A stretch of 63,508 bases of DNA, counting the filler. It is 6 parts of 6 records of this genome, joined end to end, with 100 filler letters (N's around TTAATTAATTAA, not from the genome) between each part and the next. Parts side by side here need not be neighbours in the genome. Positions count along the whole stretch, not along the records: positions 45,767 to 57,978 come from SRR31156797_17693; 5 more parts are not named here. One strand, 5' to 3'. The notes beneath the pieces are model-generated. The model ran no database searches and was not told the origin of the DNA. It saw nothing but the letters and a program-made list of their open reading frames with translations. Position 1 is the first letter of the stretch. Every line of letters begins with the position of its first letter. The translations under genes and the position numbers were made by a program. Positions 1-63,508 of this stretch are shown one piece after another.

Positions 1-444
1 TTCAGATACATTTCCACCTAAAGTAGAGTACTCTTCACTTGCTGGGTCTGGTGGATAAAATAGTCCTACTTTTTCAACGGCTTTTTGGAACTCCATATTA
101 ATAAGTCCTGGTTGAACAACTCCAACCATATTTTCCATATCAATTTCAAGTAATTTATTCATATGTCTTTCTAATGAAAGGATAATTCCACCATTAGCAG
201 GTAAAGAACCACCTGTGAAACCACTTCCTGCACCTCTTGGTACAATTACTATTTCATTGTCATTACAATATTTTAGTACTTTTGAGATATCTTGTTCATC
301 CCTTGGGAAAACAACTGCATCTGGCTCAAATCTCTCTTTTGTTGCATCATAGCAGTAAGCGATTAAATGTGCTTTGTCAGCTTTAATATTTTCTTCACCT
401 ACAATAGATTTAAAATATTCAATATGTTCTTTATTTAGCTGCAT
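1..444 (-). CDS. glcD: FAD-linked oxidase, glycolate oxidase GlcD / D-lactate dehydrogenase family (3' end runs off the window)
   Basis: Not in the ORF track. Manual translation from ATG at 444: MQLNKEHIEYFKSIVGEENI...YCYDAT...VPRGAGSGFTGG...FYPPDPASEEYSTLGGNVSE, the FAD_binding_4 motifs. Confidence 0.9.
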   Translation of the reverse strand, partial: MQLNKEHIEYFKSIVGEENIKADKAHLIAYCYDATKERFEPDAVVFPRDEQDISKVLKYCNDNEIVIVPRGAGSGFTGGSLPANGGIILSLERHMNKLLEIDMENMVGVVQPGLINMEFQKAVEKVGLFYPPDPASEEYSTLGGNVSE

Positions 445-1522
445 CTTTTAAACCTAAAATTGTTTTGTAATAGTTGTTATAAATCTCACCTTTAACTTGT
501 AAAGCACCAGATTCAAGTTCATCTTCTAATAAAATTTGTTCTTCAGTTCTTTCATCATCACCTAAGAAAGTTTTTAAGAATCCTAACCAGTTTTCATAAT
601 CTAACACAGAATCAAATGCATTTTTTTCAATTTTTTCAATTCTTGTATAAAATGGCATTTTTTCATCTTGTGTAAAGTTATATGAAAGTGAACCTTTTTC
701 TAAAATAGCAAATGTTTTACTATCTACAATATAAGTAGTACTTCCAATTACAAAGAAAATAGTCCCAATATTTTGAGTTGCAGCAAACTCTTGAATAGTC
801 TCTTTTGAAGGTAATGGTTCACCTTGAACTTTTAGTTTTGCAGCAAAAATATCAGCATGTAAAAAGTCATTGTCTTTGTATTTTTCTCTTGTAGCTAAAA
901 ATGCATCTTGTGAAGGAGCAATAATCATAGATGAATCATATAAATAATTAACTATTACTTTATCTCCATTTACAGGCTTTCTAGTTGAAGTAGGGATTGC
1001 ATTTTGCTTAATATCTAAAAATGGAATAATTTTTAGTGTTGAACCATTTGCATTTGAGTCTGTAACATAAGCATTTGCTACAATAAGTGATTTACCATTT
1101 TTATAAGTATGCTCAATAATTGCACTTTGTCCAACTCTTAGGTTTCCTACATTTATAGATGCAGTATCTCCATTAATATCAGAGATTCTTGTAGTAATTG
1201 GATTATACTCTAGTTTTGTATATTTGTTTTCCATGAATTTTGCGTTATCAATTGAGATTAACTCTTTATCCGTTAAAACATAAATATAGTTTAAACCTTT
1301 CTCTCCATTTTCGATTTTTAAATCTTTTAATTTCCAACCATTTTTTTTCATTTGTGCAAATGAAAGTTCACCTTTACACTCTCCACCTTCAAGCTTTGTT
1401 GTTTCAATAGTAGAAGGAGATTTCCAATCTTTTTTATAACAAATTGTAGTTTGAGCACTTAATCCTTGTGCTAAAACAAAAGTAGATATTGCTGCAATTA
1501 AAGTTTTAGATAATAGTTTCAT
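431..1522 (-). CDS. Exported protein with plasminogen-binding PgbA N-terminal-like domain
   Basis: Signal peptide; segment VGQSAIIEH...KQNAIPT...GDKVIVNYLYDSSMIIAP resembles PGBA_N of Campylobacterota; directly upstream of glcD. Confidence 0.7.
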   Translation of the reverse strand: MKLLSKTLIAAISTFVLAQGLSAQTTICYKKDWKSPSTIETTKLEGGECKGELSFAQMKKNGWKLKDLKIENGEKGLNYIYVLTDKELISIDNAKFMENKYTKLEYNPITTRISDINGDTASINVGNLRVGQSAIIEHTYKNGKSLIVANAYVTDSNANGSTLKIIPFLDIKQNAIPTSTRKPVNGDKVIVNYLYDSSMIIAPSQDAFLATREKYKDNDFLHADIFAAKLKVQGEPLPSKETIQEFAATQNIGTIFFVIGSTTYIVDSKTFAILEKGSLSYNFTQDEKMPFYTRIEKIEKNAFDSVLDYENWLGFLKTFLGDDERTEEQILLEDELESGALQVKGEIYNNYYKTILGLKDAAK

Positions 1523-1530
1523 TGTTTTCC

Positions 1531-2040
1531 TTAGTTTGCTTGTTGAAGTTCTTGAAGTCTTTGTTTTACTACATCAGAGTGTAAAACTTCAATCTTTTCA
1601 CCTTTTACAGTTTTTTTCTTTCTAACATTTACTTTTTCCCAGATCTCTGCAATCTTTCCTTCTGGGTTAATAATGAATGTACTTCTTACTACACCCATAT
1701 TTTCTCTTCCCATGAATTTTTTAAGTTGCCATACTCCATAGTCTTCACACATTTTTTTATCAGTATCAGCTAATAAAGTAATAGATAGGTCATATTTTTC
1801 AATAAATTTTCTATGTTTTGCACTATCGTCAGGACTAACTCCTAAAATAATTGCATCTAAGTCATCAAACTCAGGTTCAGCAGCTGTAAAGTCACAAGCT
1901 TCATTTGTACAACCTGGAGTTAAATCTCTTGGGTAGAAGTATAATACAATCCATTTACCTTTTAAGTCTCTAGAACAAATTTCAATATCATCTTGGTTTG
2001 GTGCACAAAAGTCTGGTGCTACTTGTCCAACTTCTAACAT
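1531..2040 (-). CDS. bcp: Thioredoxin-dependent thiol peroxidase (BCP/PrxQ)
   Basis: YFYPRDLTPGCTNEACDF peroxiredoxin motif; GVSPD; RSTFII. Confidence 0.95.
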   Translation of the reverse strand: MLEVGQVAPDFCAPNQDDIEICSRDLKGKWIVLYFYPRDLTPGCTNEACDFTAAEPEFDDLDAIILGVSPDDSAKHRKFIEKYDLSITLLADTDKKMCEDYGVWQLKKFMGRENMGVVRSTFIINPEGKIAEIWEKVNVRKKKTVKGEKIEVLHSDVVKQRLQELQQAN

Positions 2041-2068
2041 AATAGTCTCCTTTAAAATCTATATATAT

Positions 2069-2779
2069 TTATTTTTTTATTGCAATAAATGTAGCAAAAT
2101 TCACCCATTTGAAAAGTGTTTCACAATGTTCAAATCCTGCATCAAGTATCATCTTTTTGTTTTCTTCATCCGTATAAGGTATAAGTACATTTTCTAATGC
2201 TTCTCTTTTTTGAGAAATCTCATATTCACTATAGCCTTGAGTCTTCTTAAATTCATAATACTCATCAATGTATTGTTTTCCTAAAACTTTATCAGATGAA
2301 ATTACTTTTTCACTAAAAATAAAAACACCACCAGGTTCTAGGCTTTCATATATTTTTTTAACTAGTTTTTCTCTTTGAAGAGGTCTTATAAATTGAAGTG
2401 TATAGTTAGAGATGATTAGTTTTGCATTTGGATAATCAATAGTATGTAAATCTTCATTTAGAAGTTTAATATCTACTCCAAAAGCTTTACACTTATTAGC
2501 TGCTCTTGCAAGCATTGCAGGAGAGTTATCTATACCTATTAAGTTTAACTTTTTAGAAGTATGCTTTGATAGTTCTATTAGCGTCGAAGCTGTAGAACAT
2601 CCTAAGTCATACACAGTATCATCGTCTTCTAAATAATTTAGAGCAAAATTTATTGTTAATCGTTGCATCTCTTTGTAAAAAGGAACAGAACGATTTAACA
2701 TATCGTCAAATACTGATGCTACTTCTTCATCAAACTCAAATTGTTTTGTTATTGATTTTTCAAATACCTTATCTGTCAT
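2069..2779 (-). CDS. cmoA: Carboxy-S-adenosyl-L-methionine synthase
   Basis: [45 protein letters not shown] motifs. Confidence 0.95.
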
Positions 2780-2807
2780 AGAGATATTTTAGCTAAATGA
2801 AGTTTAA

Positions 2808-4748
2808 TTATAATTTATCAATTGATTCAATTACTTTATTTAAATCAATATCATAGTAAAAACATGTTCTTTCGTCGCAGGCAAGATAGTTTTTTGTATT
2901 TTCTACTTGAGTTAAAAAGTAAGGATATTTTATTGTTTCAATAAGCTTTTTATTTTTTAAAAGATTATTTTTATTAGTTTTTAAAATTACATCTTGATGT
3001 TTTATTCTTGTAAATAGTCTTAGTGCATTTGGTGCCCTTGAAATATCATTTAGTATTTTTTGTTTTTGTTCTTGAATTTTTATTTTAGTACTCTCTAAAA
3101 GTTTTAAATCATAGTTTAGGTTTGCTATTGAATATAGATTGTTTAGATGTATAGAAATTGGGGAACTATAATGTCTATCACTAAAATAGGCTTTGTATTT
3201 TTTCTCTTTGTCATAAAACCAAGTTTTATCATTATAAAAATTTTCATTTACAAAAAAGGATAATTTTTTGGCTAAGTCTAAATATTTATTTTCATAAGTT
3301 TTTAAAAAAGCGTTTATTAAAGCCTCACTTAAAAATACATAATCTTCTAATAAAGCTTCTAAAGAAGGAGTTTTGTCTTCTACTTTTTGATGGTAAAGTG
3401 TATTTTTTATATAAAGATTTTTAAGTAAAAAATCAAGGGAATTAATAGCTTGTTTTAAATAGTTTTCATCTAAAGTAGAAACTTTAAATAGTGAGCTTAT
3501 CATCATGGCATTCCAAGAAGTGATAATCTTTTTATCGATAAAAGGAAAGTTTTCTTTTTCTCTAAACTCTTTTAGTAAAGCTTTTAACTCTTTGTTTTGA
3601 ATCTCTTTTTTTACTAGGTTTAGATTATTGCTTAGATTTCCAAACTCATCAAAAGCAATTTTTTCTAGCTCTTCTTCAATGTTTTCAAACTCATTTTCTT
3701 CTAAAAAATTGAATAGTTTTTCATAATCATATAAATAGTATTTCTCCTTTGCATCTACTGCACTATAAAAAAGGCTTTGTTCATTTTGTAAATAGTTATT
3801 TGTAAAAGCAATTGTATTTTTTATAGCTTTTAAATAGGTTTCATCTTTTGTATTTAAATAGAGCCTATAAAAAAGAGGCAAAACTTCTGCTTGGGTATAA
3901 AGCATCTTTTCAAAGTGAGGAAAGGTGAAGTTTTGATTTACTGAGTATCTATAAAAACCACCTTGTATATGGTCTTGTAAAGCATTGTTTATTAAAGTTT
4001 TACTTGTATTTAAAACAATTGTTTTAAGAGTTTCATCTTTATTTAAGAGGTGTAAATCAAAAAGAAAATTTAAATGAGAAGTTAGAGGAAATTTATTTTG
4101 CTTATCAAAACCATGAAACTTTTCATCATATCTTTCAAGCATAGTTTTTACAAAAGCTTCTTCGTGATTTGAGATAGTTTTTTTTATGTTTTGATTGCTT
4201 TTTTCCAAAATTTTTAAACTATTTTTTTCATTTTGTTTTGCATACTTTTGTAGTGTTTCAATTAGTCCAACTGTTTCATTTAAACTATTTTTTGGAAGAT
4301 AAGTTCCTAAAAAAACAATCTGCTTTTTATGGTTTAAAATAACACTTAAAGGCCAACCTCCATTTTCATTTTTAAATTCTCTATATTTCTCTTGGTATTT
4401 AAAATCTATTTGAGGAAGTTCTTCTTTATCAACTTTTATACTTATGTAGTGTTTATTTAAAATTCTTGCAACTTCAGTATCTGAAAAAGACTCTCTATTC
4501 ATTTCATGGCACCAATGACAAGTACTGTATCCTATTGATAAAAAGATTAGTTTGTTTTGTTTTTTTGCTTTATTAAATAGGTTTTCATGGAATGGTTGCC
4601 AAAAAATTGGATTAGTAGAGTGTTGTTTTAAATAAAAAGAGTCTTCCTTTGCAAGCTCATTTGCAATCTCTTTTGTAGTGCTACTAGCAAAGGAAAATTC
4701 TATTAAAAATATAAAAAGAATAATTTGTTGTAAAAATATCTTTTTCAT
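2808..4748 (-). CDS. Thioredoxin + (alpha/alpha)6 domain protein, YyaL/DUF255/SSP411 family, with N-terminal signal peptide
   Basis: SFYLKQHSTNPIFW, SIGYSTCHWCHEM, GGWPLS, PHFEKMLY, DKKIITSWNAMMI. Confidence 0.9.
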   Translation of the reverse strand: MKKIFLQQIILFIFLIEFSFASSTTKEIANELAKEDSFYLKQHSTNPIFWQPFHENLFNKAKKQNKLIFLSIGYSTCHWCHEMNRESFSDTEVARILNKHYISIKVDKEELPQIDFKYQEKYREFKNENGGWPLSVILNHKKQIVFLGTYLPKNSLNETVGLIETLQKYAKQNEKNSLKILEKSNQNIKKTISNHEEAFVKTMLERYDEKFHGFDKQNKFPLTSHLNFLFDLHLLNKDETLKTIVLNTSKTLINNALQDHIQGGFYRYSVNQNFTFPHFEKMLYTQAEVLPLFYRLYLNTKDETYLKAIKNTIAFTNNYLQNEQSLFYSAVDAKEKYYLYDYEKLFNFLEENEFENIEEELEKIAFDEFGNLSNNLNLVKKEIQNKELKALLKEFREKENFPFIDKKIITSWNAMMISSLFKVSTLDENYLKQAINSLDFLLKNLYIKNTLYHQKVEDKTPSLEALLEDYVFLSEALINAFLKTYENKYLDLAKKLSFFVNENFYNDKTWFYDKEKKYKAYFSDRHYSSPISIHLNNLYSIANLNYDLKLLESTKIKIQEQKQKILNDISRAPNALRLFTRIKHQDVILKTNKNNLLKNKKLIETIKYPYFLTQVENTKNYLACDERTCFYYDIDLNKVIESIDKL

Positions 4749-4756
4749 AAGATATT

Positions 4757-5614
4757 CTATCTAAGTTTGAAGATTTTGTTAGCTAAAATATCTCTAGCTT
4801 GGTTTATATCTTCATCAATTTGTTTTTTTAATTCTTCAAAAGAGTCAAATTTTTTATTGTCTCTAATCTTATCAATGAACTCAACTTGTACAGTTCTATA
4901 GTTATTTTTAATAGTTTTATCTAAGATGTGAGTTTCAACTGCAAAGCTACCATCTGTCGTAACTCTATGACCTAAAAATGTCACTGAATTAAATTTCTCT
5001 TCAGCAATAATTGTACGTGTTGCATAAACACCTTCATTTGGAAGTAGAAAATCAGATACTTTTAAATTTATTGTTGGAACAAAGCTTTTGCTACCTAATC
5101 CTTGACCTTTAACTTGGTCACCAAAGATTTTATAGTTTTTTGCTAAAAGTTTGTTTGCAAATTTGATATTTCCATCTTTTAGGTATTCTCTTATAATTCT
5201 TGAGTGAACACCTACTTCATCGATTTTGATTTCATCAATTACTACTACTTCTCCATGGAAAAGTTCTCTTAGTTGAGGAATACAGTTTTGTCTATTTTTT
5301 CCAAAACAAAAATCAAAACCTACAACTATCTTTTCTAGGTTTGGAAACTCTTCTTTTATTAGATTTAAAAACTCAATTCCATTTAGATGTTTTATATTTT
5401 CAAGCTCATAATAATAAATAGGATAAATAGAATACTCTTGTCTATAACTTTTAGGTGTTAAGTTTGCAAAACCTGATTCTATTGAAAGAACTGCACCATT
5501 CTCTCCTAGGTTTTCAAATAGCTTTTGGTGGGCATAATGCATACCATCAAAACCACCAATTGCAATTGCTGTTATGCTTTTTTTATTTATCAAAATAGAA
5601 GAGCTCTTCTTCAT
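4757..5614 (-). CDS. ribF: Bifunctional riboflavin kinase / FAD synthetase
   Basis: IGGFDGMHYAH, VVGFDFCFG, GLGSKSFVPTINL, ETHILD, IRDNKKF. Start set at MKKSSS (ATG 5614; ATG 5620 also possible), overlapping the end of tlyA. Confidence 0.93.
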   Translation of the reverse strand: MKKSSSILINKKSITAIAIGGFDGMHYAHQKLFENLGENGAVLSIESGFANLTPKSYRQEYSIYPIYYYELENIKHLNGIEFLNLIKEEFPNLEKIVVGFDFCFGKNRQNCIPQLRELFHGEVVVIDEIKIDEVGVHSRIIREYLKDGNIKFANKLLAKNYKIFGDQVKGQGLGSKSFVPTINLKVSDFLLPNEGVYATRTIIAEEKFNSVTFLGHRVTTDGSFAVETHILDKTIKNNYRTVQVEFIDKIRDNKKFDSFEELKKQIDEDINQARDILANKIFKLR

Positions 5615-6299
5615 TTCCATCTTTTCCTTCAAGTTTACTTTTTGCACAAGCTTTTAGATTCCAACCTAATAAGTTACATTCATCTAAAAACTTATCCCTT
5701 GATTTAGTGATAGCTTTGTTGTCTTTTACAACACCTTTTTTATCTCTTTTTACATTTGTTCCAACTTCAAATTGAGGTTTAAACAAAATTATAATTTCAT
5801 TTTTTGCTTGTAAATCTATATGTTTGATAATATTTAAAATAGAAATAAATGAAACATCACAAGTTACTACTTCAAACTTTTTTTCACTTTCAAAAGTTCT
5901 AATATCTTGGTTTTCATAAAAAGTAATTTTTTTATCGTCTCTTATTCTTTCATGTAGTTGATTTGAACCAACATCAACACAAACTACACTTTTAATACCT
6001 TTTTCCAAAAGTATTTGAGTAAAGCCTCCTGTACTACTTCCAATATCTAAGGCCTCTTTGTTTTCAAGGTTTATATTAAACTCTTCTACAAAATACTTTA
6101 GTTTATAAGCAGCACGACTTACATAAAACTCATCTTCTAAAAGTTCTACATTGTGTTCTTGAGAAGTTATAAAAGATGGTTTTGAAATAATTTTTCCATC
6201 TACTTTTACTTTTTTTGCTTTTATAAGTTCTGCAGCTTTATTTCTACTTTGAATATCAAAATAGTTCGTAAGATATAAATCTAGTCTCATCTCTTTCAT
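5583..6299 (-). CDS. tlyA: TlyA rRNA (cytidine-2'-O)-methyltransferase
   Basis: S4 domain (RLDLYL...SRNKA), YVSRAAYKL, LDIGSSTGGFT, DVSFIS, KPQFE, GKDGNEE. Alternative start at 6290. Confidence 0.93.
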   Translation of the reverse strand: MKEMRLDLYLTNYFDIQSRNKAAELIKAKKVKVDGKIISKPSFITSQEHNVELLEDEFYVSRAAYKLKYFVEEFNINLENKEALDIGSSTGGFTQILLEKGIKSVVCVDVGSNQLHERIRDDKKITFYENQDIRTFESEKKFEVVTCDVSFISILNIIKHIDLQAKNEIIILFKPQFEVGTNVKRDKKGVVKDNKAITKSRDKFLDECNLLGWNLKACAKSKLEGKDGNEEELFYFDK

Positions 6300-6375
6300 T
6301 GAGGAATTATAATAAAAAAATACTTCTTATTTGATTATTTATGCCTTTATTAGTCATTTTGAGTAAAATAGGAAA

Positions 6376-6951
6376 ATGTATTTTGTAAAAGAAGAAAGCT
6401 CTCATACTTATGAAGAGAAAAAATCAAAGTTTATTGCCCACTTAGCTCCTTTTAGTGAATTTGATTCACTTATGAAAAAATTAAGACAAGAACATCCCAA
6501 AGCAAGACATTTTGTATATGCATATAGACATTTAAATGAGTTTAATCAAGTAGTTGAAAACTCTAGTGATGATGGAGAACCCCGTGGAACAAGTGGAAAA
6601 CCAGCATTAAATGTATTAGCTGGAAATGAACTTATTAATTCTGCTGTGATTATAATAAGATATTTTGGTGGAATAAAACTTGGAACTGGTGGTTTAGTTA
6701 GAGCTTATAGTGATGCTGTTAATTTAGTTATAAATGAAAGCAAGCTAATAAAATATGAAGACAAAGAGAAGTTTTCTTTGACCCTTGATTATTCAAGACT
6801 TTCTAAGATAGAGTATATTTTAAATGAATTAGAAATAGAAGTTGCAAACAAAGAGTTTGTAAGTGATGTAACTTTAACTCTTCTTTTAACTAAAGAACAA
6901 AAAGATGAACTTGAGATTCAACTTCCAATTGACTTGAAACTAAATAATTAA
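6376..6951 (+). CDS. yigZ: YigZ / IMPACT family protein
   Basis: KKSKFIA, ARHFVYAY, SDDGEPRGTSG, RYFGGIKLGTGGLVRAY. Confidence 0.93.
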   Translation: MYFVKEESSHTYEEKKSKFIAHLAPFSEFDSLMKKLRQEHPKARHFVYAYRHLNEFNQVVENSSDDGEPRGTSGKPALNVLAGNELINSAVIIIRYFGGIKLGTGGLVRAYSDAVNLVINESKLIKYEDKEKFSLTLDYSRLSKIEYILNELEIEVANKEFVSDVTLTLLLTKEQKDELEIQLPIDLKLNN

Positions 6952-7007
6952 AATAGTTATAAATAAAGTTTCATTATAATAATTTAATTTATTATTTTGG
7001 AGCTTTT

Positions 7008-8398
7008 ATGAAAACTTTACTTCTTACTCTTGTATTCACAACCTTTTTATTTTCAAAAGATAAAATAGATGTAAACTTCAACAATCTTGAGCTTTTACAG
7101 CTTATTAAAATCACCTCAAAAACTTTAGGTAAAAATATTTTAGTCTCACAAAATATAGATGCTAAAGTAAACTTTGTATCAAATGAACCTATATCTAAAA
7201 AAGAGTTATTGGATATTTTAAAACTCTCACTTAAAGAGAATGGCTATACCCTTGAAGAAGAAAAAGGTCTTCTAAAAGTTGTAAAGATAAAAGAAACTAA
7301 ACTAAAAGCAGTTGAAGAAAAAAAACTAAAAGTAGAAAAAAGAAAAATAGAAGTAGTTAAGTTAATAAATCTAGATGCAAAGCATATTCAAAAAATACTA
7401 TCTAAAATGTTAGAAGAAAGAAAAGATAAAAACTCTAATAAAACAGCAGTGATTTATGAAGAAAGCTCAAACTCTATTATCTTAGATGGAAAAATAGATG
7501 ATGTAAACTCTATGTTAGCAGTTATAAAAAGTTTAGATAAAAGAAAAAAGCAAATATATGTAAAGGCAAAAATCGTAGAGCTTGATGATTTTTTGTTAAA
7601 TGATATTGGCTTTAAATTTGGAATATTAGGTGCTAAATCTTATAGTTCAGGACTTTATACTTTTAGTTCAAATTTAAATAATGGCACAGTTATTACTTTT
7701 GATACTTCATCTATTGGGCTTGAAATTCCAAATCTTACTTCTTCCCTTGCCCTTGGTGCTTCTTTGAATTTACTAAATAAAACTTATGCCCTTGATATTG
7801 TTTCAGAACCAACTTTACTTTGTTTAAATAACAAAGCAAGCTCAATTTATGTTGGTGAAACAGTATCTATTCAAACAGGAAGTACCACAACTGATGGAGG
7901 TACAACTAAAAATGTCTTTGAAAGAGAAGATATAGGTTTAACTTTAAAAGTAAAACCTAGAGTTGATTCAAACAAAGTCTTATTGGATATTGAAGCTATT
8001 TTAGAAGGAATAAAAAACAATAATACAAACAACAACCCTGATACTTCAAAAAAGCAAATTAAAACAACTGCTTTTGTAAATAATGGAGAAAGCATTGTCT
8101 TAGGTGGACTTATTGAAGAAAAAAGTGAAAAAACAATAGAAAGTGTTCCTTATGCTAGTGATATTCCACTTATTGGAGAGCTTTTTAAAAATAGGAATAA
8201 AAATAGTAGAAGAAAAAATTTAATCATAATTATCACTCCTTATATTGTTCCAAAAAATAAAGACTTAACATATGTGACAAATGAGTTAGCAAAAATAAAA
8301 GCTTTGGAAGATAAGCTTTTAGAAGAGTTACTTCTTGACTTAAAAAAGAAAAAAGATAGTTCTGTTTCTAAAGAAGAGACTTCCTTATCCCATGAAAA
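7008..8398 (+). CDS. Secretin, type II secretion GspD-like (truncated at the contig end)
   Basis: N0-like domain (VNFNNLEL...), N3 (NSIILDG), secretin domain (QIYVKAKIVE, ASSIYVGETV, DIGLTLKVKP, NGESIVLGGLI, DIPLIGELFK, IIITPYIV). Confidence 0.85.
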
Positions 8399-8498
8399 NN
8401 NNNNNNNNNNNNNNNNNNNNNNNNNNNNNNNNNNNNNNNNNNTTAATTAATTAANNNNNNNNNNNNNNNNNNNNNNNNNNNNNNNNNNNNNNNNNNNN
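8399..8498. other. Artificial contig spacer
   Basis: 44 N + TTAATTAATTAA (stops in all six frames) + 44 N; composition and gene content change across it. Confidence 0.98.
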
Positions 8499-9779
8499 GA
8501 TAAATAAATTAGTGATGGTATAACTTTGGCCATCGTATGAGCCTGTGAATTTAGTCGTGCTGTTCCCAATGGGAGAGAAGCCTTCACTTGGACCAGCAGA
8601 ACCACTGCCATCCCAGTCAACCTGGGTTTCATCGCTATTGAAAGAGATGTCTGCGGTTTGGATAAAATATTTGTCCCACTCCGCAGAGGTGTTTGATAAT
8701 ACAATCAGGTCCTCGGTTGTGGCAATCTGGTAAGGGTCTCCGGATGTTCCGGAACCACCTGAAAATAGTGATACAGGTACGTTATCATCCTGCATAAACA
8801 CCGGAGTAAAATCACCACCTGGTGAACCATCATTACCCCCGGAAATGGCTGAACCACCTGGACCACCAGCAGCAGTTACAGTCCCATTATTGGTTCCACT
8901 ACTTTTGTATGCTATCCTTATCCGGCCGCCGCCTCCGCCTCCGCCGCCGTTGGCGTTGGAGAGAGCGGTCATACCACCACTACCGCCTTTTGCACTTATC
9001 TCTGCATTTGAAGAAATTGTTATATCTTTTGCGTGAACTAAAATATCTCCACCGCTTCCACCTCCACCTCCATTGCTTTCTTGAGTTATTAAAGCAGCGT
9101 GTCCACCTGCTGCTCGTACTAGGCTACCATCATAAAATGTTAATGTTTTTCCTGCCCCAAGCTCCAGACTACCGCCGCTCCCACCACATGTATTATTAGT
9201 AGAATTATCAATATATGTCCAGGCAGGAAATCCACCACTGCTACCTCCCAGCAATGATGTACTGGAAGAGGCATAGGCTATACCGCCGGAGGTACCATCG
9301 CCTGCGTCGCCACCGGCTGCACCAAAACCGCCACCACCGGCCCCATTTTCACCAGCCCCTCCTCCTCCAGGTCCCTTTCCTGGTATCGGATTAGTAGTGG
9401 CCCAGAAACTCTCTCCACTTCTTCCACCGGGACCGGGACTCTCACTGCTTGCATTAGCAGATATTATTCCATAAATATTCATATCACCTTTTGACAAAAA
9501 GGCGATTTTGTCATCGTTGTCTTCAACGTTTTGAAAATTAATATATATGTCCTGCCCCAGAGTAAATTCATCAAAAGTAAACACCAGTATTGAGCCTTCC
9601 ATTACACCTGTGGCTGTTACTCCGCCAGTCATCGAACGGGTACTCATGTCTATATATACACTGGTAGAAGGGTTAAATGTTCCAAGAGATGTATAGTCAT
9701 CAGGGTCGAGATATTGTGCTGATGCGCTTACATAAAAAAGCATATTGAACAAAATGATTAAAGAGGTTGTGATTTTCAT
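8499..9779 (-). CDS. Large secreted Gly-rich / GLUG-type beta-helix surface protein (3' end truncated)
   Basis: Signal peptide MKITTS...ASA|QY; Gly-rich GGGGxGG repeats; GGSGTSGDPYQIAT...FTGSYDG module typical of GLUG-motif proteins. Start moved to ATG 9779. Confidence 0.75.
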
Positions 9780-9860
9780 AAGATTCTTTTTATAAAAATT
9801 TAATCTGCGAGGTGTGTGTAATTTACTTTTCATATTAATTTGGTTTATGTTTTCTTATTT

Positions 9861-10013
9861 CTACTTTTTTGCATCTATTTTGTTTTGTAATGCAATTGCA
9901 AGTTTTTTAAGTGCCTCTTTTTGCTCATGTGCTTTACGTATTTTTTTTTCAATTTCAAGATAAATTTCATCATCCTGGATTGTATTTTCTTTTTCCTTCC
10001 CGGTTTCTTTCAT
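9861..10013 (-). CDS. Unannotated 50-aa small protein, predicted charged helix / coiled coil
   Basis: Manual translation MKETGKEKENTIQDDEIYLEIEKKIRKAHEQKEALKKLAIALQNKIDAKK*; same strand as both neighbours and fills the intergenic gap. Confidence 0.55.
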   Translation of the reverse strand: MKETGKEKENTIQDDEIYLEIEKKIRKAHEQKEALKKLAIALQNKIDAKK

Positions 10014-10101
10014 TTTATCGATTTTTCCATAAAGCTAATGGAATGCTTGTGTGATGCGCAAATAAAAGGCTACTCAAAAGATACCTGTTTGCGTAAAATT
10101 T

Positions 10102-10120
10102 ACTTCACGAAAACTACACG
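10102..10120 (-). promoter_or_regulatory. Candidate operator: direct repeat CGTGWAGT with 11-bp period
   Basis: Minus strand CGTGTAGT-TTT-CGTGAAGT, just downstream of the LuxR-type regulator and upstream of the 50-aa ORF and surface-protein gene. Confidence 0.3.
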
Positions 10121-10142
10121 GGTGTGGTGTAACTATCAGTAA

Positions 10143-12005
10143 TTAAATAGATAAAAGAAATGTTGTGAGGTTGGTTTCAGAGCTGAGGTTTAATTTTTTT
10201 CGAATACTGGTTCTGGTATTTTCGATGGTTCGGTTGCTCCTGAATGTGATTGTTGCAATATCTTTTGTGGAAAGATTCAGCTTGAGCAGGCTGCATATTT
10301 TAATTTCTGCCGGGGTTAAATCGGGAGCTATCTCCTTTAAAACACGGTAAAAGTCCTGCTGTAATTTATCAAAGTGTATTTCAAAATCTTTCCATGCCTG
10401 TTCCTGTGATCCATCTGAAAGATTTTCTATGATCTCATAAATCAAATTTTTATCGGTGTTACTCAGTTTTGGGATAATGGACTTTAATTGTTTTATGGTG
10501 CTTTCCGTAACTTCAAAGTTATTCACCATTTGCAGGGTTTTCAAAGTAAGTTCCTTTTCTTTCAACGCAAGGTCGTTCTGAAGTTGCTGCTGCTCTTTCT
10601 CGGTCAGGTTTTTTTTCAGCTTTTTATTTCTAACGGAAACAATGTAGATAATAAAAGTTGCTGCTGCTAACAGAATGGCTCCAATCAGGGCAATAATAAA
10701 AATTTTGGATTTACTTTTCTGAATGGCAATATCCTCTTTAAGTTGATCAATTTCACGCAGTTTTTTTTCGTTGTTGTATTTCAATTCCAATTCACTAATG
10801 CGCTCCTTCTGTTCCTGTTTAACGATGCTGTCGTTCAATGCAGCATACGCTTCAAGGTAATATAAGGCGCTATCCTTTTGGCCAAGGTTTTTGTGAGCCA
10901 AATACAATCCCTCCAGCAATTCTGATTCTTCAGAAGGTACGCTGAAATATTTCAATAATTTTTTGGCATCTGTATAATTGATATAAGCTTTTTGCCAGGC
11001 ACTTCTTTCCAGATTTGCATTTCCAAGGTTAATTTTATTGAGGAAAATTCCAAAATCAAATTCAGACTCCACACATATTTTTAAGGACTTTTGCAGATGG
11101 TATTCAGCAGAATCCGGCATTTTTTTAAGGGTATATATTTGCCCGATATTGAGATGATTTTTTGCAATTTTCATCCTCAGATTCTGGTTTTTTGAAATAT
11201 CCAGGGATTTCTGAAAGCATTGGATAGCCATATCAAGTGAATCGACATTTTGGTAGGCAATGCCAAGGTTACTGTAACTCCTTTCGATGTTTGTTTCTGA
11301 GTTGATGGTTTTACTCACCTCCAGGGCTTCATTTAAATATTTTATTGCCGTGATGTTATTATCTATCGAAAGATGTGATGACCCAAGGTTGTTAAGTATT
11401 ATTGCAAGCGTTGTCCAGTCCTTTTGCTCACGGTAATACGCTACAGCCTTCATGTAATATTCTATCGCCTGATCATAACTGCCTGATTGATCATAAGATA
11501 TTGCAAGAGCGTTCCAGAGAGCCGGTGTATAAGACTGAAATTCGCTTTCTTCGCATTGTTTTATCACATCTAAAAGGATCATTTGTGCAGAGTCTGACTT
11601 GCGTAATTTATTCAATACTGTTGCTATACCATGAAGCGATTGAAAATATTCGTATTGAATTTCTTCCTTTTGTGTGATTTCTTTAGCCTGATTAAAATGC
11701 ATCCGGGCTGAATCATAGTTTCCCTGAAGTATTGCAGCATGACCAAGGTTTAGTAAGGCTTGTACAGCGATTTGCCAATCTTGATTTTCTTTAGCTTTTT
11801 CTAAAGCCAGTTTGGAATAAATTGCCGACTCACCCGGATTTTCATAAAGGGTTTGTGAAGACAGATCAATCAATAATTCAGCCTTATCAGATTGGCTATT
11901 GTTTGTTACGGCGTTCAGAATGCTGTCTTTGTCAAGGTTCTGACCACTCAATATCAAGTGCAATGAAATAAAAATACATACAATCAAAATACTTTTTTGT
12001 GTCAT
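10143..12005 (-). CDS. Membrane-spanning TPR sensor with C-terminal LuxR-type HTH (one-component regulator)
   Basis: Signal peptide MTQKSILIVC; many TPRs (NNLG, SNLG, LNIG); TM IFIIALIGAILLAAATFIIYIV; coiled coil; LTPAEIKICSLLKLNLSTKDIA...RTIENTRTSIRKKLNL. Start moved to ATG 12005. Confidence 0.88.
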   Translation of the reverse strand: MTQKSILIVCIFISLHLILSGQNLDKDSILNAVTNNSQSDKAELLIDLSSQTLYENPGESAIYSKLALEKAKENQDWQIAVQALLNLGHAAILQGNYDSARMHFNQAKEITQKEEIQYEYFQSLHGIATVLNKLRKSDSAQMILLDVIKQCEESEFQSYTPALWNALAISYDQSGSYDQAIEYYMKAVAYYREQKDWTTLAIILNNLGSSHLSIDNNITAIKYLNEALEVSKTINSETNIERSYSNLGIAYQNVDSLDMAIQCFQKSLDISKNQNLRMKIAKNHLNIGQIYTLKKMPDSAEYHLQKSLKICVESEFDFGIFLNKINLGNANLERSAWQKAYINYTDAKKLLKYFSVPSEESELLEGLYLAHKNLGQKDSALYYLEAYAALNDSIVKQEQKERISELELKYNNEKKLREIDQLKEDIAIQKSKSKIFIIALIGAILLAAATFIIYIVSVRNKKLKKNLTEKEQQQLQNDLALKEKELTLKTLQMVNNFEVTESTIKQLKSIIPKLSNTDKNLIYEIIENLSDGSQEQAWKDFEIHFDKLQQDFYRVLKEIAPDLTPAEIKICSLLKLNLSTKDIATITFRSNRTIENTRTSIRKKLNLSSETNLTTFLLSI

Positions 12006-12157
12006 GTTCCCCCTGGTATTGCATTTTACACTTTGTAAAGATAACAAAGAAAATAGATTGATTGAACAAAACAGGATTGGGGGGACACGCCTGTTCAATA
12101 ACGCTGAATTCCAAATTTTCTTTATCAATCCTGGGTTAGCGTTGGTTTCACCAACAC

Positions 12158-12183
12158 AAAAAGGCCGGAGCATTTTCCGGCCT
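12158..12183 (-). terminator. Intrinsic terminator after the surface-protein / micro-protein unit
   Basis: 8-bp stem AGGCCGGA/TCCGGCCT followed by a T-run on the minus strand. Confidence 0.65.
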
Positions 12184-12328
12184 AATTTCTATTTTAATGG
12201 CTTATAACATAATGGCGCAATTTCAGTCAGTTCCAATCAGCACAAGAATCTAAGAATACTCCCAAATCTTATTTGCCTGGATACATAATAATTTCCGGAT
12301 ATCGGAGATGACGGTAAGCTTATCAACC

Positions 12329-12571
12329 TTATTCGGCTAATTTCCGCTTTTTATAATCATACACCTTTTTCCCGCCATAAGCCGCACCAAGCGCCAGTAA
12401 AATGCCGACACCACCGGCAATGGAAGCACCACCGCCAACGGGTGTATTTCCTCCCTGTGTGGGATCACCGCCGCCATTGGGTGGGGGAGGGGTTTGGGCA
12501 GAGAGGCTTAATGAGATGGCCAACATGATCGTTGCGAATAAACCTGATAGAAATTTGAATTTAGTTTTCAT
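12329..12571 (-). CDS. PID-CTERM-like sorting-signal micro-protein (80 aa)
   Basis: Signal peptide ending SA|Q, Pro/Gly-rich linker, then ASIAGGVGILLALGAAYGGKKVY + basic tail, matching the Bacteroidota PIDGG...AAGxxYGxKK pattern with a variant motif. Confidence 0.75.
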   Translation of the reverse strand: MKTKFKFLSGLFATIMLAISLSLSAQTPPPPNGGGDPTQGGNTPVGGGASIAGGVGILLALGAAYGGKKVYDYKKRKLAE

Positions 12572-12605
12572 GTTTTTCGTTCTATTTGTTTTGAAATATT
12601 TTGAA

Positions 12606-15600
12606 TTACCAATGCTTTATGTATATGCTTTTCGTTTCAATTACATTTGTTTCGGTTGAAACCCGAACAATATAAACGCCTTCTTTCAAACCTACCGGAA
12701 TGGCAAGCAAACCGGGCCCTGAAAGGCTTTCACGGAACACGATTCTGCTCATCATATCATATACCTGCATTTCCCCTTGTTCAACTCCGTTTATATAAAT
12801 GCAATTTTCGCATGAATAGATTTCAATACCTGATTCATTGGGGTCAGATGTGGGTATGTCAAGGTCTTTTAAATGAAGGACAAACCTGGTCTCATTATCC
12901 ATTTCCGGATCCCAGATAAAATCGTATGCGCTGTATAAAAGATCATGATATTTTCCGGATTTGGTATCCTCAATATATACATATTCAACATCACTTATAT
13001 CTTTAATGCCGATGGAAAATATCCCCGGGATTTCATTCTTAAATCCCAACTGGATGGTGTTACTTTCAGGCCTAACATCTATTGAGAATTTCTTAGATGT
13101 GTTGATTGTGTATATTTCAGGAGATCCAGGGGTTTCTGAAAAGAACTTGAAAGCATCGTGACAAAGGTCGAACCCACCTGAGCAGCTACCATTAAAGCTG
13201 ATGAGCAGTTCATCACTTTTATCCTTATCCAGGGTTTCGAGGAGGATGCTGTTGGGGCCTATTCCGGATTGTGATTTATAAAATTCACCGGCGCCCTCAT
13301 GTGTTCGCACAGAATCATCAAAGGTGATTGTGCTTGGTTCTGAAGCTACGATGAAAAATCCCTGCATAGGTGGCACATATTGTGAACCGCCATTTGTGGC
13401 CTGGCCGTTGTTCCAGGTTGCATAACATTCTGTTTCGGGATTCCAGTAATATATTGCTCCCCAGGTGTCGTTGAGTTTGCTCCAGTCGATCGATGAAGGG
13501 TAGGGATTTCCAAGTAAGTTTGCACCCTCGTTGGCATCGGGATCATTGGAGTATTCGGTAAAAGAAACCGAATGCGAAATACTGCCGCTAGCCGGTGTTC
13601 CTTGAAAAGTATAGCTTTTTGGTGCTCCGGATGCTGGTTGCAAACCATATCCGTTGATATAATTTAGTTCTTCCTGGGGGTTCACGATATTGATCCATTG
13701 GTGATCAGTTTCGTCCCATTGCAGCAGGTAATCCCCAAGAAAAGTTTCAGCAGTTTCTCCCTGGACCGGAATGGAGATGAGATGCAGTGCATCGTCCCTG
13801 ATATATCTCTGAATGTTGAACGTTCCCTGGTTTTCTATTTCGCCTGAGGTGATCAGCGAGCCGGTTCCATCAGCTGTGGATTGAATTGTGAGGTTCCCCC
13901 CGTTTTCAATAAGGAGGTTATAGCAATCGGCTGTTTGGTTTGGCCCGATTACCGGGTTTGACAGTGATTCGGGCATGAAAGGAATGGCAACATGATCGGT
14001 GGACTCCGGAACCATCTCGCTGGACCAGTTAGCCGGGTTATTCCAGTTTTCATCTTCATATCCCTTCCAAATGATCATCTCATAATCGGTGTTCAATATC
14101 ATTACCTGGCCATAAGCAATGCCAAGGATGTTGGCAGCATAGGCCCTGTAATAATAACTGCTTCCGCAATCCAGTTCATGGATTGTTTCTGTGAAAATTC
14201 CCGATCCGGTTCCGTTTTCTTCTTCCAAAACATCCTCTCCTCCAATCGTGGGGAAACTGTTGGTTAGCGAATAAACCACACCCCTCATAGTAACCGGTGA
14301 GCCTCCATCGCTGGTAATTGTTCCGCCAAGGTCAGCAGTTGTGCTGGAAATGTTAGCTGCTTCGTGGGTTAAAACAATGGGTGTAGAAGAACTGTCCTGC
14401 CAGCTAAAATACGGATAACCATCGTTTAAAAGATCATTTACAATGTTCCAGTTATCTCCTGTGCCGGAATCATCAAAAGGGTAGCCTATAAAATCCCAGG
14501 GTTCGGTAAGCCCTTCAGTTTCTGAATTGGTGTAGGTTTCGATGGACTTCATTTGTTGGCTGGTTTTTCCTGTACCACCACCACTTGATGAATTTCCTGA
14601 GGTATAGATGTCCCAAAACGAATTTGCGATAATACCGGAACTGTTATCGCCAACCAGGCCTCCAACGTAATACTGGCCGGCAACTAACCCATTTGAATAG
14701 CACTTATTTATTTCACCGGCTTCATTACTTCCTACCAATCCACCAACCATAATCGTTCCTGAGGCATCAGCTCCGGCGTAGCAATTGTTTACCATGCCTT
14801 CATTTATGCCTATCAAGCCACCTGATAAAAAGGGTCCGTATACACTACCCACAGCAAAACTGTTATTCACCTGTCCCAGGTTTTGCCCTATCAGTCCGCC
14901 TACTTCTCCTTCAATTGCTTCGATGGTGCAGGTAGCTGAGCAGTTATTCATGATGCCCGGGTCTTTTAAAAACCCGACAAGACCACCCGTAAGTGAATAA
15001 CCCTCAATGTTGCAGGATGTATGACATAAAGAAATGTTGCTATTTCCAATTGAGTAACCAATCAGTCCGCCAACATAATCATCATCCCCCGAAATGTTAC
15101 CCGAAACACAGCAATTGTTCACATCACTTTCCATACATATGCCAACCAGGCCACCAATATACTTCATGCCTGATATTTCCACATCAACAAGGTTGATGTT
15201 TCCAATCACACACCCTTCATTCCCGTTTATCCACCCAAAAAGGCCAATATACGTACCGGAGTTTCTGGAAATATATAATCCTTCAATCGAGTACCCCTGC
15301 CCATTGTAACTACCTGTGAATTTGTTGTTTATATTTCCGATGGACGAAAATCCAAGTGCATCGTCACCCGGATGCTCCAGGTTACCATCACCATCCCAGT
15401 CGGTCTGGGTTTCATCCGGGCCAAATATAACATCAGCTACCTGTATAAAGTAGCTGCTCCAATCTGTTGGTGAGTGTGATAACTCAAGAAGATCTGCGGT
15501 GGTTGCAATTTGATAAGCTGTTTCTGGTGACGCCCCATCGCCACCACTGTAGTTTCCTGCTATCAGGAATGCGTTAATCATAATACCCATTACGATTAAC

Positions 15601-15617
15601 AGTACTGCTTTTTTCAT
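12606..15617 (-). CDS. GLUG-motif surface protein with T9SS-type C-terminal sorting domain
   Basis: Signal peptide MKKAVLL; repeated (V/I)GGL(V/I)G GLUG motifs; Fn3-like segment (YYYRAYAAN); NLLGNPYPSSIDW; tail VYDMMSR...GVYIVRV...KSIYIK. Start moved to ATG 15617. Confidence 0.85.
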   Translation of the reverse strand: MKKAVLLIVMGIMINAFLIAGNYSGGDGASPETAYQIATTADLLELSHSPTDWSSYFIQVADVIFGPDETQTDWDGDGNLEHPGDDALGFSSIGNINNKFTGSYNGQGYSIEGLYISRNSGTYIGLFGWINGNEGCVIGNINLVDVEISGMKYIGGLVGICMESDVNNCCVSGNISGDDDYVGGLIGYSIGNSNISLCHTSCNIEGYSLTGGLVGFLKDPGIMNNCSATCTIEAIEGEVGGLIGQNLGQVNNSFAVGSVYGPFLSGGLIGINEGMVNNCYAGADASGTIMVGGLVGSNEAGEINKCYSNGLVAGQYYVGGLVGDNSSGIIANSFWDIYTSGNSSSGGGTGKTSQQMKSIETYTNSETEGLTEPWDFIGYPFDDSGTGDNWNIVNDLLNDGYPYFSWQDSSSTPIVLTHEAANISSTTADLGGTITSDGGSPVTMRGVVYSLTNSFPTIGGEDVLEEENGTGSGIFTETIHELDCGSSYYYRAYAANILGIAYGQVMILNTDYEMIIWKGYEDENWNNPANWSSEMVPESTDHVAIPFMPESLSNPVIGPNQTADCYNLLIENGGNLTIQSTADGTGSLITSGEIENQGTFNIQRYIRDDALHLISIPVQGETAETFLGDYLLQWDETDHQWINIVNPQEELNYINGYGLQPASGAPKSYTFQGTPASGSISHSVSFTEYSNDPDANEGANLLGNPYPSSIDWSKLNDTWGAIYYWNPETECYATWNNGQATNGGSQYVPPMQGFFIVASEPSTITFDDSVRTHEGAGEFYKSQSGIGPNSILLETLDKDKSDELLISFNGSCSGGFDLCHDAFKFFSETPGSPEIYTINTSKKFSIDVRPESNTIQLGFKNEIPGIFSIGIKDISDVEYVYIEDTKSGKYHDLLYSAYDFIWDPEMDNETRFVLHLKDLDIPTSDPNESGIEIYSCENCIYINGVEQGEMQVYDMMSRIVFRESLSGPGLLAIPVGLKEGVYIVRVSTETNVIETKSIYIKHW

Positions 15618-15828
15618 TACATTATTATTTTTTGAATAATAAAAACCCCTTCTAATACGCAGCCAAATATAGAAGCATAGTTTTGTTTTTCCAAATAAAA
15701 AGTGCAATAAATCAGGTAGTTAAAAGAATGTAGCTTTGTAAGTGCCTGTAATTCAAATTTATACGTAATTATTTGAATTCATTGAAAATTAGGTGTTTAT
15801 GAAAAATCATCAAATTAACTGCACGATT

Positions 15829-16305
15829 TTAGCTTTTTCTTGTGAAAATTGCCACGATTGCCGTAGTAACAATCCCCATAACCGGCGTAAACATCACCGT
15901 TTGAATGATATAATTATTCATGTTGAAATATCCTTCAGCTTCCACCCTGGTCATCTTTTCCTGTTCTACAGTATAATCAATCACGTTTGCAAAATAATCC
16001 GGTGAAATTACTGCTGAGGTCAGATATTGGGTGAGTGGGCTTACAACTGTTATAAATGCCGTTATAACCACACCTGTTATAAATCCCTGCCCCCAGGTCA
16101 TTTTTCCGTTATAAAATGCATTTCTTTTGTTCAGCAATGCCAGCACATAAATAATGATTGCCGGAATAGCTACAAAATTTGTGACAATCGGGTGATACTC
16201 AATATATTTTCCATGGAGGCCGGTAATTTTTTCCAGCACCATCCATAAAAGCATCATCACTACAAAAATGACTGCCCATTTAATTTCAATTTTTATCTTT
16301 TCCAT
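15829..16305 (-). CDS. DUF4199-family membrane protein
   Basis: Four hydrophobic segments; EIKWA..., ISPDYFANVI pattern typical of Bacteroidota DUF4199. Confidence 0.75.
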   Translation of the reverse strand: MEKIKIEIKWAVIFVVMMLLWMVLEKITGLHGKYIEYHPIVTNFVAIPAIIIYVLALLNKRNAFYNGKMTWGQGFITGVVITAFITVVSPLTQYLTSAVISPDYFANVIDYTVEQEKMTRVEAEGYFNMNNYIIQTVMFTPVMGIVTTAIVAIFTRKS

Positions 16306-16316
16306 AGTAGTCAGGT

Positions 16317-16754
16317 TTATTGTTGTTCAGCAAAGTTTTTAAAGGCATGCATGTTTTTCATCGATTCTATTTTAAACGCACCGGGATTTAATAGCCCCAT
16401 TAATTTCATCATCAGGTTCTTAAACTTAAACTCCTGTTCAGCAACATACCGGGTAGTATTTTTATCGATAGGTATAAATTTGTTTTTGATAATGTTGAAA
16501 ACCGGGCCTGCATCATAGGTTCCCGAAAATGATTGCGGAAGATTTTTTTCCGTAATGGTTTCAACCATCTCAATTTCCCTTTTTCCCATCTTAAACTTCA
16601 ATTTTGATTTTGCCCCGACTTCACCAGGCGTTCCGCTGATGTGCTCAAAACTTTGAAGGCCCTGCATCCATTTGTACATGTTTTCAGTACTGTCAAATAA
16701 TTTGATAACTTCTTCCACATTTTTATTTATGGTAACCTCAACCGTATACTTCAT
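16317..16754 (-). CDS. SRPBCC / START-like family protein
   Basis: MKYTVEVTINK...NMYKWMQGL...GEVGAKS...MVETITE. Start moved to ATG 16754. Confidence 0.8.
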   Translation of the reverse strand: MKYTVEVTINKNVEEVIKLFDSTENMYKWMQGLQSFEHISGTPGEVGAKSKLKFKMGKREIEMVETITEKNLPQSFSGTYDAGPVFNIIKNKFIPIDKNTTRYVAEQEFKFKNLMMKLMGLLNPGAFKIESMKNMHAFKNFAEQQ

Positions 16755-16848
16755 GGATAATGGTATTGATGAAACAAATAAATATTGATCATTTGGAATT
16801 TGTTCAATCCGGCAGAAAATCAGCATCAAAATACTTGATCATCATTGT

Positions 16849-16856
16849 TACCTTTG
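16849..16856 (+). promoter_or_regulatory. Bacteroidota -7 promoter element (TAnnTTTG)
   Basis: TACCTTTG 22 nt upstream of the GT2 start. Confidence 0.55.
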
Positions 16857-16878
16857 TCCGATATAAACTTGTTGGAAT

Positions 16879-18099
16879 TTGCATCAAAACGCTACCATAT
16901 TTTTAACGATCCCGCTTATGGACGAGTTGGACAATATTCCCGTATTGCTCAATGATCTGAGGGCTCAGTCAGTTAAAAATTTCAGGGTGGTCTGTTGTGT
17001 GAATCAGCCGGAAAACTGGTGGGATGATGATCAAAAGTTGCCTGTCTGTAAAAACAACCAGGAAACAATTCGATTACTAAAAAGAACTGATGATTTGGAT
17101 TTGATGATTATCAACAGGTCAACTCCGGGAAATGGCTGGACAGGTAAACATTTTGGTGTAGGCTGGGCCAGAAAGACAACCATGGATGTGGCTTCGAAAA
17201 TGGCAAGTCCGGATAAAATTATCGTAACTATGGATGGTGATACTCGATATCCACCGGATTACCTTGAACACTTGCAGCATGACTTTAACGAATACCCCAA
17301 CACAAAAGCAATTACCGCTCAGTATTACCACCACTTGACCGGAAAAAAACCAGAAGACTTTGCAGTGCTGCGATATGAAATATACATGCGGTATTTTGCC
17401 CTCAATATGTTGCGTATTGGAAACCCATATGCTTTTACAGCCATTGGATCTGCGATGGCATGCACGGCCAAAGCATACCAGGGAATTAGGGGAATTACTC
17501 CGCATAAAAGCGGTGAAGACTTTTATTTCATCCAAAAGCTCCGGAAATATGGCGATGTTAAAATTTCAACCAAGGCTGTTGCATATCCTGCTGCCCGTTT
17601 TTCTGACCGCGTGTTTTTCGGAACCGGGCCTGCCATGATCCGTGGAAATGACGGCGATTGGTCAGGTTATCCAATTTATCCACACAGGTTGTTTGATCAG
17701 GTAAAGGAGACTTTCGATAATTTTATCAATCTTTATCAATCGGATTTGGAATTGCCGATGTCAGAATTCTTACACAAAAAGTTTGGAGACTTTTTTTTGG
17801 AGGATTTAAGGAGAAATGCAAAATCTGCCAAAAGTTTTACTCGGGCATGTTGGCACAAAGTAGATGGTTTGCGGGTATTACAATTTTTGAAATCAGAAAT
17901 TCAGGAATCAGAATTGCAGGATGAGAAGAGCCTGATGGATTTTTTTAAAAGCTTTTATCCGGATGTAGATTTAACCGGTGTATTATTAAATTCTGAATGG
18001 AGTTTCAGAAAATCTTCCGCTGAACAATTAGACAAAATCAGAAAATTTTTATTTGAAAAAGAAAACTTATGGCGCAAAAAGATAGACATACTCCAATGA
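16879..18099 (+). CDS. Family 2 (GT-A fold) glycosyltransferase
   Basis: GVGWARK, MDGD (DxD), AIGSAM, GEDFYFIQKL, RFSDRVFFGTG. Confidence 0.8.
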   Translation: MHQNATIFLTIPLMDELDNIPVLLNDLRAQSVKNFRVVCCVNQPENWWDDDQKLPVCKNNQETIRLLKRTDDLDLMIINRSTPGNGWTGKHFGVGWARKTTMDVASKMASPDKIIVTMDGDTRYPPDYLEHLQHDFNEYPNTKAITAQYYHHLTGKKPEDFAVLRYEIYMRYFALNMLRIGNPYAFTAIGSAMACTAKAYQGIRGITPHKSGEDFYFIQKLRKYGDVKISTKAVAYPAARFSDRVFFGTGPAMIRGNDGDWSGYPIYPHRLFDQVKETFDNFINLYQSDLELPMSEFLHKKFGDFFLEDLRRNAKSAKSFTRACWHKVDGLRVLQFLKSEIQESELQDEKSLMDFFKSFYPDVDLTGVLLNSEWSFRKSSAEQLDKIRKFLFEKENLWRKKIDILQ

Positions 18100-19004
18100 T
18101 GGTAACCATTCTTGGGCCGACAGCCACCGGGAAAACATCATTGGCAGCTCATGTTGCAAATGTCCTCAATGGCGAGATCATCAGCGCTGATTCCAGGCAG
18201 GTATACCGGGGGATGGATCTGGGTACTGGAAAGGATTATGATGATTATGTTGTTAAAGGCAAAAAAATTCCTTATCACCTGGTGGATATTGCAGAGCCAG
18301 GGTATGAATATAATGTCTTTGAATACCAACGTGATTTTCTAAAAATATTCAGTGAAATCATTTCCAGGAAAAAACTTCCCGTGCTTTGCGGCGGAACAGG
18401 GATGTATCTTGAGGCGGTGCTTTCAGGTTACCGATTGCAGGAAGTACCTGAAAACAGAGCATTGCGGGAGGAACTGGAATTTAAGAGCCTGAAGGAATTA
18501 AATCAGATTTTGGCAGGCTATCGTATGGTCCACAACACCACCGACAGCACCGATCGCAACAGAACCATCCGTGCCATCGAGATTGAGGCATATCAGAAAA
18601 ATCATCCACGTGAAAAGGCGGATTTTCCTGAAATCGAACATCGCATTTTTGGTGTTCATTTCGAGCGATCCGAGATCAGGAAACGGATAACTGCCCGGCT
18701 TAAGCAACGCCTTGATGAAGGGATGGTGGATGAAGTAAAAAATTTGCTCGATGACGGCATTAAGCCGGAACAACTTAGTTTTTACGGACTTGAATATCGC
18801 TACCTCACCGATTATGCAACCGGAAAAATTACTTATGATGAAATGTTTCGATTGCTCAATACAGCCATTCATCAATTTGCGAAACGGCAGATGACATGGT
18901 TCAGGAGGATGGAGAAAAAAGGGATTGAGATAGATTGGATTGACGGGAAGCTACCCCTGGAAGAGAAGCTGGAGGTGATAGAGCGCAAAGCGTGTAGCGC
19001 ATAG
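18069..19004 (+). CDS. miaA: tRNA dimethylallyltransferase
   Basis: GPTATGKT, SADSRQVYRGMDLGTGK, GGTGMY, FAKRQMTWFR. Start may be ATG 18096, overlapping the GT2 stop (ATGA). Confidence 0.95.
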   Translation: MAQKDRHTPMMVTILGPTATGKTSLAAHVANVLNGEIISADSRQVYRGMDLGTGKDYDDYVVKGKKIPYHLVDIAEPGYEYNVFEYQRDFLKIFSEIISRKKLPVLCGGTGMYLEAVLSGYRLQEVPENRALREELEFKSLKELNQILAGYRMVHNTTDSTDRNRTIRAIEIEAYQKNHPREKADFPEIEHRIFGVHFERSEIRKRITARLKQRLDEGMVDEVKNLLDDGIKPEQLSFYGLEYRYLTDYATGKITYDEMFRLLNTAIHQFAKRQMTWFRRMEKKGIEIDWIDGKLPLEEKLEVIERKACSA

Positions 19005-19008
19005 CGCA
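18981..19008 (+). repeat. Degenerate heptamer array (consensus TAGCGCA)
   Basis: GAGCGCA-AAGCGTG-TAGCGCA-TAGCGCA; contains the miaA stop codon. Confidence 0.55.
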
Positions 19009-19090
19009 GGCAAAATAGCAACTCTGAGAAGGCTGGGTATAAGTAGAATGCAGGATTGGAGTGATGAAGTATATAGCTTTGCAATAATTG

Positions 19091-19218
19091 TCTGATATTT
19101 TGACGTTTCGATGTCCTATGGTCGATCAGCGGTAGGCATCCCATCGGGGGAAAGTCGGCGAAAACTTTCAATCGTCCGAGACACGAGGACATTGAAACGT
19201 TGAAAGTAAAGTGTCAGA
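19091..19218 (+). other. Long imperfect inverted repeat, candidate structured RNA or REP-like element
   Basis: 19103-19117 pairs with 19186-19200 (one G.U); 19091-19100 pairs with 19209-19218 (two G.U); inner hairpin GAAAGT/ACTTTC. Confidence 0.5.
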
Positions 19219-19264
19219 ATTCATAAATTAGATATTCAAATAAAAACAAGATATAACAAACAAC

Positions 19265-20014
19265 ATGAAACTAAAAGACAAAATAGCCATTATCACAGGG
19301 GCCTCCAGTGGGATAGGGGAGGCTACCGCCAGGGCGCTGGCTAAGGAGGGTGCAAAAGTAGTTTTGGCTGCCCGGCGCGTTGACAGGCTCGAAAAAATCA
19401 AACAGGAAATCGAATCAGCTGGCGGCAAAGCCCTGGTTGTAAAAACGGATGTTGTGGTTCGCGAAGAGGTGGAAAGCATGGCCAGGAAAACAATTGATCA
19501 ATTTGGAACCATTGATATCCTCATTAACAATGCCGGTCTCATGCCACTGTCATTTATGAAAAATCTGCATGTGGAAGAGTGGGAGAGGATGGTTGATGTA
19601 AACCTGAAAGGCGCGCTCTATGCCATTGCCGCTGTGCTGCCTACCATGAAAATGAAAAAATCAGGAGACATTGTGAATACTTCTTCCATCGCCGGTCGTA
19701 AACTGTTTTCCGGTGCGGCGGTTTATTGTGCCACTAAATTTGGGATTACTGCGCTTTCCGAAGGCATGCGTATGGAACTGTCCAAACCTTTTAACATCAG
19801 AATAACCTCCATTGAGCCGGGTGCTGTAGCTACGGAACTAACACAGACTTTCACCGATCAGGAGCTGATAGACCAGTGGAATGACGGCAGGCGTGATCAT
19901 CTGGTTCCGCTCAATCCTGAAGATATCGCAAATGCAATCATCTATGCTGTTACCCAGCCCGAGGGTGTGAGTGTGAATGAAATTTTGGTGATGCCAACCA
20001 TGCAGGGCTTGTAA
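19265..20014 (+). CDS. SDR family NAD(P)-dependent oxidoreductase
   Basis: TGASSGIG, NNAG, YCATK (YxxxK), EPGAVATEL. Confidence 0.92.
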   Translation: MKLKDKIAIITGASSGIGEATARALAKEGAKVVLAARRVDRLEKIKQEIESAGGKALVVKTDVVVREEVESMARKTIDQFGTIDILINNAGLMPLSFMKNLHVEEWERMVDVNLKGALYAIAAVLPTMKMKKSGDIVNTSSIAGRKLFSGAAVYCATKFGITALSEGMRMELSKPFNIRITSIEPGAVATELTQTFTDQELIDQWNDGRRDHLVPLNPEDIANAIIYAVTQPEGVSVNEILVMPTMQGL

Positions 20015-20024
20015 TTATCAGCAC

Positions 20025-20057
20025 AAAAAAACCGGCTGAGATTTACACTCATACCGG
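20025..20057. terminator. Possible terminator between convergent genes
   Basis: A7 run followed by an imperfect hairpin CCGG-C-TGAG...CTCA-TA-CCGG. Confidence 0.35.
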
Positions 20058-20137
20058 CTTCTGCTTGCTTAAAACTGCCTCTATATATAATGTGCTTTTT
20101 CTATTGCTTTACAATTTTATATAGCTAAGAAACTTCT

Positions 20138-20165
20138 TACGCTTTGCGCTATTTACTCTGCGCTA
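20138..20165 (-). repeat. Degenerate heptamer array (TAGCGCA), inverted relative to the miaA copy
   Basis: Minus strand TAGCGCA-GAGTAAA-TAGCGCA-AAGCGTA; contains the stop codon of the PLP lyase gene. Confidence 0.5.
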
Positions 20166-21368
20166 CGCCTTCACTAATCCAGTTTCTTTCAGGCACTTGA
20201 ACATAATATCGAAAGTTCGTTCAATTTCGCTGTCGAGCCCAACAGAGAAACGGATCAGGCCTTCCTGAAGTCCCATCTCTTTTTGTTTTTCTTCAGGTAC
20301 TTCTGAAGATGTGCTTTTTCCTGAATTGCTGAATAGTGTTTTAAAATATCCAAGGCTTACAGCGAGGTAACCAACGCCTTCATTTTCCATCATTTCCATG
20401 ACTTCAGCGGCCTTTTCAGCAGTACCAGCATCAAACGAAATCATACCACCAAATCCAAATTTTTCATTCATCATGCTTTTTAACAGTTGATGCTGAGGGT
20501 GTGAGGGTAATCCCGGATAATTGACTTCGATTCCTGCTTCTTCAAGTTTACCGGCAAGGTAGGCTGCATTTTTGCTGTGCTGCATCATACGAATGTGCAG
20601 GGTATGCAGGTTTTTCAATATGGATGAAGAACGGTATGGGTCAAGTACGGGCCCCAACAGCATGGCCGTACCATCGTTTACATCAATGAGTGAAGCTATG
20701 TATTCAGCCGATCCGCATATTGCTCCGGCAACACAATCGTTTTTCCCGTTTACAAACTTTGTAAGGCTGTACACCACAATGTCAGCGCCAAGTTGTGACG
20801 GAGTAACCATCATGGGTGTAAAGGTATTGTCAACCATGAGCTTAGCCTCATGCTTGTGGGCTATTTTTGCCAATGCAGGTATATCAGAAATCTGAAGCAT
20901 TGGGTTGGTCATGGTTTCGGTGTAGATAATTTTTGTGTTTGGCCTGATGGCGGATTCAACAGCCTTGAGGTCGGTGATATCAAGGAAAGTTACCTCGATG
21001 TTGAATTTTTTTACGTAGTTGTGTAAAAATGCAAAAGTGCCTCCGTAGGTAGTCCGGCTGGTAATAATATGATCGCCGGCATTACATAACTGAAGAATTG
21101 CTGAAGTTATGGCACCCATTCCTGATGCAGTAACCCATGCGGCCTCAGTGCCCTCCATGGCTGCCATGGCATCGGCCAGATATTTATTGCTTGGGTTCCA
21201 ATGGCGTGAATACAAAAAGCACCCTTCGGCTTCACCATGAAAGGTGTCGAGCATGGTTTTTGCCTGCATAAACGTAAAAGTTGCCGAATCGGTTACGGAT
21301 GGGTTCACATCCCCGTATTCGCCAAATTGCAATAGGTCCTGGATTTTACTTGCCGGATCGAATTTCAT
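20163..21368 (-). CDS. PLP-dependent Cys/Met metabolism lyase (methionine gamma-lyase-like)
   Basis: YSRHWNP, ASGMGAI, YGGT, DNTF, SLTKFVNG (PLP Lys), AVSLG, LIRFSVG. Start moved to ATG 21368. Confidence 0.9.
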   Translation of the reverse strand: MKFDPASKIQDLLQFGEYGDVNPSVTDSATFTFMQAKTMLDTFHGEAEGCFLYSRHWNPSNKYLADAMAAMEGTEAAWVTASGMGAITSAILQLCNAGDHIITSRTTYGGTFAFLHNYVKKFNIEVTFLDITDLKAVESAIRPNTKIIYTETMTNPMLQISDIPALAKIAHKHEAKLMVDNTFTPMMVTPSQLGADIVVYSLTKFVNGKNDCVAGAICGSAEYIASLIDVNDGTAMLLGPVLDPYRSSSILKNLHTLHIRMMQHSKNAAYLAGKLEEAGIEVNYPGLPSHPQHQLLKSMMNEKFGFGGMISFDAGTAEKAAEVMEMMENEGVGYLAVSLGYFKTLFSNSGKSTSSEVPEEKQKEMGLQEGLIRFSVGLDSEIERTFDIMFKCLKETGLVKA

Positions 21369-21409
21369 AATCTTTATGTTTTGTGTGTTCACAAATATTG
21401 ATTCGGAAG

Positions 21410-21417
21410 CAAAAATA
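21410..21417 (-). promoter_or_regulatory. Bacteroidota -7 promoter element
   Basis: TATTTTTG on the minus strand upstream of the lyase gene. Confidence 0.5.
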
Positions 21418-21557
21418 GGTAATTGAGAATTTATATTTAGTGATAAGGGGGAAAATATACAAATATGAAAGCTGAAACCTGTAAATATTTAAAAAATGTT
21501 ATTTTTGATTTTAATTTTCCAGTTGCAAATTTCAAACTGTAAGAAAGCTTTCACAAT

Positions 21558-22031
21558 ATGCCCATTCAACCTTTTCACCTCGACAGCCTCGACAAAAGAA
21601 TACTAACACTGCTTAGCAAAGATGCGCGAATGCCGTACCTGGAAGTTGCCCGCAATTGCAATGTTTCCGGGGCTGCCATTCATCAGCGCATCCAAAAGAT
21701 GCAGGAAGCCGGCATAATAACGGGTTCACAGGTTAATGTTTCCACAAAAGGTATGGGGTATTTAACTTGTGCGTTTATTGGATTGCAGGTGAACCTCCTG
21801 GCCAACAGCACCCACAATGAAGTTTTTGAAAAGATCAGCATGATCCCGGAGATCGTGGAATGTCATCATATTACAGGAAAATATTCTTTATTGCTTAAAA
21901 TGCTCACCCGTAATAACGAGCACCTCAAAAAGATTATCGTTGAAAAGATCCAGTCCATCCCCGAAATCGTGGCCACCGAAACTTTCATTTCCCTGGAAGA
22001 AGGCTTTGTAAGGCAACTGCCGGTGGAGTAG
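21558..22031 (+). CDS. Lrp/AsnC family transcriptional regulator
   Basis: LDSLDKRIL...DARMPYLEVAR...AIHQRIQKM HTH; ECHHITGKY RAM domain; divergent from the lyase gene. Confidence 0.92.
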   Translation: MPIQPFHLDSLDKRILTLLSKDARMPYLEVARNCNVSGAAIHQRIQKMQEAGIITGSQVNVSTKGMGYLTCAFIGLQVNLLANSTHNEVFEKISMIPEIVECHHITGKYSLLLKMLTRNNEHLKKIIVEKIQSIPEIVATETFISLEEGFVRQLPVE

Positions 22032-22134
22032 TTAATATTCAAGGCTGGAAGATGGAGAGGTATCAGGGCCGGATTGGTGTAACATTTCTCATGAATAAAG
22101 CGGGAAAGATTGGAAGAGCCTGGATGGTCAGTTT

Positions 22135-22911
22135 CTACTGCCTTCGCTGCTTATCCTGTTCCTGTTCTTTCTGTTTTTCACGTGACTGCTCGGCTTTGGC
22201 TTGTTCGTGTTCTTCATCACCCTTTTGATCGTTTTTGCGTTTCTCAAGATTACGCAGCGTGTTTTCCCTGCCATAAAGGATCAGGCGGTCATCTTCGGTG
22301 ATTTCAGTTTTTCCTTCCGGTGATCCTATATAGCTGCCATCCCGGCGCCGGATACCGATCACATTGATGCCTTCTTTTCTGAGGTTCAATTCTTTCAGCG
22401 CTTTGTTTTCAATCCAGTCATTTTTATGCACCTCGAGCACAGTGATCTCATATTCTCCCGTCAGGTTGAGTAATTCCACATAGTCTTTTATATTTAGCCT
22501 GGTGAACTTTTTCAGCCCTTTTTTGATAAGTTTCACCAGTTGCCGCTCCAGCCATGAACTTCGTGAAATAAGCCACAACGCACCAATACTTCCAATAATG
22601 CTGATCACCTTGATGTAATCCGGAAGAAAGTTGTCGTCGGTTTTTACAAAAGTGAGCAGTAATGATGCAATGGCAGAAATGATCCCGACATTTCCCACCA
22701 GCATCAGTGTCATTACAATTCTCCTGCGTAAGGGATGATTTACGATATTTTCAGATTCGTTGGTGGTAAATCCAACACCCGTAAATGCCGACCGTGCCTG
22801 GAAGCGTGCTGCCTGCTTTGAAAGCCCTGTGTGTACAAGGGCTTCGGATGCAATTTTGGTGATTAGCAGCGATAAGGCAAAAATGATAATGAGTGAGATC
22901 AAAGAAATCAT
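22135..22911 (-). CDS. Membrane protein with TrkA C-terminal (RCK_C) domain
   Basis: ARFQARSAFTGVGFTTNESE, RRRIVMTLML, LKELNLRKEGINVIGIRR. Start moved to ATG 22911; a TATTTTTG -7 element lies at 22936-22943. Confidence 0.85.
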   Translation of the reverse strand: MISLISLIIIFALSLLITKIASEALVHTGLSKQAARFQARSAFTGVGFTTNESENIVNHPLRRRIVMTLMLVGNVGIISAIASLLLTFVKTDDNFLPDYIKVISIIGSIGALWLISRSSWLERQLVKLIKKGLKKFTRLNIKDYVELLNLTGEYEITVLEVHKNDWIENKALKELNLRKEGINVIGIRRRDGSYIGSPEGKTEITEDDRLILYGRENTLRNLEKRKNDQKGDEEHEQAKAEQSREKQKEQEQDKQRRQ

Positions 22912-23197
22912 ATGCGCTGTTTTTGTGTTGCTCCACAAAAATATAAAACAGTACGCTAATAATTATTCAAACCTCAGGAACGATCTTCAGAATCCCGGAC
23001 TATTGAAGAAATACTTCGGATATCAAACCTGTTTCTGTATTTATTCTGAGCAGGTAAATTCCTGGTTTTATTTCAGGTAGTTTAACTATTAACCTGAGTT
23101 CGGAATACATCTTGATGATAATCAATGTCTAATTGATTTTTTTATTTAGTGCAAACTTCGTGATTTAGTGCTTTTTGCCCAAGGCATCACTTTGTGA

Positions 23198-23297
23198 NNN
23201 NNNNNNNNNNNNNNNNNNNNNNNNNNNNNNNNNNNNNNNNNTTAATTAATTAANNNNNNNNNNNNNNNNNNNNNNNNNNNNNNNNNNNNNNNNNNNN
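23198..23297. other. Artificial contig spacer
   Basis: N44-TTAATTAATTAA-N44. Confidence 0.98.
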
Positions 23298-23318
23298 GCC
23301 TCATGGCCGATCTTATGA

Positions 23319-23987
23319 TCAAGCCCGGCCTTTTAAATCGGTATTTCCCTTGAAAGCCATATATCCCTTATCGGAAAACCCTGAAACGGTGGCTTCCAGG
23401 CAGGCTGTTTTAACGGGTTTGCCCTCATATAGGACCTGTACTGGAAAACTTTCTCCCACGCCGACAATGGCAGGATTTACCTTGGGAACGATCTCCAATC
23501 GCTGCCCGACAGGTTGGCTTATCAGATTCAAATTCGAGGCACCTTGGACGTTCAGAATCGTTTTTGCACATTTGACGGCTTCCCTGACATGGGTGGCATC
23601 CGGACGCTGGAGACGGTCCTTTTCTTTCCATCCCCCGGGACCTTTGGACCAGAAGCTTGGCTTACAGGAACCAATGACCATATAGGTTCCCTTTTTTATA
23701 TCCAGTTTTTTTTGGTACGCATGGTTTTCTCCATTCTGCTCCATGGGCAACAGGCCGTCAGGGATCACCACCTCAAGAGGCGAGAACAGGTGCAGCCTGT
23801 CTTCGGCTATGGGGTCGCACTGGGGGAATTTATGGCCGTAGCCGATGAGGGCTTTGACGATTCCATCTTTTGGTTCCAACGCACTAACCCAGTATTCATG
23901 GGCATGGGCTCCTGTTATGGCCGGTAACAAAAACAAAGCAATATATAATATTTTAATCAAGCCTGATTTATGTATGAGTTGGGGCAT
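23319..23987 (-). CDS. DUF4198 periplasmic protein (Ni/Co uptake-associated), probably C-terminally truncated
   Basis: AHA|HEYW N-terminus, GYGHKFP, GQRLEIVP..NP, QVLYEGKP, TDLKG; stops immediately after TDxxG. Confidence 0.75.
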   Translation of the reverse strand: MPQLIHKSGLIKILYIALFLLPAITGAHAHEYWVSALEPKDGIVKALIGYGHKFPQCDPIAEDRLHLFSPLEVVIPDGLLPMEQNGENHAYQKKLDIKKGTYMVIGSCKPSFWSKGPGGWKEKDRLQRPDATHVREAVKCAKTILNVQGASNLNLISQPVGQRLEIVPKVNPAIVGVGESFPVQVLYEGKPVKTACLEATVSGFSDKGYMAFKGNTDLKGRA

Positions 23988-24032
23988 CTTTTAATCCTTT
24001 AAATTTAAATTCGTTTCTCTATCTTTGAACGG

Positions 24033-26420
24033 TTAAAATTCATAGCTTATCCATGTGTAAAGGCTTCGTCCCGTACCCGGTTGAAACCCGTTTTCTGAGC
24101 TCCAGACAAATGATATGTAGTCTTTATCAAAAACATTTTTGACCTCAAGCCCGAATGTTGCCCGGTTAAACTTGTAGGCTGCCTTGAAATTGAAAATAGT
24201 GTAATCCCCGAACCGGCGTTCATCATCTTCAACGTTCATGGCATAATAATCCCCTTGGGATTCCATCCAGAAACTGCTTGAAATCCCCGTGGGATGGTCA
24301 AAATTGACTCCCAGCTTAGCCATGTAGTCGGGGATGATTTCAATGTCTTTACCTTTCCGGTCCAGCTTGCCGGGTCCAGGTTCGATATATATGGCTTCAA
24401 CACGGGAATAAGACCCCCACAGTGAAAACCAGGCATGGGGCCGGATGCTGAAACTCAGATCCCACCCATTTCTTTCGGTTTCACCGGCATTGAACAGGTC
24501 TCCGGAACCATCCGCCTTATGACGGACTTCGTTGGTGGCGATCATCTGGTAGACATTGGCACGTGCAGACAGCCAGTCAAAGGGAGACGCCTTGATTCCA
24601 ATGTCCCATCCTTCATTTTGAGATTCCGAAAGATCCCGGGAAGTCAAACTACCATTGTAATTTTGGCCGTACCTGGCCGGAATTCCGGGAAGTTGAAAGG
24701 TCCTACCCCAGTTGGCGTATATGTTATAGCCTTTGAAAGGGGTGATGGTGGTGCCGAATTTAGGCTGCCAGATAAGATCCATGTCAAGTAAATCGGTTTT
24801 AGTGTCTGTGAGTTTGTTTTCAAACTGGCCGTCAAAGCTGTCTACCCTGAGGGCGCCCACAAGCCTGAGCCAGTCATTTACCGTTCCGTCTGCCTGGATA
24901 TAGCTGCCCCAATAGGATATGTCGTTATCGTAATACCTGGTTGCATCTGCCTGCCTGACGCGATCTATACAGGTCCAGCGCTTGGTGATGTTTTCGTTGA
25001 ACTGGTAATCCAGCCCCCAGTCAAATTTAAGCTTTTGGATACCGATATCATTTAATTCGTATGTCAGGGTTGAAATCGCACCGTACTGCCGGTCATGTAC
25101 CAGGTCCTCTGTTTGGCTGCCGGCATCGCTCCATCTTGACCAGCGGTCGCGTTCCATTTCCTGAGCATAGGATTTGAACGTCCAGACCAGGGCGTTTGAA
25201 AACTCATAATCAAAGTGAAAGCTGATATGTTTATTTTGTTTCTCACCACCGTCGGAGCGGGCATAATCAGCCGAACTTGTGGGGTCATTCAGCGCATCCT
25301 CTTCGGGCAGATACCCCGGGGCATCTGCGGTCATGTCAAAAAATCTGGCGATGATGCCTATTGATCCCCTGTCGTCATCTGTGAAATAAAACCATTTGCC
25401 GGACAATGCTCCTTTTTTTAGTTCTGAGTTGTCGCGATAGCCATCGCTTGACCTGAAGCCGGCAAAATAGGTCTGGGAAAAACTACCTTTTTCATGCCCT
25501 GTGATAATGCCTCCATCGTATGTATCGTAACTGCCTGTAAGCAGTTTGACCTTTGTATAGTTGCCCGATTGTTTGGTATGGACGTTCATGCTTCCCGAAA
25601 TGTTATTGAGGCCATATCTCGGATCACTGGTGCCTCGAACCAGATCAATGCGCTCGATTTCAAGAGGGAAGATTGATTGCATATCAACGCCTTTTATGCT
25701 GCTGTAATAGGATGGTATGCCGTCAATGAGCAGTGCAACCGGCGCGGTACTGTTCAGATCATACCCCCGCATGGAGAAGGTGCCTGCAATCACGCCTTGA
25801 TTATACTCTCCGGAGTATATCCCCGGAAATTTTTTCATCAGTTCCATGCTGAAATTAACATTTTCATTTTCCAGCTGATCAGCGCCCATAACATCCACCG
25901 AGGAAGGAATATCAGCCGCTTCAACATGATTGGACTTAGCAGTTACAACAACTTCCCCGATTTTCATATATACTTTGCTGCGCTCGGCTTCTGTTTCTGT
26001 TCCCGATTGAATGGTTTTACTTTTTGCCCCTGTCCCCTCCGGGGCGTTGTCCGGGCCCAGGACCACGGTGTTCCCGGAAAGAAAGCGGTAGTGGACACCG
26101 GTCTCCTCCAAAACTTTTTTCAAGGCTTGCTCCGGAGTAAACCTGCCCTTAAGTCCTTGGCTGTTGCGATCCGCCACAAGGCCGGGATCAAAGGAAAGGG
26201 TTATTTTAGCCTGGATGGCCAGGGTATTGAGACACTCGCCAAGGCTGCCGGCCGGAATATCAAAGGATACGGCACCCCCCGGGGGCTGATTCTGGGTTTG
26301 GGCCACAGCGGACAAGGGCAGGCAGAGGGTAAGGGCCACGAGGATCAAGAGGGCCAAGGCCGCGGGCCCCCGGCAGGGGAAGGGGGGCAATGCAAGGCTC
26401 AGGTTCCGGTCACAACGCAT
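24033..26420 (-). CDS. TonB-dependent outer-membrane receptor with N-terminal STN signalling domain
   Basis: FDIPAGSLGECL...LKGRFTPEQALKKVL (STN), EVVVTA (TonB box), IERIDLVRG plug, NVFDKDY, C-terminal YEF. AGGAG RBS precedes ATG 26420. Confidence 0.92.
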   Translation of the reverse strand: MRCDRNLSLALPPFPCRGPAALALLILVALTLCLPLSAVAQTQNQPPGGAVSFDIPAGSLGECLNTLAIQAKITLSFDPGLVADRNSQGLKGRFTPEQALKKVLEETGVHYRFLSGNTVVLGPDNAPEGTGAKSKTIQSGTETEAERSKVYMKIGEVVVTAKSNHVEAADIPSSVDVMGADQLENENVNFSMELMKKFPGIYSGEYNQGVIAGTFSMRGYDLNSTAPVALLIDGIPSYYSSIKGVDMQSIFPLEIERIDLVRGTSDPRYGLNNISGSMNVHTKQSGNYTKVKLLTGSYDTYDGGIITGHEKGSFSQTYFAGFRSSDGYRDNSELKKGALSGKWFYFTDDDRGSIGIIARFFDMTADAPGYLPEEDALNDPTSSADYARSDGGEKQNKHISFHFDYEFSNALVWTFKSYAQEMERDRWSRWSDAGSQTEDLVHDRQYGAISTLTYELNDIGIQKLKFDWGLDYQFNENITKRWTCIDRVRQADATRYYDNDISYWGSYIQADGTVNDWLRLVGALRVDSFDGQFENKLTDTKTDLLDMDLIWQPKFGTTITPFKGYNIYANWGRTFQLPGIPARYGQNYNGSLTSRDLSESQNEGWDIGIKASPFDWLSARANVYQMIATNEVRHKADGSGDLFNAGETERNGWDLSFSIRPHAWFSLWGSYSRVEAIYIEPGPGKLDRKGKDIEIIPDYMAKLGVNFDHPTGISSSFWMESQGDYYAMNVEDDERRFGDYTIFNFKAAYKFNRATFGLEVKNVFDKDYISFVWSSENGFQPGTGRSLYTWISYEF

Positions 26421-26482
26421 CAAGGGTTCTCCTTTTCTATAGAGGTTATTTACCCATGGACCGGATGAGGGCGACAAAACCC

Positions 26483-27502
26483 TCAATTATTTTTTTTTCG
26501 GATCCGATATCCAGACTTGCCTTCCCTTTCCACAGTCACATCCAGGGTCTGGGATAAAACCGAAAGAACCTGCACAGGATCATTCTCCGTTTTGAGTTGG
26601 AACACCCCTGAAATGAATAGATCTGCGACCTCCGGGTCGCAGTGGATGGGATTTTTGTGATACCTGGATAGTTCCCGTGCAAACCGGGACAGGGACATGT
26701 TTTTTACCACCAGGGTGCCTTTAATCCATGCCCCCGGAGCCAAGACTGCACTGTGTTGGGCCTTAGGGTCTTGGTCCGGCCCAGAACCGACCAAAAAAAT
26801 CTGACCGGCCAGCACCGGCACGATTCTTTCTGGCTTTGCCAGGGGATGGATATTAACCTGGCCCTGAGCGACATAAACCTGGGTGCCCTCTTGGGAGCTT
26901 CGCAGGTTGAACCGAGTGCCCACAGCCTCAAAGCGGCCATCGGGCGAGGATACCCAGAAAGGCCTTTTACCGCCCTGCCCCTCTGAATCCATCCCAGTTT
27001 CTACAAAAATTTCTCCAGAGGTGAGCCGGATTTCCCGCACATCCCGGGAAAAATGAATGCTAATTTGAGAGGCAGTATTTAAAAAAATGCGGCTCTCGTC
27101 AGGTAGAGAGATGATCCGACGTTGTCCTTTGGCCGTGACATGGGGCTGATGGATCTGGCTTTTCGGGCGAAAAAACGGCGACTGCCGGAGCCCATAGCCA
27201 AGTCCCAGACAGAGGGTATCCAGGACAAGGGCTTTCACTACCCGGCGTCTGGCCTTGAGGCGGTTCATCTGTTCCGGGGTCTCTTCCAAGGTGCTGCGGG
27301 CAAAACCGGTCAGGTCCTGGGGGATCTGTTCAAATTCACGGTCAATACTCCCCAGAGCCTGCCAGGCGGCTTCGTGGCGGCTGTCTTTCATACGCCAGGC
27401 CATGCAGGCTTCCCAGTCCCGGCCACCGCCCTGCCCCGACTCCAGCTTCACCGCCCAATCAACGGCCTGATTCAGGATATGGTCTGGCAGCCTCTCAGTC
27501 AT
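26483..27502 (-). CDS. fecR: FecR-family anti-sigma / transmembrane sensor
   Basis: QAVDW...AW...HEAAWQ (DUF4880), LPDESRIFLNTAS, AVGTRFNLR, AWIKGTL, ISGVFQL. Start moved to ATG 27502, overlapping fecI. Confidence 0.9.
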   Translation of the reverse strand: MTERLPDHILNQAVDWAVKLESGQGGGRDWEACMAWRMKDSRHEAAWQALGSIDREFEQIPQDLTGFARSTLEETPEQMNRLKARRRVVKALVLDTLCLGLGYGLRQSPFFRPKSQIHQPHVTAKGQRRIISLPDESRIFLNTASQISIHFSRDVREIRLTSGEIFVETGMDSEGQGGKRPFWVSSPDGRFEAVGTRFNLRSSQEGTQVYVAQGQVNIHPLAKPERIVPVLAGQIFLVGSGPDQDPKAQHSAVLAPGAWIKGTLVVKNMSLSRFARELSRYHKNPIHCDPEVADLFISGVFQLKTENDPVQVLSVLSQTLDVTVEREGKSGYRIRKKNN

Positions 27503-27998
27503 GGGACACCCTGAGGCAATGACGCATGGCAGCAGCCATATATTTTTCAACGGAGCTTGTGCTGACCTGAAGCCGCTCGGCAATCTGAACATAGGTCAGC
27601 CCTTCCAGCCGGGAAAGTAGGAATGCGGTCCGGGCCTTTGGATTCAGCCCATCCAGAGATCTATCGATCCGACCCAGGGTTTCCAGAAACAGAGCACGGG
27701 TTTCAGGAGAAATCTCCACAGGGCTTTCCATGGCCTCCAGCCGCTCATAATAGGCGGCTTCCACTGCCCTTCGCCGGAACAGGTCGATCATCATCCCCCT
27801 GGCGATAACAGAGAGCCATTTTTTAGGGGTCTTCATATTATCAAGCTTGCCCGGCCTGGTCAGCAGTCTTAAAAATGTATCCTGAGCCAAATCCGAGGCA
27901 TCATATCGGCAGCCCAGCCGCCGGTACAACCACCTGACCAGCCAATTTTTGTGGGAAAGATAGAGGGTTTCAACCCGGAGGAAAGAATCATGGTTCAC
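27495..27998 (-). CDS. fecI: FecI-like ECF sigma factor
   Basis: WLVRWLYRRLGCRYDASDLAQDTFLRL, AFLLSRLEGLTYVQIAERLQVSTSSVEKY. Confidence 0.92.
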   Translation of the reverse strand: MNHDSFLRVETLYLSHKNWLVRWLYRRLGCRYDASDLAQDTFLRLLTRPGKLDNMKTPKKWLSVIARGMMIDLFRRRAVEAAYYERLEAMESPVEISPETRALFLETLGRIDRSLDGLNPKARTAFLLSRLEGLTYVQIAERLQVSTSSVEKYMAAAMRHCLRVSHD

Positions 27999-28328
27999 AG
28001 TATAACGTTTTTCCCGGACTTACAGACAAACAGAGGATTTCACCATGTCTATTTTGCCGGACCCTTTCTTTTTCTATTCAATTTTTTGCAACAACAACTC
28101 ACAATATTATACACGCCAAACAAAAAGTTTGAATTAAACCATTTATCTTCTCTTGTCAAGCCGTTACAAGATCCTTAAATCATAACCGGTTGTTTTCAAC
28201 TATAATCCGTATGAACCATTCAAAATTTAATATCAAGCTGTTAGCAGGATACATACAACGCCCTATCTGTTTTAACGACAAGGTCAAGGCGGTTGACTTT
28301 CAAAGTGCTTGCAGGTATTAGGAAGAGC

Positions 28329-28556
28329 ATGGATATTGAAAAAATAATCAGCCGGGAAACCGGCCTGAAAGAAAACCAGGTTGCAGAAGTTCTGGGTCTA
28401 CTGGACCAAGGAGCCACAATACCTTTTATAGCAAGATACCGAAAAGAGCGCACAGGCAGCCTGGATGAGGTAGCCATATCCGACATCCGGGACAGGGCAA
28501 AGGCCTTAAAAGAACTGCAAGCCAGAAAACAGGCCATTATCAAATCTTTGGAGGAA
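28329..28556 (+). CDS. tex: Tex RNA-binding transcription accessory protein (N-terminus only)
   Basis: LLDQGATIPFIARYRKERTGSLDEV...RKQAIIKSLEE. Confidence 0.9.
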
Positions 28557-28656
28557 NNNNNNNNNNNNNNNNNNNNNNNNNNNNNNNNNNNNNNNNNNNN
28601 TTAATTAATTAANNNNNNNNNNNNNNNNNNNNNNNNNNNNNNNNNNNNNNNNNNNN
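28557..28656. other. Artificial contig spacer
   Basis: N44-TTAATTAATTAA-N44. Confidence 0.98.
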
Positions 28657-31594
28657 TCCCACCAATGACTGCTCCATGTGCATCATTGCCCCTAAACTAG
28701 TCGAATGCGGTCGACACCCTGATATCCACATCATGACCCTGAGCAAGGTCTTGGACATTGATGGTGAAGCGGGAAACTTTACAGTCAGAGTAAAAGAATA
28801 CCCACGCTATGTTGATCAGCAAAAATGCATTGCCTGTGGCCTGTGCTCAGATGTCTGTCCTGTAAAAGTTGATGATCCCTTCAACGAAGGGATGACTATC
28901 CGCAAAGCTATCCATATTAAGTACCCCCAGGCTGTTCCCCTGAAATACCAAATAGACCAGCAAGCCTGCATCCAGCTTAATGGACCAGGCCGATGCGGTG
29001 CCTGTGCACAGGTTTGCCCAGCTGACGCAGTCAATTTTGATGACCGTGAGCAAAAACACACCCTCCGTGTCGGGGCCATTATTCTGGCCCCTGGTTTCCG
29101 TCCTTTTGATCCCCAAAAAAATCATATATGGGGATTTGGTCAATATCCCAACGTAGTAACCTCTCTGCAGCTAGAACGAATCCTGGCGTCTACCGGCCCT
29201 ACCGGCGGCAAACTTACCCGGCCTTCAGACGACAAACCAGTTAAAAAAGTGGCTTTCTTACAATGCGTCGGCAGCCGAGACAAGAACCGCTGCAACAATG
29301 AGTACTGCTCCTCAGTGTGCTGCATGAGTGCCATCAAGGAAGCAGTTATCATCAAAGAGCAGCTGCAAGATGCAGAAGTAACCATTTACCACAGCGATGT
29401 GCGGACCCACGGCAAAGATTTCGATCGTTTCTTTATCCAAGCAAAAGATGAGCACAATATTCACTTTATCCGAGCCAAGGTTCACGGCGTACAACCCAAG
29501 GATAAAAAGGGAACCCTACTTATCCATTATGTTAACGAAGAAGGACGACAGGTTGACAGACCCGTAGACCTGGTAGTCCTTTCGATTGGGATGGAAACCC
29601 CAGATTCTGCAATCAGGCTTACCGAAAAATTGGGGGTGCACATTACTCCTGACCGTTTTGCCTCTATATCTGCATTTATGCCTGTTTCGTCATCAAAAAA
29701 AGGTATATTTGCCTGTGGAGCCTTCAACGGCCCCAGGGATATTCCCCAATCAGTGATCGGCGGCTCCGCTGCTGCTGCATGCGCCTCGATGCTTCTGACC
29801 ACAGCCCGCCATACTCAAACGGATCGGCTGGCCCCCACAGTGGAAACGAAAAAGGATTTAACCAAACCACGTACAGGAGTATTTATTTGTCACTGCGGGT
29901 CAAACATTGCCGATGTTATTGATGTCCTTAGGCTTGCTGAGTATGCCAAGGCTTTACCCGGTGTAGTCTATGTTGACCAAAATCTTTTTGCCTGTGCCCA
30001 GGATAACCAACAATACATTGCCAAGCAGGTCAGAGAAAAAGACCTTAACCGCATCGTCATCGCGGCCTGCAGCCCACAGACCCACGAAGAGCTCTTTCGA
30101 AAAACGCTGCGTTCTGCAGGTGTAAACGAATACCTGATCGAAATGGCCAATATCCGGAACCAGGACGCCTGGGTCCACCGACATCAACCGGAAAAGGCAA
30201 CGGTAAAAGCCCAAGACCTTGTCAGGATGGCCGTTGCCAAAATTGCGCTGCAGCAACCGCTGCATCCCGTCCGGATACCGGTTATCCCGGAAGCTCTGAT
30301 TATAGGCGGCGGCGTGTCTGGAATGACGGCTGCCCTCAACCTCGCCAAACAAGGATTCCCGGTTCATCTTATTGAAAAATCCAACCTCCTTGGTGGCAAT
30401 GCGCTCCATCTCTTCCAGACGTGGAACGGCGAACATGTTCCCCGTTATTTGAAAGAACTGCAGGAACAAATCTATGAGCAGGATAAAATCACCGTTCATC
30501 TCAAGGCAGCAGTAACCGATTCATCCGGCCAAGCCGGACACTTTAAAAGCACTATCAAAACAGCCAATGGGCGAAAAAAAATAATCGAGCACGGTGCCGT
30601 CATTCTAACCACCGGCGGGAAACGCTATATCCCCGAAGAATTTGGGTATGGAAAGATACCAAATGTGGTTGCCTCCATCGAGTTTGACAAACTCCACATG
30701 CACAATGAAATGCGGGTTGCCCACGGCAAGTCATTTGTGTTTATCCAGTGTGTAGGATCTCGCAACAAACTACGGCCCTACTGTTCAAAATCCTGCTGCA
30801 CCCACTCCATCCAAAGCGCGATCAAACTTAAGCAGGAGGTCCCCTCCAGACGGATCTATATTCTCTATCGGGAAATCAGAACCTATGGTCAGCGAGAGAG
30901 AATATACAACCAGGCAAGAGAAATGGGGATTATCTTTATCAATTATGAGCTCCAGGGCCCTCCGGCTATCTCAGAAGGTGAGAACGGCCTCATCGTCACC
31001 ACCCACGACCATATCCTCCACAGAGCCATGGAGATAGAAACAGACATGGTGGTGCTCGCCTCAGCGACACTTGCCAACCCTGAAAGCCAAGACCTGGCGC
31101 AGCTGTTTAAACTCCCTTTAAGCAGTGATGGTTTCTTTCAGGAGGCGCATGCCAAACTCCGGCCAGTAGAATTTCACACCAATGGTGTTTTTGTAGCCGG
31201 GCTTGCGCATTACCCGAAACCGCTCGAAGAATCTATATCACAGGCCTTGGCGGCCGCCTCTAAGGCGACAGCACTCCTGGCTCAAGAGAGCGTGGAACAG
31301 GAAGCCATAATCGCCCATGTTGACCCAGCCCACTGCGACGGATGTGCCATATGCATTGATGTTTGCCCCTACGAGGCCATACGTCTCATTGACCTTGTGG
31401 CCAAAGACGGCACTGTAAACAAAAGCATCGAAATAGACCCGGCCCTCTGTAAAGGATGCGGCATCTGTCAAGGCGCTTGCCCCAAACGCGGGGTATACAT
31501 TACCGGGTACACCTATGAACAGCTGCTGGCTCAGGTTGATGCAGCTCTGGCACCTTTAGAGCATAATCCTGCTGACATCTCAAAAAACGAATAA
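28657..31594 (+). CDS. hdrA: Heterodisulfide reductase subunit A, long form (5' end truncated)
   Basis: Reads from the contig edge PTNDCSMCIIAPK; two QCVGSR...YCS..CC motifs; several CxxCxxCxxxCP ferredoxin motifs; CHCGSNIA; ACSP; IGGGVSG. Confidence 0.93.
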
Positions 31595-31598
31595 GACC

Positions 31599-32000
31599 AT
31601 GGATAATGACGTAAAAATCATCGCCTTCTGCTGCAACTGGTGCTCGTATGCCGCTGCTGACCTGGCAGGAATATCCCGCATCCAGTACCCATGTTCAGTT
31701 CGTATCATTCGAGTAATGTGTTCAGGCATGGTGCACCCGGATATGATCCTCCACGCTCTTAATCAAGGAGCAGATGGGGTCATGCTTATTGGCTGCCGAT
31801 TTGGTGAATGCCACTACCAGGATGGGAACAATAAGGCTCTTGCCCGTGTGGAAATTTTGGAAGAAATACTTACCGACCTTGGATACCAAAAAGAACAACT
31901 GCAGACAACATGGCTCTCAGCCACTGAGCCCAACCTTCTCGTTGATGCTGTGTACGACATGAACGAGCGGTTGCTTGAACTCAAATCAGCAGGAAAATAA
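31599..32000 (+). CDS. mvhD: MvhD / FlpD [2Fe-2S] subunit
   Basis: FCCNWCSYAAADLAG, RVMCSG, GADGV..GC..GECHY..GN. Confidence 0.93.
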   Translation: MDNDVKIIAFCCNWCSYAAADLAGISRIQYPCSVRIIRVMCSGMVHPDMILHALNQGADGVMLIGCRFGECHYQDGNNKALARVEILEEILTDLGYQKEQLQTTWLSATEPNLLVDAVYDMNERLLELKSAGK

Positions 32001-32058
32001 CCTCACCTGTCAGTTAAAATTACCAGAAGGTGGAGCCCCAAATGCCCGGAGAATAGCC

Positions 32059-32316
32059 ATGGCTGAGAAAAGAAGAAAAAGAAAGGTCCGTAAACCAATT
32101 AGAGCGGAATGCCCAGGTTGTGCCTGCGGCTACGTCGGCCACATGACTGCCGACGAGCTGAAAGAACGAGCAGCCCATGACGATGTAGACCTTGCCTGTC
32201 CGGCTTGCGGCCTCATCCACTTAAGCCAGGAAGAGATAGAAGAGCTCGAACAGCATCGAGTTGTTGACTCACCACGCTATCTGGAAATCAAGAAAGAGGC
32301 AGAGGCCGTCCGGTAA
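32059..32316 (+). CDS. Hypothetical 85-aa Cys-rich metal-binding protein
   Basis: GGAGA RBS then MAEKRRKRK...CPGCACG...CPACG; co-oriented between mvhD and hypF. Confidence 0.65.
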   Translation: MAEKRRKRKVRKPIRAECPGCACGYVGHMTADELKERAAHDDVDLACPACGLIHLSQEEIEELEQHRVVDSPRYLEIKKEAEAVR

Positions 32317-32402
32317 CACCGGCAGCATATTTTACCCCCTTGCCCTGGCTTTCCTCCTGCTTAACAAATATTGCCCAATAACCTGATCTGAACAAATGGT
32401 CC

Positions 32403-34724
32403 ATGCAGAAAGCTGACAACAGCACCCAGACCCTTGCCATTCAAATTAACGGGATTGTTCAAGGCGTAGGATTTCGCCCTTTTGTCTACAAACTGGCCAC
32501 ATCGCTCAAACTGGCGGGAACTGTTTCCAATTCAGGAGACGGAGTGCATATCATGGCATCAGGGGGAGCCTCCAGCCTGACCGATTTCACCCAAAGAGTG
32601 CAGCTGGAAGCACCTCCCATGGCAGAAATCACCTCCATTTCAACAACAAAACTACCAACTGACTGCAGCCACCAACAGTTTACCATTGTTGCCAGCCAGC
32701 ACCAGAGCGTGGCAACGGTCCCGATCACCCCGGACATTGCCGCCTGCAGGGAATGTCTCCAGGAAATATTCGACCCTTATGATCGTCGCCACGGCTACCC
32801 TTTTACAAACTGCACCAACTGCGGCCCCCGATTTACCATTGTTGAAAAGATCCCCTATGACCGCCCGCACACTTCCATGCGCCATTTCCCCATGTGCGCC
32901 CAATGCGAGCAGGAGTATAACGACCCCCTTGACCGACGTTTCCACGCGCAGCCCAACGCCTGCCCGACATGCGGGCCGCAACTCAGCTGGCATGCTCAGA
33001 ACGGTTTAGAGCTAGCGACTGAAGACTGTATAGGCTCAGCTGCTCAGGCTCTTACAGAGGGCATGATTGTAGCCATTAAGGGGTTAGGCGGGTTTCACCT
33101 GGCTGCTGACGCTGACTCAACGGAAGCTGTTGCTCTTTTACGTCAAAGAAAAAGGAGGCCTGAAAAACCGCTTGCGATAATGGTCGCAGATCGGGAAAAA
33201 GCAAAACTTTTTTGTACCGTATCAGAACTAGAGAGCGATCTTCTTACCTCCCCGCAGCACCCGATCGTGCTGCTGGAGAAAAAAAGCAGTAATCACCTTG
33301 CTGACAATCTCGCCGACGGCCTAGGCGTATTAGGGGTAATGCTTGCCTACACACCTCTCCATGCATTACTCCTAGCCCACCCTTTAGGACCTGATGCACT
33401 GGTAATGACCAGCGGCAATGCCGCAGATGAGCCTATCTGCACTCAAAACGGAGAAGCCCTGCAGCGACTCCATAACTTTGCAGATTATTTCCTGCTCCAT
33501 AACCGTGCCATTGTAACCAGGGTTGACGACTCCATTGCCAGAGTAATAGGCGGCAAAGTACGCCTTTTACGACGTGGCCGCGGCTACTCGCCTGTGCCCA
33601 TACCCATTGAACAAACATCTGATATACTTGCCTGTGGTGCAGAAATGAAAAACACCTTCTGCATTGTCCGCAACAACGAGGCCTACCTCAGTCAACACAT
33701 AGGAGAGCTTTCCCACCTTGCGAGTTTTGATTTTTATACGGAAAGCATCAGGCACCTGCAAACTATCCTCGAATTCAAGCCCCAGGCAACAGCCTGCGAC
33801 CTCCACCCAGATTACCCCAGCACTCGCTATGCCAACCTACTGCAGGTGGACGGCACCACTGTTCAGCACCACCACGCCCATACCGGTGCTGTCATGGCTG
33901 AACATAGACTTGAGCAGCCAGTATTAAGTGTAGTCCTTGACGGCACCGGATTTGGTGATGATAGTACCATATTCGGTGGAGAGATCTATATCGCGGACAG
34001 AAAAGGCTACCAACGCAAGGGACGCCTTTCCCATCTGCCGCTGCCTGGAGGAGATAAGGCTGCCCAGGAGCCTTGGCGCATGGCGCTTGCCCTACTCTAT
34101 CAAAACTCCGGCCAACAGGGGCTTACCCAGCAATCATTACCCCATTGGCTGCAAACACTGGAAAAACATAAACGAAACACCATTGGTCAGATGCTCGAAA
34201 AAAGTATCAACTGTCCCCTTACTTCAAGCTGTGGGCGGCTCTTTGATGCCGCTGCAGCACTGATCGGAACATGCCTTTACGCAACCTACGAGGGACAGGC
34301 TGCAATGCTGCTAGAGCAACAGGCTCAATCATATGCTGCCGGCCAGGCAATGAAAACCTGGAGACCAAACACCAGCTACCCCCCGGGCTTGAAAAAAAAT
34401 AAAGACTTATGGGTGCTTGATTCCCTCCCACTGGCGCAATGGATACTGGAAGATCTTAACCACAAGGTCTCCCCACAAGAGATAGCTTATCGATTCCACT
34501 GGTGGCTTATACATGGCCTAGGCATGGTGGTTGAAAAAGTTCGCAAAAAGTATAAGATAAACACAATCGTCCTTTGCGGCGGCTCCATGCAAAACAAATT
34601 GTTATTTGAAGGACTCGACACCACTTTGCGAGAAAAAAAGTTTACTGTCTACAGCGGTGAAAAAATCCCTGTGAATGACGGCGGTATTTCCCTTGGCCAG
34701 GCCTACATTGCCGGCTCCCCATAA
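32403..34724 (+). CDS. hypF: Carbamoyltransferase HypF
   Basis: GIVQGVGFRPF, two Zn fingers (CTNCGPR, CPTCGP), KGLGGFHL, QHHHAH, NDGGISLGQ. Confidence 0.97.
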   Translation: MQKADNSTQTLAIQINGIVQGVGFRPFVYKLATSLKLAGTVSNSGDGVHIMASGGASSLTDFTQRVQLEAPPMAEITSISTTKLPTDCSHQQFTIVASQHQSVATVPITPDIAACRECLQEIFDPYDRRHGYPFTNCTNCGPRFTIVEKIPYDRPHTSMRHFPMCAQCEQEYNDPLDRRFHAQPNACPTCGPQLSWHAQNGLELATEDCIGSAAQALTEGMIVAIKGLGGFHLAADADSTEAVALLRQRKRRPEKPLAIMVADREKAKLFCTVSELESDLLTSPQHPIVLLEKKSSNHLADNLADGLGVLGVMLAYTPLHALLLAHPLGPDALVMTSGNAADEPICTQNGEALQRLHNFADYFLLHNRAIVTRVDDSIARVIGGKVRLLRRGRGYSPVPIPIEQTSDILACGAEMKNTFCIVRNNEAYLSQHIGELSHLASFDFYTESIRHLQTILEFKPQATACDLHPDYPSTRYANLLQVDGTTVQHHHAHTGAVMAEHRLEQPVLSVVLDGTGFGDDSTIFGGEIYIADRKGYQRKGRLSHLPLPGGDKAAQEPWRMALALLYQNSGQQGLTQQSLPHWLQTLEKHKRNTIGQMLEKSINCPLTSSCGRLFDAAAALIGTCLYATYEGQAAMLLEQQAQSYAAGQAMKTWRPNTSYPPGLKKNKDLWVLDSLPLAQWILEDLNHKVSPQEIAYRFHWWLIHGLGMVVEKVRKKYKINTIVLCGGSMQNKLLFEGLDTTLREKKFTVYSGEKIPVNDGGISLGQAYIAGSP

Positions 34725-34811
34725 CACGAGATGTTCGAGGGGCAGGCAGTGCCAGGCTTTTACCATACCAAAGATACAAAACGAATAAGAACAATAAGGA
34801 AGGAGTAAATA

Positions 34812-35090
34812 ATGTGCCTAGCAATACCAATGCAAGTAGTAGAACTCAAGGGGACCGAGGACGACTTCCTGGACCCCCTCGTGGCCCTGGTGAATGCAGA
34901 TGGCATTCAAAAAGAAATTCGCCTGGAAATGGCTGACCGTCCCCCAAAGATAGGTGAGTATGTCATAATCCATGCTGGATTTGCCATCCACACCCTCACC
35001 GAAGAAGAGGCACAAATTAATCTCGACTTAATGCGCCAAATGGCAGAAGGCCTGGAAAAAGAAGGACGCCTCCCTGGACCGGCCTCATGA
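34812..35090 (+). CDS. hypC: Hydrogenase chaperone HypC
   Basis: MCLAIP N-terminus; GEYVIIHAGFAI. Confidence 0.95.
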   Translation: MCLAIPMQVVELKGTEDDFLDPLVALVNADGIQKEIRLEMADRPPKIGEYVIIHAGFAIHTLTEEEAQINLDLMRQMAEGLEKEGRLPGPAS

Positions 35091-36175
35091 AATGTGCTGA
35101 CGAATTCAGAAGTCGTGACATTACCGCGCCTTTACTTGCAGAACTTAACAACTGCCTGGCCAAACCGGTAAGAATCATGGAGGTGTGCGGCACCCATACC
35201 ATGTCCATCTTCAGGCATGGTATTCGCTCCCTCCTGCCGAAAGAGATCACGCTGCTTTCCGGCCCAGGATGCCCGGTTTGCGTCACTCCAGCCAGCCATA
35301 TTGACTCCTTTATTGATGCTGCAGACCAGCCTGATGTGATCGTTGCCACCTTTGGTGACCTCATAAGGGTACCGGGAAGTAAAAAATCTCTTGCCGCTGC
35401 GCGGGCAGAAGGTGCCAGGGTAGAGGTTGTTTACTCCCCCATGGATGCCGTGGAACTGGCCCGCAATGAAAAAAATAAAAAAATTATTTTCCCCGCCATC
35501 GGATTTGAAACAACAGTGCCAACCATAGCGGCCACAATTCTGGTAGCAGAACAACAGCAGCTTGACAATTTTTTTATTATCAGCGCCGGCAAAACCATGC
35601 CGAAGCCCCTGGAGCTGCTTATGTCGGATCCAGCGCTGGAAGTGGACGGGCTCCTCTGCCCTGGACACGTCAGTGCTATTATCGGTGCCAACGCTTATCA
35701 GCCGCTTGCGGAAAAATACAACTTAAGCTGCGCAGTGGCAGGCTTTGAACCGGCCGATATAATCGCCGGCCTGCTTAGCATTGTCAAACAAATAAACAAA
35801 GGCCAACCGCAAGTTGACAACTGCTACACCCGCGTTGTAACAGACAAGGGAAACCTCAAAGCCCAAGAATTGATCAATCATGTTTTTATCGCTAAAGACA
35901 GTGAGTGGCGCGGCCTTGGCATCATTCCCGGAAGCGGTTTACAATTAAGGGAAAAATTTGCAAAATTCGATGCACTCAAGAAACTTGACATCCCCATTAA
36001 GCCAACCGAAGACCCAAAAGGCTGCAAGTGCGGCGACATCCTTAAAGGACTAATGCTGCCGCCTGACTGCCCTCTCTACGGAAAACGCTGTACCCCTCTC
36101 CAGCCAGTTGGCCCCTGCATGGTCTCCAACGAAGGAACCTGTGCAGCTTACCATCGATATAGTGAAAAAAAGTAA
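35087..36175 (+). CDS. hypD: Hydrogenase maturation protein HypD
   Basis: MEVCGTHT, GPGCPVC, GFETT, PGHVS, GPCMVSNEGTCAA. Confidence 0.97.
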   Translation: MKCADEFRSRDITAPLLAELNNCLAKPVRIMEVCGTHTMSIFRHGIRSLLPKEITLLSGPGCPVCVTPASHIDSFIDAADQPDVIVATFGDLIRVPGSKKSLAAARAEGARVEVVYSPMDAVELARNEKNKKIIFPAIGFETTVPTIAATILVAEQQQLDNFFIISAGKTMPKPLELLMSDPALEVDGLLCPGHVSAIIGANAYQPLAEKYNLSCAVAGFEPADIIAGLLSIVKQINKGQPQVDNCYTRVVTDKGNLKAQELINHVFIAKDSEWRGLGIIPGSGLQLREKFAKFDALKKLDIPIKPTEDPKGCKCGDILKGLMLPPDCPLYGKRCTPLQPVGPCMVSNEGTCAAYHRYSEKK

Positions 36176-36194
36176 CCCGAGTAAAACGAAATTT

Positions 36195-37214
36195 ATGAGA
36201 ACAAAGACAACAGTAAGCCTTGACCACGGAAGCGGAGGCCTTGCCAGCCAGAACCTGATCAGCAACCTGTTCCTGAAGTATCTTACAAGCCCGGCTCTGC
36301 ACGAACTCGAAGACTGCGCAGTACTTGATGAGCACCATGGCAGGATCGCTATGACCACGGACAGTTATGTGGTTGACCCGCTTTTTTTCCCTGGGGGCAA
36401 CATCGGTGAACTGGCAATAAACGGCACCATTAACGACTTGGCAATGCGCGGAGCATGCCCAGTAGCACTCAGCCTGGGACTGATCATTGAAGAAGGATTC
36501 TTAATGGAAGCCCTGGAAAAAATTATTAGATCCATTGCCGAAGCTTCAAACGCTGCCAATGTAGCCGTCGTTACCGGAGACACTAAGGTTGTGCCCAAAG
36601 GCAAGGCCGACGGAATATTTATCAACACCAGTGGTGTGGGTATTGTCTCGCACCGCTATAACATTTCTGGTACCCAGGCAAAACCGGGAGACACAGTCCT
36701 CGTCTCAGGCTCCGTTGCTGACCATGGCATTACCATAATGAGCAGCCAGGCCGGAATCTCGATTGGCGGCGATATCAAGAGCGACACCCGGCCACTTCAT
36801 AATCTAGTAGCAGCAGTTCTTGAAGAGGCACACTCTGCCACTCACGTTATGCGCGACCCAACCAGAGGAGGCGTTGCCACTACCCTGTGCGAGATAGCTT
36901 CTGCATCCAAGGTTGAAATCACTCTGGAGGAGAATCAGCTCCCAATTAAGGCATCGGTCAACGCGGCATGCGAACTCATCGGTCTTGACCCACTGTACTT
37001 GGCCAATGAAGGTAAATGTCTTGTAATTTGCGATCCAGCGCAGGCAGAAAATATTTTGCAAACTATGCGCCAATGCCCGCAAGGCAGAAATGCCGCCGCC
37101 ATAGGAACGGTAACCGGCAAGGCTGAGCATGGAAGAGTGACACTAACAACCACCATAGGCGGCAAGCGTCTCCTTGAGCCCCTTACCGGCGAGCCACTTC
37201 CACGAATATGCTGA
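36195..37214 (+). CDS. hypE: Hydrogenase maturation protein HypE
   Basis: HGSGG, TTDSYVVDP, GDTKVV, RDPTRGG, C-terminal PRIC. Start moved to ATG 36195. Confidence 0.97.
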   Translation: MRTKTTVSLDHGSGGLASQNLISNLFLKYLTSPALHELEDCAVLDEHHGRIAMTTDSYVVDPLFFPGGNIGELAINGTINDLAMRGACPVALSLGLIIEEGFLMEALEKIIRSIAEASNAANVAVVTGDTKVVPKGKADGIFINTSGVGIVSHRYNISGTQAKPGDTVLVSGSVADHGITIMSSQAGISIGGDIKSDTRPLHNLVAAVLEEAHSATHVMRDPTRGGVATTLCEIASASKVEITLEENQLPIKASVNAACELIGLDPLYLANEGKCLVICDPAQAENILQTMRQCPQGRNAAAIGTVTGKAEHGRVTLTTTIGGKRLLEPLTGEPLPRIC

Positions 37215-37253
37215 CTGCAGCCTTCAACAGATACCGACGAGTACGACAACACC

Positions 37254-37640
37254 ATGCATGAACTTTCTCTTGCCCAAAACCTGATTGACCAACTCCTGCA
37301 GTTATCCGAGCAGCATGAGGCTAAAACCGTTGCCAAAGTAACAGTCATGATCGGTCCTTTTTCAGGTATTGTTGTAGAATCCTTTGCCTTTGGCTTCAAC
37401 GCCTTGAAACAGGACCATCCTCCCACTACCGACGCCCTGCTCATACTGGAGACTCCTGCACCTGAATATACCTGCCTCGACTGCAACACAATCAACACCG
37501 GGGAGGCAAGAACTGCTGATGGCCACCCAAAAGCTGTCTACGAAACCATAAACGACAAGATCTGCTCTGCATGCGGATCAAACCGCCTCTCGCCCAATGG
37601 AGGCGCTGAGCTCATACTAAAACAACTTGAAATGGAGTAA
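37254..37640 (+). CDS. hypA: Nickel metallochaperone HypA
   Basis: MHELS N-terminus, two CxxC motifs. Confidence 0.95.
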   Translation: MHELSLAQNLIDQLLQLSEQHEAKTVAKVTVMIGPFSGIVVESFAFGFNALKQDHPPTTDALLILETPAPEYTCLDCNTINTGEARTADGHPKAVYETINDKICSACGSNRLSPNGGAELILKQLEME

Positions 37641-37645
37641 CTACG

Positions 37646-38356
37646 ATGTGCGATGTATGCGGCTGCCAACTACATGACCACCATCATTCTGACAATAAAA
37701 TCGTTGAAGTGAACCAGAGCCTGTTGAAAGCAAACCAGAAGCAGGCAGCATCCAATAAAACCCACATTGAAAAAATGGGGGCCATAGCCATTAACCTGAT
37801 TTCCAGCCCCGGATCAGGAAAAACGACCCTCCTTGAAAGAACCATTGACGAGCTGGGTGACAGTATCAAAATAGGCGTGATCGAGGGTGACATCGAAACA
37901 GAACGCGACGCGGACAGAATTCGAGCTAAAGGTGTTCCTGCTGTTCAGTTGACTACGGGTGGTGCCTGTCATCTGGATGCACCCATGGTTCATGGCGGCC
38001 TTCATGTGCTGGAGCACCTTGGTAAAGGGACAGGGTTTGACATTATATTTATTGAAAATGTCGGCAATCTTGTCTGCCCGGCGACCTTTGACCTGGGCGA
38101 ACACCAACGGGCCATCCTCCTCTCGGTTCCCGAAGGATCAGACAAGCCAGTGAAGTACCCAACTACCTTCAAGGGTGCAGACCTGTTTATAATTACCAAA
38201 ACTGATTTGTATCAGCATTTTGACTTTGACCCTGAAGAGGCAAAAAGTGAAGCCCTAAAAATACAGCCGGACTTGGACATACTTTCTGTGTCTGCGACCA
38301 CCGGCGAGGGCTTTGATCAATGGATTGCCTACCTGAAAGACCTGACTAACAAGTAA
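37646..38356 (+). CDS. hypB: Nickel-incorporation GTPase HypB
   Basis: MCDVCGC + His tract, SPGSGKTT, CHLDA, ENVGNLVCP, KPVKYP. Confidence 0.97.
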   Translation: MCDVCGCQLHDHHHSDNKIVEVNQSLLKANQKQAASNKTHIEKMGAIAINLISSPGSGKTTLLERTIDELGDSIKIGVIEGDIETERDADRIRAKGVPAVQLTTGGACHLDAPMVHGGLHVLEHLGKGTGFDIIFIENVGNLVCPATFDLGEHQRAILLSVPEGSDKPVKYPTTFKGADLFIITKTDLYQHFDFDPEEAKSEALKIQPDLDILSVSATTGEGFDQWIAYLKDLTNK

Positions 38357-38405
38357 TAGCAAGCTCCCACACACAGGTGGTCGACGATGATCTCCGGCCA
38401 CCTCT

Positions 38406-39005
38406 TTACAAAACCAGTACGATTCCCAACATCAATGCCATCTCAACCGTTTCACCGTCTTTCTGGGCCTGCCAACTCAACTCCCAGCCAAGTGCATTAC
38501 ACAGCGCACCGACATTAACCCCCATCCCTGAAACGGAAAACCTGGCTTTATCTGGAAACCTACAAGGTTGACCAGAGTGCAGCACCCTGCAAGCCTGATC
38601 TGCAGGACAAAACAACTCCTTGCATGATCCAGCCGCTACGCCCAGTGCCTTAGAAAAACCAAGGGGAACAGTAGCCAACTCTACCGCTGCAGCAACCTCA
38701 TGGATATTTTTCGCCACCTTCAGCCGACCGTTACCAGCAAGTACTGCAGCTGCGACATCTCGGGTAAAGATCAATACCGATTCATACCCATCCAGGATTG
38801 TGCGAAAACAGCTCGGTGACATAACGTGCGGCGGGCACCCTGGCGCAAGTCCATAACTTGGGCAGCGAGGTGACTGGCACATAACTGCAAACCGATCTTC
38901 TACAACCAACTTTGACGAAGGCAACCACGCAACCCTGCTTGCACCACTTTCAATCGCAAAATCCAGCAATCTCTGCCTCCTACTTTCGCCCTGAACCACC
39001 TTCAC
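38406..39005 (-). CDS. DUF2284-family predicted metal-binding protein
   Basis: C..PRCPSYG....CPPH, AGSCKELFC, CRFPDKARFSVSGMGVNV. Confidence 0.8.
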   Translation of the reverse strand: MKVVQGESRRQRLLDFAIESGASRVAWLPSSKLVVEDRFAVMCQSPRCPSYGLAPGCPPHVMSPSCFRTILDGYESVLIFTRDVAAAVLAGNGRLKVAKNIHEVAAAVELATVPLGFSKALGVAAGSCKELFCPADQACRVLHSGQPCRFPDKARFSVSGMGVNVGALCNALGWELSWQAQKDGETVEMALMLGIVLVL

Positions 39006-39211
39006 CTCCGCATCACAATCCGAATATTGTTAACAGCACCCACGATAGAACAAGCGCCTACCACAGAGTAACAGCCCACTCCCAAAAAAAACAGGAGAGA
39101 CGTGAAAATTTAACTATGCAAACTGTGCATAGTATGCTAAAAAGAATTTAATAGATGCACACATTGATGATCTTCCTGTGACACTCCATCACAATCAATG
39201 GCGTATTGAAT

Positions 39212-39334
39212 TCGGCTTAGTTACCAGAGCAGGCGATACCTTTTGGATCACAGCTGTTGTATACTGTGACACTTCTCCAGAAAATATCACTCAAAACTCC
39301 TTACACCCCTTTTCCTGCTCTGGTAGTTAACCGA
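39212..39334. repeat. ~21-bp imperfect inverted repeat enclosing nested hairpins (candidate sRNA or MITE)
   Basis: TACCAGAGCAGG (39222-39233) perfectly pairs with CCTGCTCTGGTA (39314-39325) and extends outward with G.U pairs; inner TCACAG/CTGTGA hairpin. Confidence 0.5.
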
Positions 39335-40005
39335 TCCCCCCTTCCTCATCTCCCCAAGTAGAATTTATTTATAGTGGTTCAGACTTGACCCTGAAAAAAA
39401 CAAACATCACTCCCACCTGATAACCCCACTATAACCATAACCGATTTCTTATCTGGCGCAATTTAGCCTTATCTTACCGAAGCTCCACTCTCTATACCAT
39501 AGGCGACTTAAACAAATCAGCAGTTGCCCGCCGTTCAGAACAATTACCTCAGTAGACACCCAGGGCCCCAAAGAAAAGGAAAGTGTATGAATATGACTAT
39601 ACACTGCATTGACCATCATGTAGCTCGCCTTAAGGCTAACGAGAAGTGGAACTATCGGGCCATATATAAATCTTTCCATTCTCAATCTCCCCATAGTCCC
39701 TTAGCGGACAAGAACTTTATGAAGGGTAGCGCAACATACCGGACAGTTACACGGAAAGAAGGGCCATCTTATGTGCACCCAGGCCAGGCTCTCCCCTAAA
39801 AAAACTTATAGATTGCAACAGCTTCCGGGTGATGGTATAAATATTATACCTTCCCACCCCAGGGCTCCTCCAAGTACTTATGGGTGTCGCTCAAATAGCG
39901 CCCCCTTTGCTCGTGTACACGCATTATGCATGTCTAAGCACATGAAAAGCAGGTTTGAATTGCTTATTTATCTCGTCACTTGCTTGCCCAAAGAGAAAAC
40001 TTTGC

Positions 40006-42900
40006 ATGAGGCACTTCGTGAAACTGAGTAACAAAATTGCAATAATGGGTGCTTGCAGCGTTCTTTTAACAGCTACAGCTCTCGCTCTTTTAGCAGTATG
40101 GCAAAGTAATGAATATAATGCACTGGCACAAAAGGAAGTCAATGAACTCATCGAGAGCGACCTAAATCATATAACCCAGGGCGTTTATAATCTTGTGCGC
40201 ACTGAAAATGAAGCTGTCCAGCAGCAGATAAATAACAATCTAAAGGTTGCTCGCTATCTTCTTGAAGATGCAGGAGGAATAGAACAAGGAAAAGAAGATG
40301 TAAGTTGGACTGCAATCAATCAGTTCACCCATGAATCAAAACAGGTCAGCTTGCCTCAATTGCTTGTTAATGATCAATGGCTGCAAAAAAACAAGTCTTT
40401 TAACAAAAGAACTCCTATTGTTGACGATGTCAGCGACTTAGTTGGAGCAACGGCAACTATATTCCAACGAATAAACGAGCGCGGAGATATGTTGCGGGTT
40501 GCCACCAATGTGCAGACAGCGACACACGAACGAGCAATCAGTACATATATCCCAGCTGTCAACCCCAACGGTTCTAACAATCCCGTGGTCACTGCTATTC
40601 TTCACGGAAAAACATACCATGGGCGAGCTTATGTCGTGAACGATTGGTATCTAACCACCTACGAACCAATCCGCGATGATTTCGGAGACTTAATAGGGAT
40701 GCTATATGTTGGCGTTAAACAACAAACAGTTGCAGCCCGTATCCGTAGTGCAATTCTTCAAACATCTGTTGGTGAAACAGGGTACGTTTATGTCATAAGT
40801 GGTCGAGGTGCAGACCGTGGCAGGTATATCATTTCCCAAAAAGGGGAACGTGATGGGGAAAATATTTGGCCAATTCGCGACCATGATGATCGACCAATTA
40901 TTCAAAATATTATAAACAAAGCAACCGAACTACAGCCTGGTAAAATGGCAAGTATTCGCTATCGTTGGCAAAATCCAGGTGAACTGCTACCTCGCTGGAA
41001 GATTGCTCGACTTACCTACTACGCTCCTTGGGATTGGGTAATCGGAACAAGTGTCTACGAAGATGAAGTACAAAGCTATAGTACCCAATTAACTACGGGG
41101 CGGATACGAATGATTAGATCCATGTGTATAGCTGGATCTTTTATTGCGGTGCTTATCGCCTTGATTGCCATGTATGCCGTGTGGGTAATTTTGCACCCTG
41201 TTAGAGACATGACAACTATTGCCCAAAAAATAATTAATGGTGACCACACCCAGAGAGTCGAGGTGAAGTCCCAGGATGAAATCGGAATTTTGGCACAAAC
41301 CTTCAATCAAATGTCCAAAGAGCTTCATCAAGCTATAGGGAACCTGAGAGCAAGCGAAGAAAAATATCGAAATATTTTTGAGTATGCCCTGGAGGGCCTT
41401 TTTCAAAGCACTCCTGAAGGACGTTTTGTCAGTGCCAACCCTGCGGCAGTCAGTATTTTAGGATATGACTCATCTGAAACTTTGATCGAAGAAATTACAG
41501 ATATTCGGAATCAATTTTATGTTAATCCTCATGATCGAGACATGCTGCTTGATTCAATATCAAGCAAACAGGAAATTTCCAGTTTTGAAGTGCAGTGCTA
41601 TCGAAGGGGCGGTCAGAAAATATGGGTGGCTATAAGTGCACGCATGCCTCTGAATGTCGGCAAACAAAAACAAGTAATTTACGGATTCATTCGAGATATC
41701 ACAGGCCAGAAACAAGCCGAAGCTGAACGTATATATCTCGAGTCGCGCTTGACTCAATCACAAAAGATGGAAGCTATAGGAACCCTGGCGGGCGGGATAG
41801 CCCATGATTTCAACAACATACTACAACCTATATTGAGTTACAACGAGTTGCTCAAAAAAGAATTGGAGGGCAATGATCCCTGTGAAAAATATGTGGATCG
41901 CATAAATATTGCGGCGTTAAGGGCAAAAGATTTAGTAGGACAGATTCTTGCCTTCAGTCGTCAATCTTCTCAACAGTCTACGCCACCCGTACACCTGAAA
42001 TCAGCTCTCAATGATATTATAAAACTATGTAAAGCAACGCTTCCTTCTTCTATCAAAATTATCGAAAAAACCCAGCACGATTGCTCAGCTGTTTCGGTTA
42101 CGCCGTCACACATACACCAGATTGGAATGAACTTGATAATTAACGCCTATCATGGAGTCGAACTAAATCAAGGACATATTTTAATCGAACTCCAGGAGGT
42201 GTTTTTAGAAACAGCCGACGTCGCCGGCACATCGCTAATCCAAGGCCGATACGCCAAACTCTCTGTGGCTGATACAGGATGCGGCATTGAGCCCTCTGTT
42301 ATTGATAAAATCTTTGATCCTTATTTCACCACCAAGGAGCAGGGGAAAGGGACAGGACTCGGCCTTTCCGTCGTCTACGGAATAGTGCAAGAAAATCATG
42401 GTGATATGAAAGTGTACAGTGAACCTGGGAAAGGGACAACGTTTACGGTTTATCTCCCCATCGCAGAAAGCAGGGTTGATAAAACAGATATAAACCAACC
42501 ACCCATAAATTTCCCTCGTGGCAATGAACACATTCTGCTCGTTGATGATGAATATCTCATTCTTGAGGCAGAACGAACACTCCTTAAGAAATTAGGCTAC
42601 CAGGTAACTACCCAGAACAGCAGCACTGAAGCCTTGAAGCTCTTCAGCTCAAACCCAGAAGAATTTGACTTGGTGATTACTGATTTAACGATGCCAGATT
42701 TGACAGGTATTCAATTGGCAGAAGAACTTTTAAAAATCCGGCCAGACTTACCTCTTATCATCTGTAGCGGGTTAAACGAGATGGACAACCAAGAACAAGC
42801 TAAATTAATTGGGGCAAAACAATTTTTAGCAAAACCAATTACCCTCTCAGAATTATCTCACCATATGAGACTTGTGTTAGATGAGTTAAATGATAAATAA
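40006..42900 (+). CDS. Hybrid sensor histidine kinase (Cache-HAMP-PAS-HisKA-HATPase-REC)
   Basis: TM, Cache motifs (ATATIFQR, GYVYVI, WDWVIG), HAMP (DEIGILA..FN), PAS, GGIAHDFNNIL, DTGCG, GKGTGLGL, LLVDDE/TDLTMP. Start moved to ATG 40006. Confidence 0.93.
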   Translation: MRHFVKLSNKIAIMGACSVLLTATALALLAVWQSNEYNALAQKEVNELIESDLNHITQGVYNLVRTENEAVQQQINNNLKVARYLLEDAGGIEQGKEDVSWTAINQFTHESKQVSLPQLLVNDQWLQKNKSFNKRTPIVDDVSDLVGATATIFQRINERGDMLRVATNVQTATHERAISTYIPAVNPNGSNNPVVTAILHGKTYHGRAYVVNDWYLTTYEPIRDDFGDLIGMLYVGVKQQTVAARIRSAILQTSVGETGYVYVISGRGADRGRYIISQKGERDGENIWPIRDHDDRPIIQNIINKATELQPGKMASIRYRWQNPGELLPRWKIARLTYYAPWDWVIGTSVYEDEVQSYSTQLTTGRIRMIRSMCIAGSFIAVLIALIAMYAVWVILHPVRDMTTIAQKIINGDHTQRVEVKSQDEIGILAQTFNQMSKELHQAIGNLRASEEKYRNIFEYALEGLFQSTPEGRFVSANPAAVSILGYDSSETLIEEITDIRNQFYVNPHDRDMLLDSISSKQEISSFEVQCYRRGGQKIWVAISARMPLNVGKQKQVIYGFIRDITGQKQAEAERIYLESRLTQSQKMEAIGTLAGGIAHDFNNILQPILSYNELLKKELEGNDPCEKYVDRINIAALRAKDLVGQILAFSRQSSQQSTPPVHLKSALNDIIKLCKATLPSSIKIIEKTQHDCSAVSVTPSHIHQIGMNLIINAYHGVELNQGHILIELQEVFLETADVAGTSLIQGRYAKLSVADTGCGIEPSVIDKIFDPYFTTKEQGKGTGLGLSVVYGIVQENHGDMKVYSEPGKGTTFTVYLPIAESRVDKTDINQPPINFPRGNEHILLVDDEYLILEAERTLLKKLGYQVTTQNSSTEALKLFSSNPEEFDLVITDLTMPDLTGIQLAEELLKIRPDLPLIICSGLNEMDNQEQAKLIGAKQFLAKPITLSELSHHMRLVLDELNDK

Positions 42901-42960
42901 TTATCATACCCAGCGAGCCTCAGAAAGTAGAGTGTTTTTTTCCTGCACGTTTTCCGGCTA

Positions 42961-43909
42961 TCAGCTTTTAATGACTCTATTGATGAGGTATTCAATTTTC
43001 TGTGGGGGTATTTGGCTGCCACCTTTTCTCGGGGATCCACCAATGGTATCACTGCCCCCCCATCGATCAGTTGAATTAGACGTCCCCTCAACTTTGTTCA
43101 GAAGATCGTATATTTTTTCGATCGGAAAATTTATAAAAGGAGACATCCTCCCAATCGAATAGTCATAGATTCCATTGCCTCTTTCCCGGACTGCAACAAA
43201 GGCACGTATACCATCATTAAAATGTTTTGTTCGGGCAGCCGCCGTACCTTCTTCTACAATTATTTTCCAGCTGGGCCCACCCCCAAGTACCTGGTAGGTG
43301 CAATTCAGGTCGATCTCCCCCCCCCTCACCGCGGTAAAGTAAACTTATCCGCTTGCAGGTACGCTCGATGACAGTTTATATTTTTTCAGCTGTCATTCCT
43401 GAACGATCCTTCGAAAATCGATAATCATCGTAGTGCTTAAAGACCCAAGCCATTTGCCTGACTATTGACTGGTTCGGGTCAACAGGGAAGGCTCCTCCCG
43501 TAGAGTCAATGAGGTCTTCACCAATAATCAATTTAACAAGATCGAGATCAAAACTGAACTGCCTAACGAGATGAGCATTGCTTAAAAGCCAGCATGACAT
43601 GCAAATATCCTGATCACAATCGTTGACATATACATGGGCAAAAGGTTTTTCATTCTGTTGGAAATTTTCAAAGAGTCCTAGGAAAATAGCAACCAAAACC
43701 TGGCCAGCTGTACTTCGTGTTGCAAGTCGATTGACGTTTTTATGATGGTCAAAATTGACGTATGGCCCTGCAGAATTAAAACAAGGGGCAGCATCGACAA
43801 AACCATCTAAAGCAATTGAGCAAGGGGGTTTTGTTGAACAAAACTGCTCCCATGTTTCTACAACACCGAACTCGACATGCAATATTATTTCTGGGGATAT
43901 ATTGACCAT
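42961..43909 (-). pseudogene. Disrupted DHH-phosphoesterase-like gene (premature TAA plus frameshift in a G9 run)
   Basis: ORF 43376-43909 (NFDHH, NDCDQD) continues past TAA as TVIERTCKRISLLYRGE. Removing one G from the G9 run (C9 at 43317-43325) joins it to ORF 42961-43329 (WGGSDTIGGSPR). Confidence 0.7.
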
Positions 43910-44113
43910 TTACAAAGTGCCACACAATGTATCTTTTTTAAAGGTAAAGGGTTATGTTTCACTATAACTATACCCACTTCTTGATTATATCAATTCTTTG
44001 AGAAAGCATGTTTAAAGTAAACTAAAAGCATTTTCTCCATATTCAGTTGCTTTGTCAGCAGCTTTAATAGTGGAAGATTCAAGTTGTCATTTAACTACCT
44101 AAAAAGGAAAAAT

Positions 44114-45220
44114 ATGGAAACAAAATACGTGAATGACAGAAAATTTTTATCTTACCTTACATTAATACTGATTTTGTTCTCACTCTGGATTTTTGGATCC
44201 TACTTACATTATTTAATTGTCGCAGCCGTCCTGGCTTTAGCGACCAGTCACATCTACGCTGCATTAATCAGCTTATTTAGCGGTGGGCCTGAGAACAATC
44301 TGTTCTTAAAAAATAAGGAGGTACTTGCATCTCTTGTACTTACATTTCTTTTCCTTATGATGATATTTGGCCCTATGTTTTATTTCGTATCTGTTACCTA
44401 TGACCAGATAACCACTTTAGATCTTGATCAAATTCGAGAAACCTTGGACCAAATGGTTGCAAAGACAACAGCATTTTTAGAAAAAATACCCTTACTACAG
44501 AAGCCCATTGCCAGGCTGCAGCAGGAAGGAGTCTCTCTTATTAGAGGACCTGCTATAGAAACAGCAATGGAAGGGGCAAAAGGTATTGTGGCTGGAGCAG
44601 GTTTTCTTATTGGACAGATAGTATGGATACTCATTTTTTATTTCCTGTTCAATGCCTATGGGAAAAAAATTCTTGGTTTTCTCGCAGAGCTCGTTCCAAT
44701 GACCTATGAGCATCAAAAATATCTTTACAAAGAATGCACAGGAACCGTATCTGTTGTTTTCTATGGCACCTTGTTCAATATGGTAGCTCAAGGACTAGCG
44801 TTTGGTTTTCTTATGGCTTTTATTGGCAATTACGATGCTGTTTACCTTGGTGTCCTGGCCGGATTTGGTTCAGTGATTCCTATTGTCGGTGCCGCCCTTG
44901 TCTACGTACCAGTTATAGCTTTGGAGCTCCTTGCCGGCAATTATATCAATGCAGCAATTATCTTGATCTTTGCCTGGGTTGTGATGGGTTTTTTTATCGA
45001 CAATATCCTTCGACTCATATTCATCGGGTCACTTAAAAAAGTATTTGGATTTGAGTATACAATGAACGAAATTCTTATCCTGCTTGCAATCCTCGCTGGA
45101 ATTGCCTCATTTGGCTTTTGGGGCATGATTATAGGACCTTCTGTCCTGGCCTTAACTTTTGCGGCGGCAAATTTATACAGTTCAGGTCTCGTTGGAACCA
45201 AGCAAAAAGGCGAGGATTAA
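44114..45220 (+). CDS. AI-2E family transporter
   Basis: Multiple TMs; QG, IPIVGAALVYVP, IDNILR, FGFWGMIIGP motifs. Start moved to ATG 44114. Confidence 0.88.
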   Translation: METKYVNDRKFLSYLTLILILFSLWIFGSYLHYLIVAAVLALATSHIYAALISLFSGGPENNLFLKNKEVLASLVLTFLFLMMIFGPMFYFVSVTYDQITTLDLDQIRETLDQMVAKTTAFLEKIPLLQKPIARLQQEGVSLIRGPAIETAMEGAKGIVAGAGFLIGQIVWILIFYFLFNAYGKKILGFLAELVPMTYEHQKYLYKECTGTVSVVFYGTLFNMVAQGLAFGFLMAFIGNYDAVYLGVLAGFGSVIPIVGAALVYVPVIALELLAGNYINAAIILIFAWVVMGFFIDNILRLIFIGSLKKVFGFEYTMNEILILLAILAGIASFGFWGMIIGPSVLALTFAAANLYSSGLVGTKQKGED

Positions 45221-45491
45221 CATTGGTCTTTCCCCATCGGGGAGGAGATGGCATTCTCAAAATTAATGATGGTAAACGAAATTTTGATGCACTGAATACA
45301 AGAGAAAAATTTGAAGAATATGACAGTGAGAGGGTACTGTTAAAAATGCACAAAAAAAGTACTTTGAATACCAAGAGTAAAAACGTCAACAACTGATCCT
45401 ACTCTATAGGAGGGCGGGTAAAGCGAATATCGGCCTAACTGTTACACCCACTTAATTATTGCAAGATCAGTCATTATAATAGCATTACGCA

Positions 45492-45644
45492 TTACTCCCA
45501 GGTGGAATAGGCTACACTCCGGGTTAACACCTTTTGTGTATAAAGCCTGGTTTCACTGAGGTAAAAGTCATCGACGAGGCGTTCATACACCTCATGGGGC
45601 TGTAACGTATTAATAACGGGGGATGCTTTCTGTATTGTAACCGC
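45492..45644 (-). pseudogene. C-terminal remnant resembling lytic transglycosylase MltC
   Basis: Manual translation IQKASPVINTLQPHEVYERLVDDFYLSETRLYTQKVLTRSVAYSTWE* resembles the MltC tail (IN.....VY..L.......ETR.Y..KV). An in-frame TAG lies immediately upstream at 45645-45647. Confidence 0.5.
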
Positions 45645-45666
45645 CTAAAGAACCCCATCTTCAACT

Positions 45667-45766
45667 NNNNNNNNNNNNNNNNNNNNNNNNNNNNNNNNNN
45701 NNNNNNNNNNTTAATTAATTAANNNNNNNNNNNNNNNNNNNNNNNNNNNNNNNNNNNNNNNNNNNN
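45667..45766. other. Artificial contig spacer
   Basis: N44-TTAATTAATTAA-N44. Confidence 0.98.
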
Positions 45767-45771
45767 TCGTG

Positions 45772-45794
45772 CCGGCTTCGCCGGACCCTTCGGG
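45772..45794. repeat. Tandem mini-hairpins at the contig edge
   Basis: CCGGC-TTC-GCCGG followed by CCC-TTC-GGG. Confidence 0.35.
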
Positions 45795-45890
45795 ATATTT
45801 TTAGTTATTCATGTTTCCCGATTGTAAAGATTCTTGTTCAGGTCTGTGTCACATTAGCAGGATTTCTAAGAGCCGTTATTTCTATACTTT

Positions 45891-47141
45891 TTAATCGAGC
45901 AATGGAACTGTCAGGCTACCCTGTGGAAGGATAACTGCATATGGTTTCTTTCCCTGAGCTTTAATCTGTTCAATCGCTCTGTCAAAGGTTTCCTGAATAT
46001 CCTGGCATGGGGCAAGTTTTGCACTTTTAATGGTCTCATCGTCAAGTTCCGATATGGCCCACATCTCTGCATAGACTCCGATCTGTGCCATCTTGGCTGC
46101 CTTGTGATATCCAAGCTTGTACCCTTCATCGATCTTGCACATGACATCCTCACAGGTATTCGCACAGGAGAGCAGGTTCAGGAAAGCATCATCTCCAACA
46201 CCGTCCCTGCATTTTGATACAAGGATAATGATTCCGTCATCTTCAAGTGCCAGCTTGCCGTTCTCGAGTGCCTTCTGGGACTGGTAGAGGTCTATATCCA
46301 TTGGGTACGGTGCAGCGGTAAGTACGATATTTCCTTTGCGGCTGCATTTTGAGCAGAACACTTCGTTTGCTCTCTCAACTGCAATATCAAAGGACTCGAA
46401 GAGGTCACCTGATACCATTGCGTAGAGGCCGTGATCTGCTGTGAGGACTGTCTGTATGGAGAACACGTTCAGGTCCTTCAGTACCTTCATTGCATCTTCC
46501 ATGTCCTCTGCAACAGGATTTCCACCGATGGCAAGGGGCTGTGCAGCATCAGAGAGTGCATGTTTGTGGTTCATCTCGATGGTCTTATACGATGCCACAC
46601 CCGGCAGGAATGCCTTTCTTCCGCCTGTATATCCTGCAAAATAGTGAGGCTCCACACTTCCAATGACGATGATGTTCCTGTACTCGTTCACCATCTTATT
46701 GAGGTACATCTCTGTGCCGTTGCTGGACACTCCCAGATACTCCATGTCCTCATCCTTACGTGCATCGTGGACGAATATCCTTTCTTTGAACTCGTCGTAT
46801 ATCTCTCCGAAGATGTATCTGAACTCATCTTCAGTTGGTCCTCTGTGTGCACCGGTGGCAACGAGGAACCTGACATCCTCCTGTTCTCTCAGGATGTCGA
46901 CCATCTCCGCAAGCACCTTTGCTGTTGGTGTAGGCCTTGTTGCATCGTTCACAAGAATGAGTATCTTATCGCTGTTCTGTACAAAATCATCAATTGATTC
47001 CGTGCCAACAGTATTCTTCAATGACTCAGTGATAATTTGAGATTCGTCCCCGACCTCAACCTGGTTGGGTGCAATGACCTCGTGTGGTATCTTCACATCA
47101 AGGTCAACGAATTCTTTTCCATAAGGGATTGGTACTTTGAT
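45891..47141 (-). CDS. larA: Nickel-pincer-dependent lactate racemase family protein (LarA homologue); probable ATC start at 47141
   Basis: DATRPTP, ATGAHR, EPHYFAGYTGGRKAFLPG, NH, DLYQSQKA motifs. The conserved N-terminal KVPIPYGK lies upstream of the ORF-track GTG at 47096. Confidence 0.9.
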   Translation of the reverse strand: MKVPIPYGKEFVDLDVKIPHEVIAPNQVEVGDESQIITESLKNTVGTESIDDFVQNSDKILILVNDATRPTPTAKVLAEMVDILREQEDVRFLVATGAHRGPTEDEFRYIFGEIYDEFKERIFVHDARKDEDMEYLGVSSNGTEMYLNKMVNEYRNIIVIGSVEPHYFAGYTGGRKAFLPGVASYKTIEMNHKHALSDAAQPLAIGGNPVAEDMEDAMKVLKDLNVFSIQTVLTADHGLYAMVSGDLFESFDIAVERANEVFCSKCSRKGNIVLTAAPYPMDIDLYQSQKALENGKLALEDDGIIILVSKCRDGVGDDAFLNLLSCANTCEDVMCKIDEGYKLGYHKAAKMAQIGVYAEMWAISELDDETIKSAKLAPCQDIQETFDRAIEQIKAQGKKPYAVILPQGSLTVPLLD

Positions 47142-47325
47142 AAAAATTCCTCCGGGATAGTATGATAGTAACTGGGTAGTTCATAAATAGGAAGCTTTAT
47201 TTAAGCATGCTGTTTCTTCATTTTTCGGGTCAATCTGATTGTAGATATTCAATGGATGCCCTCGAATTGAACCATCAGAGGCATATGATCACTCCTATTC
47301 GATAAAGGTCCTCATCTTCCACAGG

Positions 47326-48003
47326 TTATTGCATTGCTTTTTGTATTGCAGTAAGCATACCCTTGAATTTTAAATTGTAACTATCATTGTACTGTTTATC
47401 AAATTCGTCAATTCCATTTGTGTCGTTAACCATCCAGTAGAAATAGTAATGCTTACTTTCACCATCATTTGCTTTTACCATTTTAAGTACTGAATCATTT
47501 TCATATGATTCTGCGTTAAAAATATCCTTTACTTGTGAGTTAATTATTATCCGGCATTGCCCAGGATGTAGTTTGTTGCGGGAGCTTTCAGTATCAAGAT
47601 AAGCCTTTAAGTAAGCGTCACCATAGAGCATGTTTTTCCTGTTCTTATCAGTGACCAGCCTATCTTCATATGTGAAAAGACCATAAGCAATCGCAGTTGT
47701 AAGCATGAAATCTTTTTTTGCCATGTCTTGGTTGATTTCCTTCACGCATCTAAGCAATTCTCTTAATAACTCTCTCCTTTCATTATTTGTGCAGTTCTCA
47801 GAATCACCCGTATTTGGTCTACAAAATAAAATGCCACAGTCTGATACAAAAATTCCTTCAACTTGATTTGAGTTATTAGTCACACGGTACCCTGAGTTGT
47901 AAAAACAATCCAATGCTTTCCAAGCTTTATCTTGCTTCATCAACTCTTTGAATCCAGAGATATCTAAAAATGCAACAAAGGTATTACCATCAAATCTCAT
48001 CAT
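47326..48003 (-). CDS. Stand-alone class III nucleotidyl-cyclase-like protein
   Basis: FVAFLDISGFK (first metal Asp), FVSDCG (second Asp), TAIAYG, LYGDAYLKAY; no sensor or TM domain. Confidence 0.6.
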   Translation of the reverse strand: MMRFDGNTFVAFLDISGFKELMKQDKAWKALDCFYNSGYRVTNNSNQVEGIFVSDCGILFCRPNTGDSENCTNNERRELLRELLRCVKEINQDMAKKDFMLTTAIAYGLFTYEDRLVTDKNRKNMLYGDAYLKAYLDTESSRNKLHPGQCRIIINSQVKDIFNAESYENDSVLKMVKANDGESKHYYFYWMVNDTNGIDEFDKQYNDSYNLKFKGMLTAIQKAMQ

Positions 48004-48033
48004 TGTGCTTATCTCCTATATGTCCTTAGTTGT

Positions 48034-48588
48034 TCATTTCTCCTTGTGATACGAGAACAACGCCCTGTCAATTGTCCTTATATCGCATCCAGTATCAGTA
48101 ACAATGTCTTCAATAACTGATTTATATTCCCGGTATGTCTTCTTACTAATAGTGTCAGAGGTCAATAATCCAGCATTATTGAGAACTTCAGTAACCCTGA
48201 AATCAACAATTGGAAACACGTCAGGATACATGAAATGTAAAATTGTAGATGCAACAGGGATTTCAATTCCGTCTAACCAAACCAGAAGTCCCGGTTTAAG
48301 AGCATCAGGGATATCGAGAACATGAGTGATAGCTGTCTGGTATAGGTCAAATCTGTCTTTGTTGATCTTACCCTTTGCACGTGGTGATTTCCAATCAATT
48401 ATAGCAAAGAAAGTCTCTTCAGAGATTGTTTTGCTATCGTTGATTTCCATCTCAACCTTGTCAATGATGTTATTATAATCCGTTTCATCGCTCTCCTCAT
48501 ATAGAGTATCGTAATGAGGGGACCATTTTTTAATAAATTCCTTGTTGATAACTGTTTTTTTCATAGCATGAAATTCTTTCATGGACAT
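48034..48588 (-). CDS. Small HhH-GPD-superfamily DNA-glycosylase-like protein
   Basis: IIDWKSPR, HhH-like LDGIEIPVASTILHF, YPDVFPIVDFRV (Asp at the GPD position), IRTIDRALF. Confidence 0.6.
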   Translation of the reverse strand: MSMKEFHAMKKTVINKEFIKKWSPHYDTLYEESDETDYNNIIDKVEMEINDSKTISEETFFAIIDWKSPRAKGKINKDRFDLYQTAITHVLDIPDALKPGLLVWLDGIEIPVASTILHFMYPDVFPIVDFRVTEVLNNAGLLTSDTISKKTYREYKSVIEDIVTDTGCDIRTIDRALFSYHKEK

Positions 48589-48882
48589 ATATGTTTATTC
48601 ATTTTTATCAGCATGAAACCGAATGTCATCTTTAAAGGCAAAATGGATTAAAAATATGGATTCTATGAAGAGATATTGCCTCACCCCATTTATTGTCCGT
48701 CCAATAACTTCAGTTTGATGTCGCCCAATCAAAAAACTGTATACGATTTTTTAATTTTCCATGCAGATGTTGATGGTGTGGAATATGAATATTGCAGACA
48801 ATAGAACAGAAAGGTGTTTCATGCATTATTCCTTATATACTTGCAAACTGTTGTCCGACCATGTCTCTAAAAAGGTGAGTCA

Positions 48883-49509
48883 TTGATAGAACCCATACAA
48901 CTCCTGTACTTCATCGCAGCCTCGGTAGCCCTGACTCTTCTCCCGGGTCCTGATATCCTCTTCGTACTCACCCAGAGCATATCACAGGGAAAGAAGGCAG
49001 GCATGGCTACAGCATCCGGTCTGTGTACCGGCCTGCTGTTCCACACAACTGCGGCAGCATTGGGTGTGTCTGCGATATTGTACAGTTCGGCGGTGGCTTT
49101 CTCTGTCCTGAAATATGCAGGAGCCGTCTATCTTCTATATCTTGCTTACAAGGCGATCCGTGAAGAAGGAAACCTGACATCTCAGGTGTCTGTCAAAGAA
49201 AGGAACCTCTCACTCCTCTACAGAAGAGGTATCTTCATGAATATCCTGAATCCCAAGGTCTCCCTGTTCTTTCTTGCATTCCTGCCACAGTTCATCAATA
49301 CCGGTTCCGTCAGCATCCCAACGCAGATGGTCTTCCTGGGTGCCGTGTTCTTCATACAGGCAATAGTTGTCTTCTTCATAGTATCGTTCTTTGCCGGTAT
49401 GATAGGGACTAAGATCATGGAAAGGCCTGGTCTGGGTAAAAGGATTAACTGGGCGAAGGCTGGTATTTATTCTGTCATTGGTATCGAGCTTGCATTGTCG
49501 CATCAGTGA
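48883..49509 (+). CDS. LysE/RhtB family translocator
   Basis: PGPDILFV, KYAGAVYLLYLA, NILNPKVSLFFLAFLPQF. Confidence 0.93.
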   Translation: MIEPIQLLYFIAASVALTLLPGPDILFVLTQSISQGKKAGMATASGLCTGLLFHTTAAALGVSAILYSSAVAFSVLKYAGAVYLLYLAYKAIREEGNLTSQVSVKERNLSLLYRRGIFMNILNPKVSLFFLAFLPQFINTGSVSIPTQMVFLGAVFFIQAIVVFFIVSFFAGMIGTKIMERPGLGKRINWAKAGIYSVIGIELALSHQ

Positions 49510-49588
49510 GCTGTAAGGTTATTCTTTTGTATCTTTATGAAATAGTTATATAATAACAGTCAAATCATTTCCATATTGGAAGCCTTCC

Positions 49589-50758
49589 ATGTTCGAACTA
49601 AGTATTGCCCTGAGGCATATAAGCGCGCGGAAGCGTCTCACATTCTTCGCAGTGTTTGCGGTAGCTCTTGCCATAGCTGTTATCGTTGTGCTGATGTCCA
49701 TGATGACAGGGTTCACTGAGGAGCTGGTCGATTCCACGGTGGAGAATTCCCCGCATATCGTTGTGAGCTCTTCCGACCAGGATGAGGATTACGTACATTT
49801 CTATAGCTATTATTCGGAGCAGATAGCTGCAATGGATGGTGTGGAGGCGGTGTCTCCTGTATTTGTGGGGCAGGCGGCTATCAGTAACAAGGACAATGCC
49901 GAGGGTGTCAATCTTAATGGTATCGACCCTGTGGCGCAGGATGCTGTAATGCGTATCTCTGATGATATGGTCTCAGGCGACTTGTTCGCTCTGGGGAGGA
50001 GCAACAATGGTATAGTGATAGGTGATGGTCTTGCAGATGACCTGGAAGTTGTTCTGGGAGACAATGTTGATGTTATCATGCCGGGATTAAGTGAGTCCTC
50101 TTTCAAGGTGATAGGTATATTCGACACCGGCTCTTCCAGTGACGAAAGCGTTGCATATGTAAGGTTCGACCCGGCCCTTGACTTCTTTGACGAGAACGGT
50201 GTTGCGAGCAGTATCAATATAAGGGTCACAGATCCGTTCCAGGCGGATGTGATAGCAAGCTCCATCGAAAAAGATACGGACCTTGATGCCCGGAGCTGGA
50301 TCGAGGCTAACAAGGAAATACTCGACCTTCTCAACACTCAGGTCCTCATCGTGTGGATCTACTATGGTCTGATCTACATGATAGCCGGTTTTGGTATTGC
50401 CAATACGCTCTTTACAGTGGTCATGGACAAGAAAAGGGAGATCGGTATGTTGAAGGCAATGGGTGCCTCGAAGGTGAACATAACAATGATCTTCCTGATA
50501 GAATCTCTTGTCCTTGGAACAATGGGGGTGCTTCTTGGATGTTTAATGGGGTATTTCATCTCATTGGCACTGGCATCCTATGAGATCGATCTTCCCAGTG
50601 AGATGTATTTTGGTCTGACAACCCTTCCGCTCAAGGCTGACATCATGAACTATGCATACGCAGTGATCTTTTCATTTTTTATCAATGTAATTGCAGGGGT
50701 TTATCCTGCAAGAAGAGCGGCTGCCCTTGATCCGGTTGAAGCTATTGAAAGTGAATGA
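49589..50758 (+). CDS. ABC transporter permease, MacB/LolE (FtsX) family
   Basis: IALRHI, large extracytoplasmic domain, REIGMLKAMGA, YPARRAAALDPVEAI. Confidence 0.9.
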   Translation: MFELSIALRHISARKRLTFFAVFAVALAIAVIVVLMSMMTGFTEELVDSTVENSPHIVVSSSDQDEDYVHFYSYYSEQIAAMDGVEAVSPVFVGQAAISNKDNAEGVNLNGIDPVAQDAVMRISDDMVSGDLFALGRSNNGIVIGDGLADDLEVVLGDNVDVIMPGLSESSFKVIGIFDTGSSSDESVAYVRFDPALDFFDENGVASSINIRVTDPFQADVIASSIEKDTDLDARSWIEANKEILDLLNTQVLIVWIYYGLIYMIAGFGIANTLFTVVMDKKREIGMLKAMGASKVNITMIFLIESLVLGTMGVLLGCLMGYFISLALASYEIDLPSEMYFGLTTLPLKADIMNYAYAVIFSFFINVIAGVYPARRAAALDPVEAIESE

Positions 50759-50764
50759 GCCTTT

Positions 50765-50786
50765 GGTTTTAACTTAGTTAAAAGCC
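50765..50786. terminator. Hairpin after the permease gene
   Basis: TTTTAAC-TTA-GTTAAAA inverted repeat directly after the stop codon. Confidence 0.3.
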
Positions 50787-50964
50787 GATGTTTGTTCGTA
50801 CTCAAACGAAACGTTTATATCCTTGCGAGTCGTTAGTATGTTTGCGAACGGGTCTATTATTTAGTACCTCTCCAATACATACTAATGTCACCATACCTGT
50901 GCATTCAACCAACATTACCCGTTCGTCCCCTATGTTTTTTTATGAGGCGAACCAATTACCTTCT

Positions 50965-51393
50965 ATGAAGCTAGTGATCGAGACGCCTAAATACAGTTTT
51001 TTTAAATACCATAAAGAAGGCTCGGTCTTTGTCAAAGAATTCCTGTCTCCTGTACCTACAATTTTTAATTATGGTTTTATCGAGGGCAGCCTTGCAGCCG
51101 ATGGTATGGAAAAAGATGTGATGGTCATGGGTCCGCGCATGGCCCAGGGCACTGTTCTGGAGGTATCCCAAACCGATGGCGTTGTCAGATTTGTTGATGA
51201 CTTGCTGGAGGATAATAAAGAGATAGTCTATCTTGGCGGATACTTCTCCAGATCGTTATTCTATTTCTATTTCCATCTATATGCGACGTTTAAGGTCATG
51301 TACTATTTGATTCTAAAGGGCAGGATGAGTTATTGCAGATTTCAGGGGATATCCTGGTATAAGGGTGAACCTGGAAAGCAAAAAGAGAACTAA
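50965..51393 (+). CDS. Divergent family I inorganic pyrophosphatase-like protein
   Basis: VIETPK..FFKY, NYGFIEGSLAADGMEKDVMV, FVDD..EDNK. Start set at ATG 50965 (50932 possible). Confidence 0.7.
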   Translation: MKLVIETPKYSFFKYHKEGSVFVKEFLSPVPTIFNYGFIEGSLAADGMEKDVMVMGPRMAQGTVLEVSQTDGVVRFVDDLLEDNKEIVYLGGYFSRSLFYFYFHLYATFKVMYYLILKGRMSYCRFQGISWYKGEPGKQKEN

Positions 51394-51418
51394 TAGTTAA
51401 GAGAAGCAAGTTATGTTC

Positions 51419-52576
51419 TTACCTTGCGGATATAGCTTCTACAGGGTCAAGACTTGCTGCTCTCTGCGCAGGGTAGATTCCTGCCAGAAGATTTAGCAGG
51501 AAAACAATTGTGATTATTGTCACCACATCTTTTGTTCTGACAACCACAGGTATAACTTCCAATCCATAAACACCTTCAGGAAGCGGATAACTTCCGATGG
51601 ATAATGCCAGTGCAATACCTGCAGCTGTTCCTAAAACAGCTCCTGCAAGTCCCAGTAATCCACTTTCAACAAGGAAAATAAATCTGATATTGGCTTTTGT
51701 TGCACCCATTGCCATTAACATTCCAATTTCTTTCACTTTTCCCATGACTACCATGTTCAGCGTACTTACAACACCAAAAGATGCTATGAGGAGAATAAAT
51801 CCAAGTGTTACATTGTTAGATACGGTCTCAATGGCAATGGTTCTCAGTATCTCGGGTTTGTTCACTGTCCATCCGTCAGCATTATAGCCATTATCCTCAA
51901 TTATCTGTGCAATTTCTCTGTCCCGGTTGAAATCATCAATACGCAGGGAAATTCCGTTTATGACATCATCGGTGTCATAAAAATCCTGTGCAGTTTCCAG
52001 TGAAGTGTATGCAAGTGTTTCATCCAGTGCTGTTCCGGTGTCGTAGATAGCTACAACCTTCAGGGAAACCGGGTTTGCATTGGGAAATGAGACCTCTACA
52101 TTGTCTCCAAGTTCAAGTTCCATGTCCTCTGCAAAACTATCGCCTATAATGATGCTTTTGTCAGAATACGTCAGGCCATTGTAGTCACCTGCTATGACAT
52201 CCTTGCTGGTGTGGGCAACAGCATCTTCCCTGGAAGGTACTATGCCTTTAAGGGCGGCATTTTTTGTATTGTCCTTGAATTTGAATGATGCTTCTCCAAC
52301 AAGATATGGTGAGGAAGCTACAACGCCGTCAATATCATTTATGCTGTCAACTATGTTTTTGTAGAGGTATATGTAGTCGTCTCCGTCCTGGGGTGAAACT
52401 ACTACATGGGGCAGGTTATCAACGGTTTTACTGTAAAGTTCCTGGGTGAATCCTGCCATAAAAGACTGTGATACCATGAGTATCATGACTGCTATCCCAA
52501 TGGCTGCCACTGAAAGAATTGTCTGTCTTTTCCTTGCTTTTATATGTCTAAATGCAATGAACAGTTCGTAGCGCAT
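51419..52576 (-). CDS. ABC transporter permease, MacB/LolE family
   Basis: IAFRHI, KEIGMLMAMGA, YPAQRAASLDPVEAI; paralogue of 49589-50758. Confidence 0.9.
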   Translation of the reverse strand: MRYELFIAFRHIKARKRQTILSVAAIGIAVMILMVSQSFMAGFTQELYSKTVDNLPHVVVSPQDGDDYIYLYKNIVDSINDIDGVVASSPYLVGEASFKFKDNTKNAALKGIVPSREDAVAHTSKDVIAGDYNGLTYSDKSIIIGDSFAEDMELELGDNVEVSFPNANPVSLKVVAIYDTGTALDETLAYTSLETAQDFYDTDDVINGISLRIDDFNRDREIAQIIEDNGYNADGWTVNKPEILRTIAIETVSNNVTLGFILLIASFGVVSTLNMVVMGKVKEIGMLMAMGATKANIRFIFLVESGLLGLAGAVLGTAAGIALALSIGSYPLPEGVYGLEVIPVVVRTKDVVTIITIVFLLNLLAGIYPAQRAASLDPVEAISAR

Positions 52577-52609
52577 CGGTCACACCTTTTAGACCTTTCA
52601 CTTCCAGTG

Positions 52610-53713
52610 TCATCCCTGTCTGGATATCATCATGGCAGCAGTTCCCACAATAAGAAATGTGCTCAGGAACAAAAATCCGGGAGATTCTTCTGATTCCTGT
52701 TTGTCTGTAGTGTTTGTCTGCTCTGCTGAGGGTTCATAGTCAGACTCAATTATCCTTTCCTCAAGATCCAGAATATCGCCGTCATTGCCAATGACTTCAA
52801 TTATAAGTTCATAGACTCCAGTGGTGAGGCGTTCTTCCCATATTGTTTCTACAGTCTCATCGTCTCCGTTAAGAAGCACAGGAGATTTAATTGTGACGGA
52901 CTCGATAATGTCTCCACTATCCTGTTCTGAAACTGTGAATCTTACAGACCCTTCAAAAGGAACCTGTGATGTGCCGTCGATGGTGGCACTGGCACCAATT
53001 TCGTCTTCGTAGCTGTCACTGATGAAAACATCATCCATTGCCGTGAAGCCTTTGGTAAGGGCAATATAATTAACATCCGGGGAGTAAAGTTTGACCTTCA
53101 CCCTGCTGCTGTATTTTTTGTTATTCTCAAGCAGCACATTCCAGTCTTTGCTCACTTCCATGGGCAAGGTGGATGCGGATATTTTCTTCTCGGTTCCGGA
53201 ATAGATAACATCTGAGCCATCTATGATCATGTATTCAACATCTACCAGTACAGCTTCCAGTGGTGTTATCATTACGCTGAACCCCTGTGAATTTGGTACA
53301 AGGTCATCGACTGTAACTCTTGGTATGGTTTGCCTTCCGTTGACAAAACTATATGTGCTTTCATAGATGATGCAGTCACCTGTGGAAATACTGCTTTCAA
53401 CTATGTATTTCCCATCACTTTTATCATCAGTGTCCCATTCGAAAGCTTTGATTAGGTCGGAGCCGGGTTTTATGCTGTCAATGGTGAATGTCCTGCTGTC
53501 AAGTGTCGCACCTGAATGTTCCAGCGTTACCTGGAGTTCAAGTCCGCTTACCTGTTCCGGACTGCTTAATGTCAAATCGCATGTTTCAAGATCGGAATAG
53601 ATGTTCACAATACTTATATCATAGTTTCCTGGATCACAATCTGCTGCAAAAGAAATACCTGTAAGACCAATTATCAGCATGAGGGTTGTCAGGGACAGAA
53701 AGGCTGTTTTCAT
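52610..53713 (-). CDS. Secreted surface protein with PGF-CTERM-like archaeosortase signal
   Basis: Signal peptide; acidic beta-rich body; C-terminal ESPGF followed by a TM helix. Confidence 0.7.
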   Translation of the reverse strand: MKTAFLSLTTLMLIIGLTGISFAADCDPGNYDISIVNIYSDLETCDLTLSSPEQVSGLELQVTLEHSGATLDSRTFTIDSIKPGSDLIKAFEWDTDDKSDGKYIVESSISTGDCIIYESTYSFVNGRQTIPRVTVDDLVPNSQGFSVMITPLEAVLVDVEYMIIDGSDVIYSGTEKKISASTLPMEVSKDWNVLLENNKKYSSRVKVKLYSPDVNYIALTKGFTAMDDVFISDSYEDEIGASATIDGTSQVPFEGSVRFTVSEQDSGDIIESVTIKSPVLLNGDDETVETIWEERLTTGVYELIIEVIGNDGDILDLEERIIESDYEPSAEQTNTTDKQESEESPGFLFLSTFLIVGTAAMMISRQG

Positions 53714-53791
53714 ATAATGGCTCCTGTATCTAAATAAAAATCTTTTTGATACTATTTATACCAATCTATGAATTCGATTACTGCAGATGAA

Positions 53792-54979
53792 TTACTCATA
53801 TCTCAAAGCATCCAGAGGTTTCATCCTCGAAGCCTTCCAGGCAGGATACATACCACCAACAAGACTTGTAAGAATGCCAAAGAAGAATCCTTCTGTGATA
53901 TAGAACATGCTGGACAATGTGAAGAGGTATGAGGTGTTCTTTACAAGCAGCAGCATAACAAGATAACTGCCACCGACTGTAATTATGGCTCCGGCAGTAC
54001 TGGCAAGCACACCAAGGAACAATGCTTCCAGCAGGAACATCTTCAGTATATCTTTTCTGGAAGCACCCACAGCTTTCATTATACCAATTTCTTTTGTGCG
54101 CTCCATAGTTGACATAAGCATAACGTTTAGTATACTTACACCGGCAACAAGCAGTGATATTGAACCTATTCCCATTAGGAAGAGTGATATTGAACTGAAT
54201 ACCTCATCAAGGCTTTCAGATATTATATTGGTGGCAAAAACAGTAACAAGTTCGTCTTTCTTATTGATGCGTTCTTCTATGTCTTCGGAAACAGCATCGA
54301 GTTCATCTATGTCTTCTACAACGACAATTACCTGATCATATCCTTCATCGGCATCAGGGTATAGTTTATCATACATTTCGGATGATGTGAAAACACCATT
54401 ATCCGTGTTTATGTCAAACCCGAGTCCCCTCTCTTTTAGAATACCGACAACCCTTAGTTTGTTATCATCGATTTCTATCTTTTGTCCGGGGCTAAGTTCC
54501 AGGTTGCTGGCTATACCTGAACCAACTACACAGTCAGTAGAACCTGGTTTAAAATACCGTCCTTCTTCAAGTTCCACCAGATTTTCGAGATCATCTTTTT
54601 CAATATTGTAAACCGCAACATATGATTGGATCTCAGCTCCATCTTTCCTATACTCCACAATCTCCCCGCTGGATGATACAGGTATTATACTTTTGATCCC
54701 ATTAACTTTGTTAATCTGATCTACCTGTTTGTCATTTATGTAATCTTCTCCAGGTGCAGGGGATACAATTAATTTGTCTCCTATGTCTGCAAAGGATTCC
54801 GTAACCGAAAGTTTCAGGCTGTTCCCGAGTATTCCCATTGATGAAATTGCAATTACTCCGATGATTATTCCAATGGCTGCAAGTATGGTACGAACAGACT
54901 GTCGTTTTAGATTTCTCTTCGCCAGTTCAGCGTACATATTGTTTTTGAGAAAGGGAGGAATCTTTTCTGTAAGCTTCAT
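53792..54979 (-). CDS. ABC transporter permease, MacB family
   Basis: RNLKR..RTILAAIGIIIG, ISLLVAGVSILNVMLMSTMERTKEIG, PAWKASRMKPLDALR. Confidence 0.92.
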   Translation of the reverse strand: MKLTEKIPPFLKNNMYAELAKRNLKRQSVRTILAAIGIIIGVIAISSMGILGNSLKLSVTESFADIGDKLIVSPAPGEDYINDKQVDQINKVNGIKSIIPVSSSGEIVEYRKDGAEIQSYVAVYNIEKDDLENLVELEEGRYFKPGSTDCVVGSGIASNLELSPGQKIEIDDNKLRVVGILKERGLGFDINTDNGVFTSSEMYDKLYPDADEGYDQVIVVVEDIDELDAVSEDIEERINKKDELVTVFATNIISESLDEVFSSISLFLMGIGSISLLVAGVSILNVMLMSTMERTKEIGIMKAVGASRKDILKMFLLEALFLGVLASTAGAIITVGGSYLVMLLLVKNTSYLFTLSSMFYITEGFFFGILTSLVGGMYPAWKASRMKPLDALRYE

Positions 54980-55662
54980 TCTATAACCTCCCCATCCTGT
55001 ATTCTGATGGTGGTATTGGAGTACTCTTCCAGTTTCGGATCGTGTGTAACCACGATAACAGTTGTTCCGGCTGCGTTGAGCTCCTTCAGCAATTCCATTA
55101 TATTCTGTCCGGTTTTTGTGTCAAGGTTTCCTGTAGGCTCATCTGCTAGCAGGATGGGTGGATTGTTTGCCAGCGCTCTTGCAATTGCAACTCTCTGCTG
55201 CTGTCCTCCTGACATTTCGTTGGGTTTATGTTCTGCAAACTCAAGTGGAAGGTCTGCTTTCTTCAGGACATTAAGGGCTTGCTTTCTTCTTTTTACGGCT
55301 GATGCACCATTGAATATCATGGGTATTTCAACATTCTCAATGGCTGTGAGGGTTGGTATGAGATTGAATTGCTGGAAAATAAAACCAATGTTATTTCTGC
55401 GAATGGCAGTGAGTCCGTCGTCATCAAGTTTTGAAAGGTCTGTGTTGTTGACCTTAACCACTCCTGATGTAGGAAGGTCAAGACAGCCTATCATATTCAA
55501 AAGTGTGCTTTTCCCGGACCCTGAAGATCCCATAATTGTTACAAAATCTCCTTCTTCAATGGAAAAGCTAACTCCGTTAAGTGCATATATCTTGTTCTGT
55601 CCAAGCGTATATATGCGTTTTACATTTTGTAGTTCTACGATGGGATGTTGCGAACGTGGCAT
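54976..55662 (-). CDS. ABC transporter ATP-binding protein (LolD/MacB type)
   Basis: GSSGSGKST, MSGGQQQRVAIARAL, ADEPTGNLD, VTHD. Confidence 0.95.
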   Translation of the reverse strand: MPRSQHPIVELQNVKRIYTLGQNKIYALNGVSFSIEEGDFVTIMGSSGSGKSTLLNMIGCLDLPTSGVVKVNNTDLSKLDDDGLTAIRRNNIGFIFQQFNLIPTLTAIENVEIPMIFNGASAVKRRKQALNVLKKADLPLEFAEHKPNEMSGGQQQRVAIARALANNPPILLADEPTGNLDTKTGQNIMELLKELNAAGTTVIVVTHDPKLEEYSNTTIRIQDGEVIE

Positions 55663-55673
55663 ATAAGCACCAT

Positions 55674-56936
55674 TTATTCAATGAGGCTTTCCTCATCAAT
55701 ACTCTCTTCTTCGCCAGTTTCTTCTTCTTCTTTTTCCTCATCCCTGCGCTTTTTCCAGGAATACCCAATAACTGCAACAATAACTATGGCAATAAGTCCG
55801 GCGACAATCCAGGTGCCGGTAGAGCTTCCTTTATCATCGCTGTTTGAGTACGAGCTTACTGCTTCAAGGGATATTTCCTGGTTGATGCTTGTATATGCGT
55901 TATCAGGGTCTCTGAATTCAATGAGTACGGGTATTGCTGTAGCGTTTCTGGATGTCACCCTGGCACTTAGTTCAAAACTACTGAAATCATCTGCTTCCAG
56001 TGTTCCCACAAAATAATTTGCATAGGGCTGAACAGGCTCAACACCTTCTACATCATCAATTGACACCATGACATTCTTCGCGTCTGTTATTCCAAAGTTG
56101 TTCAGGTCCCCTGAAATGGTGTACGTATCGCCAAGACTTTCTATTTCAATTCCTGTGAATACAAGTGGGGATTGTTTTATAATTCTGACTTCCCTGTTTG
56201 CAATGTCTGAGCTGTGCAGGTTGTCCCCGTTAAAATAAGTGGCTGTGAAAGATACATCGTGGTATCCTTCATCGCAGTTCATGGTATTAAGTGTGAATGT
56301 GGCTGTGGATTTGTTTCCTTCGGGGATACTGCCGACGAAGTAGTCGGAAGGGCTGAAGGTCATGTCATCGGCATGTGGTGTTACTATTACACTTGTAATG
56401 TCATTGGGTCTTCTGTTCACCACGTCCACACTGACTGTGGAAACCTCACTCATAAGGGTTGACGGGAAATTTGAAACTATGACCTTTACGTCTCTATCAT
56501 CAACTTTCACAGGTATGCGGTAGTTAAGGTCATACATATTGCTACCACCAACAATGATAAGATCAACAAAATGAACTCCGGTTGATGCATTATTCCTGAC
56601 TTTTACGTTGAATGTAAGTTTCAGGTTATCTCCTGGACCCATAAGCCCGACATCCGTATAACTCTTGTCAAGTATCTGCAGGTTGCTGTTACCATCAAGA
56701 CTTGCACTGGCAATGTATGCGTTCATGTCCAGTGTTTCATCATCCTCTTCAACGTATATTTCTCCTGTTGCCATGTTTTCAAGGGTAACTGTGATGGTTC
56801 CCATGTCCCCTGGCATAAAAACCAGTGGCTCAATTTCATAGTCTAGACTGAGTGTAGGTCTGATCTCAGTAGTTGCAGACACTGTAGATGAAAAAATGGC
56901 CAGAAGTACGATGGCCAGGATGATTTTTTTAAGCAT
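55674..56936 (-). CDS. COG1361 S-layer-domain family membrane-anchored protein
   Basis: Signal peptide, PLVFMPGDMGTITVTLEN, YFVGTLEADDFSSFEL, C-terminal TM + basic residues. Confidence 0.8.
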   Translation of the reverse strand: MLKKIILAIVLLAIFSSTVSATTEIRPTLSLDYEIEPLVFMPGDMGTITVTLENMATGEIYVEEDDETLDMNAYIASASLDGNSNLQILDKSYTDVGLMGPGDNLKLTFNVKVRNNASTGVHFVDLIIVGGSNMYDLNYRIPVKVDDRDVKVIVSNFPSTLMSEVSTVSVDVVNRRPNDITSVIVTPHADDMTFSPSDYFVGSIPEGNKSTATFTLNTMNCDEGYHDVSFTATYFNGDNLHSSDIANREVRIIKQSPLVFTGIEIESLGDTYTISGDLNNFGITDAKNVMVSIDDVEGVEPVQPYANYFVGTLEADDFSSFELSARVTSRNATAIPVLIEFRDPDNAYTSINQEISLEAVSSYSNSDDKGSSTGTWIVAGLIAIVIVAVIGYSWKKRRDEEKEEEETGEEESIDEESLIE

Positions 56937-56953
56937 TTTTCCCTCTGCTGCGA

Positions 56954-57574
56954 TTAAAACATTATTGCCAGATTAGCTAGCGTGTAGAGCATGTAAAGTC
57001 CGATTGGAATTCCTACGGTCATAATCGAATGTTTAAGGCTCATGTTTCTTGAATACATAAGGCCGAATACCCAGATATTAGTGCTCCAGAGCAGGAATAT
57101 GAGGCCAAGAATCGTTGCAATTCTCATTGTAGGATCAGCCAGAATTGATTCCTGGATCAGGGTTGGGTCTGTAGCTGTAAAATCGATTTTCGTAAATAAC
57201 TTCCTTGTCATGTAGAGGTTGACAATAGATGCAGGTATACTTGGTATCATTCCATAGGATACAAATTCTGCAACTCTTGTAAACTCTCCTTCTCCATGGA
57301 AAATAATTGAAACCAGATAGAAGATAGCGGTATATATTAACCATCCGAAAAAAGCACCAATAACAGCAAAAATGACGGCAACGATTGCTCCAACCCATGC
57401 GTAACTTGCCACTTCCGATGGCAGCATATCCATTACTGTCATTGTTGTTATGTAGGCAGCGATTGCAGCTATAACTGCTAATATGCCTATGATTAAGAGC
57501 GGAGTTTTCCACTCAATATCTTCATTAATCTTCTTTTTGAAGAATCCGTTAGGATTTGTAAGTACTTCCAGCAT
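56954..57574 (-). CDS. Yip1 family membrane protein
   Basis: VLTNPNGFF start, five TMs, GEGEF..VAEFVSYGMIP. Confidence 0.82.
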   Translation of the reverse strand: MLEVLTNPNGFFKKKINEDIEWKTPLLIIGILAVIAAIAAYITTMTVMDMLPSEVASYAWVGAIVAVIFAVIGAFFGWLIYTAIFYLVSIIFHGEGEFTRVAEFVSYGMIPSIPASIVNLYMTRKLFTKIDFTATDPTLIQESILADPTMRIATILGLIFLLWSTNIWVFGLMYSRNMSLKHSIMTVGIPIGLYMLYTLANLAIMF

Positions 57575-57827
57575 TCATTCCACTTCCATTTTATTGACAG
57601 TCTATGTGTTTATCTGTATATAATGAAATCTGTTTATGGAGTGAAGCTATCAGTATTTAAAAATATTTATAGTTTCTCAATTAAATCCAGATAGTATTCA
57701 TGTATCAGAAAAGTCTTCAGGATTGAAACAATCAAATAACCTTTTTATAAGTTCAGGCCTCATTTACTCCTGTCAATATATTATCTTTTCAGTTATCTGT
57801 TAGCAGGATAGCGAAAATCTCGATGGG

Positions 57828-57978
57828 GTGACATTAACGACGCCAGGGGAAAATCTCACCGTTGTGGAAGCAAAAAAGGATGTTCCGGTAATTGAACTTG
57901 CAGATCTTTGTAAGAGTTATCACGTAGGGGACATGGATGTGCCCATACTTAAAAGTGTGAACCTTAAGGTAAAGCAGG
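57828..57978 (+). CDS. ABC transporter ATP-binding protein (N-terminus only)
   Basis: VIELADLCKSYHVGDMDVPILKSVNLKV; cut by the spacer. Confidence 0.7.
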
Positions 57979-58078
57979 NNNNNNNNNNNNNNNNNNNNNN
58001 NNNNNNNNNNNNNNNNNNNNNNTTAATTAATTAANNNNNNNNNNNNNNNNNNNNNNNNNNNNNNNNNNNNNNNNNNNN
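57979..58078. other. Artificial contig spacer
   Basis: N44-TTAATTAATTAA-N44. Confidence 0.98.
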
Positions 58079-60305
58079 AGTTCGCCAGCGCCACGGCGAC
58101 GCCCTGGCGGGCAAACCATTTCGCAATACCCACAGTCATCGGATCGGACTTGCCGCCGGCCTGGATCCCACCGCCGTGAAACCACAGCAAGGTCGCGAAA
58201 TCCTTCGCACCTTCGGGGACATACAGATCCAGCTTGCAGCGTTCGGTTTCATAGGCCGTCAAGCTCCCTCCCGTCTTGTAGGCAATGCCCGAAACGATGT
58301 CCACCGACGGCGCCTCCTGCATCGGCGTACCAAGACCCACCCTCTCAATTTTGGCGACCCAGCCGCCGCCCGGCGCCAGGTTGAGATGCACGGTCTGGCC
58401 CTGCTTGACCCGCTGGGCTTCTTTCTGGTAGTCGATAGCGCGGACATCGGCATTGATCCCATCCCGGATGGCTTCCATTCGATAGGCCCCTGCGCCGAGG
58501 AAATCCAGCGTCAGGTCGAATTGCCGACGGTCCCAATCCGTGATCGCGCCGACAAACCAGGTCTCGCCTCGCCGCCGGGCCAGCACGACATAGTCTCCGA
58601 CCTTGGCCTCCAGCACGCGCGTCTCGTCCCATTCGACCGGAATCTGGGCGAGAAAATCGGTGCATTCGTGTTCGCGATAGTAGTCCGACGGTGCATCGGG
58701 CAGCATCTGCATCGGACTCTCCATGATCACGAACAACGCCAGGTCGTGAGCTCGCGTGCCGAGTCCCATGGGTCTGTCTCCCACCGGGCGGAAGTTGTGC
58801 TTCTGGGCGTTGTTCATGGTGCCGGGGATGTAGTCCATGGGGCCGGCCACCATGCGAATGAACGGCAGCAGCGCGTGATGCTCCGGATTGGCGCGATCGC
58901 TCCAGCCGTTCTGCTCCACCTCGATCAGTCCCTCGCGCGTCAGCACGTTGGGATAGGCGCGGCGCAGCCCGCACGGCTTGTAGGCGCCGTGGAAGTCGAT
59001 GACCATGTGCCGCTCGGCCGCTTCTTTGGCAATCCGGTGATAGAAGTTGACCATCTTCTGATCGTCGCGGTTCATGAAGTCGATCTTGATACCCTCGATC
59101 CCCCACTGGGCGAAGCGATCCAGCGCCGCCTCGCACTGGCGGTCCAGAGTGGCCCAGATCACCCACAGCATGATCCCGACCCCCTTCTGCTTCGCGTAGG
59201 CACAGACTTCCTCCATGTCCAGATCGGGATTGATCTTGAACAGGTCGGCCCCGTCGGACCACCCATCATCGAACAGGAAGTACTCGAAGCCATACTCGGC
59301 GGCGAAATCGATGAAGTACCTGGCGGTAGCGGTGTTGATACCGGCCTTGAAATCGACGCCATAGATGTTGCGCCGGCCCCACCAATCGAATGTCACCACG
59401 CCCGGTTTGATCCAGGAGATGTCGTCCAGCGCCAGCGGCGGCGCCAGCAGATAGACGAGTTGATTCGTAATCAGGTCCCCATCCTCGCGTGCCAGCGCCA
59501 GGACCCGCCAGGGATAGGTCCGAGTGCCCTGGGTCCTGGCGATATAGTCGGCGTGTTCTGTGACCCGGCCATGCCCATAAGCGCGGCCTTCATGCGACTC
59601 TTCCAGTGGATAGCCCGCAAAGGCGGCATCCAGAGAGGCTTGCCCTGTGCCGCGCAGCCACAGGCCCGGATAGTCGGCCAAGTCCGACTCGGTGATGAGC
59701 ACCTTGGGGCCGCTCGGAAGCGTCACCAGCGCCGGCAGGCAAGACAAGTCCTCAAACTTCAGGTCGCTCACCGCTTGTTCGGCGTAAGACTCCTCGTAAC
59801 TGGAGCGAAAGCCTTTTTCTTTCTGGCAGACGATCGAGGCCTCGTCGGCGAACGTGAATCGGGCATTCTCAGAGCCAACGACAATGTCGCCCGGCAGAGA
59901 TGTCGCGAATCGATAGGCAACGCCATTGTCGTAGGCCCTAAACGTCAAAGCAAAGTCTGCTTTAAAGGTCAGTTTCAACTCGTTGTAGCATTCCGGAATC
60001 ACCGCGCTCTTCTCGCGAATCTCCGGCCTGACCTCCCGCGCAACCGCTTCACGATCCACGCCCGTGACCTGAGCCTCCGGCCCCAAGACACTCCCATCGG
60101 CCAGCTTCATGGCCAGTCCTGAAACACGGACGGCCTGCTTATCGTCCACCAGCACGGAGAACCCGATCTGCCCAGCCACCTCGACCTTGACCGTCACGGT
60201 TTCGTCGGGGCAGCGCAATTCGTAGCTCTCACAGAACCCCACACCGGCGCCCAACAGCAGCATCGCCACGGCAGCCAAACACGCAGAAATAGCCTTCCCA
60301 TCCAT
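58079..60305 (-). CDS. Glycoside hydrolase family 97 fused to a C-terminal alpha/beta-hydrolase domain (3' end truncated)
   Basis: FRAYDNGVAYRF, SWIKPG, GIKIDF, DFHG, TREG, FIRMVAGPMDYIPG, VEWDETR; followed by LDLYVP...WFHGGG. Confidence 0.9.
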
Positions 60306-60366
60306 CAGTCAGATTCTCCTCAACTTGCTTCGTATGACAACGTAACTGTTTGTCGGGGGCATGCGC

Positions 60367-60468
60367 CTATTTGTTGCGCTTGCGGATGGCGATGCTGATA
60401 CAATAGGCCAGCCCGCCGTACAAAACCAGACAACCGAACACAAACATGATCCACGCCGATATCGGCAT
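60367..60468 (-). CDS. MetS-type small subunit of NSS transporter (33 aa)
   Basis: Not in the ORF track. AGGAGG RBS, MPISAWIMFVFGCLVLYGGLAYCISIAIRKRNK*, directly after the NSS gene. Confidence 0.8.
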   Translation of the reverse strand: MPISAWIMFVFGCLVLYGGLAYCISIAIRKRNK

Positions 60469-60480
60469 CGCATACCTCCT

Positions 60481-61971
60481 TTATTCAGGCTTCGCTTTCG
60501 CCGGACGTTTCCACAGCCAATAGCCCAGGACCACCCAAAACAGGAGGGTCCCCCAGCCGCCCACGAGCGTGGCCCAACGCGGGTATCCCTCGTAGCCCGC
60601 TGTGACCTCCTGGATCAAGTTGCCCACCAGGATCACCAGTAACACCCCGGGCGTAACATAGCGCAGCATCCAGATCCACCACGAGCCCAGCCGCACTTCG
60701 GACTGATCGTTCAAGTAGTCGCGGAACCCGCGCACGGGGTAAAGAAAACCCACCGCGATGCACTGCACGAGGCCCGAGATCACCAGGCCAAAATCACAGA
60801 TCCACTTATCGACAATATCGAACCAGTAGAACCCACCCCGCGTGATGAAAATCAGCGAGGTGGGAAACGCGACCAGCACGAAATAGCGGGCGAGCTTCTC
60901 CGGCGGGACATGCCACTTGTCGTGGAACCCGGTCGTGAAGGCTTCCTGCAGCGCAAAGGCTGAATCGATCCCGAGCGTTAGAAGCGTTACAAAGAAGATC
61001 ACGCCGAAGACGGCGTTGAGCGCCGGCAACTGACTGATCGCGGTCGGAAAGGCGACGAACGCCAGACCGGTCCCGCTGGTAGTGACATCCGGGACCGGCA
61101 GGCCCTGGACCTTCGCTAGATAACCCAGCATGGAAAACACCACGAAGCCGGCGAAGAAACTCGTGCCGCAGTTGGCCAGGCCCGTAATCAGCGCGCTGTT
61201 GGTAACCTCAGCCTTCTTGCCCAGGTAGGACCCGTAACCAATCATGACGCCGGAGGCCAGACTGAGCGAAAAGAAGATCTGCCCGTAGGCCCGCAGCCAG
61301 ATCTTCACATCGGTCAGCTTGCTGAAATCGGGCGTCAGGTAGTAGCGAATGCCATCCATCGCACCGGGCAACGTCAGGCCGCGAATCAGAAGAACAGTCA
61401 ATAGTAGCATCGGCAGTGGAACCGTGATCATGACCACCTTGCTGACACTCCGCACACCTTTGCGCAGGATCAGATAGATCGTCAGCCAGGTCAGGCCCAT
61501 ACCCAACACCAGCGAAGGGACCAGCCCGCCTATTTCGCCCGGTCCCGAAGATCGCCGCAGAACCGTATCAAAGAAGAACGCCTCCGGGGTCTGCCCCCAA
61601 GTCTGGCCCACCGAATGCCACAGGTAGACCCAGGCCCAGGCCAGAATCGTCGAGTAGTAGATCACGATGGCCGCACTGAGCCCGGCCGCCCACCAGCCGA
61701 ACCATTGCAGCGGCTTGCGTACGCCGGCGAAAGCCAGTGGCGCCCCTTTCTGAAGCCGCTGGCCCAGTCCCATCTCCAGGATCAACATCGGAATGCCGGC
61801 GGTAAACAGCGCCACGAAATAGGGGATCAGGAAGGCCCCGCCGCCACTGGAGTAGGCGACGTACGGAAAACGCCAGACGTTTCCCAGACCCACGGCCGAG
61901 CCGACGGCCGCCATGATGAACGCGGTTCTGCTGTGCCATTGCTGGCGAATTTCGGTCATAAGCTTGCTCAC
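60481..61971 (-). CDS. Sodium-dependent transporter, NSS/SNF family
   Basis: GSAVGLGNVWRFPY, GGGAFLIPY, QIFFSLS, GLAFVAFP, LGIDS. Confidence 0.95.
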   Translation of the reverse strand: MSKLMTEIRQQWHSRTAFIMAAVGSAVGLGNVWRFPYVAYSSGGGAFLIPYFVALFTAGIPMLILEMGLGQRLQKGAPLAFAGVRKPLQWFGWWAAGLSAAIVIYYSTILAWAWVYLWHSVGQTWGQTPEAFFFDTVLRRSSGPGEIGGLVPSLVLGMGLTWLTIYLILRKGVRSVSKVVMITVPLPMLLLTVLLIRGLTLPGAMDGIRYYLTPDFSKLTDVKIWLRAYGQIFFSLSLASGVMIGYGSYLGKKAEVTNSALITGLANCGTSFFAGFVVFSMLGYLAKVQGLPVPDVTTSGTGLAFVAFPTAISQLPALNAVFGVIFFVTLLTLGIDSAFALQEAFTTGFHDKWHVPPEKLARYFVLVAFPTSLIFITRGGFYWFDIVDKWICDFGLVISGLVQCIAVGFLYPVRGFRDYLNDQSEVRLGSWWIWMLRYVTPGVLLVILVGNLIQEVTAGYEGYPRWATLVGGWGTLLFWVVLGYWLWKRPAKAKPE

Positions 61972-62007
61972 TCTCCGATGACGATTAAGTCGCAGACGGG
62001 CGCCCGT

Positions 62008-63508
62008 CTACTCGGCGCGGCGTATCCTCAGGGCCATGTAGGGCCGGCCCGGCAGATCGATCTGGGCCCGATCCTTGTCGATGCAGGTGTAGCGATCCAA
62101 CACCTCCACCTCAAAGACTCGCTCGACCGGCGTAATCGTCATGTTCCACGTGTCGATGACGTCAGCTCGGAAGCGCCTCCCCGCCTCCAACTCGGAATCA
62201 GGTAGCTGGAAGGCCCACTGCGTCGGCGTCTCCTTGCCGAAATAGATCAGGTAGTATTGGCCCAATTCACCTGCCATGTTGTCTTCGTAGTACTGGTCAA
62301 TCGGGTTCAGCCCCCCGGCCGGTCCGGCCTCAACGAGCCTCCGCAGAAACGCGATGCGGGCCGGGCTCTTCCCCTGCAAGCGGCCCCCGCGCGAGATCCA
62401 GCCATCGCCATCGGGCTGCGGGCGCGTCTCGCCATGTGTGGCATACGCCCCGCCAATAACAGCCGACCAGAAGCGAAAGACCATTTCCTCGCCCGTCAGT
62501 TGTCCCCAGCGTTTGGCGATCGTGCCTTCGTAATTGATCTCATCGTGCACGATGGGCTTGCGATAGATGTCCCGCAGCAAGGGCGAGACGCCCAGGGCGC
62601 GCACGGCCATGTAGTATTGCAGGCTGACGTGTGTCACCCAGGGCTTGCGATGGTCGTAGATCCGGCCTGCGTTGTGGATCGAACGCAAGTGCTGATACGG
62701 ATCGGCCTCCTGGACAACCTGAAACAAATGGTCCCAGTCCTCATCGGTCAGGTGCCGGATGAAACTGTTCTCGTTGGCCAGTGACCACCAGACGTTGCGA
62801 TAGGCGGCGAAGCGCGCCACGACGTAACGCACGAACCGCTCGTTCGTGGCCGCGTCCGTCGTGTCGAACCCCCACTTGCCGCCATCGTAGGGCCGAAACA
62901 GGATCATGTCCGCCTCGATCCCCAACGTGCCGAGCTGCGCGACGCAGGTCTCCAGCCGCCGGAAATATTCCGGATCGAACCGCGAGAAATCCCAGTTCTC
63001 TTTTGAGGTCCCGGGGAAAGGATAGCGATCCAGTGCCCCGGGGCCTTCGACGTAGCTCTGTCGCCAGGGCGGGACCGCCAGGAAGCGGACCTTGTTGAAC
63101 GGGGCGCTCTTCAGCGTCTCGACCGTCTGGCGCCGACTCTCCTTCGATTGGAATGGCCACTCGTAAACCGTCGTGCCGAACGGGTAGAACGGCGTTCCGT
63201 CTTCGTAGACAAAGTGGTATTGGCTCCGTACGCGCACGGGGCCATGGTTGCCGGGAGAAGGCGCAGTACAGGTGAATTGCCCTTCTTTGCCGTTCAGTGC
63301 CGCGCGATTGCTCTTGGTCTCGAACGTCCAGAGCCCTTCGCGATCGGGCATGAAGCGAATCTTGAACGTACCGATCCCATCATAGAACCCGTGCGGCTCG
63401 AACGTATGCTCTCCTTGCCGAAAGACCGCACTGAACTCGACGCCGACGAATGGATTGCCCCCCGTCGGGCCCGGCAGCGCCAGTTCAAAGACATCCCATT
63501 TCTCGACC
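62008..63508 (-). CDS. DUF5060/DUF4038/DUF5605 putative glycoside hydrolase (5' end beyond the window)
   Basis: The frame stays open to the window edge: VEKWDVFEL...NPF...GFYDG...RFMP; GTPFYPFGTT, WWSLANE, SIHN, DEINYEG. Confidence 0.85.
   Translation of the reverse strand, partial: VEKWDVFELALPGPTGGNPFVGVEFSAVFRQGEHTFEPHGFYDGIGTFKIRFMPDREGLWTFETKSNRAALNGKEGQFTCTAPSPGNHGPVRVRSQYHFVYEDGTPFYPFGTTVYEWPFQSKESRRQTVETLKSAPFNKVRFLAVPPWRQSYVEGPGALDRYPFPGTSKENWDFSRFDPEYFRRLETCVAQLGTLGIEADMILFRPYDGGKWGFDTTDAATNERFVRYVVARFAAYRNVWWSLANENSFIRHLTDEDWDHLFQVVQEADPYQHLRSIHNAGRIYDHRKPWVTHVSLQYYMAVRALGVSPLLRDIYRKPIVHDEINYEGTIAKRWGQLTGEEMVFRFWSAVIGGAYATHGETRPQPDGDGWISRGGRLQGKSPARIAFLRRLVEAGPAGGLNPIDQYYEDNMAGELGQYYLIYFGKETPTQWAFQLPDSELEAGRRFRADVIDTWNMTITPVERVFEVEVLDRYTCIDKDRAQIDLPGRPYMALRIRRAE

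What the first reader, a model, noticed from the sequence alone, without database searches (positions are those of the whole stretch)
47326..48588. AT-rich two-gene islet in a methanogen: HhH glycosylase-like gene plus stand-alone nucleotidyl-cyclase-like gene (candidate defence pair)
Seen: two co-oriented genes 30 nt apart, placed between larA and lysE. A sampled 60-nt line in the islet is 33% GC (47401-47460) against 48% in larA (46441-46500). The first gene has a helix-hairpin-helix-like motif and the GPD-position Asp, with Pro where bifunctional glycosylases carry the lyase Lys. The second keeps both metal-binding Asp motifs of class III cyclases, with no sensor or TM domain. Established: cyclase-fold enzymes make immune signals (Pycsar PycC), and DNA glycosylases can restrict phages with modified bases (e.g. 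Brig1). Inference: a horizontally acquired module coupling modified or damaged base recognition to nucleotide signalling, or two independent defence genes at an insertion hotspot. I know of no described system with this pairing. No effector gene is visible.
Basis: partly seen in the sequence, partly recalled or inferred. Interest (0 to 1): 0.72.

Follow-up and report, generated by a model that had tools for sequence, protein, structure and literature searches.

The report
Two unrelated accessory genes, not a pair
A 1.6-kb piece of foreign DNA in a methanogen-type contig carries a DNA-glycosylase-like gene and a small cyclase-like gene that sit side by side only here, so they are best read as two separate accessory (possibly antiviral) genes and not as one new system.

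Summary
Two minus-strand ORFs (184 aa, 48034-48588; 225 aa, 47326-48003) lie 30 nt apart between larA and lysE, at 35.5% GC against 48-49% in the flanks. Fourteen related genomes have larA and lysE almost abutting, so window 47204-48848 is an insertion.

Gene 1 is an Ogg2-like helix-hairpin-helix glycosylase that keeps the catalytic Asp but has Pro at the lyase Lys. Gene 2 is a stand-alone class III cyclase fold (Z 15.5) with both metal Asp.

The proposed coupling is not supported. The partner is missing beside the cyclase-like gene in 0 of 66 loci and beside the glycosylase-like gene in 0 of 81 loci. Among 284 Methanosarcinales genomes, 25 hold one family, 7 the other and none both. Neither family has a conserved neighbour.

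The glycosylase resembles the recently described stand-alone antiviral "Dag" HhH glycosylases. The cyclase-like protein belongs to a rare family with no fusions over 394 aa and no Pfam, NCBIfam or PADLOC model. It often sits among defence genes (24 of 65 neighbours hit PADLOC). This family is the more interesting remainder. Function is inferred for both genes, not shown.

The parts
47204..48848 (.). Inserted segment (1,645 bp, 35.5% GC). It replaces about 25-37 bp found at the empty site of the closest relatives.
   Evidence: BLASTN of the window against relatives G035 and G115: the flanks match up to window 47203/47214 and again from 48848/48849, and the relatives have only 36 and 25 bp between them. 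Junction sequences were read. No target-site duplication, terminal repeat, integrase or tRNA was found; the best flanking repeat is 15 nt with 1 mismatch, about what chance gives by my rough estimate.
48034..48588 (-). Stand-alone HhH-superfamily, Ogg2-like DNA glycosylase homologue (184 aa). It has Pro111 at the lyase-Lys position. Asp129, Asp174, Trp66, Lys67, Arg131 and Arg171 are conserved.
   Evidence: Model pLDDT 93.1. VIA-align: Tm1821 Ogg2 Z 10.8 over 164 residues, followed by 16 further HhH glycosylases at Z 5.3-7.7. Foldseek top hits are Ogg2 entries 3knt, 3n0u and 3fhg, but none reaches E<=1e-3. Profile against PDB: 9o00 E 8.8e-6, with Lys->Pro111 and Asp->Asp129. Conservation in 120 distinct family members: P111 106 (Lys in 1), D129 118, D174 120, W66 120, K67 119.
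48004..48033 (-). 30-nt spacer with a GGAG ribosome-binding-like motif 9 nt before the second ATG. Co-transcription is plausible but not shown.
   Evidence: Sequence read. No RNA run holds the stretch.
47326..48003 (-). Stand-alone class III cyclase-homology-fold protein (225 aa). It has both metal-binding Asp (D14, D55) and family-invariant K123, G128, R151 and W190.
   Evidence: Model pLDDT 90.8. Foldseek PDB: CyaC 1wc1 E 2.9e-8, with 186 hits at E<=1e-3. VIA-align: guanylate cyclase 3et6 Z 15.5, Rv1264 14.7, CyaB 14.5, Pycsar cyclases 12.3-12.5, GGDEF about 10, Cmr2 9.6. Conservation in 128 sequences: D14 117 of 118 ungapped, D55 127, K123 122, R151 118.
45891..47096 (-). larA (lactate racemase family), the conserved left flank.
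   Evidence: Pfam Lar_N 2.6e-54 and LarA_C 1.1e-13. 81-88% DNA identity to the relatives laid; 66-88% over all listed matches.
48883..49509 (+). lysE-family exporter, the conserved right flank.
   Evidence: Pfam LysE 2e-32. 66-85% DNA identity to relatives.

Best explanation
Window 47204-48848 is a horizontally acquired 1.65-kb islet. It carries two unrelated genes that each move and work on their own. They are neighbours by accident of insertion, probably share a transcript here, and do not form a two-component system (about 0.8).

Gene 1 is a Lys-less relative of Ogg2-type helix-hairpin-helix DNA glycosylases. With the catalytic Asp kept and Pro at the lyase Lys, it should flip out and cut a base without nicking the strand, that is, act as a monofunctional glycosylase (inferred). 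Its most likely role is that of the stand-alone 'Dag' HhH glycosylases, which excise modified bases from invading virus DNA (about 0.45). The alternative is an accessory repair glycosylase.

Gene 2 is a minimal class III cyclase-fold enzyme. Both metal-binding Asp are under strong conservation, so it most likely binds an NTP with two metals and makes a cyclic or otherwise altered nucleotide (inferred). It has no sensor domain, no fusion and no fixed partner. Its relatives often sit in defence islands, so a self-contained role in conflict with viruses is the best guess (about 0.4). That role could be a nucleotide signal read by a host-wide receptor, or NTP consumption.

The confidence given below is for the whole statement. 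The core claim (foreign DNA, folds as stated, genes independent) stands at about 0.8.
For: Insertion:
- 14 related genomes have the larA and lysE matches 25-254 bp apart, and 5 more have other content there. None of the listed matches puts the islet at this spot.
- GC and GC3 are low.
- Contiguity is confirmed by an independent assembly.

Independence:
- 0 of 66 cyclase-family loci have the HhH gene, while the same HMM found the window's own copy at 3.4e-82.
- 0 of 81 HhH loci have the cyclase gene.
- 25, 7 and 0 of 284 Methanosarcinales genomes have HhH, cyclase and both.
- Five close archaeal HhH copies (G044, G007, G197, G274, G017) and two archaeal cyclase copies (G005, G247) have no partner in the fetched 7-13 kb.
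- No neighbour family is shared beyond sibling groups of 6 loci or fewer, by BLASTP and by phmmer.
- The best homologues are unequally distant: 77% identity for HhH against 58% for the cyclase.

Folds and residues.

Stand-alone nature of the cyclase family:
- No relative of 395-2000 aa was found.
- The 150 best of 590 clusters are 111-304 aa long.

Defence context:
- 24 of 65 selected co-oriented neighbours of the cyclase family hit PADLOC at E<=1e-5. Hits include PD-Lambda-5 A+B, PD-T4-1/-3/-7, Old/AriA, dGTPase, type I R-M and SIR2-TPR. Pfam adds PIN, HEPN, RES, Mrr, HNH, an integrase and IS91.
- In relative G005 the gene lies beside a STAND-TPR protein and Cas1.
- For the HhH family, 13 of 64 selected neighbours hit PADLOC.

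Precedent: the Dag1/Dag2 families are unannotated, stand-alone HhH glycosylases in AT-rich mobile DNA that block phages with 7-deazaguanine bases. Dag1 needs K118, D184 and W188 (preprint 10.1101/2025.10.29.685425, sections 5, 7 and 8 read). The window family has the same Asp plus aromatic-at-+4 pattern: D174 in 120 of 120, and F or W at 178 in 114 of 120.
Against: - The two genes are co-oriented, 30 nt apart with a ribosome-binding-like motif, and came in on one 1.6-kb segment. That is what an operon looks like.
- The contig of the closest cyclase homologue (P0001, 58%) and those of the closest metagenomic HhH homologues (P0121-P0124, 69-77%) could not be inspected. The metagenome scan kept the best 80 of 428 relatives, all at 47% identity or less.
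- There is no experimental or expression evidence, and no RNA run holds the stretch.
- Neither protein hits any PADLOC model.
- HhH-family neighbourhoods are mixed with plain housekeeping genes such as SecA, PPDK, thiolase, trigger factor and ThrRS.
- The neighbour sets sent to Pfam and PADLOC were subsets I picked (co-oriented, mostly 100 aa or more), with no matched background control. A few hits are generic (UvrB, Lhr, MoxR, SecA).
- Dag1 needs a Lys that this family lacks at the HhH position, so the chemistry cannot be simply copied.
- The canonical cyclase Asn/Arg pair appears to be absent: positions 132 and 136 are hydrophobic in the family (the motif alignment was made by eye). The product may therefore not be a cyclic nucleotide.
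Confidence: 0.65

Rival explanations
1. The two genes form one new two-gene defence system. The glycosylase senses or creates a lesion in modified viral DNA and activates the cyclase, which makes a nucleotide alarm signal read by an effector encoded elsewhere.
For: The genes are co-oriented, 30 nt apart with a GGAG before the second start, and were acquired together in one AT-rich segment. Both folds have antiviral precedents: the Dag glycosylases and the Pycsar/Pucsar cyclases (Z 12.3-12.5 to solved Pycsar cyclases; Pucsar seen as a search listing only).
Against: The pairing is seen nowhere else: 0 of 66 loci, 0 of 81 loci, and 0 of 284 genomes with both. Each family lives alone with ever-changing neighbours. 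No effector gene is present. The cyclase-like protein has no extra domain that could receive a signal.
Confidence: 0.07
2. Neither gene is antiviral. Gene 1 is an accessory base-excision-repair glycosylase for oxidised or alkylated bases. Gene 2 is an ordinary small cAMP/cGMP-type signalling enzyme. Both are simply dispensable cargo of gene flow.
For: The HhH protein's nearest solved relatives are repair enzymes (Ogg2, EndoIII, MagIII, MutY). One homologue is named 'thermostable 8-oxoguanine DNA glycosylase' by its source. Many HhH-family neighbours are housekeeping genes, and the gene follows PPDK in two archaeal or metagenomic loci. 51 of 64 HhH neighbours and 41 of 65 cyclase neighbours hit no PADLOC model.
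Against: Both families are patchy: 25 and 7 of 284 genomes of one order, with several copies carrying stops. This copy is AT-rich and inserted. The family-wide loss of the Ogg2 Lys (Lys in 1 of 120) argues against plain 8-oxoG glycosylase/lyase function. The cyclase family clusters with complete defence systems far more often than I would expect for a housekeeping signalling enzyme, though no control was run. It also lacks any regulatory domain.
Confidence: 0.2
3. The islet is inert. It is the decaying remnant of a larger mobile element, and its two ORFs are no longer functional.
For: No mobility gene, repeat or att site is left. Several relatives carry pseudogenised copies of both families: stops in G274, G007, G017, G056, G011, G001 and G159.
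Against: Both ORFs are full length and keep every family-invariant residue checked. Both give confident models (pLDDT 90.8 and 93.1).
Confidence: 0.05

Closest known systems
Ogg2 family of archaeal/bacterial 8-oxoguanine DNA glycosylase/AP lyases (MjOgg 3knt, SsOgg 3fhg, Tm1821 3n0u, 9o00)
   Same: Same two-lobed HhH fold and similar size (about 200 aa). The HhH hairpin, the catalytic Asp (Asp129) and the C-terminal Asp-x-x-x-aromatic motif all align.
   Different: The lyase/nucleophile Lys is Pro in 106 of 120 family members and Lys in only 1. NCBIfam PRK01229 scores 15.2 bits against a cut-off of 183. The family has extra invariant Trp66-Lys67 and Arg131/Arg171. Distribution is patchy and accessory rather than core.
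Dag1/Dag2 and further 'Dag' defence glycosylases (Getz et al., bioRxiv 10.1101/2025.10.29.685425)
   Same: Small, stand-alone, previously unannotated HhH-superfamily glycosylases in AT-rich, horizontally moving DNA. The active site has two Asp and an aromatic residue four positions after the second Asp: Dag1 D132, D184, W188, against D129, D174, F178 here.
   Different: Dag1 is reported as bifunctional and needs K118. This family has no Lys at the HhH position. The Dags were found in Vibrio integrons, while this copy is in a methanogen-type archaeal contig. No direct sequence or structure comparison was possible because the Dag sequences are in closed supplements. Antiviral activity is untested here.
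Class III nucleotidyl cyclases (CyaB 3r5g, Rv1625c, CyaC 1wc1, guanylate cyclase 3et6)
   Same: Same catalytic-domain fold over residues 1-196 (Z 13.5-15.5 for these four entries). Both metal-binding Asp are present.
   Different: No Pfam PF00211 hit even at E<=1. The canonical Asn and Arg of the G-x-x-V-N-x-A-x-R stretch appear replaced by hydrophobic residues (alignment by eye). There is no regulatory domain. The family-specific invariants K123, R151 and an H-x-Y-x-Y-W motif have unknown roles.
Pycsar (PycC cyclase plus effector) and Pucsar
   Same: A cyclase-fold enzyme found among defence genes. Solved Pycsar cyclases match at Z 12.3-12.5.
   Different: Pycsar and Pucsar are two-gene systems with a cNMP-sensing effector next to the cyclase. 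Here no neighbour family is conserved, and PADLOC's models, Pycsar's if that release holds them, do not hit the protein.
Panoptes (mCpol minimal Cas10-like polymerase plus membrane effector)
   Same: A minimal palm-domain nucleotide synthase without a sensor domain, in defence loci.
   Different: The fold is closer to class III cyclases (Z 15.5) than to the Cas10 palm (Cmr2 Z 9.6). No adjacent 2TM or CARF-TM effector is present. Panoptes papers were seen only as search listings and abstract starts.

Membership tests
HhH(-GPD) DNA glycosylase superfamily | Two-lobed all-helical fold with a helix-hairpin-helix DNA-binding motif | tested here: met
   VIA-align Z 10.8 to Tm1821, with 16 of the next 18 rows HhH glycosylases. 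Foldseek top 50 are all HhH glycosylases, though E is 3.7e-3 at best. Gly107 of the hairpin is invariant in 120 of 120.
HhH(-GPD) DNA glycosylase superfamily | Catalytic Asp following the HhH motif | tested here: met
   The profile alignment puts the Ogg2 catalytic Asp on Asp129; the residue that is Asn in the otherwise identical chain 9o01 (read as an active-site variant) aligns there. Asp129 is present in 118 of 120.
Ogg2 (bifunctional 8-oxoG glycosylase/AP lyase; NCBIfam PRK01229) | Lyase/nucleophile Lys in the HhH motif | tested here: not met
   It aligns to Pro111. Across the family: Pro 106, Ala 11, Lys 1 of 120.
Ogg2 (bifunctional 8-oxoG glycosylase/AP lyase; NCBIfam PRK01229) | Score above the curated family cut-off | tested here: not met
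   15.2 bits against a cut-off of 183.
Pfam PF21790 (putative OGG-like) | Score above the gathering threshold | tested here: not met
   15.7 bits against 27, covering the C-terminal 54 residues only. Two longer relatives score 24.3 and 21.2 bits, also below the threshold.
Dag defence glycosylases | Stand-alone HhH-fold protein in AT-rich or mobile DNA | tested here: met
   Single-domain 184-aa protein inside a 1.65-kb AT-rich insertion. The family has no conserved partner.
Dag defence glycosylases | Lys-Asp catalytic pair plus stacking Trp (Dag1 K118, D184, W188) | tested here: inconclusive
   D174 and F/W178 fit the Asp/aromatic spacing. The HhH Lys is absent, and invariant Lys67 might or might not substitute.
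Dag defence glycosylases | Protection against phages with 7-deazaguanine-modified DNA | not testable with these tools
   Needs infection assays.
Class III nucleotidyl cyclases (PF00211) | Cyclase-homology-domain fold | tested here: met
   Z 15.5, 14.7 and 14.5 over 146-168 residues. Foldseek E 2.9e-8.
Class III nucleotidyl cyclases (PF00211) | Two metal-binding Asp | tested here: met
   D14 and D55 align to the invariant Asp of 8 PF00211 domains, in a weak hhalign match. They are conserved in 117 of 118 and 127 of 128.
Class III nucleotidyl cyclases (PF00211) | Transition-state Asn and Arg (N-x-x-x-R after the conserved Gly) | tested here: inconclusive
   hhalign did not align the second half. 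By eye from Gly128, the two positions are Leu/Val/Ile and Leu/Ile/Phe in the family. No residue-level structural superposition was available.
Class III nucleotidyl cyclases (PF00211) | Sequence membership by the Pfam model | tested here: not met
   No PF00211 hit at E<=1. One homologue is called 'Guanylate cyclase domain-containing protein' by UniRef.
Class III nucleotidyl cyclases (PF00211) | Head-to-tail dimer forming the active site | not tested
   No complex prediction could be run.
Pycsar / Pucsar | Adjacent effector gene with a cyclic-nucleotide-binding domain | tested here: not met
   There is no conserved neighbour among 66 loci. In the window the only neighbour is the HhH gene.
Panoptes (mCpol) | Cas10-type palm plus adjacent membrane effector | tested here: not met
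   No conserved adjacent effector. The fold ranks with class III cyclases well above the Cas10 subunit Cmr2, Z 15.5 against 9.6.

The most novel reading that the evidence does not exclude
The 225-aa protein represents a rare, undescribed family of minimal class III cyclase-fold enzymes (590 clusters among 1.84 billion representatives). In this reading the family works as a self-contained, single-gene antiviral function, with no dedicated sensor domain or effector. It could work by converting or exhausting a nucleotide pool, or by making a signal read by a host-wide receptor. In the same reading, its neighbour would be the first Lys-less, Dag-like antiviral glycosylase seen in a methanogen lineage.
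Probability: 0.25. Interest if true: 0.7.

Novelty: new variant of a known kind. Interest (0 to 1): 0.35.

Why it matters
The proposed new system, glycosylase coupled to cyclase, does not survive comparison, and knowing that saves follow-up effort.

Two smaller things remain. First, a compact cyclase-fold family with conserved metal ligands has no Pfam, NCBIfam or PADLOC model, no fusions and no partner, yet repeatedly sits beside complete defence systems. If it acts alone, it would extend nucleotide-based immunity to a one-gene format. Second, an Ogg2-like glycosylase family has systematically lost the lyase Lys. It behaves like an accessory gene in archaea and bacteria, which fits the new idea that HhH glycosylases are widely re-used against viruses with modified DNA. 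Archaeal viruses with 7-deazaguanine DNA are known (PMC6884629, passages read). Both ideas can be tested with simple expression and enzyme assays.

Tried and rejected
The queue was full each time, so no job ran and there is no result.
- The window's own genome is not held. Relatives were reached through the genome of locus L012 instead.
- Expression: no RNA holder is listed. Only the probable source DNA run holds the stretch.
- Mobility signatures: no target-site duplication, terminal inverted repeat, integrase or tRNA at the junctions. The best flanking direct repeat (15 nt, 1 mismatch, 47211 and 48592) is about what chance gives by my rough estimate.
- Cyclase profile against PDB by sequence: nothing relevant.
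- Longer, fused relatives of the cyclase-like protein: none at 395-2000 aa. This is weak evidence, as the tool itself says.
- Viral collections: no cyclase-family relative in IMG/VR by the patterns used. BFVD gave only generic cyclase-domain proteins.
- For the HhH family, 1 substantial and 4 marginal viral loci. PHROGs phrog_24538 (unknown function) matches the C-terminal half at 3.6e-11.
- A hidden shared domain among the variable neighbours of the cyclase family (a possible effector sensor): none by phmmer among 99 immediate neighbours.
- Earlier findings of this scan: three look-ups, nothing returned.
- Literature searches for a described stand-alone cyclase defence gene found none (terms given there). 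I saw listings and abstract starts only, so this is not proof of absence.
- Assembly artefact or contamination as the source of the islet is rejected, because an independent 40.7-kb contig spans it.
Full report
WHAT IS THERE. On the minus strand lie two ORFs. One encodes 184 aa (48588 down to 48034) and the other 225 aa (48003 down to 47326). They are separated by 30 nt that contain GGAG 9 nt before the second ATG. They sit between larA (45891-47096, minus; Lar_N 2.6e-54) and lysE (48883-49509, plus; 2e-32).

The segment 47204-48848 is 35.5% GC, against 47.8% in larA, 49.0% in lysE and 43.3% in the window. GC3 is 0.34-0.37 against 0.53-0.57.

The finding lies in the piece 45767-57978. Logan's assembly of the one run that holds the stretch, probably the source, covers 45800-50800 in a single 40.7-kb contig with no differences.

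IT IS AN INSERTION. No genome is held for the window. I therefore reached relatives through the genome of locus L012, titled Methanosarcina hadiensis in its record. Of 121 genomes sampled from that family, 92 match the 5.8-kb query.

In the closest ones, G035 and G115 (81-88% identity), the larA side matches up to window 47203/47214 and the lysE side from 48848/48849. Only 36 and 25 bp lie between them in the relatives. Fourteen genomes in all have the two flanks 25-254 bp apart.

Five genomes have something else at the spot. G056 and G093 have an 803- or 790-aa secreted, membrane-anchored-looking protein. G099, G086 and G119 have 840, 550 and 480 bp of non-matching DNA. The spot is therefore variable, but in the relatives it does not carry defence genes. 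No repeat, duplication, integrase or tRNA marks the junctions.

GENE 1. Sequence libraries give only hints. These are PF21790 'OGG-like' (E 0.012, 15.7 bits against a cut-off of 27), NCBIfam PRK01229 (15.2 bits against 183) and no PADLOC hit.

The model is confident (pLDDT 93.1). VIA-align gives Z 10.8 over 164 residues to the Ogg2 enzyme Tm1821. The next rows are endonuclease III, MagIII, OGG1, MIG, AGOG, MutY and AlkA at Z 5-7.7. Foldseek ranks Ogg2 entries first, but with no E below 1e-3.

A profile of 44 family members hits Ogg2-type glycosylase/lyase 9o00 at E 8.8e-6. The alignment puts the Ogg2 Lys on Pro111 and the Ogg2 Asp on Asp129. Two deposited chains that differ from 9o00 at exactly these two positions (probably active-site variants) support this.

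In 120 distinct relatives, Pro111 occurs 106 times and Lys once. Asp129 is present in 118, Asp174 in 120, Trp66 in 120, Lys67 in 119, Arg131 in 120 and Arg171 in 120. Residue 178 is Phe or Trp in 114.

From general knowledge of the superfamily (recalled, not tested), an HhH glycosylase with the Asp but without the Lys is expected to be monofunctional.

GENE 2. No library hit is significant. The model is confident (pLDDT 90.8). Foldseek gives class III cyclases at E 2.9e-8, with 186 hits at E<=1e-3. VIA-align gives the following:
- guanylate cyclase 3et6, Z 15.5
- Rv1264, Z 14.7
- CyaB, Z 14.5
- the three solved Pycsar cyclases, Z 12.3-12.5
- GGDEF domains, Z about 10
- Cmr2, Z 9.6

I took eight genuine PF00211 domains from two genomes. 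hhalign then aligned residues 8-108 only (E 0.0079, probability 5%), with D14 and D55 on the two invariant metal Asp.

In 128 sequences, D14 is kept in 117 of 118 ungapped, D55 in 127, K123 in 122, G128 in 125, R151 in 118 and W190 in 123. Counting from Gly128, the positions that hold the canonical Asn and Arg are hydrophobic. That register was set by eye and is an inference.

The family is small: 590 clusters at E<=1e-3 among 1.84 billion representatives, the best 150 being 111-304 aa long. No relatives of 395 aa or more were found, and none in IMG/VR by the patterns used.

IS IT A PAIR? No.
- In 66 species-representative genome loci with the cyclase-like gene, an HMM of the HhH family found nothing. 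It found the window's own copy at 3.4e-82. Fifty-four of these loci have at least 700 bp on both sides.
- In 80 metagenome loci plus one archaeal genome locus with the HhH gene, the cyclase HMM found nothing. Thirty-four of these have at least 700 bp on both sides and 35 on one side.
- In 284 genomes of the order, 25 have the HhH family, 7 the cyclase-like family and none both. Several copies carry stop codons.
- The closest archaeal copies sit in unrelated places. The HhH gene lies between TrkA-type genes and HflX in G044, after PPDK in G197, and beside a PD-(D/E)XK nuclease in G007. The cyclase-like gene lies beside a STAND-TPR protein and Cas1 in G005.
- Neither family has a conserved neighbour by BLASTP clustering or phmmer. 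The largest group is six sibling Bacteroidota loci.

CONTEXT.
- Of 65 co-oriented neighbours of the cyclase family that I selected, 24 hit PADLOC at E<=1e-5. The hits include complete PD-Lambda-5 (A+B), PD-T4-1, -3 and -7, Old/AriA, dGTPase, type I R-M, PDC candidates and SIR2-TPR. Pfam adds PIN, HEPN, RES, Mrr, HNH, CHAT, a reverse transcriptase, an integrase and IS91.
- For the HhH family, 13 of 64 selected neighbours hit PADLOC. These include type I R-M, Old/GajA-like, TIR, a DpdF-like helicase and PDC-S32. Many others are housekeeping genes.
- These are hand-picked subsets without a matched control, and a few hits are generic helicases or ATPases.
- Some HhH relatives are fused to DUF7225, and one to a PHP domain.

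LITERATURE. A 2025 preprint (10.1101/2025.10.29.685425; outline, passages and sections 5, 7 and 8 read) describes Dag1, Dag2 and 17 further families. They are stand-alone, unannotated HhH-fold glycosylases from Vibrio integrons that block phages with 7-deazaguanine DNA. They lie in AT-rich DNA, often near mobile or defence genes. Dag1 needs K118, D184 and W188.

The window protein matches that description in size, fold, context and the Asp/aromatic pattern, but not in the Lys.

The same preprint calls Brig1 a UDG-family enzyme. Archaeal viruses with 7-deazaguanine DNA exist, for example HVTV-1 (PMC6884629, passages).

I found no description of a stand-alone cyclase-fold defence gene (listings only). 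Panoptes and Pucsar were seen as listings and abstract starts only.

VERDICT. The segment is foreign DNA. The two genes are independent passengers, not a coupled system.

The glycosylase is a new, Lys-less member of the growing class of accessory and possibly antiviral HhH glycosylases. The cyclase-like protein belongs to an undescribed, rare, stand-alone variant of the class III cyclase fold with a defence-island habit. That family is the part worth a bench test.

Noticed in passing
window 8399-8498, 23198-23297, 28557-28656, 45667-45766, 57979-58078: Pairs of 44-N runs: the window is six contig pieces joined by spacers (1-8398, 8499-23197, 23298-28556, 28657-45666, 45767-57978, 58079-63508). 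Gene order across these points means nothing.
   Followed up: partly
window 1-8398: This first piece is 24-30% GC and encodes bacterial-type genes: a PGBA_N plasminogen-binding-like protein, AhpC/TSA, bifunctional riboflavin kinase/FAD synthetase, TlyA-like FtsJ+S4 and a GspD-type secretin. It looks like a low-GC bacterium and not the archaeon of the other pieces, so the assembly or bin seems mixed.
   Followed up: partly
L083 2236-4647 (G056) and L084 2080-4452 (G093): At the same larA-lysE spot two relatives carry an 803- or 790-aa protein with an N-terminal hydrophobic segment, a Ser/Thr/Asp-rich body and a C-terminal membrane anchor. It looks like a surface protein. This shows the spot is a general variable site.
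   Followed up: partly
L018, L021, L026, L031, L032, L057 (Bacteroidota): In six loci the cyclase-like gene overlaps or abuts (-4 to +8 nt) the first gene of a PD-Lambda-5 A+B system (PADLOC 7.7e-160 and 3.7e-126 for L018). In L018 it is preceded by a HEPN_Swt1 / PDC-M34B gene.
   Followed up: partly
L097 3725-6534 and L189 (G197) 5676-8741: In two loci the HhH gene directly follows, or overlaps the end of, a PEP synthase/PPDK gene. This is a recurrent housekeeping context that argues against a purely defence-island life for this family.
   Followed up: no
G274:C34, G007:C1, G017:C110, G056:C1, G011:C1 (HhH); G001:C1:400004-400657, G159:C186 (cyclase-like): Several Methanosarcinales copies of both families contain in-frame stops or are split. 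This fits the gain-and-decay dynamics of accessory genes.
   Followed up: no
L168 5095-6525; P0140, P0142, P0147, P0149-P0151; L127: Fused forms of the HhH family exist. One has an N-terminal PHP phosphoesterase domain, and several have a C-terminal DUF7225 (about 100 aa, unknown function).
   Followed up: partly
L091 3-1775: One HhH-family gene lies two genes downstream of (a TPR gene between them) a helicase that scores best as DpdF (2.2e-44), a component of the Dpd 7-deazaguanine DNA modification/restriction system. This is a single case, but it is thematically close to the Dag idea.
   Followed up: no
P0084, P0101, P0117 (331-346 aa): A few cyclase-family members carry a C-terminal extension of about 110 aa, Cys-containing and with no Pfam hit. 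These are the only extended forms seen.
   Followed up: no
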